Source of the DNA: Eukaryota sp. GEM-RC1
Lineage: Eukaryota
Assembly: GCA_040285855.1 (NCBI GenBank)
Contig: JAUFOQ010000004.1
Span: 992,001 to 1,056,000 of the forward strand
Direction: 5' to 3'
DNA: 64,000 nucleotides
Shown here: positions 1 through 64,000 of the stretch, in pieces
Numbering within the stretch: the first letter of the stretch is position 1
Layout: each line of letters starts with the position of its first letter
The notes under the pieces: generated by a model
What the model was told of the DNA's origin: nothing
The model's input: only the letters and a program-made list of their open reading frames with translations
Database searches by the model: none
Made by a program: the position numbers and the translations under genes

Positions 1-6
1 GCTCAT

Positions 7-1020
7 TTGAAGGAGATTCCTTTAAAAAATATTTCATCTCTACCGTCTGCTGTATGTAAGCTGCAAAATAGATTGACAAAGAGTTTGAACTCTTGGACTT
101 TAATAATCGTATTATCTTGGCTAAAACTAATAGTCCCGAGTTCGCTGCTTTTTTTAATTGATCTTTGTGATAGTGGACCTTCTGGATTTATTTCTCAAAT
201 TCCAAAGGTGTATGGATTACACCTGTCTGTTGAAGCTTGGATGATCAATATGCGTCTTCGTTTGGCTATTTGGCCTGCAAATTTATTAAACTATTCAACT
301 TGCTCTTGTGGAGCTAATGGTGTTTTTCGTCATTTAATTAATTGTCGTTATTTTATTCATCTACGTGCAATAATTCATGATGGTGTACGTGAATCTTGTT
401 ATTCCATGTTTAAAGCACATGGTTTTCACTCTAAAGTTGAACCAGTTTTGAATCATCTTTCAGATAATGAATTTACTGATCACAAAAGAGGGGATCTACA
501 TACTCCGTGGCTTAAATCGAGTCAATCATTAATGGATTTTGCTACAGTGGATGTATGTAACAAATCTTGTGTTAGTAGGATTTTAGATTCTTCTTTTAAC
601 CCGTTAACAGCTGCTGAAAAGCTCAAACACTCCAAGTATGATCTTCAAGTTGAAGAATTAAATAGAAACTCATATTCCAAATTTGTGTTTCGACTTTTTG
701 CTGTTTCTCTTTTTGGATCTATTAGTCCTGCTGGTGATCAATTTTTCAAGGATTTCGAAGAATTGTGTAAAGAAAAGAAGCGTAAGTTTAGAATGGTTGA
801 ATGGAAAAACCGTATTGTGTTTTCCATATATCGGATTATGCCTTTCTATTTCTCAAGATTAATTGAGAAATTGTACAAGTTTGGTGTGAAGGTTAATGTT
901 GATAAACGTAATCTTTTACCGGGTGGTGATGAAGTCGTTTGGATTTAATCTTAGTATTATTTGTTTGTTTTTACAATTTCATAGTTTGTAGGAAGGTTAC
1001 TTTATTGGGTGCCGAATAAA
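7..1020 (+). mobile_element. 3' part of CRE-like non-LTR retrotransposon (zinc finger + restriction-like endonuclease)
   Basis: ORF 7-948 has CSCG..HLINC zinc finger, HDGVR, KRGDL...DFATVD...AEKLKHSKY and FAVSLFG motifs typical of RLE-clade elements; T-rich tail and AATAAA at 1015-1020. Confidence 0.8.
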
Positions 1021-1924
1021 GCTTTGTTCTATGAGTGTTTCGTATATTTATCAGAATGACGTCTATTAGTCGAGATTTTGCCTTTTGATTTTGTTTCAAT
1101 TTTGATTTCGTCAAACTCATACTGTCTTTGTTGGTACTTGGAGTCAAGCAGACAACAGTATAGGCGTTTTGGAGGAGTAGATTACATTTGTGCTTCAGTT
1201 GTTGTGATTATCGTTGTGATTATCGTTGAGATTATCAATGAATTACCACATGTCATTATAGAACATCATTCACCTAAAATTTGCACCTCTTCTACTTGTT
1301 CTCCGACCAGCAATAACAAGTTAGACCAGGTATCCTTGGTTACTGCACTGGTCACAATCAATAGTCTCAGTAGAAAATTCTTTTCACTGGGACTGATTTA
1401 TGTCTTACTTCATTTTGGACCGTTTGGGGGCTAATATCGTCAAACGTAAAATAGTTCAAGTAAGACTAAGTGTTGTGACTAGTTTACAATGCACAAAATA
1501 GAAATGTTGTGTTCCAAGAAGAGGAAGGATCATTTCCTAAAGTAGTATCAGCATTATTAATAATCCTTAATTAATGTTTCATCTGTTTGCTTATCGACAT
1601 AAATTCAACTTCATGTGTTGGAGTTTTATTGTGTATTAGTAAATCATTTTTTATTACTTGTACTTTTGTATTTTCGTGTGTATTTTTGTATTATTGTATT
1701 TTTAGAACAGGTGTTGCTTGTTTTTGACAGCTACGTTTAAATATAAAAAAATTCTCACCATGACTGTTGCGAAAGTTGTCTTAAGTCGGGTTATTTTGTA
1801 TTTTCCTGTATTAACTGAATTTTCCAAGTACGGTCCAAATAGAGAAATTAAAATATAAAAATTTATTAAACTAAACACATCAGAAATTCGTCACGTGTGT
1901 TAAAGGTTCAAAAATCAATCATGA

Positions 1925-1977
1925 GCCATCAGATCTTTCCCGTGTCAGTGACATTGAAGGAAAGTCATCACATTGGC
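1925..1977 (-). promoter_or_regulatory. Type II SECIS element of the thioredoxin reductase
   Basis: Minus strand GCCA-AT-GTGAT-GACTTTCCTTC-AA-TGTC(ACT)GACA-C-GGGAAAGATC-TGAT-GGC: UGA/GA core, 11-nt arm to apical AA, apical mini-stem; outer stem TTCAAAAATCA/TGATTTTTGAA extends to 1907-1997; about 30 nt after the stop. Confidence 0.85.
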
Positions 1978-2008
1978 AATCAATCATGATTTTTGAAGTA
2001 GAGGTCTG

Positions 2009-2790
2009 TTAACCTCAGCAGGATGAAACCTTCACGGCAGCACCCTTTGGAGTAATTGTATTACAAATCTGTTCAGCTGCAGTAGGATGAATTCCAACAG
2101 TGGTATCCAACATTTTCTTAGTACCTTTAGCCTTAACAAACGAAGAGAACCCTTGAATCATCTCACCAGCACCACGTGGAGCTAACAAATGTATACCAAG
2201 TACACGGTCATCCAATACATTTACAATAACCTTACAATGACAAATAAAAGAATCTGGAAACAAAAGCCCAATAAGCAGGAGTCCAAGAAGAAGTGAAAAC
2301 AGCAACCTTATCACCAAAGACTTCCTTAGCTTTAGCCTCTGAGAGACCAACAAAGGAGTATTCTCTGGGAGCAAGGAACATGCAGGAAGCAATGTTCTGA
2401 TAGTCCATTCGATCAGTTGATCCTCCGTATAATCGATCAAGTAAGAGCTTAGTAGATTGAGTGGCTACAGGAGTCAATTCAGGGATTCCAAAGACAACAT
2501 CACCAACAGCGTAGATATTAGGAATAGTAGTTCGTTCATTAACACACTTAATCTTTCCATTCTTTTCAGGAACAATTCCCACCTTTTCCAAAGCAAGTTG
2601 ATCAGTGTTGGGGGTACGACCTGCAGCGTAAACAACAGTATCAAAAATGCCAGACTTTTGACCTTTAGGAGTGTTGAAGGTCGCGTGAAGGTCACCGTCC
2701 TTCTTCTCAATCTTTTCAATGGTAGTCTTCATCATAAAAACAACTCCTAGTAGATTCTCCATGTCCTGGGAGATTTGGTCAGCAATATCA
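2009..2790 (-). pseudogene. TXNRD: High-Mr selenocysteine thioredoxin reductase, C-terminal half only
   Basis: DTVVYAAGR, IYAVGDV..PELTPVA, GIHPTAAE motifs; ends TCC TGC TGA GGT TAA (S-C-U-G-stop; TGA at 2015-2017). One +1 shift in a T run near 2263. Homology stops near 2790; N-terminal CVNVGC half not seen in the window. Confidence 0.85.
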
Positions 2791-2863
2791 TCGTGTTGGA
2801 GCCAACACTCAACACGTGTTGAATATTTTCCAACACCGTATTGAACCAAACATAGGTTAACAC

Positions 2864-3535
2864 TCCATAATTGCACACTTTTTTCAGTACCTAATTAAAT
2901 GACGGGGGATGCAAATCAATTGCACACTCTGCACGTGCACACCAAAAGGGCGCAAAACAATTTCTAATTGCACGCATTGACCTCTTGTGTCTAAAAAAGT
3001 GAGTCAATATCCGCACAACAATGTGTTTTATTACGAGAACACTGCAGTGAATTACTCAAAAACACTTTACCATTAATAAAAACGCACTCCATTTTTGAAT
3101 TTGTCGCCCACATGTGTCATAAAGTGGGAGGCTTCTAGCTAAGTATATAAGTCTCAATGCAGTGATATATACCGCAATGGTCTTAACCCCGTAACAGATT
3201 TTATGAATAATAGTGTACAAATTGCAGATAACGGAATCCTCTTGTAACCATCAAAGACAATTGGTTTGACAGTCTTTGGATGTGCTTCAAGTGTTGTGAC
3301 TGTAAAACCAGTGTGAATTTACTCGACAAAAGTACAAGATTATCATTGTCACTGATTGAGTCAAGTGCGGAAAACTAAATGTTCGGTGAACAATATGTGT
3401 CTGTTTACTAAACGTAATCTAATTCTTCAGTTTTTCTCGATAAGAGAAACAAACTGTCTGACTTAAAGTGGTATTTCTAATTGCACCCTCTCTAAATATA
3501 CACAAAATGCGTGTACAAATTGTGTGCAATTATAG
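2864..3535. mobile_element. Putative non-autonomous TIR element next to the TrxR break
   Basis: Inverted ends ATAATTGCACAC / GTGTGCAATTAT with internal TTGCAC repeats; no clear TSD. Confidence 0.45.
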
Positions 3536-6500
3536 AAAGTTCACTGTACAAGCAACTTTGCATCTGAAGTTTAAGGGACCAGTGCTTACAAATTTAGGAG
3601 AAGGGATATTATCAGATTTGGAACGCCCATTGAATTGTAGATCAATAGAGAAATTAGCAACTCTTCCATCACGGTACAAAGCTCGAACTCTGAAGACACG
3701 ATGTGGTTGATGAGACCAAGGATGACGAAAACTATCTAGGTCAGTGATAAAAGGATCAAGAACAAGAACATTGTTTTCGGTTGAAGTCTACACTTGTCAA
3801 AGAACTCAGGACTATCGCAAGACCACAGAATGTCTTCAAATTCAATACAATCAAGAGCCCATAGAACTAGATTATCAAGATCCTTTGTCCCAGGAGAATT
3901 CACGTTAATTTGAGTTGAAAACGGTACAGCATTGTCTTGGAGCTGATCAATGCCTTCTTGAACTTGATGGTCAAAGTCTGGTTTTGGGGCATTATTACAA
4001 GAAGGAGAGTGAACAAGAAGAATTGCTATAAGAACAACTAGGAGTGATAAACTGATAACTAGAAGAATCATGATACAATGATTATAAGTGTTATGTCTGA
4101 CAGAAGGTTCCAAAGACGTGTTGGTGACACTCTGAAGCAAGGAATCAGGTTGGGAGGAGTAGCGTTTACATGTTCCTCTTCAGATGAAGAATATGAATCA
4201 GCAACATCATCATCTACGTTGTCTTCGAAGATAGAACCGTTTAGGGATGTATTGGGAGGACTATCATCAATTAGTAGTTTATCCATTAGACAGAGAATTC
4301 TATAATTTTTAAAACAGAGACACCACAATAGAATCGTTTAATAAACACCAAGTGTACACGTCATTGATGAGCTCGGGCTAAATAATTATGATGCAAATCT
4401 AGTTAATTAAACAGAATTGCTTCTTCTTCTTTTTCCTGGACTGCGTTACAATGCTACTGGTGTCAGATTTGGCCTGCTGTCCTGACTAAAGATGATAATT
4501 ATTGAAGCACGAATAGACTTGAATTGAGATCTCGGTTGTTTGTGTTGAGACATGAACATTGCATATGCTCACTGAACAATGTGTATCATTTCAAAAGGAT
4601 TCGCTCATGTTTGTTGCAACTGACGGAGGGTATCTTGTTAACACCGCAAACTGGGTGATCTTTCAGGTGTTATAATAGAATTCTGCGGCTTTTTGGCCCA
4701 TTCGCTTAAGTTTTGAAGATTCTTGGAGTTTGTCATTATTTCATCACCAGCTTGGACCTCGTATCTTGGGGGGAAATCCTCAATGTGATTTCGCTCCATC
4801 CTATTGATGTTATTTTATTGTAATGGTGGAAGAAATTTCCATCACCTTCAGGATTATATTCTATGAACAGTCAAAATGTTGCATACTTAAACAAGTTGTA
4901 CCATTTGCAAATGTTGTTGTTTACTACTTAAAGCCATACTATTAAAGGCCGATACTTTGAATTTTTGATTAATTTTGAGTCTTCTTTTAAGCTCCTTCTG
5001 TGAAGATTCTTCACCAGTATTCTGTTTGTTCCCGTCAAACAATTCAAAAACCATGAAGATTCTTGCAGTTTATTGAATTTCAAAAAGAGTTAGTTGAACT
5101 TGTCATAGTTGTTGTCCGATCAAAATCTGTTACTTTCAAAAATTCAATTTAAGCTCACAACTTGTTCCTTCAGATTCACTGTGAGGTGTCATGAAATAGA
5201 GAATAGTCAATGTGATAAGGTGATTGACTTTGAGCAGCCAAATTGGTAAAGAGTTTTGTAGATTGAGGGCAACACATGGACCAACTTTTGTTGGGGAACA
5301 CCATCGACGGAACCACAATGTAATGTCAGGTTTGTAATCTCAAATTTAAAAATTGGATTTCAAATCCAGAATCTGACATCGTTCAAGCAAATATGAAAAC
5401 ATTTCAAATTCATAGAAAAGACTGAGTATTTCAGGTTGCGTGGCTACTAAAAAAGTCAATGAAAAACTGAATGATTGTACTGTAGCTTCAGTGTCAAAGT
5501 AGCAGCAATGAGAGTCGGGAGATGGTGGAGTAAAACAGTCCCAAGAAAAGTAGAATGAAGAAGCAATAGACCCGGTCTCTAAGTCAATTAAAGTAAAAGC
5601 AATTGACACAGGATAGTTTTGAGAAGCATAGTGGGAAAGCGCAGTCATTTGCAATAGTGCACTTATCCCTTGTAGCTCAGTCAAAGAATGGTCTCCACTA
5701 GTAGGAGCTCACAGCTTGTTTCTTCAGATTCACTGTGAGGTTTCATGAAACTGAGAAAGGTCGATATTCATTAAGTGATTGATTTTGTTCATCACTTTCT
5801 TGGATTCCGTTTTTCTTTTGATTTATAGTTCAAATCTGATTTTGGAATCAGTTTTTGAACTACAAGTTCTAGCTGCTGAAAACGTGGAAACAAGATAGAA
5901 GAATCCTTCAGAAACTCTAAATTAGTGGGACTCTTGGTGTGATTTTCAAACCTGTAATTACACTAGAATAAATGAGAAACCCGATCACTGGAAAGGAACC
6001 ATCAAAAGCGTTGAAGAAAACTGTGTTTTGAAACTTCTTCTAAGTTGATATAACAGTCGTGTACAAGTCCAACCGCGAAAATTTTTCTGTTCATCTACAA
6101 CAAGTAAATGCCACTTGTACATGTAGGTCATGAATAACATTGACATTGCAACAGTAAATATTGTGTATAAAATATCAAAGAGAAACGTGCAATTAGAAAG
6201 AATGCCTTCGTGTATCCGTGAGGGCTTGTTGATTCATTGTAGTTGTAGTTGATGGAAGAGAATTGTTGTGTTGTACTGGAAGTCATATTGAAACACATTT
6301 GTGTCATTTATCACAGTAACAATAGAGATACGTTATTGAAACAATTTGTATAATACCAATGACTAGATTTGGTTGATTGTCAGAATTATAACACACAATA
6401 TGTACAGGATTAGTGTGAATCTTACTCTTTAACACTCAATTACATGATTATCGTGGAGTTTACAGAACCTTAGAAGTTGACATTTTGAATCTATAGTATG

Positions 6501-7471
6501 GGGAAGTTCAGTGCATCCTAAGTGAGAATTCATATATACATCAAAACGGTATCATAATATATTAATTGTTCAGAAATAGCGAGTGTTAGACAGTGATAGT
6601 CTTTCGTTCCCGAACTGTTTGTTTAGTATCGACGATCGTTCAATTCATTCTTTCGGTTTCTGTTTTCAATATTAAATTATCGGAGTATGCATTGTAATTG
6701 TGAACAGAGTGTATGTCATAAATGTTTCCGTTTTTTCCTCCCCAAATGTCTTTCAGGACAGTAGAAATATTATAAATACGGTAATTTTTTTTCAAGTTCA
6801 ACTTTTAATTGTGCTGAATCCATAAATAGTGTTTAGCCTCATCATTACATTACATTAACACACATACGTATAAAACATTATAAAACGAATATGTATGAAA
6901 AAATTATTCAATTACAAGCACATGTTTCATTGTTACGTCAAAATCGACATCAAGTAGAATATGATACGCAGTTCTAAAATACACACTTTACTTGACGCTA
7001 ATTTATTGACGCTACATGGAACATCACGATTACAGGATCCCAGACGTTCTAGCGTGGTTTGATATGAAATGATGACCTCATATGAATGCTGTTGGAAACA
7101 CAGTACTAGTAGAGATTCAGGAAATAGCTCCCGACCGTAAGTCAGCAATTGGAAACAAAAGATGATGACGATAGTTGGTTAAAGAAAGTGTAGTTTGGAA
7201 ATCAATAATGGAAATCGAAAAAATTAATGTTTCCATATACTACTAGTACTACTAGTAGTAGTAGCTTTCACACATGTTAAGTTTAAAACTTTTTCTAGAA
7301 TCTCAAAGAACTGAAAAAGACGAAGAAGAAAATCTTTATACTAATAGTTACAGAGAAAGAGGACATATTAAAAGTCTGAATTAAGAACGTGATATAATTT
7401 GATTAAACCATCATATGCAATTGAAATTGGATAAAAATTGAATCAACTGCAAAATCTAAACAAGGTCAACC

Positions 7472-9021
7472 CTACTTACTTCCAAATTCGTCAGCCCAAG
7501 TCTGATGCCTCGAAATGTCTTTCTGATCAACAGAAGGTCTAATTCGCTCCAGACAATTAGAGAAATCAGCCATATGAATAGTATCTACCTTATCCTTGTC
7601 AAGATGTTGAATTTCTTCTACTGACAGTCCTTCTATAGCCTTTCTAATAACTGAAAACGATGCATCTCTGCAAATATTTACAATATCAGCCCCTGAATAA
7701 CCATCAGTGAGCTCTACTAATCGACCAATGTCCACGTCATCAGACAACTTCTGATCAGCCAACGAATGAGTCAACAACTGTTTCCTTCCATTAACATCTG
7801 GTAGTGGAATATAAACCCTCTTTTCAAGTCTTCTCCTCAAAGCTTCGTCCAAATCCCAAGGAAAGTTAGTAGCTGCCAATACCATTACATTCTTAACTTC
7901 CTTTGGAGTATCTGTTTTGTTCTGACCGTCATCTTCAGACTCTTCTGGTTCCCCTTGATCGTTAGTGATCCCTTCCATCATAATCAGGAGTTGACTTTTG
8001 ATCCTTCTGCTTGCGTCGTGTTCACCAGACTTACCTCTCATACTGAATACAGCGTCAATCTCATCAATGAATACTATAGAAGGAGCATAGAAACGAGCCA
8101 TTTCAAAGAGAACTTGCACCATTTTCTCGGATTCACCTAAGTACTTATTAACTAGAGTCGCAGCTGAAACAGAAAAGAAAGTGCTATTGCATTCATTTGC
8201 CACAGCCTTTGCCAACAGAGTCTTACCAGTTCCTGGAGGTCCGTGCAGTAGAATTCCCTTCCACGGCCTCCTTAAACCAGTAAAAAAGTCTGGTCTTAGT
8301 CTAGGTAAGACAACTGCTTCATGAAGAACTCTCTTGGCGTCTTCTAAACCAGCAATGTCTGACCATTTGACATTAAGTCCTCGGTCAATCATCTCCCCTT
8401 TCTATACGCTCAGCCAATGAGTTGTCATCACATTTAAAAACTTTCTCTTTATCAGCTGATCGTTCTTTTGATTTCCTGCTAAGTTGAGGAACAGCAGGTT
8501 TCCGATTACGAGAAGGATTGGAAAGATTCCTTTTCGGTGGCGTGTAGTGACGTTGCCGTTCCTTCCTGAACATCTTTAATGGGATCTTTATGGGGTTCTC
8601 TATGAATGTCCCTACGAGGTTCTCTACGAATAGGGTTAGGTTCCTTGCTAACACGGTTACGTATCCTATCAGGAATAGGACGGAAGGGAGCAGGTGGGTC
8701 ACGGTTAAGAAGGTGGTCTGAGGGAGGGTCATAATCAGTATCAAAGGAAGGAGCTGAGATTTGTTTTCGAGGAGTAGCGGGAGAAGAAGGAGAAAACTTG
8801 GCGAGTTCTTCTTTAAGACAGTCAACGAGATCCTTTTCACTTTTGATAGCACCAGATGCGGCTTTGAAGCGAGCGAGTTGATCCTGGTCTGGGGGAGAAG
8901 AAAGGAATAAATCAAGTTGATTTAGGACTCCGGAATAGCAGATGGTACTGGCTTCGTAATCACCAAGTAGGGCACGATCTCTTGCAAGTTTGAGATTGTC
9001 AGATAATCCAACGAGAGACAT
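7472..9021 (-). CDS. KATNA1: Katanin p60 AAA ATPase
   Basis: N-terminal MIT-like KLARDRALLGDY; GPPGTGKT, IVFIDEID, AATNFPWDLDEALRRRLEKR. Three ORFs joined by a candidate 31-nt intron 8479-8509 (or a 1-nt indel) and an extra G in AGGGGAG near 8396. Confidence 0.93.
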
Positions 9022-9962
9022 TAGGGTAGAAATGTCAGATAATACGAAGAGTAAAGTCTCTAAATGATCAGCACAATGCAGAGCAGAAGTTCACATGTTT
9101 CTCTATCATATTCTTCTACAATATTCATCATTACGCTGAATATCCGTCCTTTTTGGTTAGTGGATATATCTTGTCTGGGATTTTTGAAAAACAACTGTTT
9201 CTCATCGTTGCCCCTGTTGATTTTGCAGCTCGACTTTATGACATCGAACGCTAGTCCCATTTTCATCGATCAGCAGCATCTGATAGTGGTACTTCTCGAA
9301 TATAGGTACTTCTTTGTGGCCAACATTCTTGTTGGTGCTTGACTGAAAACTGCTTGCTTTCAATCTCTAATCACGTGATTCCCTGGACCTTCAAACCTCT
9401 CTCTGACCTAATCAATCCATCTGGATTCAAACCTTAATCACCAAATACTATATAAAAAGCTTATGAAGAATTCTGCCAACTAGTAATCACATCTTTCATC
9501 AGTTTTCTCGAGTCGTAGAAAGTTACCAAAACCTTCAACGTTTTTGTTTCTGTGCTCACCATTATTGACCAGTTGAGAAACATATCTCGTTTGATCACCG
9601 CATTCTTCCTAAACATCGTCAATGTGAAGTTCAATTCATGATTGTGACGAATATCTCCTTCCCAATGAGAAATCTTCCAACTGAGGTCATAATAGTTAGT
9701 CTTTTAAGTTTGGATATTTGATTAGTGTTACGATAATCCTCACCTATCACCGTATTATATCACTATCACGTGATCACTGTAGTTATAGACCTTCAAAACT
9801 TCTTTTTGAACAAAATTTCATCAATACTTCTCAAAACATACTTCTTTTGCCACGTGTCGTTATAGCCTAAGTATCTTAGTACGACTCTTGTTTAGATAAC
9901 ATTTTTTATTCGATTCAACTTTTTTTAATAGTTCTAATCAGTAGCGAAAGAAAGTTTCACTA

Positions 9963-11564
9963 CAGTCAAACCTCTATAATTTCTCCCCCTCTATAATTTC
10001 TCGGTCCCAAACATCCTGAACTTTGGGATGACTTGTGACTATGTTTACCACGACATTGTGTATCCATATACATCATAGAGTCACAGTGAAAGTTTTGTTT
10101 GATCACTTTTTTCTCAAAATAAACATCGCGTACAACTGTTGTATCAGCTTCAACATATGACATCCTCATCGTGTGTGTAGCTTTGTCACAAACAACCGAT
10201 AACATCGAATCTTCAGCCAACCTTAGTCAACTATGTCTTCTATATCCTTCATGACATCATTGTGTAATGCTCAAGTACATGTAGTGTTTTGTTTCGTTAT
10301 ACATGACCCTTATACATAAATTTTGTCAACATAGATTTTGCCTGCATCATTCATCTCTATCATATGACCAAAAACAGCTCTTTATCTCTTCAGCAGAAGA
10401 GATCACTTTGCTTTTATTCTGCTCAAGAACCAAACCCTACTACTTATCAACTGATTCAATGGGTACTTGACACCTATGGCTTCAAACTACATCGAACAAC
10501 TGTTGGAAAGATTCTCAAATCCTGTGATCACTTACGTGACGATTCTCTTTTCTCTTCAAGTGGTGTTAGAAAGCGTATCAGACCAGTGAAATTTCCAGCG
10601 TTTGACGCTTCTTTATACGAATGGTTTATGACATTTCAAGACCGAATTGTGACTGATGCTGTTATTCTTGACAAAGCAACAACATTTCGCATCAGTTTTA
10701 ACATTTCTGATGAAGAACTGAAATTAACCAACGGCTGGTTGGAGAAATTTAAGAAAAGATACAATATTCAATCCTTAAGAATAAGCGGAGAAGCGGCTTC
10801 TGCTGATAAGACAGGAGTTTTAGATGATTCAGAAGTAGGACAAAGTAGATTCATAAATAGATTTATTGTATAAAACTATCTAGTGTTGCACGAAACGTTT
10901 CGGCGTTTCCAACGTTTCCGTTTCCGAGACGTTTCAGAAACGTTAATGACTCACAGGAAACGCATCCAAAACGTGAATAAACGTTTCCAAAACTTGATGA
11001 TTCCCGTAAATTTGTTGAAAAGTATGTTCCGTTTATTGAACTTTAATACTCTTTATATGAATGTTACCAATAAAATTGGATGCACAGTAGCACACCTCTA
11101 AAACGAAAACACTTACAGGCATAACTGTAGTTTGTGATCCAATTTTCTCTCTCAATTTCATAACATTGAGAAGTACAATCCATAACAACATGTATAACAC
11201 CTGCACGTACAACAAAGAACTGATAAAAATCAATTATACCAGTTAAACGGAATTTTTTCGAAGACAGAATGTTGGTGGAGAAAAATTGAGATGTAGAACC
11301 ATAAAATGACGTTTCGGAAACGGAAACGCGATTCCGAAACGTAAACGCGTTTCCACAAGAATTTTCACACGTTTCGTGCAACACTAAAACTATCTGTGTT
11401 GGGCATGTAGGAAAAGCTATTGCTGATGAAGAAGAAACACAGTTACTGATGGAAGGCTTTGTGATGGAAGAGCGAAAACACGTCCAACAAGCGTGTTTTT
11501 CCATAATTTCTCACCCTCTATAATTCCTCGGTCCCAAAGGTGAGAAATTATAGAGGTTTGACTG
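9963..11564 (+). mobile_element. pogo/Tigger deletion derivative
   Basis: TIRs CAGTCAAACCTCTATAATTTCTC / GAGAAATTATAGAGGTTTGACTG flanked by TA; ORF 10364-10873 encodes CENP-B-type HTH (GWLEKFKKRYNI...GEAASAD); no DDE domain seen. Confidence 0.9.
10881..11386. mobile_element. hAT-type MITE nested in the Tigger element
   Basis: TIR TAGTGTTGCACGAAACG / CGTTTCGTGCAACACTA; perfect 8-bp TSD AAACTATC. Confidence 0.92.
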
Positions 11565-12314
11565 TACTAAGAATTCACAATTACCCAACTCCAACAGTTC
11601 TAAATCTGATATTCTACTATTAGATAGATATATGAGATGTGCTATCAGGCTTTGTTCGACTATCAATCATTAGTGATTTGAAATCACAAATGAAATTTCA
11701 TTTAATGCTACTGAGATAAAAACACTAATCTTCTTCTTCTTGGGCATCAGCATTTAGAATATAGTATTGGAATACTGCACTGGGATGTTACTAAATACTT
11801 CGACAAAATCATGAAATTTGTCCTTTAAGTATTGAGAGCTGTTTTGTGGGCTATATCAATATCTGTCAACGCTTTTTCAACCCTACTGGATTTGGAACCC
11901 AATGCAATCGACCTTCAGTTTCTGGACGGTACATGTGTTTTATTGATACCTAGTGTTCTGTATTTTTCCAATGATGATTGGTATTTTTCCTGTTTTTGTA
12001 ACAAAATCTTCAAAAGTTTCGATATCACTGGACTTGTATACCAATTCCAATATACAAAGATTTCCCATTGAAATAAGAAAATGGTACCACCTATTTAGAC
12101 TGGAAAAAGACTCATTGTATTCCATATCATCTCGGATCGTATTAACAGTGAAGTCGTTCTTAATTGATTTGAAAATCAAATGGCTGGGCATATGATTTTT
12201 GGTATTGGTATATATTACCGTTGAAAAATGTTTGAGATCATGTTGGCAATGGTCATTTAGTTCTTCGACATATCGTAAGAAGATCGTAAGTGGACTTAAA
12301 TGTATGGATACGAT

Positions 12315-13290
12315 CTAATTTTGCTTGATCAGTTTCATATGAAATAGAAGTATCGGGAATGAAGAGCTCCGGCTTTTCATTTGAGACAGTAAATAATGCT
12401 TGTATATGTTGAAATTCTTTTTCCACCAGTCTGTTGCTTCAGTTTCAACAGTTTCTTCCATGGTGTATCTTAACACTTCGGTCTGAGCACTCGCTTTTTC
12501 TTCAGAAGTTTTAACAGTTCGTCGTTTACCTAATGCGGTTTTCATTAGCCCTGTTTGGGGTTTTTCCTTCTCTTTAGGCTTGTTCTCCTCGTCAGGCTTC
12601 ATTTTTTTGGCGGCTTCTTCCTTACATTTCAATTGCGTTTTCAATTGTTCCAGAAAACATTTGTTTTCCAATTCGCTCAATGCTGAGTGATTCAACTTAA
12701 TGCGAGGATCCAAGAACGTGGCTAAAATGTTTTCGAATCTCCAGAAATCATCAATAATATCATTAAGCAGGTTATCTCCTACATAATGGAGATAATCCTT
12801 TTTTATTCTATCAAGTGATCACCTTGATCACGTGATCACTTCAAGTAGTCAAGAACAGTAGTTACTTATCCCTCATTAACCGAATGAGGGATAAGAAGAG
12901 GTGGAAAACTCCTTTGTTGCTCAAAAATCTATCGAAAAAAGGATTCAAAAGGTCCAGGAAAACTTCGATATCAGAGTAATCAGAAATTTTTAAATCATTC
13001 AAAGTTTCTGCACCAACACGTGTTCGTTCAAGCACAATGCTCAATTCCACGTACCTTTTGATCGTTAAGTAATTAGAATTCCATCTAATTTCTACATCAA
13101 CTGGAATTGTATTGGTACGATTTAAATCTTCAGCTAAGAACATCGTTCGAAAAGCTTCCACGATAATCGATGAGGTGTGAAGTTCTTCGCAAAAGTCCGA
13201 AGTTTTGGAATCGAGTCATTTTTGAATTTAAAACCTCAATTCCTGCTTTAACAATTAAATTAAGAGTATGCGGAACACAACCTCTATGAA
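12315..13290 (-). mobile_element. Degraded hAT transposase
   Basis: CVPHTLNLIVKAG, DVEIRWNSNY, ATFLDPRIK and DWWKKN fragments across frames. Confidence 0.8.
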
Positions 13291-14274
13291 AGTAGGGCTA
13301 TAAAAAATAATATAAATATAAATAAATTATTGCACTCTGAACAAAGTTAAATGTATAATTGCCGTATTTTAGTACACTAGAACAAATAATTACATTGATT
13401 TTAATGATTTTTATTGTTTCACACGTCGTGACCTGTAGGTATATAAGTAGTTAAACAGTGTTAAGTTTGTAATGAACATAACACATTTTCTTTCAAGCCA
13501 AATTCAGTAATAATTTCTTCCACATCATCGGCAATGTTGTTTATAATATGAAAATACTTTAATTAACCTAACACTAGCCCTTACCTAATACTAGCCACAA
13601 AATGATAGGCTAGTAAGGTTTTTTCTGGGTCCAGTATTAGGATAATTAGAGTAAATAAAATAGAACAAAACACATACAGTACAAATGGAAAACACCTAGA
13701 CTCAATACTCTAGAAAGATTATGATTGTTTTTGTCTAGCTAGCTTGTTTCTGTTGTAAAATTGAAGTTAGAGTTGTGTCTGCAAATGGGAGATGGGAGTT
13801 TTTGGGAGTTCCCAACTCCCAAAAAAGAGCTCCCACTCCCACTCCCAAGAGTTGCTACTAAGGCCTCTCCCACTCCCAGGGGCCGTGGGAGATGGGAGTA
13901 GGATGAGAGGTAGGAGAAATTGAAAGTCCTTATTCTACTACTTGAACTATTCTTTTGTACGTTTTTGAAAGACTTGAATCGGTACTCAACAAAGTCAGCC
14001 TCCAACAAAAATCAAGACTTAGTCTTGGTTTGGTGTGAAGGCTTATGTTGAAAACGTAATATTTTACTGGATGGAATGAAGTCGCTTGGATTTAGTATTA
14101 TTTATTTGTTTTTACAATTTCATGTTTGTTTAGAAAGGTACCAACTCAACAAATGATTGTACTGAAAAAAGATGATTAAATTCACGTTACATGGGCGATA
14201 AAAAATGATAGAATCAAGAGTTACAAAACGTCATCGTCGCTAAAAAGCGAAACGATGACGATCCTCCTCATCAT

Positions 14275-15486
14275 CTACAACAACCGATCCCACAGATGTC
14301 CAGACACGGATGAAACCTTGATGATGGCACCTTCAAATTGAGTGTCATCAAAGTAAAAGGCATCATTGTAATTATCCTTGGAGTTGAATGCTACACGCCA
14401 AGAGTTATTAAATCCATCATGAACAATATAATCAGCTTCAAAGAACTCTTTAAGAGAACTTTCAGATGTATTAGAAGGAATTCCAGTGATTGCTACAACA
14501 TATGGAAAATCAGAAGGTGTAGAGATATTTGACTGATCCTCAAGAGGAGGTTTCTTTTCACGAATTGGAGTAACGCAATCAACTCCCACGTCATCAGCAA
14601 CTGATTCAGTAATAGAGCTCACTGACGTGGAATCAACAGAAAGAGCAGTCAGTCGATCAGAAGTTGTTGAGTAGAGTGACAAGAGGTCTTCATGTAAGGA
14701 AGTAAGAACAGAGGTTTGTTGTTTGATAGAGTTAGTAATACAAGAAACCAACGCATCTGTAATTGTTGGTTTAAAAACAACAGGTTTTCCTAGTTTTAAA
14801 TTATTCATAATGGTCGCTGAATCTAACATGGTAGAATCCAATAGACATGTTAGATTCTCCTTCATTTGAGTACATCCTTCAACAACTTTTTCCACAGTTG
14901 ACTGGGTGGATTGAGAAACCTTGTCTATTGCAACTGCTAACTCCTGATTGATAGAGTTGATGTTTTGTTCAATGGAGGCTCTGCCTTGATCAAACGGTAA
15001 TAACTTCTTCTTGTGTTGGTCGTGGTCACCTAGAAAAGCACAAGTAGAGCAGAGAGCAACAGAACAAGAGGTACAGAAGAGATCAAAGGACTTCATTGGA
15101 TGGGAGGGACATTTAGGAACTAAAGAAGCGTGTTTCTTTTCCAAGGGGATAGCTACATGGGATCGGAAGACTTTCAAGGAATGAACGGTCTTGAAGCATT
15201 TATCACACAAGTCAATGTTACATTCAGCACAAAAGCTTGTTGCAGTTGCCTCTTCACATTCACTACAGACAGATTGGTGTTGACCAGCTAGAAAGGCTTC
15301 CACAGCTTCCTTGAGCTTGTAGTTGGTGCATAACCGGGACTTATCAACTTCAGCTCTGCAGACAGGACAGTCTTTGTGAGATTTAAGCCACTCCAAAAGA
15401 TGAGACATACAAAAGGTGTGACCACACCAGGTTGTTACGGGATTTTGAAGAAGTTCTAGGCAAATATCACAGAGGTAGTGGGACAT
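14275..15486 (-). CDS. TRIM-like RING/B-box/B-box/coiled-coil protein with RRM-like C-terminus
   Basis: CDIC..CGHTFC..CPVC RING, B-box1 (CSEC..CAEC..CDKC..H..H), B-box2 (CPSH..CTSC..CSTC..H..H), coiled coil, C-terminal VAITGIP..LKEFF..VAF. Confidence 0.85.
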   Translation of the reverse strand: MSHYLCDICLELLQNPVTTWCGHTFCMSHLLEWLKSHKDCPVCRAEVDKSRLCTNYKLKEAVEAFLAGQHQSVCSECEEATATSFCAECNIDLCDKCFKTVHSLKVFRSHVAIPLEKKHASLVPKCPSHPMKSFDLFCTSCSVALCSTCAFLGDHDQHKKKLLPFDQGRASIEQNINSINQELAVAIDKVSQSTQSTVEKVVEGCTQMKENLTCLLDSTMLDSATIMNNLKLGKPVVFKPTITDALVSCITNSIKQQTSVLTSLHEDLLSLYSTTSDRLTALSVDSTSVSSITESVADDVGVDCVTPIREKKPPLEDQSNISTPSDFPYVVAITGIPSNTSESSLKEFFEADYIVHDGFNNSWRVAFNSKDNYNDAFYFDDTQFEGAIIKVSSVSGHLWDRLL

Positions 15487-15505
15487 GTTGAAGGTAATGC
15501 GGAAT

Positions 15506-16078
15506 CAGAGTGAGCAAACACGTGGTGTTAAGGATTTTGGTAGCGTGTCAACACGTACTAACACGTGTTGACACGTGTTGACACGCCAAACACATACTGA
15601 CTTCATTATGGAAGATAAACCTAGTCCCAGGGCTCAATAAAACGTGTGTGGTGGTATCGAAATACAGTACAGAGTGTTTGGATCATGAAATAGGTCTGTC
15701 TCCTCATAAGAAAGTAATTCTTTTTGATTTTTGCTGTTGTCAAAGACACGTGTTGACAAGCGTGTTAACAACAATTCCCACTTTTCATTCCCAATTTTCT
15801 ATTCTTCTTGTAATAAAGTTAGCTTAGTCAAGCATCATTGCTATATTTCTGAATATTCGAACCTTTATAAAGGCAGAAAGTACCAACAACTTTTTCGAAA
15901 CATACTGGACTGTGATTGAGACGAGTACTTTACTCTCAGGTCAATAAAAATACCAAAATAACACCAAAACTTTACGTGTTGAAATACTCCATTTCGGTGT
16001 TAAGGATTTTGGCAGCGTGTCAACACGTACTGACACGTGTTGACACGTGTTAATGTAAACACGTGTTTGCTCACTCTG
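15506..16078. mobile_element. hAT-type MITE
   Basis: TIR CAGAGTGAGCAAACACGTG / CACGTGTTTGCTCACTCTG; perfect TSD TGCGGAAT; ACACGTG subterminal repeats. Confidence 0.92.
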
Positions 16079-16205
16079 TGCGGAATTCCAGTTCTACAAA
16101 CAGAACCCAAACGACAATGAAATTCTTGACACGACTCGGCACTGGCTCAACTTCAATTGTGAGACTTAATATTCTAAATCTGATTGATTTGCTACTGTAA
16201 TACTA

Positions 16206-16908
16206 CACAACTTACAGTAATTAGTGTATGTTCACCAATTAGTGTTACAACACCAATTAGTGTAAGTGCGTTAATTATAGTGTAAGTGACACTAATTGTT
16301 GCAAAACTTACTGAAAATAGTTTTGGCAACAATTAGTGTCACATTCGAAAAAACTGTAAAATATAAAATCTACATAAAAAGTGTTGTTTATAGAATATCT
16401 AGACTTGAACCCATACAGTACATCTTCATTTCATTCATCAAATAGACATTGATCTATTTTCGCCTTAGAGCGTCTTTTGCTCGTCAAGGACAGGAGCAGC
16501 AACAAGAAGTCATCATTGACATTCCAGAAGATGATGAACGTCCCGAAGTTCAAGATGATTCGGTGTAGACTATCTCAAGATGTCAGTGGATAGTCCACCA
16601 TGGAGTTTGGCATGATGGGCAGCTATTTGAACAATTACGTAAATTTGTCGAAAATCATCGAGAGATCTTTGGTCGAGCTGTCGCACATTCGCTTCTATTT
16701 CATATTAATGTTCATTAGTGTGAAGCCTATTTGAATTTACGTATTGTCTAAATATTCCAACTTACACTATTTAACGTCGCATTTACTTACACTAATTTAT
16801 GTTGGCATATATTAGTGTAAGTCTTGAATTAGTGTAAGTGACACTAATTTATGCCAATACTTTTCCAAATATGTTCGCAAGAACATACACTAATTACTGT
16901 AAGTTGTG
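16206..16908. mobile_element. TA-flanked MITE (Tc1/mariner-like)
   Basis: TIR CACAACTTACAGTAATTAGTGTATGTTC / GAACATACACTAATTACTGTAAGTTGTG with TA on both sides. Confidence 0.8.
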
Positions 16909-17578
16909 TAGAAGTTGTAACATTACTACTCAAAGTCAAAACAATTATCCACTTCAAGAAACTTCTTTTAAAACATGATCAGATATTGTAACTGATTTTT
17001 TTTGCAAACATCGTTTGTTTTAAAAATACGAATAAACAAGGATCTGGAATTGCTTGATTTTTTGGATCTAGACTGCCATTGAAAACTTGTATTTATTATA
17101 GTCGACTCATAAGCCCAACTGGTTGAGTTTGACTCGACTCAAATTAGAACCCCATGAGATCCTCTGTTCCCACTCCTTTTTTTATTGCTTCAACATAGCT
17201 ATTCTTCCACTATTGAATAAAGAAGTGATGGATAGTTGAGTATGCATTATCTATTACGAAATAAAGATACTAAATTGTTGTAGATGTCACGGTCAAGACA
17301 GGATCATATTATATGTGTGAGCTTGTGTTTCTCAGGTTAGAAAGAGATCGATTGTCCAAAACACTATATAGCAAAGTAACACACCACTGAAACACTGCAT
17401 TAAAGTGTTCGTGTATTAGTAAGCCAATGAAATATTATTTATTTAATTGACAACAACACTACAGTGTACATACAATATATCTAATAATCAACTTATCATT
17501 TATAATAAATAATAAATGAAATCAGTGATTAAATTAAATGAGTTCAGAAAATATGATTTATTAACATGTTAAAATCAA

Positions 17579-18790
17579 GGAAAAATGTCAAAAACACTCA
17601 TGTCCCAAATCTATATTTCATAACCACTCAAATGAAATTTGATATTACAAAAAACACTCATGAACCTTTTCTGATATACATACTTCACAAACAATGACTT
17701 TACTTATCTCCCTTCATGATTCACTCCGTCAATCTCCAACATACTTGCTCGGGCTTGAGAATCAATCACGAGTCCCTCACAGCATCAAAGATTGTTGCAA
17801 TTACCCCAGTTGTAACAGCAATTCAGCATGATCTACAAACTACAGCAGCCACCATTAGGACAGTTGTTGCATCAAATGGAGCTACGGTTAACTATCAGAA
17901 TGCTTACCGAGCTCAGAAGAAGATTAAAAAGGACTTGTATGGAAGCTTTGAAGAAGCTCATGATGAAATTCAAGCTTACGTTCGGGAACTGCGTGCGTGC
18001 TACAATGATCCTATCATTGATCTAGATGTTACAGATGGCAGATAAGATGGCAGATAAGATGGCGTAAAACTATGATAAAAATGGGGGAAAGACTAGAAAA
18101 GGCAAAGAAAATGCCCTGTATTGTAAAAACAAGTGGCAGATGATGTAAGATCTTTATTAGGTAATGCAACAGCATTTACCATTGTTCCTGCTCAGAACCA
18201 ACAGTTTGAGGTTCAGGGAGCAGATTCTGCTATTGTTGATGAGATGACGAAGAGCTGTTCATGTGGAAAGTGGCAAGAAGACAAAGTCCCGTGTGTACAT
18301 GCTGTTGCTGTTGCTGTGTTCATGAGAAAACCTCTAGAAGAGTTGATTGGTGAGGAATATCATCAATCAACTCTGTTAAAATGCTATGGTACTTTGTTAC
18401 CTGCTATTAGAGCCAGAAACAGCTGGATGGCTACTGAAGATGAAGTTCAAGAGCAAGTCGCGCCTCCAGTAGAAAAACGAGGAAGAGGGAAGGCCACGTA
18501 CAAGAAGACTTACCAGCATTGGTGAACCAGAGATGAACAAAGGACGAGGAAAGTACGGATGCAGTATCTGCAAGAAGAAGGGACATACAATGAAGACATG
18601 TCCCAACAAGTAGTAGATGGCATATCGATAGATAGATGAGATAATAGTAATCAAAATATAGTAAAACAATGACTTGGTTCTATTGATATCAATATTATAG
18701 TGGTCTAATGAGTGTTTTTTGTAATATCAAATTCCATTTGAGTGGTTATGAAATATAGATTTGGGACATGAGTGTTTTTGAATTTTACCC
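17579..18790 (+). mobile_element. Mutator (MULE) deletion derivative
   Basis: About 80-bp TIRs, 9-bp TSD TAAAATCAA; SWIM finger CSCGKWQEDKVPCVH and knuckle CSICKKKGHTMKTC; DDE core absent. Confidence 0.92.
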
Positions 18791-18809
18791 TAAAATCAAA
18801 TCTATTCTA

Positions 18810-21800
18810 TTACTCCATGGATAACCGTTTTGGTCTTCGCATAAGATATAAAACATCATGCAAATGATTTCCAATGTAAACGTCATCATGATGAAGTGTT
18901 TCAAGACGACTCTTAAGTAAATTCAAGGGATTATTAGTCACACTTCCCAAAACTCCATCAACTGACCCCCATCCATCGTCATCAATCCACCCACGTTCTC
19001 TTGCTGCTTCCTGCTCCAAAGTTCTAGGTCTAGGGAAAAGCCCAAAAAAGGAGCAGAAAGATTCACCAGCAAGAGTAGAGCTGAAATACCACGAACCCAG
19101 ATACCAGTTAAAAACTGGGCAATCAGAGAAGAGATCATTAGGTCCACAGAAAGGAAAGATTACTTGGGTCTGTGATACAACTCTAGAAACAACAGAACAC
19201 AATCCAAATGAATCAAATGCCTTTTGGACATCAAGTTTACTACTGGTAAGCATTGAGTTAGCCTCAAAAGGAGATACAAAGACAACTCCACTTGGCTGGA
19301 CAACAACCCAAGATGGTCTTCTTGAATAATCACGAGGACAATTCTTTTTGATATAGGCAAACTCTTTAGTACAAAAGATTGGAATGCCGTTAGTATAAGA
19401 GAATGGTATAAATTCATTAGAATCAAACTCTCTGTTAATCAAAGCCTCTACAGAGGAAGTAAAGAGAGGTTTGTGGGGTTTAGCAGGGTCAGGTCTTTGG
19501 ACAGAGGATTCTTCCTGTAGTTCTTCTTCTAATTCTTTCTCTTGTTCCTCTTCAATGTTACTATTGACGAGGACTTTATACTTGGAGAGAGTTCTCGTCA
19601 TGAAAGAGTGAACGTCAGCATTTGAGCTGATTGTTGACTTCTCAAGAAGTTTTGAAGGAGGAAAAGGAAGGATTTCAGCGTGGTAGAGCTCAGATAAGGT
19701 CTGAGCATCCGCTTCAGGAAGGTCATTAAACCACGTGATACCTTCCCTGGTCCATGTTTTGAGTGAGCGTTCGACATAACTACGAGAGTTCTCCAAACAC
19801 CAATCCAAAATATTTAAAAATTCTACTGATGGGGGTTGTAAATACGTGATACAATGCTTCTCAGGAGACTTCATCAGCAACTTCCTCATCCTCATAGATC
19901 CTTGGGCTATCTTGTCCCTTGTAAAGGGTCAAGGCTGCCCTTATCCTAGGAGGAAACTTGAGGTCAACACCTCTGCAGTGGAAATCATCAAGGTAAACGA
20001 GGCATTTGTCCATTTGTTCAACATATATTGAATCATGGAAGTTGAGACTAACGTCACCATTAGAAGCCATGAGTTTATCATTGTCGAAGTAAAGAACTGC
20101 AGAGATATTAGAATTAGGGTGATGTTGTTTGTAGTTTGAAAGCCATTCAGAAGCAAACTCTTTGTTTTGAAGCATACATACAGCCCCAACGTCTAAAAAG
20201 AACTGTAAACGAAGGGTTCTCAATCAAAACTTTGAGCAAATCCCCATCATATTTTAAAATTTGTTGTTCTAAAATAGCCACATTCATGTTCTTGTTGGTA
20301 TCTTCTACAAATTGTAAAATCCTGCTGAGTAGTTGGAAAAGGCAGCAACCGCTGAGAGCCATTTGTCCCACTGAATCCAACAACAGGCTTTAAACCTCCA
20401 GGATTAGCTAAGTCCCAAGGGGAAGTACTTCTCTTGGTGGGAAACTGTTTAGTGTAGGTAGGGAAGCATTTTAAATTTAAGTAGAAATCAATAACTCGTG
20501 GGTCATTGCCTAATTGAAGATATAATCGTTGGATAGACTCGTCATCCTCAAACACAAGATTATCGAATTCAAATTGTCCATAAGTCCAAATAGAAAGCAA
20601 GTGCTCGTGATTAGGATGGAGGGAGTTTAGAACAGTAAAAAACTCGTGAGAGTCGAGACCAGTCTGATGCCACGTAAGCAAGGTCAAAAGATGGCGAGAT
20701 CCACGTCAGAAAACTCTGAAGCTAAAGCAGGTACGTCCTTTGCTCTAAAAGGAACTGCTAAAAGAGACTTCCTCTTGACATCTCTGCCGTAATTGACTCT
20801 GTACCGAAGCTTTAAAGCTCTTTCAAGTACAGAATAATAGAAATAACCACGAAGAATCAAGGCAACACTGCAAACTCTATTATTGAAGAGAGAATTATCA
20901 TGAGTAATTCCCAAAGCGTAGTCTATAATTAAAGACTTGAGACTGGGCTTAAGATCTAAACTATCTTGGTCTTCTAGTGAGGTACTACCATCAAGAATGT
21001 AGGTCAAAATATGACGTTTTCGCTGAGAAAAGTCCAGCTCATGTTCAAAAGGAAACTCAAAGAAATGTTTCATTGATTGTAATATAGCTTCCCCAATAAC
21101 CCATCTAAGTCTACCCCCGTCTAGTACCTTGGGTTGGCCATAGGGATAAATAAGTTGACTTCTTGGGTCAAGAATCTCATCAGACTCATCAAGAATATCA
21201 TTAACGTTTTCAAGAGAAACTGAAGCAAGATCATCAGAGTTTTTGGTTTTTAACGTGAATGATTGTCGGTATTCTGCGGTAGTAATCAACAAATCAGAAT
21301 TGAAAATGATTGATTGGTAGTGATCAGCATCATCATAGATAGATCGTTTACAGACAAATCGACCCAATCGAAGTCCAAGACATGAGAACAAGGTTTGATA
21401 CTTATTTAGACAAGTTTTATACAACGGTTTCAGAATGTTAATTCGTGGTACAACACCACTTGAGTCAGATAATGTTCCAAGGCAAATTAAAGGAATGATA
21501 ACGCTAGTTTTACCTTCACCCATGAACAATTGAGTTTGAATACTGGTTTTGGAATGAAGTAGATGGTTTGCAATCTTGAATTGTTGAGTTCTAATAGTAA
21601 AACCGAGAATTCTAGCTAACGAAGTGGCTAATTGATCATAACAACTGGACGGTTTTAACTTGAGCAAGGACCATGTATGTAGAACCAGTAAGTTCCATGG
21701 ATGACGTGTTCTGATGGTAGTTGAAGGGAAAACAGAAGGAGAAGAAGATGAAGACGAAGTTAAATGTGTAAAATTAACAGAAAAACTCGGTCGTCCTAAT

Positions 21801-24800
21801 GTTGATTTAATTTGATTGAGACTTCTTTTAACTGTTTGATAGATCTCCATGATGTGATCTTCAGTGCTTCTATAACGGTGGTTATAAGGAACGTCACAAC
21901 TGTAACTATAGCTATTTCTACCATACAAGTACTCAAACCTGTCACTCAATATACCATCAGGAATATAAGGAAGAGAATGATTCTGAGAAGGGTTCCAACC
22001 AGAAGGAGGTGAAGTCTTGGAGGATATAACCAAGTAGTACAGAATGTTGGCTAATGAAGGCGACGTAGGTCTACCTTTAAGTTGATCAGTTAGAAGTTGA
22101 AGGTACAATGCATACTTGAGAATGGAAAGTTTGTCATCGTCCATTTCGAACAATAAGTCACAGAAATTTAAAAATGCTGAAGAATAAAACATTGTGGTAT
22201 TCCAATTAAAAGAGTCAATTACTGACTCTATAGCAGACTGACGTTCTGGAGAAAGTAAATGAATACCACGAAATGTAGAATAACACTGCATATCTGGAAA
22301 CTTCATGGCAAAAGTACGTGATTTCTCAGTAAAAGAGACACGTGTCACTATCGTGGGTTGACCAATATCCTTCAGAATACGATCACCTAGTTCAGGTAGA
22401 AGATGCATTGAGGTCAGGAAAGCTTTGTAATGGAGAAATGAGGACTGATTGTCGTCAAGAGATGTACCATTAACCTTGTACATTGAACTTACCACCAACC
22501 AGTAAATGTCAGAAGAAGTTACTGAAGTTAGACCTGCTGGCCATTGAATTTGTTCCATAATTTGTTTTTCAGGAGGATAATAAGTCCTTGAAGGAGACAG
22601 ACCCGCAATATTTTGGAGTACACCCAAGGTTTTACTTGAAAAGACTGGGTGGGAAAAGAATGAGAAATTAACAAATAAAATGCCACTTGAAATCCTTTTA
22701 AGCTTATATTAAACATTCCATACAAAAGAGTAAGGTACAGCCAGGCCAATTGATCACTATTTGAAGTGAACATATTTAAATCATTGGACCAAGAGTACCT
22801 GTAATAAGGCAAAGACTGACTTGTAGGTATTGTAATAGTTCTATTTTGGACTTCTCCAAAGGGCACGAGCATTTGGAAAGTAGTGGCAGTGGAAAGGAAT
22901 AATGATTGAGGAATGTATAAATCATTGCAGGGAGACGTAGCTTCTACAACCATATTGAGCGTTCTACAGACAAGTTGATTTTGGTCGATTACGAAGTCCA
23001 AGTTATAACGGTAGAGATTGATAAGCTTTACTTCAAGGTCATTACCACACGTGATTATGATCTGATTACTACTCTCAATAAAAAAGAACTGCACAAGACA
23101 CTGTAATAAAGGACAACTTGTTGGTAAAACGATGTCATTCTCCACAGTCCTCACAACTCCTTCACTAGTCCAAATGAACTCAGTAGAATCAGGATCCAAC
23201 ACAGTCCTTCTAATTTCCAAGAGGTTTTCTCTGGATAACCAGTGGTACATTGAGGAAAGAAGAGAAGGTAAGTGATTGAGCTTGTTGGAGCAAATGTAAC
23301 ACCATTTGCGATTGGTTGTAGGACATTTTTGAAAGACTTTGACATTGGTGGTGGTTTTTGTTGGCGTATTAGATCGGCTATAACGTGATGGCGAAGGAGC
23401 TGCTTGAATAGATTTTTGAACATGAAACTCATAAATAAATCCGTTCAAAGACTCAACAGTTCTATAACCATAAGGAGTAGCAATAATTGACGGATTGTAG
23501 TCTGAGCCAAACAAAATTTCAAATACTGACCAGTTTCTAATCGAAAGAGGAAGGTGAGTTGCCGTCTTCCTATTGATTAAAAACTCACCAGATCGACGAT
23601 TGAACTCAACTCTATAATTCACGTCATCAATCATGATATCAGTATAATACCACGAGTCAGACCGGTTCCATCCAACCCCAGAACAATCAAACTTGGCAGC
23701 TTCGAAAACAAATTCATCAAGTACTTCTTTAGAAAACTCAAATGAAGAAAGAGCCTTCATAGCCCTATAAACAGCTGCAGTCTCTTTAACTGAAACATTC
23801 TCCAAGGAGTAGTGGTAAATACTATGAAGGAGGGAGGTGGTAACGATGGGTTCCTTGTACCATCGCTTGTGAGCACGGATGTGCAAGACTGAGATGGAGA
23901 AGAGGAAGTCTGAAGAACAACAGGACTTCCAGTCGTGGAGAATCTCTCTAATGACGTCATAGGTTTGATTGATGACGGGAGAATCGTGTAATTCAGAGAG
24001 TTTGTCCAAGACAATCAAACATGATTCTAAGTTTCGATAATGATCCCATTTATCACGATAGGTGTTAGCAAATGATTGAATAGCTTTACAAATCTTCTCC
24101 ACGTAAAAAAGTCCTTCGAAGTTCAGGAATTTGATCTGAATACATCTCCCAACAAACACATTCCAATAACCTGATTGTACTTGGAGAAGAGAATTCTAAC
24201 TCAGCTGTTATAAACAAAGATAACAGATTACCAAGAGAAATACGAAGTCCAGTGCGGAGACTTCCAAAGGCTTCAAACTTTTTCAGGGAAAGTTCATGTG
24301 GGCAATCACTGAAACTACTCAAAACTCTGTTCTGAGTGTGACCAAATCCCAATGCAAAGGTGAGAGATTTATAAGGAAACTCAAGGGAAGTTCTGATCTT
24401 TGAGGGTAGCCTAGCTTCACCAAACCCTTTACTAAACTCCACACCACTGCTGTGAAGTTCTACAGTCTTCCCACACTTAACAAAGAACAGATCCATTGGA
24501 CAGTCGATATGTTCATCACGAAGCCTGGTTCCACCTGTAGCGATTGCTGATGAAGCTAAGTAAATGTTAGAGGAATTTGAAGTAGAAGTACGAGGACATG
24601 ACCATTTACGAGTAGAACTTCCGCCTATCTGGATTTCATGAGCAGAACGTAAATTGAATACTGCGTCATATAGATTAGAGATTTGGGTAGGGATATTGAA
24701 GTCAAACATGAGACTGAAACGGAGGGTGGAACAAGTTGGTAATAAATTTTCAAATTTTGAATGTCGTCGATTTCTTATGGTAGATCCTAGTTTACACTTA

Positions 24801-26282
24801 TCGCACTTTACCTTATAACTTTTGTAGTTATTTCGCCACGTAGCTTCAGTGTAAAAACAAGAACAATTCATATTCCTAAATTCTTTCTCGTCGCTTTGTT
24901 GGACAGACTTGAAAAGTTCAACACTAGCTCTGTGTCGTCCTCGAGCTTGGTCTTCTTGTAAAAGTATTTGCTCAAGACGATCAACCAAGGCTTGAGTTGC
25001 CTTAGCCGTTACTACTTGAAAGGAATTAGGTGAAGTAGCATCGAATAAGCTAGTAACTTTACCCTCAGTGATAGTCAAATTGGTGAGAAACTCAAACAAG
25101 GACCAAAATTCTTCAGAATCCTTCTTTTCAACGAATTGAAGGTACTTTAAGGACTCTAAATGAGGAAATTCTATCCAATAAGAAGAAATCAAAGGAAACT
25201 GAGTAGCAGCAACTTCATAAACACCCCTAAAACTCCTTAACATTGACAGAACTATTTGACTATAATGGTAGGGATCACTGATAGCCTTGACATTGGAAAG
25301 ACACTGCTTCATTGTCAAAGCAGGATCTGGTGCACGGTCTCTTGGAATCTCAAACTCTAGAGAAGATCTAGAAATACCTTCAAAAACAGGTGGTATATTC
25401 CAGGAAACAACGGGGTTAGCCAATGGAAGTGTCAAAAGAGAAGGGAAATGACGTGGAGCAACGTCAACATTGAACCAATCCTCATTCACTTCCACGTTGA
25501 TCCCTTCTTTCTTTAAATGTCCATAAGCTTGGATTAAATCACTATTGGACAATGCTCGATCGTCAACAAAGTAATTCTCTAACAAATAGAGTTGGAAAGG
25601 AGGTAACCAGGAATTACTACCAAGAATGTAGTCAATGGCTTGAAAGAAGGCAATGAAAGCCCCAGGTCTTCTGTAGCAAAACTGATTGGGTGTGTAGATC
25701 ACGTGATCCCTGACACGTGTTGTTGATGACGTGTCAATTACTTTTCCCGGCAGATGTCCAATGAACATGTTGATGAAGAACTCAACATTGGGGGCTTCCC
25801 GGGTTTCAGATTGGTAAGAACCACCTTTACGTGTCACTTGAGACACAGCATCTACTGAGGAGTGTTTCATCTTGTGGACTACTTCCCACCACTTTTTCAA
25901 AACCATCTCGATCCACGTGAGATACGTGGAAGGGAGATGGAATTTCAGTGGTATGGGAAGCTGTAACGTCCCTGTTAGGAAGGGACGCAAAGAAGAAGGA
26001 AAGTTGGTATTGGGAAGAGGGTAGAGCAGTGAGGTGAAAAACAACGTTGTAATGAGGTAGATGAACCACGACATGTTGGTGATCATCAAGTGCATCAAAT
26101 AGATCGACCTCAGCGATTGTGTCATCAAGTATCATAAAGAGACATTTCTTCTCAATTAATGGGTTGTATGAGTTGAGAATGGCAGCAATTTCAACTTCAC
26201 ACTCTAGTGCAAGACCCGGAGCGGTATTAGGGGGATCTGGTGGATCAGCGGGAAGAAAAACTCCCGCAAAGAGTTGCCGCAT
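18810..26282 (-). CDS. Giant (~2480 aa) DUF6606/DUF3638/DUF3645 P-loop protein, frameshifted
   Basis: GVFLPADPP N-terminus, QLFMGEGKTSVIIPL, DILDESDEIL, RYRVNYG...LAVPFRAKDVPALASEFSDVD, GFSGTN, LDVGA, YLDDFHCRGVDLK, MRMRKL, EEEQEKELEEE in colinear order; about 7 frame breaks. Confidence 0.8.
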
Positions 26283-26329
26283 CAAAAAAATTGCAAACAA
26301 AATTTACTTGTTGTCTTACAGTAACTACT

Positions 26330-27053
26330 AGTTTCGAGGAACTTGGTCCCTACTCTAATATTATTACAGGAATTACTGTTGGAGTCAAAAACAACAATGA
26401 CTTGAACTTCTTGAACAGTTCTTCACCTTTCTATTTTTCACGACTAACAGAATTAGATCTGTTTGTTGATAACTCATTGGTTTGTTCTGAATTGTCTGAC
26501 TTTTTCACAATAAATTCAACTGTAACTAAACTTAATCTCATTAGAAAGTCTGTTGGTAATGAAAATGTCTCAGCATTATCTGAAGCATTGAAGGCGAATT
26601 CAACAATTACTGATGTTAATCTGGAGATTGTACTTTATTGTCCAAATGACAAATTTATTACCATAGAAGGAGCCAATGCTTTGTCCGAAGTGCTAAAAGT
26701 AAATTCTTCAATTAGTAAACTTCGATTAGGGAAGACATTCTATTGGTAACGAAGGAGCTATAGTTCGAGCTAATGCTCTTAAACAAAATTCTTCTATCAC
26801 TTATATTGATCTTCATGATAACTCTATTTCAACAAGAGGTGCTATGGCGTTATTCGACATGTTAAAAGAAAATTGTACAGTTGCGCTGATTGAACTCGCA
26901 AGGAATTCTATTGACACTGATGCGTTATTGGCTTTGTTAGAAATCTTGAATGAGAATTCTACTGTTGATGTGGTTAACTTACGTGCAAACTGTCTACCTT
27001 CAGACTTCACACATTGTATTAACGAAATCTCAAATGGTAGAATTTGGTGTTAA
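26330..27053 (+). pseudogene. Ribonuclease-inhibitor/NLRC3-like LRR protein fragment
   Basis: 28-aa repeats (ALSEALKANSTIT, GANALSEVLKVNSSISKL); +1 shift in GGG near 26730; no clear start. Confidence 0.75.
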
Positions 27054-27595
27054 TTTGTATTTACAAAAGTATTACTGTTATTGTAGATGCTATGATTTAC
27101 TATATAATGTACTTCTTTATATCTTACGAAATCATTTGAAAAATAGTTGGCTCAATTTTAGTTCATCAAAACATCATGTATTGGAATCGTTTACATCAGC
27201 ATTATGGCAGAATTGATATACTAGTAAATTGATTGCTTCAAAATTTTATGAACATCTTGCTTCACATTATTATCTGGATGTACCAATTTATTTCTAAATA
27301 CCGTTTTGTTAAGTCCCATCAACACTCACCGCTCATTTGTAGACATAACTACAACTCTCAGTTGTAGTATTAATGGATACCGTAAACTCAATCAACAAAC
27401 TCTATTAGATCTATAAGATGTTGGGTATACCGAATTATGAACCTTACTTAGCCGAAATACGATTCAAAATTGATTTCTAGTTTTCTTTGTACAATTGGTG
27501 TAACATCATATAAAGGTTATTATTGATGTACATCATTTAATTTCAGTTTTTGAAGGTATTGAATTTTAAAGTTTGAAGAACATTAATCTTCAATC

Positions 27596-28940
27596 CAGGG
27601 GTGGGAAAACAATATTGCAATAAATATAAATATTTTTTAGCCACAAAATAAATATTGCAATTCTGAAATAGTGCCAATAAATATTGCAATATTGCAACAA
27701 TATGAATCATATTATGTATTTATTACAAAAAACTCACATATTCTATGGTTCATCACAGGCCCTCTCATAAGATAATTTAAAATAATTTGAACATCAAAAA
27801 GTGCCAAAAATAAATGTGAAATAAATATAATTAAAACAAAATAAAACCCAAATAAAAACAAAATATTTTATTAGTACAGTTTCTCTCAGTCACTATCGAT
27901 GATTACACAATCCATTTGATCATCCCTCTCTTTTCGAAAATGGTTAGTTGACTTTCTGCTTCAAGTGCTCTGACTGTGTCGCCACCACCTGTAGATCTTC
28001 AACATTAGTTCAATATTCAGCATCGTCGACGACCATGAGAATCGTTCACTAATCACATGCCCAGATATAGTTGTGGGATTGGCTTAGTACACAGGCAAAG
28101 GCTCGTCTGTGTCGGTTAGGTTCGACATTGAAATTGCAAAGTTTGAGGAAAATGACTTGACTTTGATTCTGGGCTGAGCTTGACTATTTCACACATCAAG
28201 TTTCAAGTTAATCAACAAACTTGAGCATGAAATTAACCGATTTGTTATATAAATCAATGAAGTTTACTTTCCGACATTTTATTTATATTTATTTATATTT
28301 TGTTTTATTTTGTTTTATTTGCATGATCGCCAAAAAGGCTCAAAAATAAATAGAAATAGAAATAAATAGAAATAAATAGAATTAATATTTATTTATGAGG
28401 AGCCCTGGTTCATCATCATCAGAAATATCCGAAATAATCTCAATACCATTTAACAAAGAGGGGTGTAGTATCAGGGCATTTTCTGCCCTTCCAGGCTGTT
28501 TTTCCTTCGGGAGTATTGCTTGGTTGAGGATCTAATTTCGTATGGTAGAAAAGTGCTGTTTCTTTGGGCTTCGTCATTAGAAGTAATTTTGACAATGTAG
28601 AATCAGAAGTGTGAGGGAAAGAATTTACATTGTACTTCTAGTTAACAGTCGAACTGAGCTCAAATGACAGACATTATCACAATACACCAACTAGAAGTCA
28701 TTACCGATAAAGCAACTCTCACTATATTTAAACACATGAGACAACAAAAATGGTTTTGGAAGTCCAAATGGTGATGCAAAACAACGAAATGAACAGCTCG
28801 AAGTATATTGACCAATATTGCAATATTGCAATAATTAACCGGTGTCACAATAAATATTGCTCCACCTCAAAGAGCGGAAATAAATATTGGAGCAATATTT
28901 ATTGCAATATTGGAAGAGCAATATTGTTTTCCCACCCCTG
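27596..28940. mobile_element. hAT-type MITE
   Basis: TIR CAGGGGTGGGAAAACAATATTGC / GCAATATTGTTTTCCCACCCCTG; TSD CTTCAATC/CTTTAATC. Confidence 0.9.
27756..28407. mobile_element. hAT-type MITE nested in the preceding element
   Basis: Imperfect TIR CAGGCCCTCTCATAA / TTATGAGGAGCCCTG; perfect TSD GTTCATCA. Confidence 0.85.
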
Positions 28941-29325
28941 CTTTAATCAACACTGCAAAGATCGCTGTACAATACATGCACTGTTAAATAGTAATACGTG
29001 CTTTCTTGAGTAGCTGTTATAATGAAGTGGCCCTTTGGAAGACTGGTGCAAATGTCAGAAAATGACACAATGATTGATCAGTTAGACATACGTGTAATGA
29101 CTATAGACCGAAACAATTATTCTATATTTAAATACCAAAAACATGTGGACAAAATGGAATGAAAACGAGAGACATTGATGTGGATGTGACTGGGACTGGG
29201 ATAAGCCATCGTCCTCCATTAACAGTCTAGTGTACGATATTTATATAAGTGACCTACTGCAGTAGTAAGAGGTGACGAATATAGATCTGATTGACAAAAT
29301 CTCTCCCTCCTCCCACCTCTTCCAT

Positions 29326-30270
29326 ATGTCTCGTGGAAACACAATCGGTGATCTACTTCACCGTCTCGTCCCTAAGGAAGCGACCAAGCCATCCGTTTGT
29401 TATTTTTATACTATTTATCACAGACTCGCAGCGAACCCTACATTTACCAGCATCTGCCCTATTTCAAGCATATGAAAGATCGTGAGGCACTTTTTCCCCC
29501 AAAGCCCCTTTTCATTGAAACTCAACCTGAGATCCGTGCCGATCATCGTCAAATTCTCATCGATTGGCTCAGTGAGGTAGCCGTTGAATACCGTTTGCCC
29601 GAAAATGCTGTCTATCTCGCCGTCAATTATTGCGATCGATTTCTTTCACAGTCTCATGTTCCCAGAGATAAATTGCAACTCGTTGGAGTCACTGCCCTTT
29701 TCATTGCCAAGTATGCGATCTACTATATCTCATTCTAGCAAATTTGTGACTGCTGATCACCGTGCTGTTACCGACTATTCTTACATCTGTGACAACTCTT
29801 TCACTGTGAACCAGATCATCAAAACTGAATCTGCCATGGTCCGTGCGTTGGGCTTTGTTCTTGCTTCTCCTACCATTTTCCAGTTCCTCATGGAGTATTT
29901 CTCCTTGTCCACTTTGCAATTGACCAAGAAAGCTAAGATTCTTGCCCTTTATTTGTGTGAATTGTCTCTCCAGGACTATACCTGCGTTTCTTGGAAACCA
30001 TCTCAAATCGCATATGCCGCAATCTGCTTATCACGTTTCATTTGTGGTGATTCTGCCTGGAACGCTTCGTTCATTGATGTTGATGGATACGACTACAATA
30101 CAGTTGGGGACTGTATTCGTCGTTTAAAAGAGATTTTCGAAACTGCAAAAACTCACAATTTGAGAGCAGTTCGTGAGAAGTTTTGTACTACTGAGTACCG
30201 CCCTTTCAATGTTGTTACTGGAATCGCAGAGTCTGTTCCTTATTTAAATTGTGATGCACTCCCTTGTTAA
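29326..30270 (+). CDS. A/B-type cyclin, 3 exons
   Basis: RQILIDWLSEV..YLAVNYCDRFLS..KLQLVGVTALFIA cyclin box; removing GT-AG introns 29395-29423 (29 nt) and 29711-29738 (28 nt) restores one frame. Confidence 0.9.
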
Positions 30271-31619
30271 CGGCAAACGTTAATTTCTACTCTCAGGACG
30301 TTATTGGATGACTGTCGTGAGAGTTTTATATTGTAAGTAATAAATCATTTTGTTCAGGTTTTAAGAATGTTGCAAAGGTGATCTATCAAATATCAAAGAG
30401 ATTATTCCTTGACTAACTTATGAATTCACCTACCATTGTCAGTGGCTGTTGCAACAACTATGGGTCAGTATACTTCCGCGGAGTATCTGACCCTAGTTGA
30501 TACCTAGATGGAACCGCTTTTGTTCCGATTGTACAGTAGTTGCAATTTGCAATGAATCTAAACTACACTACTGTTACTCATACATTTTCCTTCTCGTAGT
30601 TGAAATGGCAATCTAGATGATTCACTCTTAATGGGATCCAACGAGGCCAACCGACTCTCATTTATTTGGGTTCATACCTGCTTATCTGTCATTTCAATCT
30701 GCAAAGACGGCTTGGTCTCGCTTTTAGTTTTAATCAAGTATGTTTTACATTCAATTTCCTGAATTAATTTGCTTTGATTTAATTAAGAACAATAAGAACT
30801 GGTAAGAACTTGGCGTACTTGTCGTCACAGCATTCAAAGTACCAATGCTGAATATTATGAAAAATTAGACAAATACATTGTACATGTTTGTTTGCAACAT
30901 TTGAGCAACAGCACCTAATACAGAAAGTGCAAGAGGATAAATTATCCACATCAACTAGAGAGTTGTTTTATAGATTTTTAATTGATATAAGAGTTTATTT
31001 GCAACAATAAATTAATCCAGAAATGCAAATTGTGTAACTTATCTTTGATTTTTCGAAATGATTCTACAATGCGCAAACATTTGTGATGTACTATTATTAA
31101 TCCTTGTTCAAGTCAACAGTATCGAATGTCAAAATCTTTGAGTAATTGTATAAACCTGATGGAACAATATCATCATAATCTGATATATCAAACTGTACAA
31201 ATGAATCCAAAAATAAGGGAATCATCGATTAACTAGAATTCAAACTAACATTTGGTTTTCTTTAACTGTGTCAGACTAGAGATATATATAATGAAGAGCT
31301 GTTTGCTCTTGTTTGATGTACGCGTGATTTGATGTTGGTATCTGGTGTTCACTATTAGGAACAAAACCCACAAGGACTGTTTTATAGAATTGAATCTATA
31401 ATCCCGTCTTATTTCAAAACAAAATTTACGATGACGTCATGTTTGAACGTCGCGATCAGTTGTGTGTGTGCAATACATTCCAGCATTGCAGGGTTCATCA
31501 AAGAACAGTTGTAACATATGTATTAATTATATTATTGCGTCTTCGACTGGGATTATTCCCTAGTGGTTTGCTAGATACTTCAATTTGACTTTGCGATAAC
31601 AGTTCTACAATCACTTTTC

Positions 31620-32322
31620 GTCATGATGTTAGTTGCAAGAAATTGTGGTAATTATCTGTTCTACAGAATGCTGTGCGGCGATGTTACTTATGATATGTTC
31701 AAAACCTGCAATTATAGTTGTAAAATTGAACCTATTCGGAAACTTTATAGTGACAATAACGAAAATGTGTTTGATTCTCGGTGTGGTGAACTAATTGCTC
31801 CTTTCTTGGATTCACCTCAAGTTATGGTTGATTGTAGTACAATCATTGTAGGTTTGCAAAAGTCTGCGATGGCTCCATTTTGAAGGATTGTAATGGTCAT
31901 CTTGATAAGGCTGAATAGCGAAAGTGTCCTTTTTACTTATGCGGATGCTTTGAACAAGCTGCAAAAAACGGGGTTTATGATCAATCAGTGAAATAAATGC
32001 ATTTGCAGAAATTATTAACTAACAGACAATGCGTAATGAAAATTTATATTATAAGTTTTCATTTGTCCCATTTGCGAGTTCATTTTTTGGTTATATTGGT
32101 GCAGCAGGATTAAAATGTTGCAGCGATTATGATCTTTATGTCGTTCTAATTGCAAGGTTTTTTTGGATTAATCCAATTATGTTTGCTCTTAATAAAAGCA
32201 TTCCCAATTTGGGATTGTTGTATAACATTAGGTCAATAATGGCACAGGAAGAAGAAGACCAATGGTTTCATTCTGAACGTTTCCATCAAATGGTGGATTT
32301 ACACGGCCCCTTAATTTATTGA
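31620..32322 (+). mobile_element. Degraded CRE-like RLE retrotransposon C-terminus
   Basis: DSRCGELIAPFLDSPQVMVDCST and FVPFASSFFGYIG parallel DHKRGDLHTPWLKSSQSLMDFAT and FRLFAVSLFGSIS of ORF 7-948. Confidence 0.6.
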
Positions 32323-33459
32323 TGCACATAAATAACTATTTTTTTAATATACTTTTATTTATTATAAATGTGATAGATCAAACAACTAAAATTTGATATC
32401 ATTGAAAAACTCCCGTCGCTATAAAACCTTACAACAGCTTTGTCCTCATAAAGGGAACTCACTGCTAATAGAGCTTTGGAGATGATTAGGGGAATTGTTT
32501 TAAAAACAGTAAAAACGATACGATTCAACCATAACATATGATCAAAACGTTTGTTTATTCTCTTATTTACGATTTTTCCGGAATCGTTTAAAAAATTGAA
32601 TGCACTTTTTCCTAAACGTAAATTAAGATTAATTATTGTATTACTGTTTTTAACTTCCGTTGGTATATTGTGTTTTGAGTACGGTAAAGATTTCACTTAA
32701 ATTTTTTGGTTGACTAGGTTAACTTTTACGTTGTTTCTTTCAATGCACAGATATTTTAATTCAATTTCAGGAAAGTTGTTCGGTAATGGACAGAAGAATC
32801 ATAGTTTAGATACTTTAGATAGTGTCTGTTAGTTATTAATTTCTGCAAATGCAAATGCATGTATTTCTCTGATTGATCACAAACCCCCGTTTTTTATTGT
32901 ATTACTAGTGTATTAACAGGATTAATTGCATTTTTGGAGTCAAAATTCAAAATGAAATTTTCCATTTGAGAACAAATCTGATGCTAAGGCAGCATTTGAA
33001 ACCGCATCAATACTTCGAATTTCACTTTGGATTAGGAACGACCTGAGAATAATCACTAATGTCACAAGTCTGTCAATCCAGAGTTGTAGAAAACCATCTA
33101 CGGGTGTTGGTTCTATGAGCATGCGACTTGTCCATTTTTATTGATAACTATTATTACTGTGACAGTCTAATGACTTTTTTGCTTTGCCAAATTGTTTCGA
33201 TTCGACACCAATTTCCGATTTCGTACTAGTAAAACAGCAACATAATACTTAAACAATGATTTTGTTTAGCCAAAAGGTTTTCCAAATTGTCTTATTGATT
33301 GAATAATAAAGCCATTATACAGTAAAGTTTCAACAAAAATCTAGTCTTGTACAATCACTAATCAACCAGTGGTAGGTGAACAAAAAAACGAATTTATGTG
33401 CGGAGAAGAACACATAATAAGAAAACAACAAATCAATAAACACTATTAAAACAAATTAT

Positions 33460-33700
33460 CAAACGAACTACCTAATTCCGAAAAGTAATTGCCTTCAAAC
33501 AACTGGGACAAATTGGAATCAACATATCTTTACATAGACCTAAAAATCGAAAAAGCAAATTTACTCTTCCAGTACGATCTGTTAAACTTCTTGCCAAATT
33601 CTGAACACAAATTTTCAAATAAATTTAAAAACTCCTTGGTTGAAGAACCGAAATTTCCGTACAATGAAACTGCAAAAGGCTGAAAGACGATATTATTGTG
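33460..33700 (-). mobile_element. CRE-like retrotransposon 3'-end remnant
   Basis: FQPFAVSLYGNFG..FENLC..KKFNRSYWKSKFAFSIFRSM aligns by eye with the C-terminus of ORF 7-948. Confidence 0.7.
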
Positions 33701-34004
33701 TCTTCGTGAACAAATATAAGACACAAACAGTTTTAGATGGGTCCCAAAGGACTGAACAAGTTTAATACATCAGACTCAATTGAAGAGATCGGGATGCAAT
33801 ATACTGGTGGACATGATTAGAAAAGAAAACGACATTATTCAACATCAAATTTGAAGTCTGTTGCAATGAAGAGTTAAGGTGTCCACAAACAGTGAGTACA
33901 CTGTTTCAGCTCTACTGTGCAAAACTTTCATTGAGAGACACCACAATGTAAATTGATGGATTATAGAGGGTAAACACGTTTCTGTTCAGTTTATTTCTTC
34001 TTCC

Positions 34005-37000
34005 ATGACAGAGCTCACTGTTGAGCAGTCTCTATTTGATGTTTCTGCAGATCAGGTAGCCTCTGTTTGCGATATTCCCTATGAGCTTAAAACCATTGAA
34101 CAGTTTGGTGGTGTATCTGGTCTCCTGTCTTCCTTACGCACTGATCCTGTTGAAGGTCTATCCGCTGAAGAGGAATCGTCTGGATTCGAGGAGCGCCGCC
34201 GTCATTTTGGACGCAATGTTCTTCCCGAGCCACCCTTCCGCTCCTTCTGGAGTTTCTTCAAGGAAGCCATGAATGACACTACACTAAAAATTCTTATGGG
34301 TGCTGCTATCGTCTCCTTCATCCTCGGCATCGCCACCGAAGGCCTTGCTGAAGGCTGGATTGAAGGCACTGCTATCCTCATCGCCGTTCTCTTAGTTGGT
34401 GTTGTCACTGCTACTAACGACTACAAAAAACAACTACAATTCCTCTCCCTATCCAAAAAACAACAAGAAAAAAGACATCAAAGTCATTAGAGGTGGTCAT
34501 GTCAAAAACATCCCCATCGAAGACGCCGTTGTAGGAGACCTCGTCAAGTTTGAAATTGGCGACATCCTTGCAACAGACGGTGTCCTCGTCAAAACTCAGG
34601 ACGTGAAGTGCGATGAATCCGCCATGACTGGAGAGTCTGATGAAATCAAGAAGTCTCTAGTCAAAGATCCTTTCCTTATCTCTGGATGTCCTATCACTTC
34701 CGGAGCTGGTCAAATGGTCGTCACTGCCGTTGGTGTTCGATCTCAATCTGGTAAGATGTCCATGGCTATCCAGGAACAACTTGCTGAGAATGAGAAGACT
34801 CCTTTGGAATCTAAGCTCGAATACTTGGCGGTTTTGATTGGTAAAGGTGGTTTGTTCTTCGCTGTGCTTACGATGGTCATACTTATCGTGAGATATTCCA
34901 TGGACTGGCCCTCCGAACATGATATTTTTGAGCATTTGAATGAATTCACTCACGTTTTCATTGTTGGTGTTACCATCATCGTTGTTGCTGTTCCTGAAGG
35001 TCTTCCCCTTGCTGTTACAATCTCCTTAGCCTATTCCATGCGTAAGATGTTGTCTGATAACAATCTTGTTCGTAAGTTAGCTTCCTGTGAGACTATGGGT
35101 GGAGCTACCACTATTTGCTCTGATAAGACTGGTACGCTTACTAGAAACGTCATGACTGTCATGAAGCTCTATACTAACGAAACAATGCTCATTGCTAAGG
35201 ACAATGGTGACTTTGAAGACTTGTCTGCTATTAAGAATCACCCTGAATTGATGAGCTCTTTAGTCGAGAATATTCAATTGAATTCGACTGCTGATTTGAC
35301 TATGGAAGACGGTGTCGTCAGAGTTACTGGAAGTAAAACTGAAGGTGCCTTGATGACGTTTGCACAACAAATTGACAACAACGACTACGCTGTTGTTCGG
35401 AACAACTCTAACATTGTTAAATTCTGGCCTTTTAACTCCGCTGCTAAACGAATGGATACCATTATTAAGAGAACTGATGGCCGCATCGTCTTGTTAACCA
35501 AGGGAGCTTCTGAAATACTCGTAGAACAATGCAAGTCTGTCATTTTGAATAACGAAGTTGTTGAAATCACTCCTACAATGAGATCTTCTATTGAGAGACA
35601 AATCTTAGAAATGGCCAAGAAAGGTCTTCGTACCATTTGCATGGCTGTATCTTACGACTTGGATCAAAACGAAGAAGCTCTTGAAAACCTAGAGTCTGTC
35701 CCTGACTCCACTTTAACTCTTGTGGCTATTTCTGGTATCAAAGATCCTGTTAGACCTGAAGTTCCTAATGCTGTTGCTCAGTGCAAGAAGGCTGGTATTG
35801 TAGTTAGAATGTTAACTGGTGATAACATTGAGACTGCACGGTTTATTGCTAGAGAGTGTGGAATTCTAACTGATGGAGGTAACTCTCTTACTGGTACAGA
35901 GCTAAGAAATCTCACTAATGAAGAGTTTGACCAAAAACTGCCAAACCTACAAGTGGTTGCCCGTTGTTCTCCTGGTGATAAGCTCCGCATTGTCCAACGC
36001 CTTCGCCATTTGGGTGAAGTTGTTGCTGTTACTGGTGATGGTAGTAACGATGCTCCAGCTCTAACAGCTGCTGATGTTGGATTTGCCATGGGTATTGCAG
36101 GTACAGACATTGCTAAAGAAGCTTGCGACATTGTTCTTCTTGATGATAACTTCAGAAGTATTGTTTCTGCCTGCATGTGGGGCCGTAACGTTTACGATTC
36201 AATCAGAAAGTTCCTTCAATTCCAACTGACTGTTAACATTGTTGCTATCGCTGTGGCTGTCCTTGGTGCCACTGCCATGGGTAACTCTCCTCTCCACGCT
36301 GTCCAGTTGTTGTGGGTTAACCTTATCATGGATACCTTCGCTGCCTTGGCTCTAGCTACTGAACAACCAACTGCCGATCTTCTTGATCGAAAGCCTTATG
36401 GTCGTAATGATTCGCTTATTGCTCCAACAATGTGGAGAAACATCCTCGGTATCTCCTTCGTTCAGATTGCAATCCTGTTGTACATTTTCTTTGCTGAATC
36501 TGCTCATGAGATGTTAGATGTCATTGGTCACGATGGTAGAGTGTCCGCCCATTACACTATTATTTTCAATGCCTTCGTCTTTATGCAGTTGTTCAATGAA
36601 GTGAACTCAAGACGTGTTTACAATGAACTCAACGTGTTTTCTGGACTTTTCTCCAATTATATCTTTTTGGCAATTTTGATCTTCACTATCATTGTTCAGT
36701 GGATGATGGTTCAACTTTTAGGAACTTTCTCTGAGTCTGTTCCTTTGAATTTCACTCAATGGATGTACTGCATTGGTATCGGTGCTATTATGCTCCCTGT
36801 TGGCTTCTTTATTCGTCTGGTTAAGTTCCCCACTGTTAGCCATGGTAAGAAGTCTGGACTTGAAGTTTATGAAGATTTTTCAAAACCATTGGTTGAAATT
36901 GGAGATGATTCACCTTCTCTTGCAACTTTGAGATGGCGTAAAGCTTTCCAGAGTGTACGAACTCAAAACACTGTCATTAGACAATGGAAGAATGTTTCTA

Positions 37001-37038
37001 ATGCAAAATCTGTGACTCTTAAGCAAGTTTTATCCTAA
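34005..37038 (+). CDS. PMCA: Plasma-membrane-type (P2B) Ca2+-ATPase
   Basis: DESAMTGES, VPEGLPLAVT, DKTGTLT, KGASE, TGDN, GDGSND, QLLWVNLIMDT; single +1 shift in an A6 run near 34470. Confidence 0.95.
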
Positions 37039-37282
37039 TTTTCCTTTTTATTTCGTAATTATTTTTTTGTAATAAAAACCATTTAGATTGACGTTTAAGA
37101 ACAGACTTTTTCAGCTTGTGGTTTTCACACTTAGTCAGTTAGTGATGAATTCAACTTGTAGCATCAACATTTCCACAAATAATCTTAAATAGTCTTTGGT
37201 GATTGCAAAAATACACATTTTCAGAGTAACTTGTTCAAAGAGGAGTGGAAATCGCAAATTTCTTGACTACAATACTGATCTG

Positions 37283-40200
37283 ATGGACACAATAGACTCC
37301 ATCTCAGAGCAACTTCTTGGTGTTGCCAACCAGTCAGTCTCTGTAGAAAACTTTAAGGGCTCATTCGCTCAAGCAGATCCACATCTTGTCGCTTTTGCTG
37401 CATCTAACTTACTCCTTGTCGAATGTACAAAGTTCTCTGTTATCCTAGAAGCTGTTGACTTTGTTCCTACCACTATTCTCGCATTCTACATCCCTACCTA
37501 CGTTGTCCAAAAAACTCCAAGCCTTCCTTTCAAATCCAACCTCAAACAGGCCAACCTTCAGCTTAAATACCAAGGCTCCAACCTATACATCCCCCATGCC
37601 CAACATCCCATCATTTCCCTCGCCGTTCCATCCCGTTCCCTCTTCCAATCCCCACCCTCTGAGTTCTGTGCCATTCTACATCGCTTCGCTGTCCACCACA
37701 GACTCTCTCCTTTTAGAATAGCTGCTAATCTCCTAGTCCTCATGTCAGCCATCCCTTCCAAGGATCTTGCAGAGTACATCAACTTCTGTCATGGAATCAG
37801 ACAACTTTTTAAGGAGTTTTGCTTTGATTTAAATCACTGGAGGTCAATGATTGACTTTGTTAAGGTCCATAGTGCGGAGTTGAAGCTGAATAGGTCGTTG
37901 ATATTAGCGATGCTATACTCTGGAGATTTTATAACAAAAGAAATTTGTTATGCTTTTTTGAAATCTGAGTTTGAAGCACTAAATGGGCTTAAAATTGAAT
38001 TAACTAAAGAAATTCCAAAGTTTAATCCGGCAAGAGACACGTTTGCAGGACTTCCATTGACTCTCATCAACGTGGACTCGTCATATCCTATTATTGATTT
38101 TGTTATTCATTTAATCACTTTTGATCGAACTGATTTAGTCTCCGACTTTCTGATCCTAATCAATCAAGTGACTGATCCGATGGTCTTCCCCACGTATCGT
38201 AAAATCAAATGTCGTGATTTGAGTCAAATCGGTGATCTCTTCTTAAAAGAAAAAGATGAGAGCAAGATGAAGACTCAATTTGACCAATTTTCTGATATTT
38301 TACTGCAATTAAACTTTTATTTGGGGGCTGAACAATCATCGTCTCTTTTCCGATTGGCAATTGATTGTGTTACTAAGTATATCTGCTTTCCCGCCATTAC
38401 TGATATGAATAAGGTAATCGAGGTTGTTTCTTCAGTTCTTGTTCCCTCATTAACATTTCAAAAATTGAATGACGACACTAATTATTTCTACGTTTTGTGG
38501 TCGAAACTATCTCAATTATCCCAAATTTCAATTTTTCAAAAATCTCTTGATTTATTCATGACTAATCCAACTCTCCTCAAATATTCTGATTGGATTACAA
38601 GTATCCTTAGTAGGTCAGTCAAAAGACTGTCAGCTGAAACTGGACCTGAAGAAACCAAGATCCACAATCTGATTCTAGACGTGTTAAACACTCATCCCAT
38701 TGCCACACTTCCTCTCTTAGTTGAACGTGTAACCACCTCTGATGGTATTATTGAACCTCTGTCGCAACTTTTAAAAACCCGTCCACCATTTAAATTTGTC
38801 ATTGATTTATTCATTTTCGCTTTAGTTCACAAGTTTTCGGTTGCACTTCCTATCGTTACCACTGTTGATGAAAAACAGATTATGAATCATGCTAAGTCCT
38901 TTGATGAAAGCTTTATCTCTCGTTTATCCACTGTTGTTTCCTTACTCTGTAGACGTAATAATGTTGACGTTGGAACTTTGTTTTTCAATGTTATTATTAC
39001 CCGCTTAGTTGGTGGGGAATTTAGAATTCTACGGATTTTTTCTGAAATTCTATCAAAAATGACTGGTGTTGATTCACCGTCTGCCAATCAGATTGATGAT
39101 TGTCAGGTGGATGGTGTATATGCTTTGTCACTAAACAATTTGCAAATTAGAATGTATACTCTTAGGGATTCAAGCCAAACCTTCCCACGTACTGAAACGG
39201 TTGAACAGTTATTAACTGTTCTACAGCCTTTAGCGATTGATTATTTGGTTCTCATTCTGCAATCAATCAGTTCGCTTGCTCCTGGAGGCTCTGTGAGCTC
39301 TAATGTCGATGATTTCTATCAGTTTGATTCATCTTTACTCGAAGAACATCCTGAGGCTTCCACAAATTCTGTTGATTTTGAAATCATCCTAGATGCTACT
39401 ACTGATGTCGCATATCAATTATGGGACTTTATTTCACTGAATCTTCGCGCTTCTTTGACTTTGGATCAGTTTGAGTCACTTGCTGAGCTCTACTCTGATT
39501 GTAAGTTGACTTTTAATCAAGTCGCAATGGTTTACAGAACAGTTGTTGATTCTAGTCTATTTTTAAACAAGAATGTCCCAGAGCTTCCTAAATCATTGGC
39601 TAGCCAAATGGAATCTCTCATTAAATCTCAATCATGGTATGAGCCGCTTTCCAAATTCATTCATGATGATTTCTTTATGATCCTTTTCACGTGTGGTCTG
39701 TCAGATGTTTACTTCTCTCCAACCCCATTTAATTCTCTACGTCACGAACGTGTCATTTCATATGAGGTAGGCAAGGCGAGAGACGAAGCTCATGAGTCTG
39801 AAAAGGAATTTTCAAAGTTTCTGTATGATAGTTATATTGGAACGCACAAGAAGACTTTTGTTTTCGGTGCCAAAGAATTTTGAAGATTACACTCTCTTAG
39901 CAAATCATGTACTGCTGCCAAAGATCGTTATTTCATCTAGTGATTCCGTGTTTGTGGCTAAGTTGTTGGTTAAGTTTGTTTTGCAGAAAATGCCAGCTTT
40001 GTGTTTTCTTCATTTGTTCAACTCATTTTCTCTAATGTTTAGCGATTTTCACGATCTTTCTTTGAACCAAATTCGCCGAGTTGGTTTGTTTTATGATATT
40101 CTTCTAAAGTTTATTGGAGAAACTAATTTAGAGTCTGTTAGACATTCTGATCAAGTTAGGTCGTGGTCAAACAGGCTGACTCTTGATGGTGTACAGCAAT

Positions 40201-40511
40201 TAATTGATGAAATTCACTTGAATATATTTAATGGAATTCATCATTGGTTAAAGTCACCATCATCTTCTAAAAAAGTCTTGGTCTTTTTGAGCCGTGTTTT
40301 TGAACACGTGAGAATGTCACCAACTCAAATTAATGAACTTATTCAACTGATTCAATGTCACTCAGCTGAAGAGGATATTGTGTTGATGAGACAAGTTAAT
40401 CAAGGACTAAAGGTAAGGGATCGTAAGCTCAGGGATCTCCATGAAGAAGCCCGGAAACGGACGTCTACAGGTGAAAGTCCAATGAAGAGAACAAAGGTAG
40501 GTGATCTTTAG
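37283..40511 (+). CDS. THOC2: THO complex subunit 2-like
   Basis: NTHPIATLPLLVERV..DGIIEPL, RLSTVVSLLCRR..EILSKMTGVD and LLPKIVISSSDSVFVAKL resemble Thoc2/Tho2 blocks; +1 shift at GAATTTTGAA near 39880. Confidence 0.7.
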
Positions 40512-40567
40512 GTTTGTTTTTATTATTGCGTAAGACTGATGAGTCTATACTTCTTTATATAAATGTG

Positions 40568-40933
40568 TCATGCTTCTCTGTTTGTTATTGAATTGGCGAA
40601 TATGGATGCGATTTGTCTTGCTTTTGTGAGCTGTTCCATTCCAGTTGTGACATTGTTTACTAACTGAAGAAGATTTTCTGAAGCATTTTGGTCTTCGGAT
40701 TGACGTTGTTGGGTAAGCTCTGATAGTGACTGGAAGAACTCTTGGAACAGTCCTCCTATCTTTTGTCCCAGATCTGAAGTCAGCCAAATGATCATGACAA
40801 TACCTTCATGAATCTCTACCACTCTGTTTCGTAGTGAGTCCATTCTGAGTGTAACCTGTTGTATTTGATCTGTATGTGATGCAGAGTGTTCTACGGTGGT
40901 CGATTCATCGTAGTTTGGCTCTTGTGAAGACAT
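40568..40933 (-). CDS. Small coiled-coil protein with in-frame 30-nt intron
   Basis: Intron 40774-40803 GTATTG...GCTGACTTCAG with branch-point-like CTGAC; heptad-rich product. Confidence 0.6.
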   Translation of the reverse strand: MSSQEPNYDESTTVEHSASHTDQIQQVTLRMDSLRNRVVEIHEGIVMIIWLTSDLGQKIGGLFQEFFQSLSELTQQRQSEDQNASENLLQLVNNVTTGMEQLTKARQIASIFANSITNREA

Positions 40934-41012
40934 GATATCAGCTAGAAAGAAAAAACTGCAGGCAATTATTGCACTACAAAATCCTCTGTCCACCTAAAAT
41001 GGATCGCTTACA

Positions 41013-41486
41013 ATGAACGGCTCTTCAGATTTCCATACTACTGATCAAACACGATCTTTGAGTCCGCCTCTTCCGCTCCTAAGTAATTATTTTTCGACAT
41101 GGCGTCAAGCATTACGTGAAAAACTTAGCATCCTCTTCAGAGCCAGAGAGCGTATAATTCTATCTCGTTTCAGAAAGGTTGGTGTTACTATCTTTGTCCG
41201 ACAACCCTTTCTTCAATGGCTCCTTCTGTCAAAAGCCTCACTTTTCTACCGCTTCTCACTTCTTGATAAGACATTTGTATGCTATGTTAACTATGCCAAA
41301 GCACGCAGTCATGCTCGATCTCTGTACATTCACCACATGAAATCGAATGCAGTTTCTGTTCTTGAAAAGTGTTATGAACAGACAATGAATAACGAAGAAC
41401 TCTCCCGTGCGCACGAATTCAAACAAGCTGAAATATCTGCAATCAAAGTGTTTTATCGTTGGAAAAAACTGGTTTATGTATCTTGA
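41013..41486 (+). CDS. Hypothetical protein, possible Sfi1-like repeats
   Basis: Periodic F-x-x-W motifs (FSTW, FLQW, FYRW) in a basic helical sequence. Confidence 0.45.
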   Translation: MNGSSDFHTTDQTRSLSPPLPLLSNYFSTWRQALREKLSILFRARERIILSRFRKVGVTIFVRQPFLQWLLLSKASLFYRFSLLDKTFVCYVNYAKARSHARSLYIHHMKSNAVSVLEKCYEQTMNNEELSRAHEFKQAEISAIKVFYRWKKLVYVS

Positions 41487-41615
41487 ATCAATATGTATCT
41501 ATATGAGATCATGAAAATGTGAAGGGTTATGCCCTTATGCATTTGGAATGAAATTCACAGTGGTTTATGTATAAACAACTCACTTAAACAATACAAAACA
41601 ATAAATAAATATACA

Positions 41616-42179
41616 TCAAAACTCTTTCTTTTCAACTCGCATCAGAGCACTCTTCATTCGGTCTACAATATCAGCAAGTTCACAAGGTTTAGCTGTAAAA
41701 GAGATTGGTCCTTGATTGGTCTGAAGTTCAACAAGATATTCGAGTCTGTCTTCATCCATGTGTGAGCCTTCTAGAGCACAATCCAGCCTCCAGTTAACAC
41801 CAGTTAAGACGGGATTGAAACTGGAAAAGCGAGCTAAATGAGAACGGAGTTGTGTGAGGATAGAGTCGTATTGGTTTGTGAATACTTCAGAAAGAGATGT
41901 AGGGAAGTCAAGACTGTCGAGATGAGATGTAACGTCTGAAAGAGGATAATTCTGTTGGGCACATTCTAGTAATACTGAGGATAATGCAGAACAATATGTG
42001 GATAGATCTGATTCAGCAAGTTGAGTAGATGATAATGATGAGATCAATGACTTGAAAGTGGGAGAAGAGGAGATGATGTGAGGAACAAGTTTGTCTAGAA
42101 TAGATCCAAAAACATCAGGACTAAGATGTGAGAGGCTACTCAGTAAGTCAAAGTGCACTGCTGTGTGAAGAGAAGTCAT
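41616..42179 (-). CDS. COMMD3: COMM domain protein (COMMD3-like)
   Basis: C-terminal LTGVNWRLD..YLVELQT..ISFTAKPCELADIVDRMKSA; about 187 aa. Confidence 0.8.
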   Translation of the reverse strand: MTSLHTAVHFDLLSSLSHLSPDVFGSILDKLVPHIISSSPTFKSLISSLSSTQLAESDLSTYCSALSSVLLECAQQNYPLSDVTSHLDSLDFPTSLSEVFTNQYDSILTQLRSHLARFSSFNPVLTGVNWRLDCALEGSHMDEDRLEYLVELQTNQGPISFTAKPCELADIVDRMKSALMRVEKKEF

Positions 42180-42310
42180 ATGGAGAATCAAACAGTTAAA
42201 TTTCTAGTTTATCAAGAAATGTGATGATTACTAGTAAGTGGACGCTTGTTTTTGTCTTATAATCTGTACGACAAAAATGTTTTTATATATGGGGTGGCTG
42301 AACTTCGAAA

Positions 42311-44540
42311 CAGGGATGCCAAAAATATATTTATTTAAATATCGTAGGTGTCCCAATACAAGCAACTTTATATCTTATACAAGCAAACACATTTTTTTAC
42401 TTGTATTGGGACCTTGCTTGTATTGGGACACCTACGATATATTATTGTTCACCTAGACGACGAAAATAAATATATTGTTATTGTTGTGTACAACAATAAA
42501 TATATTGGTATTGTTAAGTTTGTAAACAAATAAATAAAGACTCTGGGTAAATGCACCACATTATGCACCACATATTCTAATTATTTTGTAAAATGCACCA
42601 CATAATATAACTTGCACCACATAGTATATTTTCATTTTACAGAAGCAACAGTAAACATCATTTATAGATCAAAAGGACAAAACATTATCGTAGGCCCTTT
42701 TGGCTTGATTTCTTGTACGACTAACAGGTCGTTCAAATGAGAAGGATCTCTATGTGTAGACTTAACTGGATTCTTATTGGGAGATCCAAGGAGTCTTCTT
42801 CGAGGTCTACGTGCGACAAGGGGCTGAGGTTAGGAAGCTCGCCAAGGAGAGAACCTAATTGTTGCCTTAAGGAATCTTGGTTGTTTGGCAGAGATTGTCA
42901 TAGCGTATTGCACAGTTGTTCTCAATCTTTAACCAGCGTATAAGAGGTGACAAATACATTGAGTTTTTTGATACAAATGAGGTCCTTTTGGTCATTTACA
43001 TGCTCAACCATACTTTGGAACGATGGAAGATTAGTCTTTTGTGTTCGCTTTTTCTTGATGTTAGATACAATCTATTTGTTTAAAGAACATCTGCGATCCA
43101 AGGTTCTTAAGTAATCCAAAATTGTGCAACATTCAACATTAGCGTTGACCAGGGGTGCCTATTGTTGACAGGTGATGTGTGGTGTGGTTTTACTTATGTG
43201 GTGCATTTTTGTGGTGCATTTTACAAAATGAATAGAATATGTGGTGCATAATGTGGTGCATTTACCCAGAGTCTAAATAAATTTATTGGCAGTATTTCTA
43301 CGCAATCCGATGACTCATTTTTTTGTGGTCTATTCGCCATCATCCGTAAAATCTCCTTCATTGTCCAACAACCAAGTCAAGGGTTAGTATTAAGACTTTT
43401 GCGAACAGTATCTTCACCATAGATTAGAGTTATACATCAATAAATGTTGGTTTTCCAGACTTGATGTGTGTAGTCTTGTGCGAAGGGTTTCAGCAGTCAC
43501 GTTAGCACGACTAAATAGTCTTTCCATTTGCTTGGATGGACCTTTTTTGAGTGTAAAATCAATGCAGTGATATTTGGATTAATCAGAACCAGTCACATTT
43601 TCCAACCGCTCTGGTATGTCCCACGCAAAAAGTACTTTACTGAGTTCTTGATTGCCGTTTAGACTTTGGTGAACTACATCAGTTCACAAGCCAAACAGTC
43701 AACAATTTATTGGTATTGCAATGTATTGGTAATGGCAATAGTGTTTATTGATTGCAACCCATTTTTCAATATTGTTCCAATAACAATATATTGGCGATAC
43801 TTCTTTGTTGCAAAATGTACCTACTTTTTAAGATTAATTGTTTCAGAATTCTTCAAGGTGTACCTTTTTCAAAATGACTTGATCAAAGTAAAGTATTATA
43901 AGCACCATCATCCTTTGGAAGCAGTTTGTACTTCATATATATTACCAATGGGTAGATAGAAATAAGCTAGGTGTTATTGCTGAACCTTTTTCTGTGATTG
44001 AAGGTGGTTTTGTTGAAGTTTGTATTCGAACTTTACTATGTGATCAGTCTGAGTCAATCACGTTAATATACTTAGTAAATATTGATCTCAACTTAGTCAC
44101 TTTCATAGGTGTTGTTTGATGATTTTATTGGTCCAATTTATGGCAATACATTGGACCCATACCAATCATTGATTGGGGTCCAAAATTTTGCAGCAATACT
44201 ATTGCAATAAATTGTTGCCAGTCCCTGATTTGACGTAAACAAATAGTATACTCTATTGTCTAGGTTGGTTATTACTAAAGTGAAAGTTCTTCAGAAGACT
44301 ACTGCCCCCACAATGCATCTTGTTTACTCCATAAATGGATGCAAAATTGAAGATACCATCAAACAAATGGATGATTTTTAGTGATGAAAAATACTGCCAC
44401 AATAAACAATCTTATTGCAATACTATTGTAAATTGCTGGGACTCACAGTAAATACATTGTTATTGTTTTGACCAACAATAAATATATTTTTAATATTTAT
44501 TGCAATAAATAAAATAACAATATATTTTTTCGCATCCCTG
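42311..44540. mobile_element. hAT non-autonomous element with nested insertions
   Basis: TIR CAGGGATGCCAAAAATATA / TATATTTTTTCGCATCCCTG; perfect TSD CTTCGAAA. Confidence 0.9.
42538..43274. mobile_element. Nested TIR element
   Basis: Long TIR AGACTCTGGGTAAATGCACCACATTATGCACCACATATTCTA and its reverse complement; AT-rich AAATAAAT flanks. Confidence 0.85.
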
Positions 44541-44946
44541 CTTCGAAATCAAAATGCGCAGAAACGCGCCCTTTGCCGCGCATTTCATCTCTGACAAAAG
44601 TGTGCATTTCACAACAATGGACACTTCTCTACATTTTCTACCACTATTAGTAGTGTAAAGGTTTTGGTTCTACACTACCACTTGTTCACGAACTGTACAT
44701 CAAACTCTCATCAATCAAACGAACTGAATATGAGATGATGTACTAGTAGAGGTACTGATTTCTCTTTTGTTTATATTGATGGTATTCTTCAATATATAGT
44801 TGTACGTAAATGACTTGTTTGAGTAATTTGAGGTCTTTAGTTATCATTACATTTTTGAAGATTACAAAGTTGAACTAAAAGGATTCATTTCCTACTCTTC
44901 AAGTAACATGAAAGTTTTTAGAAAGACAGCAAAATAATGTAAAGGT

Positions 44947-46502
44947 TTAAAAACAAATTCTACAAAGTGATCGTTGGGTTTGGTTGTCGATTGAGTTTTC
45001 ATCTAAACTGACCATAGAAATTGATGAATTAACCTTCAAAGCCTCTGCAATTGATACAGCACCATCGTTTCCAATAGAGTTGTAACCAAGATCGATCGTG
45101 GCCACTGACGTTGACACTTTTATAACCTCTGCAATTGCTATTGCACCGACATTTCCGATAGAATTCTCACCTAAATTAAGCCTAACAACAGATGAATTGA
45201 TTTTTAATGCATCTACAAGCGCTGAGGCACCTTCATCTCCTATGCTGTTCTTCCATAGGTAAATCGTAGAAACAGACGAATTGACTTTTAACGCCTCTGC
45301 GATTGCTATGGCACCTTCATCTCCAATAGAGTTGTTCCATAGATTTATATTAGTAACAGACGAATTGACTTTTAACGCTTCTGCAATTGCTATGGCACCT
45401 TCGTCTCCAATAGAGTATCCACCTATATTGACTTTCGAAACCTCGTTTTGGATCATTTGATCATAGAAATTCTTCAACTCTAAACTCAGTTCAGACCAAT
45501 TAATAGAAGCTTTCTTGTCCTCAACAGCTTCCTCAAAACAAGATTCACTTTCAACAGATTTGACTGTTGGAGTAACGCAATCAACTCCCACGTCATCAGC
45601 AACTGATTCAGTAATAGAGCTCACTGACGTGGAATCAACAGAAAGAGCTGTCAGTCGATCAGAAGTTGTTGAGTAGAGTGACAAAAGGTCTTCATGTAAG
45701 GAAGTAAGAACAGAGGTTTGTTGTTGGATAGAGTTAGTAATACAAGAAACCAACGTGTCTGTAATTGTTGGTTTAAAAACAACAGGTTTTCCAAGTTTGA
45801 AATCATTCATAATGGTAGTTGAATCTAACATGGTAGAATCCAATAGACATGTTAGATTCTCTTTCATTTGAGTACATCCATCAACAACTTTTTCCACAGT
45901 TGACTGGGTGGATTGAGAAACCTTTTCTATTGCAACTGCTAACTCCTGATTGATAGAGTTGATATTTTGTTCAATGGAGGCTCTGCCTTGATCAAACGGT
46001 AATAACTTCTTCTTGTGTTGGTCGTGGTCACCAAGCATGACACAAGTAGAGCAGAGAGCAACAGAACAAGAAGTACAAAAAAAGCTCGAAAGGTTTCAAA
46101 GGATGACAGGGACATTTGGGAACTAACACCGAATGTTTCTTGTCTAAAGGGATGGGTTGATGAGATCGAAAAAGCTTTATGCGATGAATTGCTGTGAAGC
46201 AATCGATGCATAAATCGGCTTCACATTCAGCACAATAGCATGTTTCAAGAATTGATGAATGCAGCATCTTCACACTCATTGCAAACAGATTGGCGTTGAT
46301 CAGTTACAAGGGCTTCCACAGTTTTTTTGAGCTTGTAGTTTGTGCAAAGTTTGGATTTGTCTATAACAACTTCGCAGATGGGACACACACTGTGAGATTG
46401 TAACCACTCTGAAATATGCGGCAAGCAGAAAGAATGACCACAGAAGGTTGTGACGGGATTTTGAAGTGTTTCTGAGCAAATGTTACAAGTAGGGTTGATC
46501 AT
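44947..46502 (-). pseudogene. TRIM-like RING/B-box/coiled-coil protein with C-terminal RI-like LRRs
   Basis: Paralogue of 14275-15486; about five IGDEGAIAIAEALKVNSS repeats; frame breaks near 46250 (about 13-nt insertion) and 46080 (T7 run). Confidence 0.8.
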
Positions 46503-46692
46503 TCTACAGAATCCAATTCAGAATGATCCTGCTTTAAAGTCAGAGAATTGAATTAAAACGAATATTGTACCACTGAAAGAAGTAGAATGAAATGAATCTG
46601 ATGATTTGAGGCACATCAACCTCTACGTTTCAAATTGACCAGGACCGAAGTTCTTTGTTAAACAATTAAACAATAAAGTTCTTTATAGAAAA

Positions 46693-48388
46693 CTAATCAG
46701 TGACAATAAACTTCAGTATAGAACAGAAGAACTGAAGAGTAGACTTGACAATCAAGAGACACAAACCATCGTATTGGTGAAAATCACGACAGTTCTCCAA
46801 TTCAGAAACTAAAGATTGTTGTTGAGGACTGGCAACCGCCAGCTTGTTGAGGAAAAGAAGTGGGAACATGTTGTACCTAGGAATGTTAATTAGTTCAGTT
46901 CAGTTCAGCTGTGAACTAGTTCGTTTCACTCATCTCTGTGAACTAGTTCAGTTCAGTTCACACCTCCATGAACTGAACTGAACTGAATGAACTTACATTA
47001 TATTCCATTTTTATTACTACATAAATGCACCTTTTCACCACATATAAAGAACGTAGGATGAAGTATCCCTATAGTGTTATGAAATGGTCAACTTAAAGCC
47101 GCGTAGGAACGCAAGTGCTTAAAGATCAAATTTACCTTTTTTCTTAGATAAATTTACCTTTCTTAATGGTAAATTTACAGCAAAGAAGCGGAAGCGGAAG
47201 AAGAAGTAGAAGTAGAAGCAGGTCGTCGAAATCAAGTGTTTGTGGAGTTTAACAAGTATATCACAGAAGCTACTTGTGATGTTTCATCCAGTCCTTTACA
47301 CTATTGGGCCTTAAATCACAACGCGTACCCTATATATAGATTGTCAACGTCATTTTGGAGAAATGCAACAATTCAAGCCAGTAATGTTGCGTCTGAGTCT
47401 TTGTTTTTACTTCCAGGACTGATTGCATGTAAAAAAAAGACCCCGGTTAAGTGATGATTCAGTTCAATCGCATGTTTGCTTGCACTCATGGTTAATTACT
47501 GATGTCTAATTAGAGTATGTTTTTCACATGATGCTTTATTAAGTATTAAGTTTTGCAACGATTGAGTACACACGATTGAGTATGACCTGTTGATTTGATC
47601 CTAGGTATATTATTGTGGAAACAATGGTATATTTGCTCCAGTTCATATAGTTCAGTTCAGTTCATGGTAGTCAATGAACTAGTTCAGTTCAGTTCACACT
47701 TTTTTGAACTGAACTGAACTATTTAACATTCCTAGTTGTACCATTATCGCATTGAGCAATAATCGAGCAGTCCTACCGTTCCCATCAATAAAAGGGTGTA
47801 TATGCAGTAATTCGGCAAAGAAGACAGTGGCCACTCGAATGACAGACTCGAGAATCTATCCAGCATTCTTCATGCGGTCATCAAGCCAAGTGAGTAAGGT
47901 ACAGAGTGAATGTGTCACATTCTCAAGCGAAAGATACATGCCGGTTGAGTTAAATGGCATAACATAACGGTACGAATGGCACCAGCATTTTTTACCACAT
48001 TGCGCTGTCCAATATATGATTGTAACTTCAAGTCAAATTGAAGATCTATAGCTACATCAGATGCATGTGATACAAAATCACATGCATCCCATAGGTTGAA
48101 AGAAGAGTTGAAGTTGGTGTGGCTACACCACTCTGGTCGAAGGACATTGGAGTGTTCCGCAAGTGAATCAACCAACTAAGTGGTTTCATGAATATCGGGA
48201 AGGTGGCCCTCTCCAATTCATATCTCTCTGATGCAGTGTGCCCGTAAGAAGAGAGCATATTGCTTAGATGCATCAAAGAGATTGGATTGAGAGCATAAGA
48301 GAGTGATATTGTCAAGATGTGACGAACAAGGTTTGATGTTCGCGCAATACGAGTCAAGAATGCAGTGATATGGAGAAGAGATGGTCAA
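46693..48388 (-). pseudogene. Fic-domain gene, interrupted by hAT insertion
   Basis: [23 protein letters not shown] near 47755-47825; C-terminus (SELENCRDFHQYDGLCLLIVKS..) resumes below 46877; TGA at the position of Trp in the paralogue, plus frameshifts. Confidence 0.85.
46878..47734 (+). mobile_element. hAT deletion derivative
   Basis: TIR TAGGAATGTTAA..AGTTCAGTTCAG / CTGAACT..TTAACATTCCTA; perfect TSD GTTGTACC; dimerisation-domain remnant PLHYW..YP..ASNVASESLF. Confidence 0.93.
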
Positions 48389-48606
48389 GTTGAGAATCTG
48401 TATTCTTACAATAGCAACTGTGGTGGCATATAACTTCTTCATCCGATACTCTATAACTGCCAAAGAGACGTTGCTGCAACATCAGTAACCTTCCTAATGA
48501 ATTAGGAAAACAGTTTGAATCCTTTTGCCATATTTGTTTGATTCCAACGTTTCCGTTAAACCCTGTGCAATAATTCATATTCATTGTTTCAGATAAACCC
48601 TTTGCA

Positions 48607-49422
48607 ATGACTTTGTCTCCTTACGACCTCCTTCTCAATTCTTGTTGTGACAGCATTGATAATGATATAGATGATGCACTTAACTGTATTGAGAAACTAT
48701 GTCAAGAGCCACAACTTCATGCAGCTGCAAAGAAATATGCTTTGTTCCTGCACGCCGACTGTCTCCGTGAGATATGGGTCGGCGAGGAGCATCTTCCTGA
48801 TACTGTTGAAACTACAGAGTTTGTAGATTCCATCATTGAAGAAGCACCGTTACCCAAACCGAAATGGTGCACGGAAGATCAGTTTCAATCTCTGTACAAT
48901 CTCTGTTCTGCTTGCGAATTCACTTCCACTCTTAATTCAGGCCATCTTGATCTAGATACTGTTTTGAAGATACATTCATTGATTGGTAAAGATTTGATCC
49001 AAGGTGCAGGTACTATTCGTACTATTGATGTTATGCCTTTTCAGTCGGCAAATATGTATCTGACTCATCACGAAGTTCCTAAAAGACTTTCCCAGCTGCT
49101 TCAGTGGGTCATTATGAGAATGAAATCAATTAGTGATGACGTGTCTTCTGCTGTAAGGGTAACCACTGTGTTTTTTGCTCACTTTTTGCAAATTCATCCA
49201 TTTGTTGATGGTAATGGTCGTACTGCACAACTTCTTGTTACTGTTTTAATGGGTAAATTAGTACCAACTCCTTTTTCTGTTGTTTCACCAAAACTTCACC
49301 CAAAACTGGTCAATGAATTGGAACATTCTCAAATGTTTAATCGGTTTAGCGGTCTTGCTAGTATTATTGTGAGTTCAATACTGACCTATTGTTCAAATCT
49401 CAAGTGGATTGACGGTTACTGA
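48607..49422 (+). CDS. Fic-domain protein
   Basis: Intact 271-aa ORF; LKIHSLI..AGTIRTIDV and HPFVDGNGRTAQ. Confidence 0.92.
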   Translation: MTLSPYDLLLNSCCDSIDNDIDDALNCIEKLCQEPQLHAAAKKYALFLHADCLREIWVGEEHLPDTVETTEFVDSIIEEAPLPKPKWCTEDQFQSLYNLCSACEFTSTLNSGHLDLDTVLKIHSLIGKDLIQGAGTIRTIDVMPFQSANMYLTHHEVPKRLSQLLQWVIMRMKSISDDVSSAVRVTTVFFAHFLQIHPFVDGNGRTAQLLVTVLMGKLVPTPFSVVSPKLHPKLVNELEHSQMFNRFSGLASIIVSSILTYCSNLKWIDGY

Positions 49423-50617
49423 TGTTAAGGATTTGAAGAAATTACATTGGTCACCATTTTCAATGATTGGCTTTCCTTCAAGATTATTCTGATTGAGCCC
49501 TATTGATTGGCAGTTGATTGTGGGCTATCAGTTGTTAGTTTGAAGAATTTGTTCAAGGAGATTTGTGATTAAGTATGTTTTAAGCAACCAGTTTTGGGCA
49601 AGAAACTCATGGAAGAATAATTAATGGAAGACTACTACAATGGATACAGTTCTTTGATGATTTAATTTCAGCATTGAATAAATTATGTTTCCGGTATATC
49701 TTAAAGATCTCAATTTCAGTATATTTTCAGTTCATGTGTGTATTTTTAACTGAGTATAAAAGTAATATACTAAAAAATTAAATTTGATATCATTACAACA
49801 ACACCCGTTACTATCAAAGCCTACATCAGCTTTGTCATCATAAAAGGAACTCACGGCTAATAAAGCATCGGAAACGTGTCAACCATAACAGATGATCAAA
49901 ACGTTTGTACATCCTAGTTTTTACGATTTTTCCGAAATTGTGTAGTTCTCCTAAACAGTCATAGACTGAAACTGTAAAAGGGAATAATTCATATTCACCA
50001 TGTTTTAATGCCAACAGTGGTTTTTGTTTTATCCTGTTTGGTATGTTTTTTGTGTCTTAGAAAACATAAAGATATATAAAGAATGTTTAAAGGGACTTAA
50101 GTTTGTATTAATTGTACTGTCGAGTACCTCAGGTTTATTAGGTCACGAATCATTGCAAAAGTACCCTATTTTTTAAATATTCCAATATAGGAGCTGCTTT
50201 GGAACACAAGTACATACACTGCTTTTTAAAGAAACGAAAACAAGACCAGTTTGGTAGTACCTTCCTTTGGATGGGGGAAAACACAAGTAGAAATACTAGT
50301 AGCTTCTTTCTTTCTTCTTCAGCATAATGAATTGACGATGAATTAACTGTGCTTTTAATCCAACTTTATTACCCTTTTCATCAATAAACTTTCGTTCTAT
50401 TTAAGAAGAACATGAGACTTAAAGTTTAGGTCTGTTTATGACTAAAAAGTGAGTATAAATCACTAGAAGTGTCCTCTAAAATTAACAGAGACAGTGTGGT
50501 CGTAAAATTTGTTTTCGAAAACACGTGTTTTCAAGGAGACATTGATCTCCTCCTCAACGTAAAATAAATAACAAAAAATTTTCTGGTTATAGCACAATAC
50601 TGTCTGTAACACTTCAA

Positions 50618-51289
50618 TCATAAGAAAAAAGTCTTTGGAGATGCCGATAACTTAGTGATCTTCTTAGACATAGATAACCATTCAGTTTCCAGGCCACTGG
50701 ATTCTGAATCTATACGCATGACAAAAGGATTCATTATGGGAGAGCTAGTCCGAGGAGACCAATCAGTTTTGATTGATCCTCTGGAACCAGGGGAATAACG
50801 GGACTTGGAAGGAGAGAAGACTAGAGATCGTCTGGTAGAGGAAGTGTTGAAGTTTGTGTTGAAGACTCTAGATCCTTCAGTTAAATCGCCAACAGACACC
50901 ATGGATGGATTAAGAAGAAGATCATATGAAGGAGATATAGATAGGGGTGTTTGTGTAGCTAGAGTCGTCGTGAGTGAATCGGACTGGTTGGACTTGACAG
51001 TGGCTTGGTTAGATGATGCAGTGGTGAGGGAGTGAGTTTTTGGAGGAGTGGGAAGCTTGGTTTCAGGAGAGAACATATTCTGTCCATCAACCCAACTTGT
51101 TACTAGATTCTTCGATGATTTGTGTGGTGGTGTTGACAAAACACCCAATGTGAATGAATCACTGACATCGTCTGTGGAAGCGGATGACTGCGAATGAGAG
51201 GAACCAACTTTAGGGAAGACATCAGTATCAGGAAAATGTATCACAGAACTACGATCAAATGGATCAGTAGCTGAGTGTATTGACGGCAT
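50618..51289 (-). CDS. Hypothetical Ser/Thr/Pro-rich protein
   Basis: Uninterrupted ORF with gene-like composition and many SP/TP sites. Confidence 0.55.
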   Translation of the reverse strand: MPSIHSATDPFDRSSVIHFPDTDVFPKVGSSHSQSSASTDDVSDSFTLGVLSTPPHKSSKNLVTSWVDGQNMFSPETKLPTPPKTHSLTTASSNQATVKSNQSDSLTTTLATQTPLSISPSYDLLLNPSMVSVGDLTEGSRVFNTNFNTSSTRRSLVFSPSKSRYSPGSRGSIKTDWSPRTSSPIMNPFVMRIDSESSGLETEWLSMSKKITKLSASPKTFFL

Positions 51290-52746
51290 CACAGCCAAAA
51301 AGGAGGGTGAACTAATGGGCAGGCAAACGGTGTGTTAGAGTTTGTTAGTAGAGTTTGATGCTTCTCTGAAACACTTTTCTGAAAAATCTCTCTGAAAAGA
51401 CAACTATTTCGTTTGTTTTGGTTCTGGTATGTAGAAACTTTCTACATATAATCAATCTTTATACGGAAATTGCGGTATACGTGTCATCTAGCCTTGTCTC
51501 TTCACTGGTATTCCATGTTTACATTTAGTTGAGTTAACAACAGTCTCTTAAAACTACAGCAATCGATCAATCACTAGGAGTTTATCTTCAAACGGTCCCT
51601 CCCAGTCAGACAAATCTCCAAGTATCTTGATTGAAAGTGGTTATTGAAATCGAATACAATTTTGTAGTTTACTCTTGTAGTGTTCAAATTATAGACTAGA
51701 AGGTGGAAAAAGACCTTCTTTCAGGAAAAAGAAGGGATATATTTAACTATTAAGATTGTTATCACGTCTACAGACAAAGAAATGCTTGAATAATAACATC
51801 AGTCAATGAACCGAACCTTGTTGACAGAACTCGACTTCATTTTTGCAGAAAGAATCATGGATCCACAGAGGCCATTAGAATTATTCACATCCTAAATCTT
51901 GCAGTACAATCTGGTATGAGATCATGTCCTGAAAGTATTTGTAAGGTACGTAAATTTTTTCGAAAGTACACTTTCAGGCAAAGTCTTCATGGTTGACTCA
52001 GACAGGAAGAAAAACATTTTTCAAGCAGTGATATTACAGAAGATGAGGTGTCAGGGGGAAGATGTATTAGACATAAAAAATAGAAAGTATCGAGTGATAA
52101 ACTATAACCGTTTCATTTCTAGTCAATAAACATGCCATGTCACCTCATTTGAGTAACAGTAAAACCTCACTTGAGATGATCACGTCACCTGAGGTCTTCA
52201 CGTGATAACCCATGTGATTGCCAACAGTTAATTCAACCATCTTCATTTCTCTCTGTTCTTTCTTCTCTTATGCGACCGGTTAGACCGATTCTGTACGGAA
52301 TTATCTCTACTAATGGACAACGAATCTTCCAAAGGAGTTCACTTTGAAGTTTCTTGAAGTTAAAAACCAGTGCTATCGGATGTGACATCCAGAAATGTTT
52401 AGACTTATTTAATGTAGATCGACTAAATAAAAATAAAATAATAGAAAGGAAGCACACTTTTGACTTCCAAAAAGATTTAGATCACCTTATCCAATAGACA
52501 CTCAAGGCTCTAAGACACACAGAATCTATTCTCAATGAGTTCTTCAATCAGTTCTAATTGGTCGCGTGATTAACTGACTAATGCTAGTCCACGAGTTCAC
52601 TCCTTTTGAATACGTTTTAAGCTCGGTCACTGACAATGCTTCAATGATTTTTAAAACCCTTAAGATGCTACGTTTGTTCTTTTGTCGTTGTTGTGACTAC
52701 TGTTGGATTTTAAATCTTTTCATGTTGAAACTACTACTACACAAAC

Positions 52747-53760
52747 CAGTGATGCGAAAAAATTAATTTAAATTAAATTATCAATTCGACAGGCCAACAA
52801 TTAATTAATTTTAATTTTACACGCCAACAATTAATTAATTTTAATTTTACACGCCAACAATTAATTAATTTTAATTCTTCAGACCAACAATTAATTAATT
52901 GCAATTAATTACAATTAATTCTTTATTACCATACGACAAAAATCAACATACTATCATTCTGAATCGACATCTATAACAAGCTCGGCCGAATTTAATCCTG
53001 TCGTCTGATGAGGGTTCTTACTCACAATTGATTTGACTAAATCCAAGTTCCAAGAATCAGTGTTGTATATAAGCAACAATTGTTTCTCTAACGTTTTTGA
53101 TTGTAAACGTCCTCTCAGTTGCCCTATAAGTAGATAAATAAGAAGAAATACCAAGAGTTAATTTTGCACGACTGAATGGTCTTTCCACCTGGTTAGAAGT
53201 TGATGGAATAAATGATAAGTCTAAGTATTCCGAAGCAGTGTTTTTCTGCATCAGTGAGTTCTCTCTCATATCCTTCAAGTATCTTGATTACTCCATTTTC
53301 AAAGTCGGGGGACTCAACGATTGGTGATGCCGGGCTATAACTTGTGTAGGATCGCATAGCTGGATATTCCTCATGTAGAACGTCAAACATTCTCTTGGCC
53401 TTGTGTAGAGGAACTTCTGAAACTTGCAACTTCTTTGTAATTGAGTTCAGCTGGTCAAATTTTGAAGTCATTTCATCAATCATTTCTGTTTCTGTTCGGT
53501 CAGGCAGATGTTGTTTCACTGCAATCGGGTTGTGGTTCAACAAAGGTAAAAAAGAACAAGGCTATCTCTTTGGGAGTTGGAGAAGACGACATAAGGTGGA
53601 GAAACGGGAATTGTAAAATTAATTCTAGTAATTGCCGTTAATTAATTATAATTCTAAGCGGTTAGAATTAATTAATTATAATTCTAAGCGGCTAGAATTA
53701 ATTAATTCTCAGGGAATTAATTCAATTAATTATAATTAAATTAATTTTTTCGCATCACTG
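52747..53760 (-). mobile_element. hAT deletion derivative
   Basis: TIR CAGTGATGCGAAAAAATTAATTTAA / TTAAATTAATTTTTTCGCATCACTG; TSD ACACAAAC/ACACAGAC; transposase remnant ITKKLQ..DFENGVIKI..PSTSNQVERPFSRAK; tandem subterminal repeats. Confidence 0.92.
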
Positions 53761-54296
53761 ACACAGACGGAGCTGCATATTCATAAAGCAACTTGATGTA
53801 GTAAATATTGTCAGACCTTTTCAAACCACACTACTACTAACGAGAACATTGGTCTCTTGGATAAGTTTACTTTCTCTGTTTAAGTTTTTAAACAACGATC
53901 GTTGCTGAAAGTCGAGTTAATACGGAATTCCAAATTCGATTGTGGAGTATTGGAAATTTCTGAGTAGAGAAAATTGCTTTGTCTACCGAACGTAACTACC
54001 GAATCTAAAACACTAATAAAGAAAAAACGGAGAGAATAGGACAAAACTTGAAAAAATACCAAAGGTCTATTCTAAATATACGTTCTCTTTTCAAGAAGAG
54101 TCTCTGAAAAAGCATACTACAAGCAGTTTAAAAGACCCTTAATCAAAGTGAATGTTGATGGCGTGATGAGCTTAATGTAAAACTAAGAATCATGTAATGA
54201 TCATTGATAGAACAAAACAATAAATAGGAACTATCAATTACTTCCACTTCTTCAGTAGTTCTGTATTCGCTTTTAATCTCTTTAAGCTATTAGCAG

Positions 54297-55298
54297 ATGT
54301 CTGACGTTTCTTCAAACTTCTCACTTGATGACACTCTAAGTCAACCTGAAGATGAATCTCTACTTCCTCAAATCCGTGAAGCCCAAGTTGAACGTGGTCC
54401 TCTTTATGCTCAGGGAATAATGCTCCAACACCGTCTTTCTCGCTACTTCTCCTACAAAAAGTCTCTTCACTCTGCAGCTGATGTTTCGGACGATGACATT
54501 GACAATGACAAACCTCAAAATCTTGAAGGTTCAGTAGAGCAAGAACAGAGATACCTCAGAAGCCTTACAGAATTCGATCAAGCACGAGAACGCCTTTTCC
54601 AAACAATCTCTACCCAAGATGAATCCATTGAAATTGCCATGGAAAAGCTACGTGAAAAGGAGGTCAAACTAGCTGATCTTAGAGCAATGTCACGTGACTT
54701 ACGAGCTACCATTGCAGAGAATGCTATTAATCCCGCTACTAAACGTCCAGTTTCAATGAGGAAGGTAGAAGCGTTAGAAGAAGACTTAGTTGAAGCAAAC
54801 TCTTTGGTTTCAGAGGAACGAATTAGGAATATTATGTGGACTAGTAAGTTACAAAAGTTCGAAGGAGGGGATCGAACTGCTGACTCTGGTCCTCAATTGA
54901 TTGACTTTGAACAACTCCGATTGGAAAACCATTCAGTTTCTGATAAAATTGAAGAACGCAACGAGGAGTTAACTTCGCTGAAACGGAAAGTCAACTCAAC
55001 TATACAAATGACTAGTCACATTAAGCAAAAACTCGACTATATTAATGTTGTTAATAACTCTCTCAGACAGAATGTTTCTAGCTATGACGAGGACCTAGCG
55101 GCGCATAGGAATGCTCTGACCAACCTAAAGAAAGCCAGGGAAGACTTACGTGATGAGACCATCAAACTACGGAAAGAAACCGGTTTGATTGGGAATCCAC
55201 TTTTGTTTGAGGACTTTTTGACTAGGGAGGATCGAATAAAAGAGCTCCAGATTCAGGTTGAATCGTTGAAAAGTGAGTATAGCCAGTTGGTGAGCTAA
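54297..55298 (+). CDS. CCDC96: Coiled-coil flagellar protein CCDC96/CFAP184 (DUF4201)
   Basis: LIDFEQLRLEN..DKIEERNEEL..LK and HIKQKL..GLIGNPLLFEDF. Confidence 0.85.
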   Translation: MSDVSSNFSLDDTLSQPEDESLLPQIREAQVERGPLYAQGIMLQHRLSRYFSYKKSLHSAADVSDDDIDNDKPQNLEGSVEQEQRYLRSLTEFDQARERLFQTISTQDESIEIAMEKLREKEVKLADLRAMSRDLRATIAENAINPATKRPVSMRKVEALEEDLVEANSLVSEERIRNIMWTSKLQKFEGGDRTADSGPQLIDFEQLRLENHSVSDKIEERNEELTSLKRKVNSTIQMTSHIKQKLDYINVVNNSLRQNVSSYDEDLAAHRNALTNLKKAREDLRDETIKLRKETGLIGNPLLFEDFLTREDRIKELQIQVESLKSEYSQLVS

Positions 55299-55494
55299 TA
55301 TTTAAATAATTTAAAATTTGTTTGATTTTATTGAAATTATTTGCTTGTTTTTGTATTATAGTACTGATGTTGTTTTGGTATATTATGTTTTTAATCTTAA
55401 AATATCAATTTACAGTATAAATCTTTTATTTTTCCTTCGAATGTTTCGAATATGTTCTTGTCCAGATATTTCAAGATGCTTTTTGGTTTGCGAG

Positions 55495-56997
55495 TTAGCT
55501 GAAAAGTATCTGATACACTCTTTCAACTAACTTAGTGTAGAAATGTAAATCACGTGCAATCAATTCCTTCGTCTCATCGACAAGTTCAGAATTATCTTCA
55601 ATATATCGAGACTTTTCCAACATTTTCATTGGAAGTGACGTTTCTTGATCAGGATTAATCTTCTTTGTCAACCATTCTTTAATGTCAGAATCCAAGGGTT
55701 TAATTACAGCATGTTCAACTCTAGTTTTAAATAAATCATCATTTTTTGAATCTTCTTCATTTGAACTTTCGTCTGAATCAATATCGTCGTCGTCATTAAC
55801 AACAACTTCATGTACACTTTCCTCAGCCTGATCATCATCAATAAAATCATCATTGCAATCAGTAACCGACTGTGATGGAGAACAATAATCGACACCTTCC
55901 GAAATGAATGTCGGCTCATCATCGACAACCTCAGTCATAAATGAAACTCCTACACTACTCCTGGTCTCAGCTGATTGCATCTCACTACTCGACCCATCAA
56001 TTTCTTTAAAAACGTCATCAATCATCAAAGGGCTCACAGCAGTTTCCCTCGACTCATCACGTGACCTTCGACTGTCATGCATGATTCTACGTACATGAAC
56101 AGAGGCATCTTTTCTAACCAAGTCCAACCTCCGCTGTTCTTCAAGCAGCGCACATCTAAATCTACTAATGGTCATGGTCTCATTAGCATCCATCAAAGAA
56201 TGGTCCACATCACCAAGAGCAACAATCTTATCACGTAGGTAGAACTCACTTGATAGACGATCAATTTGTGATTGGATAATTGGAAGATCGAAGAAAGAGG
56301 AAGTTTCTCTGGAGAAGGTTCGACTTGTAATCAAACGTCGATGATTGCGAATGAGCTCTTTGGCATCGTCAACTTGGATTGAAGTGGCTCCCAGAGTAAG
56401 AGCAACTGTAGATAGACCAGCCGATTGAGCATTCTCTGGAACAACACCACTTTTGGAAAGAATAGAGTGGATACAAGGAGGAACTACAGAGTGACGGATG
56501 ATGCGAGAGAGGTTCTGATCTGAAGAAGGACGAGAAGGAGGGGTGGAAGCAGAGCGGTGAGAGAAGAGAGAGTTGGAGGGACGGCGTTTACTACGAGATT
56601 TGTACTTCTGAAGCTTTTCCATTTTTCTTAATAGGTTTGTAGCATGTGGAGAAGATGTGGGAGAAGTGGATCTAGAACCAACTGGTCTAATTGATTGAGG
56701 GATCTGTGGAGATGAGACTGAACAAGGGTCGAGAGTGGAAGTGTAGGCACGTGGAGTAGGAGGTGGAGGGAGCTTGGTGGTGGATTGGGCAGTTTGTAAA
56801 AGGGAAGATTGGTGGAAATCTGGAGATATTGACTCAAAGCGAGTAGAAGGGGTTTGAAGCTTCTGCTGGACTGCAGTTTTGAGATAGAAAACTTCTTGTG
56901 CTTGTTGGGATGCAACTGAACGTAGAGAACATTTCGAACCTACTTTGCGAACACGTTCGTCAGACAATTTGATGAGACGTTTAAGCTCAGCGTCCAT
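55495..56997 (-). CDS. Hypothetical 500-aa protein (S/P/R-rich N-terminus, acidic C-terminal tract)
   Basis: Long intact ORF with ATG start; no recognised domain. Confidence 0.7.
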   Translation of the reverse strand: MDAELKRLIKLSDERVRKVGSKCSLRSVASQQAQEVFYLKTAVQQKLQTPSTRFESISPDFHQSSLLQTAQSTTKLPPPPTPRAYTSTLDPCSVSSPQIPQSIRPVGSRSTSPTSSPHATNLLRKMEKLQKYKSRSKRRPSNSLFSHRSASTPPSRPSSDQNLSRIIRHSVVPPCIHSILSKSGVVPENAQSAGLSTVALTLGATSIQVDDAKELIRNHRRLITSRTFSRETSSFFDLPIIQSQIDRLSSEFYLRDKIVALGDVDHSLMDANETMTISRFRCALLEEQRRLDLVRKDASVHVRRIMHDSRRSRDESRETAVSPLMIDDVFKEIDGSSSEMQSAETRSSVGVSFMTEVVDDEPTFISEGVDYCSPSQSVTDCNDDFIDDDQAEESVHEVVVNDDDDIDSDESSNEEDSKNDDLFKTRVEHAVIKPLDSDIKEWLTKKINPDQETSLPMKMLEKSRYIEDNSELVDETKELIARDLHFYTKLVERVYQILFS

Positions 56998-57699
56998 AAC
57001 ATTAGTATAAAAGTATCAGAAGTCCTTGTGGGAGATAGAATTATTATGGATGATTTGTCCACTGATCTCCTGCTACATTGTCCTTGAGTTACTGTACGGA
57101 TTCATCGTTCCCTCGTTTGCTTCTGTTTACTCTTGACACTGCTGTTGGGGTGAAGATCTTGTTTGTTTCTTAGTTGTTGTTGATTGAAGAAATTTCGATC
57201 AAGGTTTGTGAGTTGTCCCTAGAACCTTAACTGTCATTGACTCTTTTCCGATCACGTTATCGGATTATTTTTGGAATCAACGTCGTACTATAAAGCTCAT
57301 GACTCTATGTTATCTAACATTGGACAGATCGTTCTCAAATCAAGATCTACAATGATAAAGAGTAGGGTAGTGATTCTAAACAAACGTTTGTTACACACAC
57401 ATATACCAACGGCTATTTGATGGTAATTGATGCTACGTTCATACTACTACTAGTGTTGGGAGATGATAGTTCAAATTGTATCTAAATGGTTGAACATGGA
57501 GACTTTTTCAAAACTGAGAAGTAGTCAGATACATAAATGTTCAATAAACGAGTACTCAGACTTTCAGGAAAGAGGGAAAACAGTCTTTCATCAAGAACAG
57601 ATACACTTCAGAGGCAACCAAAAGCATCAAAATATCGACTTTCAATTTCTTCTAAAGCTGTGAGAGATGAAGCAGAACTGCTTAAAAGAAATCAGGTCA

Positions 57700-58720
57700 T
57701 TAATTGAAAGACAATAAAGAAGATCTTTCGGCAATCATTTTCTTGGAAAACTATCTTCGGCTTCTTGAGACCAGTGAATTCTGTTAGTCTTCTTTAACAG
57801 GTTTGAAATTGGCTCAAGGGTGGTAGCTAGGTCAGGGATCCAGTCTCTTATGAAATTAATCTTCACGAGATTCGTACAGTCAAAGAAGTAGATGCAGGGC
57901 TGTCAAGTACATGTAGACGGTAAAGAACAGATAATTGACGTCTATGTTCGGTGTTTGAACCAGATTGCTCTTGCAGGTTATGATCTAACACATCCTTGTT
58001 GATGAGACAACATGTCAGTTGTCGAATCGACATAGCAAATAATGTGGAAGCCATTTTTCAAAGTTGCTGATTGAAGTACGTTGTTAACTTGTTTACAAAG
58101 GACTGAATAGTTCTTGAAAATCAATGACATTTAATCATTTCTCAATTAGTGAGGGTCTTTCTTGTAACAGTACATCAGCCTAGTGTTCTCAGGAAGAAAA
58201 GCAGCCGGTGCTAAACGCATTTTAGAATGTTCTACTTCGTTCCGAGTTCTCATAAGCAATTGGTCACACAGATCATTGAGATATGAGTTCATCAAGGTTG
58301 AAATCACCTAAACCTCTTGAGAGAGGAACTGTAGTAAAAGTTCAGTGTCATGAGTTTGAGTGAAGAAGCGGATCAGAAGTGGTGGAATCCTGTCGGGCTC
58401 TGCTTTCCGATCTGCAATAGGTGCAGACCAATGGAGGCTGCAGCCGACAAGTCAGGATGTAGCTGTTCAAGTTGCTTGGGAGCTACGGTAAGTACTTCTT
58501 GGTCGTTGGCGACAGTCACAAGTTGGGCATACTCCTCCTTTGACACGTTCTCCACAGTTAGTCTAATTTCCAGTTTTGGCTTTCGAGGACTGGAAACCGA
58601 GCTGATGGAGTTTTCCTTGATTTTGGTTGTGGGCCAAGAATCAGTACCATCTCTCCAATTGCTGCCCTGTTTCACATGAAGTGCTAACATGGGAGTGGCT
58701 TGTTACATGCATCAGAAGTT
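57700..58720 (-). mobile_element. Heavily degraded CRE-like reverse transcriptase region
   Basis: LEQLHP, RLMYCYKKDPH*LR (cf. RLIAL.K....RPI), VIDF and STLFAMSI in the expected order. Confidence 0.45.
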
Positions 58721-59190
58721 TCTCTTAAATGAGGCCCAAGGCCATCCAGCAAATAAAGCAGAGTTAACTTCATCGTCATAGGAGGTGATAATGTTCTAAA
58801 AGAGCTTACCACCTACATCAAATGCACGATAAGTGCATAGTTAGGAAATACACTTTTTTTGTATTTTTTGTATTTTTTAAAGTCGGTTTAATGTTTGTTT
58901 TTGTATTTTTTAGAACGTTCATTTTGACTATTCAAGCGGTCATATGCCACATATTATGCATGTTTCTGTAATCAGAATAACTAGTCCACCCATAATCAGT
59001 AACATTAAGCTATGAATCTACTTAAAAATCACCACATTCATAGTCATCCTCTGCCAAACACAATTTTATGTATGCATTGTTTATGTTTAGTACCTTTGCA
59101 TTGGTCATCAAACAAATAAAATTAATTATTTGGGATTGTTTTTGTAATTACGGTTCAAGAGCCTGAGAAGCCGCCTTTGTGACCATAAAC

Positions 59191-60027
59191 CAGGGACTGT
59201 CAAAAATATATTGCACTTTTGCAATAATTACAATCTTGTGTATTGTGTATTGCAATACTGTATTGCAGCCTCAATTTGTATGGCAATATATTGCAATAAT
59301 TTCGGTTTTGAACAATACTTTTAGACCAATGTTTTTCTATTACTTGAAAGTTCTTTAGCAACATACTACACCAGTGTTTGGTTTGTGTACAATTGGAAGT
59401 CCATACTACTAGTAGTATCTGTCTAGTTCTGACTAGTAAATGTAAACCGAATAACATTCCTCACATAATCTTACACGACTCTTCCTTCTAGACCTGTTCG
59501 AAAACAGATGGCAAAAGCCTACTATTCAACTATCTCCCGGAACTCAACTCAATCAATGTAATTCTGTGATAGCAAATGACGTGAGTAGTGATGATGATGA
59601 TGATGATGAAGAAGTTGTTGAACGCCCTGGACCTGTTTCCTCTGTTCAAGATGTCTTAACTTGAATGACAAAATTCAATTAAATTCCTTCCCAGCAACAT
59701 GAAAATTGTTGTGAAACGACTGTTCAGTAGAGCTCGAATGGTGCAAGGGTTGTCAAAACACTACTTATCTAATCGAAGACTTGCCAATCAACTATATCTC
59801 TCTGTAAATAGAGAGTTGTGGGATATTAGTTTGGTTCGTTCGTAAGACTGTTAATCAGAAACTGCTCAACTTAGAAATCACCTAATGATGTTCTTATGGT
59901 TTATCGGTGGATTTTAGACAATAAATGATCTCATCAACAATATTTATATTGCTACCAATTATTGCAATACTGTATTGCAAATCTTTTGACCCTGCAATAT
60001 ATTGCAATATATTTTTGACAGTCCCTG
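59191..60027. mobile_element. hAT-type MITE
   Basis: TIR CAGGGACTGTCAAAAATATATTGCA / TGCAATATATTTTTGACAGTCCCTG; TSD CCATAAAC/CCGTAAAA. Confidence 0.85.
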
Positions 60028-60084
60028 CCGTAAAATAAGAGTGTTGTACAAGAAAACGAGTTGCAGGAACTGTGGTATCTCATA

Positions 60085-60485
60085 TGGTTGCACGAAACGT
60101 TAATTTCTTTGAGGAAACACATCCGAAACGTCAGTAAACGTTTCCAAAACTTGATACTTACTGTTAATGTGTTGAAAAGTCTATATCACTTGTTGTTCTT
60201 TAATGATCGGTCTTTATATGAATGTCATTAATAAAATTGTGTGCAAAGTTTCAAACAGTTAAAACCAAAACTCTTACCAGTATAACTTTGTTTGTGAACT
60301 ATTTTTCTCTCTCAATGTCATTTCATTGGGGAATGGAGTCCCATAACAACATGTATAGCACCTGAATACACTGGAAAGAACTCATAAAATTCAAACATAT
60401 CTGTTTACAATATATTTTGGAAGAGATAAGGGAGGTGGCAGAAGATTGAGATGTAGAACAACAAAATGACGATTCGGAAACGGAC
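60085..60485. repeat. Diverged, truncated copy of the 10881-11386 MITE
   Basis: Colinear similarity (GTTGCACGAAACGTT..AAACGTTTCCAAAACTTGAT..ATTGAGATGTAGAAC..CGGAAACGG). Confidence 0.8.
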
Positions 60486-60759
60486 AACATTGAAGTTGCT
60501 CTTAAATCTGCATGTAACGATGTCTTCTTTCACTTTTATTGCTACACATAATAACCATAAGGTTATTACAAGAACACCAAATGTATTAAGTTACCTGCGG
60601 TCGCCCTGATTTTTCTTTTCCTTGTTCTTTTCTTTCTTTGAATCATCTTCTAACTGTTCTATCTTATTCCTAAATTTTGGTTTTACAATATATTCATCTT
60701 TACTGCCATTTCAATCATATTCTTGCCATCCTTTCAAAATCGATCTCACAGTCAACGGC

Positions 60760-60783
60760 GACATCGAACCTAATCCAGGACCT
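60760..60783 (+). other. 2A-like StopGo (ribosome skipping) motif
   Basis: GAC ATC GAA CCT AAT CCA GGA CCT = DIEPNPGP, preceded by DLTVNG; exact match to D(V/I)ExNPG|P. Confidence 0.85.
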
Positions 60784-63022
60784 CCAAAACATTTGAAAGA
60801 AAAAAGAAAAAATTAACCAATGCAACAGGATATCACGCTTTCGTCTATTTTGGTGCTGGTGAAAGATATTATTGGATTAAGTGGGAATACCCCATAACTT
60901 TCAAAAAGACTTATAACGGTATTGCTCAATCCAGGTTTGCAAATAAGAAGGAACGTCCTCAAGCTGTCTCTTGGGTAATGAAAATTCTTGCAAGATATGA
61001 ACCGACAATTGATTTGCAAAATCCTGATTGGGAAGATTTTATTAAGAAGTTTGGAGAATCACCTCCACCTGATCACGATTCTCTTTCCCGCCAATATTCA
61101 ATTGTAGGATCTCGAGATCCATTAGTTAGAATGGACAGATATGTTCAACGAAAGATTGTTCCCTTTTGGTCCGAAGTGACACCTGAGAGCTTACCTGAAA
61201 GTATGAAAATCGAGTTAAATTCATTTTTTAAATCAAAGGGCAGCTTGTCTTTCTTTTGTTTTTGGTCAAAACTTTTGCAGAAGAAGAACAACTCAAAGTC
61301 GACGCTTAAAAGAAGTGATAAAAAGACCACAATCAGTTGTTTTTTCGTTCCAAAATGTTTACAAAATGTTTACTTGGTGCTGACTACAATCAGAACAGAA
61401 ATAATACAGGTGAAACCCAAATTGAGGAATTCAAAATATCTAAAAGCAGGAAAATTGAACTCCTGCATCAAGTGTGTCCACCTGATTCTTATGCTGAAGA
61501 CTCGATCAAACTTATTCTCGATGAAGTAACAGCTACTTGCTGCCTTGGCTTGAAAAACCTGAACAAACAAGATTTCTTGATGTGTTATTCTTTACAACCA
61601 TCTGTTGAACATGAACTGGGATTTATGACCAATCTTCGAATTATTCTTGCTGATCGAGTAAAAAATCCCTCTGGCCGAAACAACATTGATGAGTATTCAA
61701 CTTTCTTAAATTCAGTTGATAATCTTCCAATGTATGAACTGAAAGTTGATCCCGATTTTAAAACAATTTTTAGCAACGTTCATCCTTGTGAACATGTTGG
61801 TGCTTCTGATGTTTTCGTGATTGGATCAAAAGCTGATCTACCCAATCAAAATCGCAATTTTAACTTTGATATTGTCGAAAAATTCCATCGATTGAAGAAG
61901 ACAACTCCTTGGTCAAAGATGTCTGTCTTCACAAAGAATCCAATTTGTCCCCTTACAGTATTGTTTGCAGTAAAAATTGGATCAGGCAGCCACTTTTGTC
62001 AGATTTCAGCCATGGTAGATTTTGAAATACCATTACGTGTCAGATATCAGTTAGGAATTTAGATAGTAATAGAAGTTTGAACATTGCAGGTAAAATTAAA
62101 CTTCTGTGGGAAACTAACGACCATGTTGAAGAATTGTTTAGAGATAGATATTATATTGATGTTCTCTTCCCACCGTCTTTTATTGAAAACAAAAGTGTTT
62201 ATTGACCCTGGAAAAACAGATTTACTCTATTTTTGTTCAGAGAAAGTAAATAGGCCATTTCCCGAAAAAAAAGCACGAGAAAGAAGAGATAAAGAATACG
62301 AGTGGCTAAGATTGACAGAGACAGAATGGTCCAGATGGTCAAGGGTTCATCAAAAGTTTAGAAGGGGAAAGAAAAAAGAATTCATTCTCCAAGATGGAAA
62401 AACAGTTGAACAAGAAGAGTCAACATTATCCAAAGAAAATTCAAAGTCAACCGTGTATGAAACCTTCTATGACTATGTGGGTTCCAAACTTACAGTTATT
62501 GAATCAACATTTGATTACCGCTGTTTGATGATATGGCGCATTCAAAAGTGCAAAGATACGTCCATATTCAAAAAACAGAAAGTAAGTTGTTGAAAAATAT
62601 GACTGCAAAAGGATGGAATAAAGATGACTGTGTATTGATGTTTGGTGACAATGGTAATAAGAGGCAGAACCTAAAACACCTCCGATCAAGTAGAGGTGTT
62701 GGTCGGAGAAAACTTCTTTAAGAGAAATGGTTACAATATTGTTCTTGTAGATGAGAGTTACACATCTTCAAAGTGTCCTACTTGTTGGAGACCAGTCAAA
62801 GTGTTTATGGAAGTTGACAATCTAAGACCCAAAACACAAGAAGAGAAGCCTACGTTGAAGTTACATGCGTTGTTGAGATGTCAATCTGAGAAGTGCAGAG
62901 AAGAATGTGATGACAAAGACAAAGTGTGGAATCGTAACAAGTTAGCATGTATCAACATCAAGACTATTGTGGAGCATCATTTGGAGCGGGGTCTAGGAGT
63001 TAGACCCAGTTATTTGTCATAG
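60781..63022 (+). CDS. Fanzor1-type (TnpB-related) RNA-guided nuclease, frameshifted
   Basis: RuvC-I FIDPGKTDLLY (D at 62204), MFGD, RuvC-II LVDESYTSSKCPTC (E at 62753), zinc finger CPTC..LLRCQSEKC, RuvC-III WNRNKLACINI; about 745 codons across at least 6 frame breaks. Confidence 0.88.
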
Positions 63023-63077
63023 TCATAGCCTTTATTTACTACAGTGAATCTGTAGCATTATTCATCCGGTTGTTGAA

Positions 63078-63934
63078 ATGGATTCCCTAACCTGGATTGA
63101 ATGTGTTCAACCGCTAATCATGGGTATTGTTGACGGTGATGAAGATCTCTCTGCCTTTCTTAAGAAACATCTGCATCATACTCAAGAACTCGCTTTTCTC
63201 CCTCTTTTTCTTTGTCACAGACTTCCCTTCTTTCATTGTAATCGAAAACACTTTCTAGCAATCATTCTTGGTCTTCCTTATCACTATCGTGAAGGTGCGA
63301 CCTTCAGTTTTGCCACTCTTAAGTCCAAGTACAGAGGACTCATACGTTTTTAAAACGATCATTTAATCCATTATATTCAGATGTTCCGTTTGAACTTCGT
63401 GAGAAAATGAAGAAGTTCAACACTCAATCTGTTGATCATTTCCTATCACGAATATCTTATACTGACTCCTTTGGAAATCTATCCGTTGAGATCATATTTC
63501 GATGGTTTTTCCCTAACTTTGATGGTTCTACTCCACAACCCTCACTTGAAGAACTTACCGCAATTAATTATCTACTTAAAAGCATTAAGATGAGGACTGT
63601 ATTCAGTTTGCAAGTCCGTATTGATCGTTTTATTGGTGCTTTTATTTTGCTTTTGAAAGAACCGGTGAACAGAAAGGACGAAGTAGAGAATCAAACTACT
63701 GAAAGTGAACTGTTCAAAAGGTGGGAAGACCTTGTTAATGACCGTAACGGTAGCAGAGAATTGTTTTATGATCAAATTATTAATTTCTTGAATAAATTCG
63801 AGCATGCTATAGTGACCAGGACAGAAGCTTTTTGTTTTATGAAAGAGAGCTATGAATTACTTGTAGAGATTAGAGCTGGTTCAAGTACTTCTCATGGTTC
63901 AGCCACTGGTCTCAGCCAGAATGCTTCAGCTTAG
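63078..63934 (+). CDS. Hypothetical ~285-aa helical protein immediately downstream of Fanzor
   Basis: ORFs 63078-63353 and 63407-63934 join if one T is added in CGTTTTTAAAA near 63350. Confidence 0.55.
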
Positions 63935-64000
63935 AACTTAATTTAATTGGTTTATGCTTGGAGCCGTACTGTTAACCAGCGACTGAATTAAAGATCAAAT

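Follow-up and report, generated by a model that had tools for sequence, protein, structure and literature searches.

Eukaryotic 2A sequences are best known from non-LTR retrotransposons (PMC3708506; bioRxiv 10.64898/2026.06.17.732966), and N-terminal 2A-like sequences have been described in the APE-type elements L1Tc/Ingi, Rex1, Crack, L2 and CR1 (Odon et al. 2013, PMC3708506). In sea-urchin NLR proteins, 2A-like sequences act as signal sequences, a hydrophobic leader ending in 2A redirecting the protein (Roulston et al. 2016, PMC4981915). In the Fanzor1 protein SpuFz1, the start of the protein is the WED/REC region, which binds the TAM and the guide duplex (PMC10432273). No work linking a Fanzor with a 2A peptide, ribosome skipping or StopGo was found among titles and abstract openings in the literature. 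Among the matches listed there was also none on StopGo in metamonads, or on 2A-like sequences with Fanzor or Skoliomonas, and the main texts of the 2A surveys examined do not mention Fanzor.

We analysed a 64-kb window (the whole stretch of 64,000 nt presented here) from GEM-RC1, that is Skoliomonas sp. GEM-RC, described as a free-living metamonad (PMC11316075). A preliminary description had read positions 60520-63022 as a single gene in which a leader and a 2A motif precede a Fanzor, to be released as a nuclear RNA-guided protein. Our comparisons lead to another reading, which we hold to be highly probable: the locus is a mosaic in which a 2A-headed gene, whose 2A likely splits off its leader, abuts a separate Fanzor1 remnant that is 5′-truncated and internally deleted. 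All features given below lie on the forward strand, and all positions are those of the window.

The 2A motif

The sequence DLTVNGDIEPNPGP is encoded at 60742-60783 and is the sole NPGP-type match in the six frames of the whole window. It contains the D[VI]ExNPG/P core of class A 2A/StopGo sequences, with the predicted skip between Gly (60778-60780) and Pro (60781-60783). The motif is not a chance occurrence, since from the triplet frequencies of the window only 2.9e-5 matches to D[VI]ExNPGP are expected in the window and 0.015 in 33.5 Mb. Its nine-residue core occurs 86 times in the table of Rao et al. 2025 (PMC12338488). Neither in that paper nor in bioRxiv 10.64898/2026.06.17.732966 (eukaryotic non-retrotransposon 2As) do the window peptide or the name of the organism appear in the text and tables available to us; one of the two sources may omit accessions. 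A word-based protein search with the 2A piece (proteins of 120-2000 aa) gave no candidate and is insensitive, as proteins with the same nine-residue core exist.

Active 2A peptides are Leu-rich at positions -19 to -10, with several Leu there, as against one in the window peptide, which therefore lacks a Leu-rich helix. In a published screen of 20-mers assayed in human cells (PMC13405545), the first 22 of the 29 GDIEPNPGP rows comprise 7 skipping, 4 fall-off and 11 non-skipping peptides. Six look-alikes carry DL[TC]x ahead of the core; a single one of them skipped, another gave fall-off and four did not skip. Measurable skipping by the window peptide is a tentative prediction, to which we give somewhat less than an even chance. 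The positions of the motif, of an ATG at 60520 and a TGA at 60607 in its frame, and of a TAA (60771-60773) and first ATG (60978) in the next frame were all confirmed as first described. The 2A frame is interrupted by this TGA and by a frameshift relative to the frame that follows, either of which may reflect decay or assembly error.

The gene behind the motif and its paralogs

The frame opened by the TAA extends over 60774-61529 and had been taken for the N-terminal frame of a Fanzor. It holds a domain of about 186 codons without a family match (60792-61349, here ORF-A), 30-38% identical to three GEM-RC1 paralogs. An exhaustive search of 1.84 billion representatives with 60774-61526 gave five proteins at E<=1e-3. 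Three of these are GEM-RC1 proteins on three different contigs (GEMRC1_011370, GEMRC1_004378 and GEMRC1_006907); the other two, P0017 and P0018, are TPR proteins and were dropped. Among the three paralogs (P0015, P0016 and P0019), P0019 reads in one frame through a 98-residue leader with a canonical D-V-E-x-NPGP end, a short basic stretch and the ORF-A domain. P0015 has the same one-frame layout with NRGP, a probably inactive variant, in place of NPGP. P0016 is nearly identical to P0015 but begins inside the ORF-A domain, too far downstream to show any 2A. A 2A-like motif therefore stands in frame just before the domain in two of the three paralogs.

Up to the skip site, P0015 and P0019 each align to the 2A frame of the window with a score reached by none of 1000 shuffles, and past it P0015 aligns to the ORF-A frame equally well (0 of 1000). 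For P0019 the best local match to the ORF-A frame (2 of 1000 shuffles) lies elsewhere, and its homology rests on the exhaustive search and on further comparison of the paralogs. A family profile was built from ORF-A and the three paralogs, with leader columns from the paralogs alone; in the 2A frame it covers 60520-60813 (iE 2.1e-8), and the match goes on into ORF-A. The proposed order of leader, 2A, basic linker and ORF in one frame is supported by P0015 and P0019, and the family profile agrees with it.

The leader of the 2A gene (60520-60741) runs from ATG 60520 across TGA 60607 and is rich in Phe, Leu and Ser. Its best 19-residue hydropathy is 1.47, as against 2.03 for the leader of P0019, and its coding score is negative in all frames. 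The Phe/Leu-rich hydrophobic leader proposed earlier is thus retained for composition and start codon, while its hydrophobicity is mild. The leaders of P0015 and P0019 both show a 33-residue period; a signal-like N-terminal stretch is present only in P0019. Aligned to the 33-aa repeat of P0015, the window leader gives a score reached by 3 of 1000 shuffles, and against the P0019 leader it gives no alignment above chance (530 of 1000).

Between the 2A frame and ORF-A lies a frameshift zone (60784-60813) that is Lys/Arg-rich in either frame. From the skip-site Pro to the first conserved ORF-A motif there are 44 nt in the window, compared with 14 codons in P0015. The frameshift could sit in any of four A-runs in this zone, and every choice yields a Lys/Arg-rich linker. 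It had been suggested that one A added in CCAAAAC joins the two frames. The paralogs do have the 2A fused with the next frame, but the site in the window is not fixed, and the exact string P-P-K-T-F-E-R-K-K-K-K-L after the skip is one of several options, all of them Lys/Arg-rich.

Beyond weak repeat-driven rows, ORF-A and its paralogs had no match in Pfam, PHROG, NCBIfam or PDB. No APE endonuclease was detected by Pfam after the 2A in ORF-A, P0015, P0016 or P0019, nor any reverse transcriptase among the window frames, and for the 2A-headed family as a whole no reverse transcriptase, endonuclease or transposase was found. A word-based search among proteins of 441-2000 aa, a weak test, gave no longer relative of ORF-A, and phage records gave no match for P0019. 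Both AlphaFold models of ORF-A have a mean pLDDT of 36, and Foldseek with the first of them gave nothing. The best ESM Atlas row (0.75, PWWP) was kept as a lead only, and a suspected resemblance between the start of ORF-A and the RNase H1 hybrid-binding domain found no support in Pfam or PDB profiles. Scans of viral contigs with five queries gave no relative of the locus proteins; the collection is one of DNA and so a weak test for RNA viruses. A single 17-residue match (L001) was seen in these contigs. Two metagenome contig matches (L002 and L003) were judged from their frames to be chance, and another metagenome scan gave no match.

The sequences thus appear to form a small unnamed family in a metamonad host, built of a leader, a 2A motif, a basic linker and a domain without known relatives. 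Selection has presumably maintained the motif, given its conservation ahead of a domain that shares only 30-38% identity.

A second coding-like frame of 246 codons, also without a family match (ORF-B, 61322-62062), follows ORF-A. Its part 61355-62059 is recorded as the singleton protein P0014, the only one of 10 window frames that an exact look-up found on record. From its position we infer that ORF-B continues ORF-A after a second frameshift near 61350; the homology that would tie it to ORF-A is not significant (109 of 1000 shuffles). The single PDB match of ORF-B is to coxsackievirus 2C (6s3a, E 0.1), about 260 codons past the 2A. No other 2C chain appeared at E<=10, no Pfam match at E<=1, and no Walker A in any frame before the 2C match, so an SF3 helicase (2C) with Walker A and B after 2A-2B was not found at the locus. 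PAS/TraJ-like ESM Atlas rows for ORF-B were set aside (few shared features, model pLDDT 0.29). Downstream of the Fanzor remnant, two further overlapping coding-like frames (63048-63934) gave no Pfam, PHROG or NCBIfam match; they could be the remainder of the interrupted gene or belong to an unrelated one.

Fanzor1 copies in GEM-RC1 and the remnant in the window

A list of 13 GEM-RC1 Fanzor copies, which is incomplete, was expanded from two matches of one word-based search. The comparison with these copies and with the paralogs rests on annotated proteins, read from the annotated Met. Seven of the 13 reach the N-terminus of the Fanzor family, six starting there and P0001 having 63 extra residues before it, and in P0010 the stretch 96-290 aligns with the beginning of SpuFz1 (E 1.3e-5). 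None of the 13 contains NPG or E.NP, which goes against the expectation that a 2A would be conserved upstream of RuvC in other Fanzor copies. By tblastn the copies match the window from 62038 on. The exception is P0002, with one alignment back to 61912 (48% identity), an extension that neither the Fanzor profile nor the other copies support. Alignment of the first 310 residues from four copies with the six frames of 60400-62037 gave 24 scores, none above its shuffle maximum; 2 of 100 shuffles came up to the best of them. A profile built from 10 of the 13 copies has two matches at the locus, 62035-62181 (profile positions 310-358) and 62177-62590 (530-667), and no others. Since the frame after the 2A matches neither the 13 copies of the same organism nor this profile, we take ORF-A and ORF-B (60774-62062) not to be Fanzor, and no WED/REC lobe is found in them. 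The naming of 60774-61529 as the Fanzor N-terminal frame is accordingly withdrawn. With it fall the leader-2A-Fanzor architecture, the N-terminal half of the Fanzor being absent from the window, and the proposed release of a nuclear RNA-guided protein.

The first stretch of the Fanzor1 remnant (62035-62181) corresponds to P0010 residues ~311-357, with clear identity from ~62060; its 5′ joint is a deletion or recombination joint. The second (62177-62593, P0010 residues 532-667) follows an internal deletion of about 175 codons, carries the RuvC-I Asp at 62204-62206 and is 93-96% identical to the GEM-RC1 proteins P0001 and P0002. The stop that ends it is common to all six annotated copies reaching that point. 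A programmed -1 frameshift at this shared stop was considered and set aside, the downstream hairpin being unconvincing (z -1.46). A short frame between two frameshifts (62554-62721), without a Pfam or PDB match, is probably, from its position and its resemblance to Fanzor1 motifs, the Fanzor stretch before the RuvC-II Glu. The C-terminus (62711-63022) carries the RuvC-II Glu (62753-62755), a four-Cys zinc finger and a RuvC-III Asn (62936-62938). It is the only frame of the span with a Pfam match (PF07282, TnpB zinc-ribbon, E 2.7e-5, below the cut-off), and it matches the structures of Parasitella Fanzor1 (E 7.6e-15) and SpuFz1 (E 2.5e-7) as well as NF040570 (E 3.5e-5), the zinc finger being closest to Fanzor1 structures.

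The RuvC triad is incomplete: Asp (IDPG) and Glu (VDE) are kept, and the third residue, aligned to the catalytic D606 of SpuFz1, is Asn. There is no single intact ORF with WED/REC, as P0010 residues 1-310 and ~358-531 are absent (about 490 Fanzor codons, with most of WED/REC) and frameshifts are present. A candidate omegaRNA region at 62990-63180, where the element end is not fixed, folds no better than shuffles (z -0.32) and has no Rfam match. Because about 310 N-terminal and 175 internal residues are missing and the D606 equivalent is Asn, the Fanzor1 of the window is a dead remnant.

The 2A-headed paralogs and the Fanzor copies are not neighbours if locus tags follow contig order: the three paralogs are separated by 52, 89 and 221 tag numbers from whichever of the 13 Fanzor copies comes closest. 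Profiles of the Fanzor copies and of the ORF-A paralogs gave no match to each other's proteins. The 2A segment belongs instead to the gene family of ORF-A, separate from Fanzor, an outcome that the preliminary description had itself named as speaking against its reading.

Frame changes and surroundings

The span 60520-63022 is a chain of frames (60774-61529, 61322-62062, 62024-62203, 62081-62593, 62515-62721 and 62675-63022) with at least five frame changes and two deletion joints, and cannot be upheld as one gene. Homopolymer runs coincide with or adjoin all of the frame changes. For the GEM-RC assembly, Nanopore R9.4 reads were used and corrected with Illumina data (PMC11316075). Single-base errors in this sequence are likely, because in the host genes of the window 6 of 9 junction windows change frame without a candidate intron (searched with a narrow intron pattern). 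Both shifts of the 2A gene may have arisen in this way.

Upstream, and outside the coding frame of the 2A gene, lies a truncated copy of a hAT-type MITE (60085-60484), 76% identical over 393 nt to 10937-11324 of the intact copy at 10881-11386, which has terminal inverted repeats and an 8-bp duplication. The left terminal repeat is kept (60085-60099, 2 mismatches) and the right end is lost, no right repeat being found downstream within the window, including past the Fanzor. Another terminal-repeat element is present at 59191-60027. The region as a whole is a pile of element fragments.

Interpretation of the locus

In the mosaic that we favour, a Fanzor element would have landed in or beside the 2A gene, and a deletion would then have removed the 5′ part of the Fanzor. 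Ribosomes starting at the leader ATG would leave the Gly-Pro bond unformed and release a protein that begins with Pro and a basic stretch; alternatively, the 2A might reduce how much of the downstream protein is made, a role proposed for the 2As of retrotransposons. As to what the 2A gene is, the most likely reading, which we believe and doubt in about equal measure, is the 5′ part of a retrotransposon-like mobile element. It is preferred, on context, because the members are dispersed, broken and absent from other organisms in the exhaustive search, because their leaders are tandemly repeated, and because non-LTR retrotransposons are the best-known eukaryotic setting of 2As. A host gene family is possible, if somewhat unlikely. 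It is a more speculative thought still that the 2A heads an undescribed polyprotein-type metamonad mobile element, made up of tandem-repeat leader, 2A, basic linker and a new domain, outside the 2A-using LINE clades, possibly derived from a picorna-like virus.

A single Fanzor gene that fills the whole span and is expressed as leader-2A-NLS-Fanzor is hardly credible. In its favour, the 2A is genuine and in the paralogs shares its frame with the following ORF, a basic stretch does follow it, and Fanzors are reported often to have N-terminal NLSs (PMC10530073); against this, ORF-A and ORF-B are dissimilar to the Fanzor N-terminus of the same organism, about 490 Fanzor codons are lost, RuvC-III has Asn for Asp, and the ORF-A paralogs are not near Fanzor copies. 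A recent chimera, in which every frameshift is an assembly error and a single frame extends from leader, 2A, ORF-A and ORF-B into the C-terminal part of a Fanzor with a dead RuvC, would fit the homopolymers at the frame changes, the shifts in host genes and the Nanopore-based assembly. It calls, however, for one-base errors at five separate places, for both deletion joints to have fallen in frame and for translation that begins past TGA 60607 or reads through it, and A+T-rich DNA puts a run near any +/-1 shift. Its product would have neither the guide- and TAM-binding lobe nor the third catalytic Asp, and a second copy is not known, so we regard it as very improbable.

For the 2A gene taken by itself, the 2C match of ORF-B would suit an endogenised segment of a picorna-like RNA virus with the order 2A, 2B-like, 2C-like, and the GD[IV]ExNPGP core is common in viruses. 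Yet an E of 0.1 arose among several queries, without a Pfam match, the viral contigs (a weak test, as noted) held no relative, and tandem-repeat leaders are not capsid-like; since no Walker A was found and no other 2C chain matched, we consider a viral origin improbable. More weight, though it too is unlikely, attaches to the view that the motif is a non-skipping relic in an ordinary lineage-specific family or in pseudogenes, the 'leader' being untranslated T-rich DNA. The known members are all short or broken, one has NRGP, the leader with its internal TGA scores as non-coding, and look-alike peptides are mostly non-skipping in the published screen (PMC13405545). What speaks against a relic is that the motif is kept in place and frame across proteins only 30-36% identical, and that, starting at the ATG, the leader fits the profile of the paralogs in the frame of the motif.

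The mosaic reading removes an attractive lead, as there is no evidence at this locus for a Fanzor made as a 2A polyprotein. The 2A-headed gene family of this metamonad was not found in print in our searches. If the peptides skip, StopGo recoding would reach a deep-branching lineage of anaerobes and a protein setting beyond the APE-type LINEs; if the family is a metamonad mobile element, this would be the first case of such recoding reported from Metamonada. The three natural variants, two of them canonical and the third NRGP, would make a ready test set, and the sister Fanzor1 family, with its stop common to all copies reaching it, is a second small lead.

Comparison with known systems

With Fanzor1 as described for SpuFz1 and Parasitella (Saito et al. 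2023, PMC10432273), the stretch 62035-63022 shares the RuvC-I Asp, the relocated Glu and the four-Cys zinc finger; it differs in lacking WED/REC, in its internal deletion and frameshifts, and in having Asn for the RuvC-III Asp. The 2A-headed family resembles the 2As reported for APE-type non-LTR retrotransposons (PMC3708506) in having a short leader, then a class A motif close to the beginning of a eukaryotic ORF, and dispersed, partly decayed copies with some motifs mutated. Unlike in those elements, no APE endonuclease or reverse transcriptase was found in the window frames after the motif, the domain downstream of the 2A matches no family, and the host is a metamonad. In the sea-urchin NLR proteins (PMC4981915), as here, an N-terminal peptide ends in 2A, and by analogy skipping would separate it and change the location of the protein. 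Skipping in GEM-RC1 is a prediction and the signal-like start is confined to P0019; moreover, signal and 2A form one short peptide in the sea-urchin proteins as described, whereas the GEM-RC1 family has a leader of 88-218 residues with a 33-residue period.

Frameshift common to the Fanzor1 copies

The Fanzor frame of the window ends (62538-62593) at a stop lying 5′ of the RuvC-II Glu, and the same stop ends all of the annotated GEM-RC1 Fanzor copies that reach this point (6 of 6: P0001, P0002, P0005, P0006, P0010 and P0013). This common stop marks a frameshift present throughout the family, for which a lesion inherited by the copies, an error made systematically in assembling a repeat, or a programmed shift are possible explanations. 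Just 3′ of the frameshift the copies differ by a single codon, and this difference would be silent if read in the other frame. In conserved host genes of the window, those for a P-type ATPase, katanin p60 and a DUF3638 protein (34396-34490, 8385-8401 and, for the DUF3638 gene, 18810-26131), the reading frame changes in or close to homopolymer runs where no intron candidate is present, which points to uncorrected indels in this assembly.

N-terminal regions

About 90 residues precede the start point of SpuFz1 in the GEM-RC1 Fanzor1 family (residues 1-95 of P0010; also in P0003, P0004, P0007 and P0009), and NPG is absent from this extension. The GEM-RC1 paralogs P0015 and P0019 of the 2A-headed gene both have leaders with a 33-residue period, there being about six copies of the unit in P0015 (residues 1-200) and two in P0019 (residues 1-60); the units of one do not align to those of the other.

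Other genes and mobile elements in the window

A Fic/DOC-domain gene is present in this protist genome at 48574-49422 (E 4.6e-12). Two paralogous RING/B-box genes (14275-15504 and 44947-46095) share 84% identity over 921 nt, the second also having leucine-rich repeats. The 837-bp element at 59191-60027, presumably hAT-like, is bounded by terminal inverted repeats that match perfectly over 25 bp, and its flanking duplication agrees at 6 of 8 positions. A Pogo/Tc5-like element (9961-11566), which has an HTH_Tnp_Tc5 match and terminal repeats, is interrupted by the intact hAT-type MITE (10881-11386), whose 8-bp duplication is perfect.

The open frame at 1-948 gave no Pfam or PDB match, and the segment 879-997 occurs again at 14028-14139. 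Its motifs resemble those that RLE-type non-LTR retrotransposons have in their C-terminal restriction-like endonuclease, and the frame is a candidate 3′ end for the family of elements to which the 2A gene may belong.

Follow-up and report, generated by a model that had tools for sequence, protein, structure and literature searches.

Near the end of the window (the whole stretch of DNA that was analysed, 64,000 nucleotides), the forward strand carries the remains of a Fanzor1 gene, adjoined upstream by part of another gene. The features of this locus are the following:

60742..62059, forward strand: upstream neighbour, consisting of a 2A-like motif and the N-terminal part of a helicase-type gene, cut at 62059 (relative P0033)
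62062..62178, forward strand: remnant of the Fanzor1 REC region (tblastn against P0026)
62178..62183, forward strand: junction of an internal deletion with a frame change; 174 codons are gone (P0026 residues 358-531, end of REC and WED)
62183..62548, forward strand: RuvC-I with its DPG (Asp codon 62204-62206) and the helices behind it; identity to both P0026 and P0022 is 94% across 136 residues
62544..62547, forward strand: frame break 1, an A run one base short (alignment with relatives)
62548..62709, forward strand: middle RuvC piece, running from VQRYVH to RGVGRR with the frame shifted; profile match E 7.7e-20
62709..62712, forward strand: frame break 2, an A run one base long (sibling P0064 is in frame throughout)
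62711..63022, forward strand: RuvC-II Glu, C4 zinc finger, RuvC-III WNRN and stop; identity to P0064 is 96% across 103 residues
62936..62938, forward strand: third catalytic position, Asn, equivalent in alignments to SpuFz1 D606 and GtFz1 N658
62989..63055, forward strand: expected place of a guide-RNA scaffold, a candidate by the SpuFz1 layout, with hairpins at 62989-63007 and 63039-63055

Two 1-nt breaks in A runs split the coding sequence of this copy into three pieces. The motifs listed in the preliminary description (DPG, DE, C4 finger and WNRN) were all found at the places given there: the RuvC-I Asp in DPG, the RuvC-II Glu in VDE (codon 62753-62755), the four zinc-finger cysteines within 62774-62896, and WNRN at 62927-62938, with AAC as the Asn codon; the stop codon is at 63020-63022. 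The last coding piece matches PpFz1 (phmmer, E 8.9e-15) and SpuFz1 (E 2.9e-7), and in the alignment its Asn stands opposite the RuvC-III Asp of both proteins. The Pfam family Cas12f1-like_TNB matches with E 2.7e-5, which falls slightly short of the curated cut-off; neither of the two upstream pieces gave a Fanzor match on its own (phmmer against solved structures). Residue numbers are PDB chain positions (1000 and 1068) minus fusion-tag offsets (394 and 410); for GtFz1 (690 residues), position 1068 becomes N658 on our assumption that the tag comprises 410 residues.

The Fanzor motif published in 2013 consists of the RuvC-I Asp, 125-275 residues, [TS][TS]xx, a C4 zinc finger and a terminal RD, as given in the sections of PMC3627910 used here, and the catalytic Glu of Fanzors is placed directly ahead of the zinc finger in those of a review (PMC13565253). 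This spacing is present in the window copy (Asp at 62204, SS at 62765, i.e., 187 codons on, Glu at 62753, cysteines at 62774-62896), and only the terminal RD reads RN. As GtFz1, an accepted active member, also reads RN, this letter of the motif is not strict.

Residues 311-357 of the relative P0026 match 62038-62178 at 74% (tblastn), true homology starting with DSNRSLN at ~62062, and the match resumes in another frame with residues 532-667 at 62183-62590. Fanzor homology ends upstream of ~62062, where the other gene adjoins the fragment. Absent from the window copy is thus its 5' part, i.e., the exonuclease of the relatives (see below), the first WED strand and the TAM-reading REC helices. The preliminary description had the feature run from 62190 to 63022; its end at the stop codon was correct, and it had missed the start of the remnant at ~62062, the 174-codon gap at 62178/62183 and the lost 5' part. 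Aligned through P0013, the deleted segment corresponds roughly to SpuFz1 residues 225-376 and includes R260, R268, R291, K312, R315, R317 and Y345, for which contacts to the heteroduplex, the TAM and the guide RNA, as well as a part in unwinding, are described in the sections of PMC10432273 used here.

A complete REC and WED lobe, present in full-length relatives, is therefore missing. Since no recognition lobe can fold, the window copy is predicted to be neither a nuclease nor a binder, and to make no working protein. At 4 of the 84 near-invariant columns, it has a residue seen in none of the aligned relatives (Tyr-to-Arg and Trp-to-Arg among the changes), a number inside the range of 0-8 in other family copies. 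Judged by its sequence, the window copy is a broken 3' fragment derived from the Fanzor1 family, ordinary debris and not a working member. The proposal that it is a decaying copy is borne out by the 5' truncation and the 174-codon deletion, and not by the Asn.

The relative of the upstream gene, P0033, is 65% identical over 61490-62059; the match ends at 62059, and an AAA_11 SF1 helicase follows (E 8.2e-7). The upstream ORFs were considered as the element's own exonuclease and rejected, as they gave no exonuclease match and P0033 is helicase-type; a profile built from six relatives found no exonuclease in the six frames of the 64-kb window. A 2A/StopGo-like motif, DLTVNGDIEPNPGP, is located at 60742-60783 (forward strand; gene 60610-62059), in front of this frame-broken, helicase-related gene, and 2A-led genes may form a larger mobile family in this group of protists. 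Downstream of the Fanzor fragment, two overlapping ORFs of 101 and 203 aa occupy 63048-63934 (forward strand), the first of them beginning 26 nt past the Fanzor stop. They have no Pfam match, and their exact sequences are absent from the protein collection searched.

In 57-64 kb, no inverted-repeat pair encloses the window copy, and neither a transposase nor an element end nor a guide RNA was found for it, the left end being lost from this copy; the earlier observation was likewise that no transposase or TIR is evident beside the gene. The one strong inverted-repeat pair within 57-64 kb, 59191-60027, was rejected as the ends of a Fanzor element because it closes before the gene and bounds a separate element. 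The latter is 837 bp long, with perfect 25-nt terminal inverted repeats that start with CAGGG; its 8-bp flanks agree at 6 of 8 positions, and we take it to resemble the non-autonomous hAT type. Elsewhere in the window there are two dispersed repeat pairs, 10937-11324 / 60094-60484 (76% identity) and 14565-15471 / 45567-46487 (84% identity; RING/B-box-looking proteins, a label given by eye), and pieces of pogo-, hAT- and MULE-type transposase-like ORFs, also recognized by eye (10307-10870, 11943-13215, 17698-18522 and 53196-53561). Searches for related loci in metagenome and viral contigs gave 348 and 124 pattern matches, respectively, none of them confirmed, and Atlas look-ups were uninformative (mixed integrase-like leads, scores 0.77).

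Could the fragment have been kept for its RNA? In S. punctatus, protein-less 'ghost' loci still provide working guide RNAs, according to the part of PMC10432273 drawn on here, and the window copy, whose 3' end is whole to the stop and 96% identical to sibling P0064, might likewise serve as a guide-RNA donor that loads an intact Fanzor from elsewhere. However, the single-sequence fold z-score of 62930-63130 is 0.36, i.e., there is no structure signal, the ORF that begins just behind the stop looks unrelated, and no element end was found; the candidate guide-RNA region has no Rfam match either. We therefore regard a guide-donor role as unlikely and treat the window copy as debris.

Protein searches found the family under the record names Eukaryota sp. 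GEM-RC1, TZLM3-RCL and TZLM1-RC. It is multi-copy and dispersed, with at least 18 GEM-RC1-, 9 TZLM3-RCL- and 2 TZLM1-RC-labelled gene models, near-identical copies among them, and therefore fits a mobile family. By their similar strain names, we take these three organisms to be Skoliomonas metamonads of PMC11316075, as far as the parts of that paper used here describe them. Given 94% identity between the window piece and GEM-RC1-labelled copies, the host probably belongs to the Skoliomonas group of metamonads.

The preliminary description had considered that the Asn might be private to the window copy, and had proposed an alignment of the family at the RuvC-III residue. The residue is covered by 10 of the 29 tallied family gene models (P0015 included) and is Asn in all ten. 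Among 1.84 billion representatives, a profile search had 2358 matches, of which the best 150 were taken; among the 148 that could be aligned, the RuvC-III residue is Asp in 126, Asn in 14 and Leu in one, with a gap in seven. A FastTree phylogeny was calculated for 152 rows (the aligned best representatives and six named copies; rows below 110 residues were omitted and the Asn column was dropped). In this tree, a single clade with support 99 unites 20 rows, 15 of them with Asn, five truncated and none with Asp, so that the Asn is a property of the whole family. Outside the Asn clade, four further Asn proteins are scattered among the 152 rows, two of them with less regular motifs. The tree shows that NRN arose several times in Fanzor1, in the large clade and in the four scattered proteins, with GtFz1 as a further, likely separate case.

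Among the rows of the Asn clade with a residue at the position, 14 of 15 keep the RuvC-I Asp and 16 of 18 the RuvC-II Glu, at pairwise identities of 31-64% (8 rows compared); one would expect a dead lineage this deep to have lost them as well. Several family copies carry additional changes in the triad (D-to-E in P0001 and P0021, E-to-K in P0016). Among the best 150 of the 2358 matches, Asn occurs together with DPG (9) or DPD (1) at RuvC-I and never with DPN, and Asp with DPN (67) or DPG (57); GtFz1 also has DPG. As kin are not independent, the pairing of Asn with DPG is only a lead.

In the intact relatives P0034 (1281 aa) and P0013 (1192 aa), an exonuclease of the family B polymerase type runs into a whole D-E-N Fanzor1, and Pfam DNA_pol_B_exo1 (PF03104) scores above the cut-off in P0013, P0017, P0034 and P0041. 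The motifs DxE, NxxxFD and YCxxD, which we take to be ExoI, ExoII and ExoIII, are present in both P0034 and P0041, which represent subfamilies that are 31% identical. The best solved matches of the exonuclease domain are Pol delta (E 5e-8); with P0041 alone, phmmer against solved structures found nothing. A profile from six exonuclease domains matches 11 of 180 fetched proteins, all of them in the Fanzor1 family, and had no match in P0037, which belongs to the Asn clade. The junction between exonuclease and Fanzor is ungapped in six of six aligned proteins, the N-terminus of SpuFz1 aligning right behind ExoIII. In these predicted eukaryotic gene models, a PolB-type 3'-5' exonuclease is thus fused N-terminally to the Fanzor in one reading frame. 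Residues 147-320 of P0013 resemble a SENP8/Ulp1-like protease (E 3e-6 to SENP8; His, Asp and Cys present), preceded by a 2A-like motif nearly identical to the one at 60742-60783; this is a single case, either a gene-model artefact or a real polyprotein. We do not claim a 2A-SENP8-protease-exonuclease-Fanzor polyprotein, as it was seen in this one model only, which lacks the ExoI present in P0034 and P0041.

A first structure model from 10 sequences had a mean pLDDT of 40 and was unusable. For P0013, with 94 sequences, AlphaFold modelled most of the Fanzor part with pLDDT 80-98, residues 1-470, the exonuclease region included, being of low confidence. The top seven Foldseek matches of this model are PpFz, SpuFz and GtFz (E 3e-30 to 2e-18), with Fanzor2 at E 6e-3, and the comparison with SpuFz1, which the preliminary description had suggested, gave a TM of 0.82. 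The family profile matches PpFz1 with E 1e-40, SpuFz1 with 2e-38 and GtFz1 with 2e-11. The resemblance to fungal-type Fanzor1 pointed out earlier is therefore real, PpFz1 and SpuFz1 being the best matches in sequence as well as in fold, and in sequence and modelled fold the family groups with Fanzor1 rather than with Fanzor2, TnpB or Cas12. Given the far greater distance of the family from GtFz1 than from PpFz1 and SpuFz1, its Asn likely arose separately from that of GtFz1.

For the function of the Asn, GtFz1 is a precedent. This enzyme has Asn as the third catalytic residue and cuts DNA; its N658D variant is less active, the D606N variant of SpuFz1 cuts better than the wild type, and D-to-N in Cas12a or TnpB brings no rise in activity (Xu et al. 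2024, PMC11423790, in the parts of the article used here). As the Asn is family-wide and shared with a cutting enzyme, intact members likely cut, by analogy with GtFz1. Against this weighs that the tolerance of D-to-N is enzyme-specific, no rise being reported for Cas12a and TnpB, that the family is nearer to PpFz1 and SpuFz1 than to GtFz1, and that several copies have additional triad changes. It was also proposed that the protein is a nuclease-dead binder, and the family could accordingly be imagined as a domesticated RNA-guided DNA binder, a eukaryotic analogue of the TldRs that perhaps brings its exonuclease to chosen sites. Asn does replace the canonical Asp in every member, no transposase is nearby, and in TnpB any change in the triad abolishes cutting, according to the available portion of a preprint (bioRxiv 10.1101/2023.11.30.569447). 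The same portion, however, defines TldRs by at least two changed triad residues, often without the zinc finger, whereas here a single residue is changed, D and E are kept in the window copy and most of the clade, and the C4 finger and the RuvC-III helix are conserved. Moreover, D-E-N Fanzor1 enzymes cut, the other two catalytic residues and the finger persist across 31-64% identity, and numerous near-identical copies exist in place of a single fixed gene. The dead-binder reading is thus not supported and very unlikely, slightly more so than the guide donor. The explanation that we prefer, and in which we have good though not full confidence, is that the window contains the damaged 3' portion of a multi-copy Fanzor1 gene with a family-wide Asn as in GtFz1, and that intact members are likely active RNA-guided nucleases, not dead binders.

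In agreement with the earlier mention of 1-nt changes in A/T runs, the two breaks lie in the A runs 62544-62547 and 62709-62712. Introns were rejected as their cause, because every GT-AG candidate would remove residues that the relatives retain; the relatives are colinear across both breaks, which are therefore not introns. Short GT-AG introns do occur in the window; one of 28 nt, at 29711, interrupts a cyclin-like gene. P0017 agrees with the middle RuvC piece at 17 of 18 residues from 62545, and break 2 is absent from P0064, the sibling with 96% identity to the last piece. A host Ca-ATPase gene in the window (~34470, forward strand) changes frame in an A run as well, with contiguous matches on both sides and nothing gained or lost, and a katanin-like host gene (~8395, reverse strand) appears to do so in a G run; the frame breaks in the window therefore call for caution. 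Both small breaks may be real lesions or assembly errors, and break 1 is most simply read as a leftover homopolymer error. A programmed ribosomal frameshift at break 1, rationing the cutting half of the protein in the GEM-RC1 lineage, would account for the shifted ending that recurs in seven of the eight GEM-RC1-labelled models reaching the site, in two subfamilies, but is most improbable, given that P0017 and eight differently labelled models carrying the motif read in frame, that other models end at scattered A/G runs, that the host Ca-ATPase gene behaves alike, that the parts of PMC11316075 used here describe the named assemblies as made from Nanopore R9 data, corrected with Illumina and containing 28-55% repeats, and that break 1 has no classical slippery heptamer.

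Going beyond the preferred explanation, Skoliomonas-type metamonads may possess a mobile Fanzor1 lineage in which D-E-N became fixed independently of GtFz1 and whose Fanzor naturally shares its chain with an active Pol-delta-like 3'-5' exonuclease, i.e., a single-chain RNA-guided cutter and end-trimmer; for this wider proposal, we see the chances as even. As part of the preferred explanation, an intact element would probably express the fused protein together with a guide RNA derived from its 3' end. Element-free sites would then be cut by the Fanzor, and repair would copy the element back (restorative homing), as shown for TnpB; the scheme follows TnpB and the review PMC13565253. Most speculatively, and guessed from the type of domain, the fused exonuclease might trim 3' ends at the cut and so prevent simple re-ligation.

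D-E-N Fanzor1 is already in print, and what looks new is the exonuclease fusion in intact relatives. Full-text literature searches found no description of such a fusion or of this Fanzor1 family, which supplements, Repbase or subscription papers could list. Term look-ups found 'Fanzor' 0 times in the main text of the genome paper PMC11316075, 'exonuclease' 0 times in PMC10530073, PMC10711439 and PMC13565253, and 'polymerase' and 'protease' 0 times in PMC3627910. With the results presented here, a false lead is removed: a Fanzor1 with NRN should not be taken for 'dead'. If the metamonad assignment holds, the range of Fanzor1 extends to metamonads, and if the fused exonuclease acts on Fanzor-made ends, it would be a natural bias on repair after RNA-guided cutting and useful for editing. 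A cutter combined with an end-trimmer, if real, would be the natural counterpart of engineered exonuclease-Cas fusions.

Compared with known systems, P0034 and P0041 share the Exo motifs with the proofreading exonuclease of family B DNA polymerases (Pol delta), but the family has Fanzor1 in the place where Pol delta has its polymerase domain. With TldRs, it has in common the scaffold of the TnpB family and an altered RuvC triad; in contrast to TldRs, which adjoin fixed partner genes, it is multi-copy, has one tolerated change and keeps the zinc finger. The fungal proteins SpuFz1 (PDB 8GKH) and PpFz1 (PDB 9CF0) show the same domain order from the WED to the C-terminal RP motif, but have NRD, and SpuFz1 also DPN at RuvC-I; SpuFz1 starts where the exonuclease of the family ends, and lies between 30-nt inverted repeats, none of which were found around the window copy. 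GtFz1 (PDB 9CER), although distant in sequence (profile E 2e-11 versus 1e-40 for PpFz1) and, in the sections of PMC11423790 used here, mentioned with no exonuclease fusion, shares DPG, the relocated E, the C4 finger and WNRN, with N658 at the aligned position. Within Fanzor1, the family is thus set apart by the fixed D-E-N site together with the fused exonuclease.
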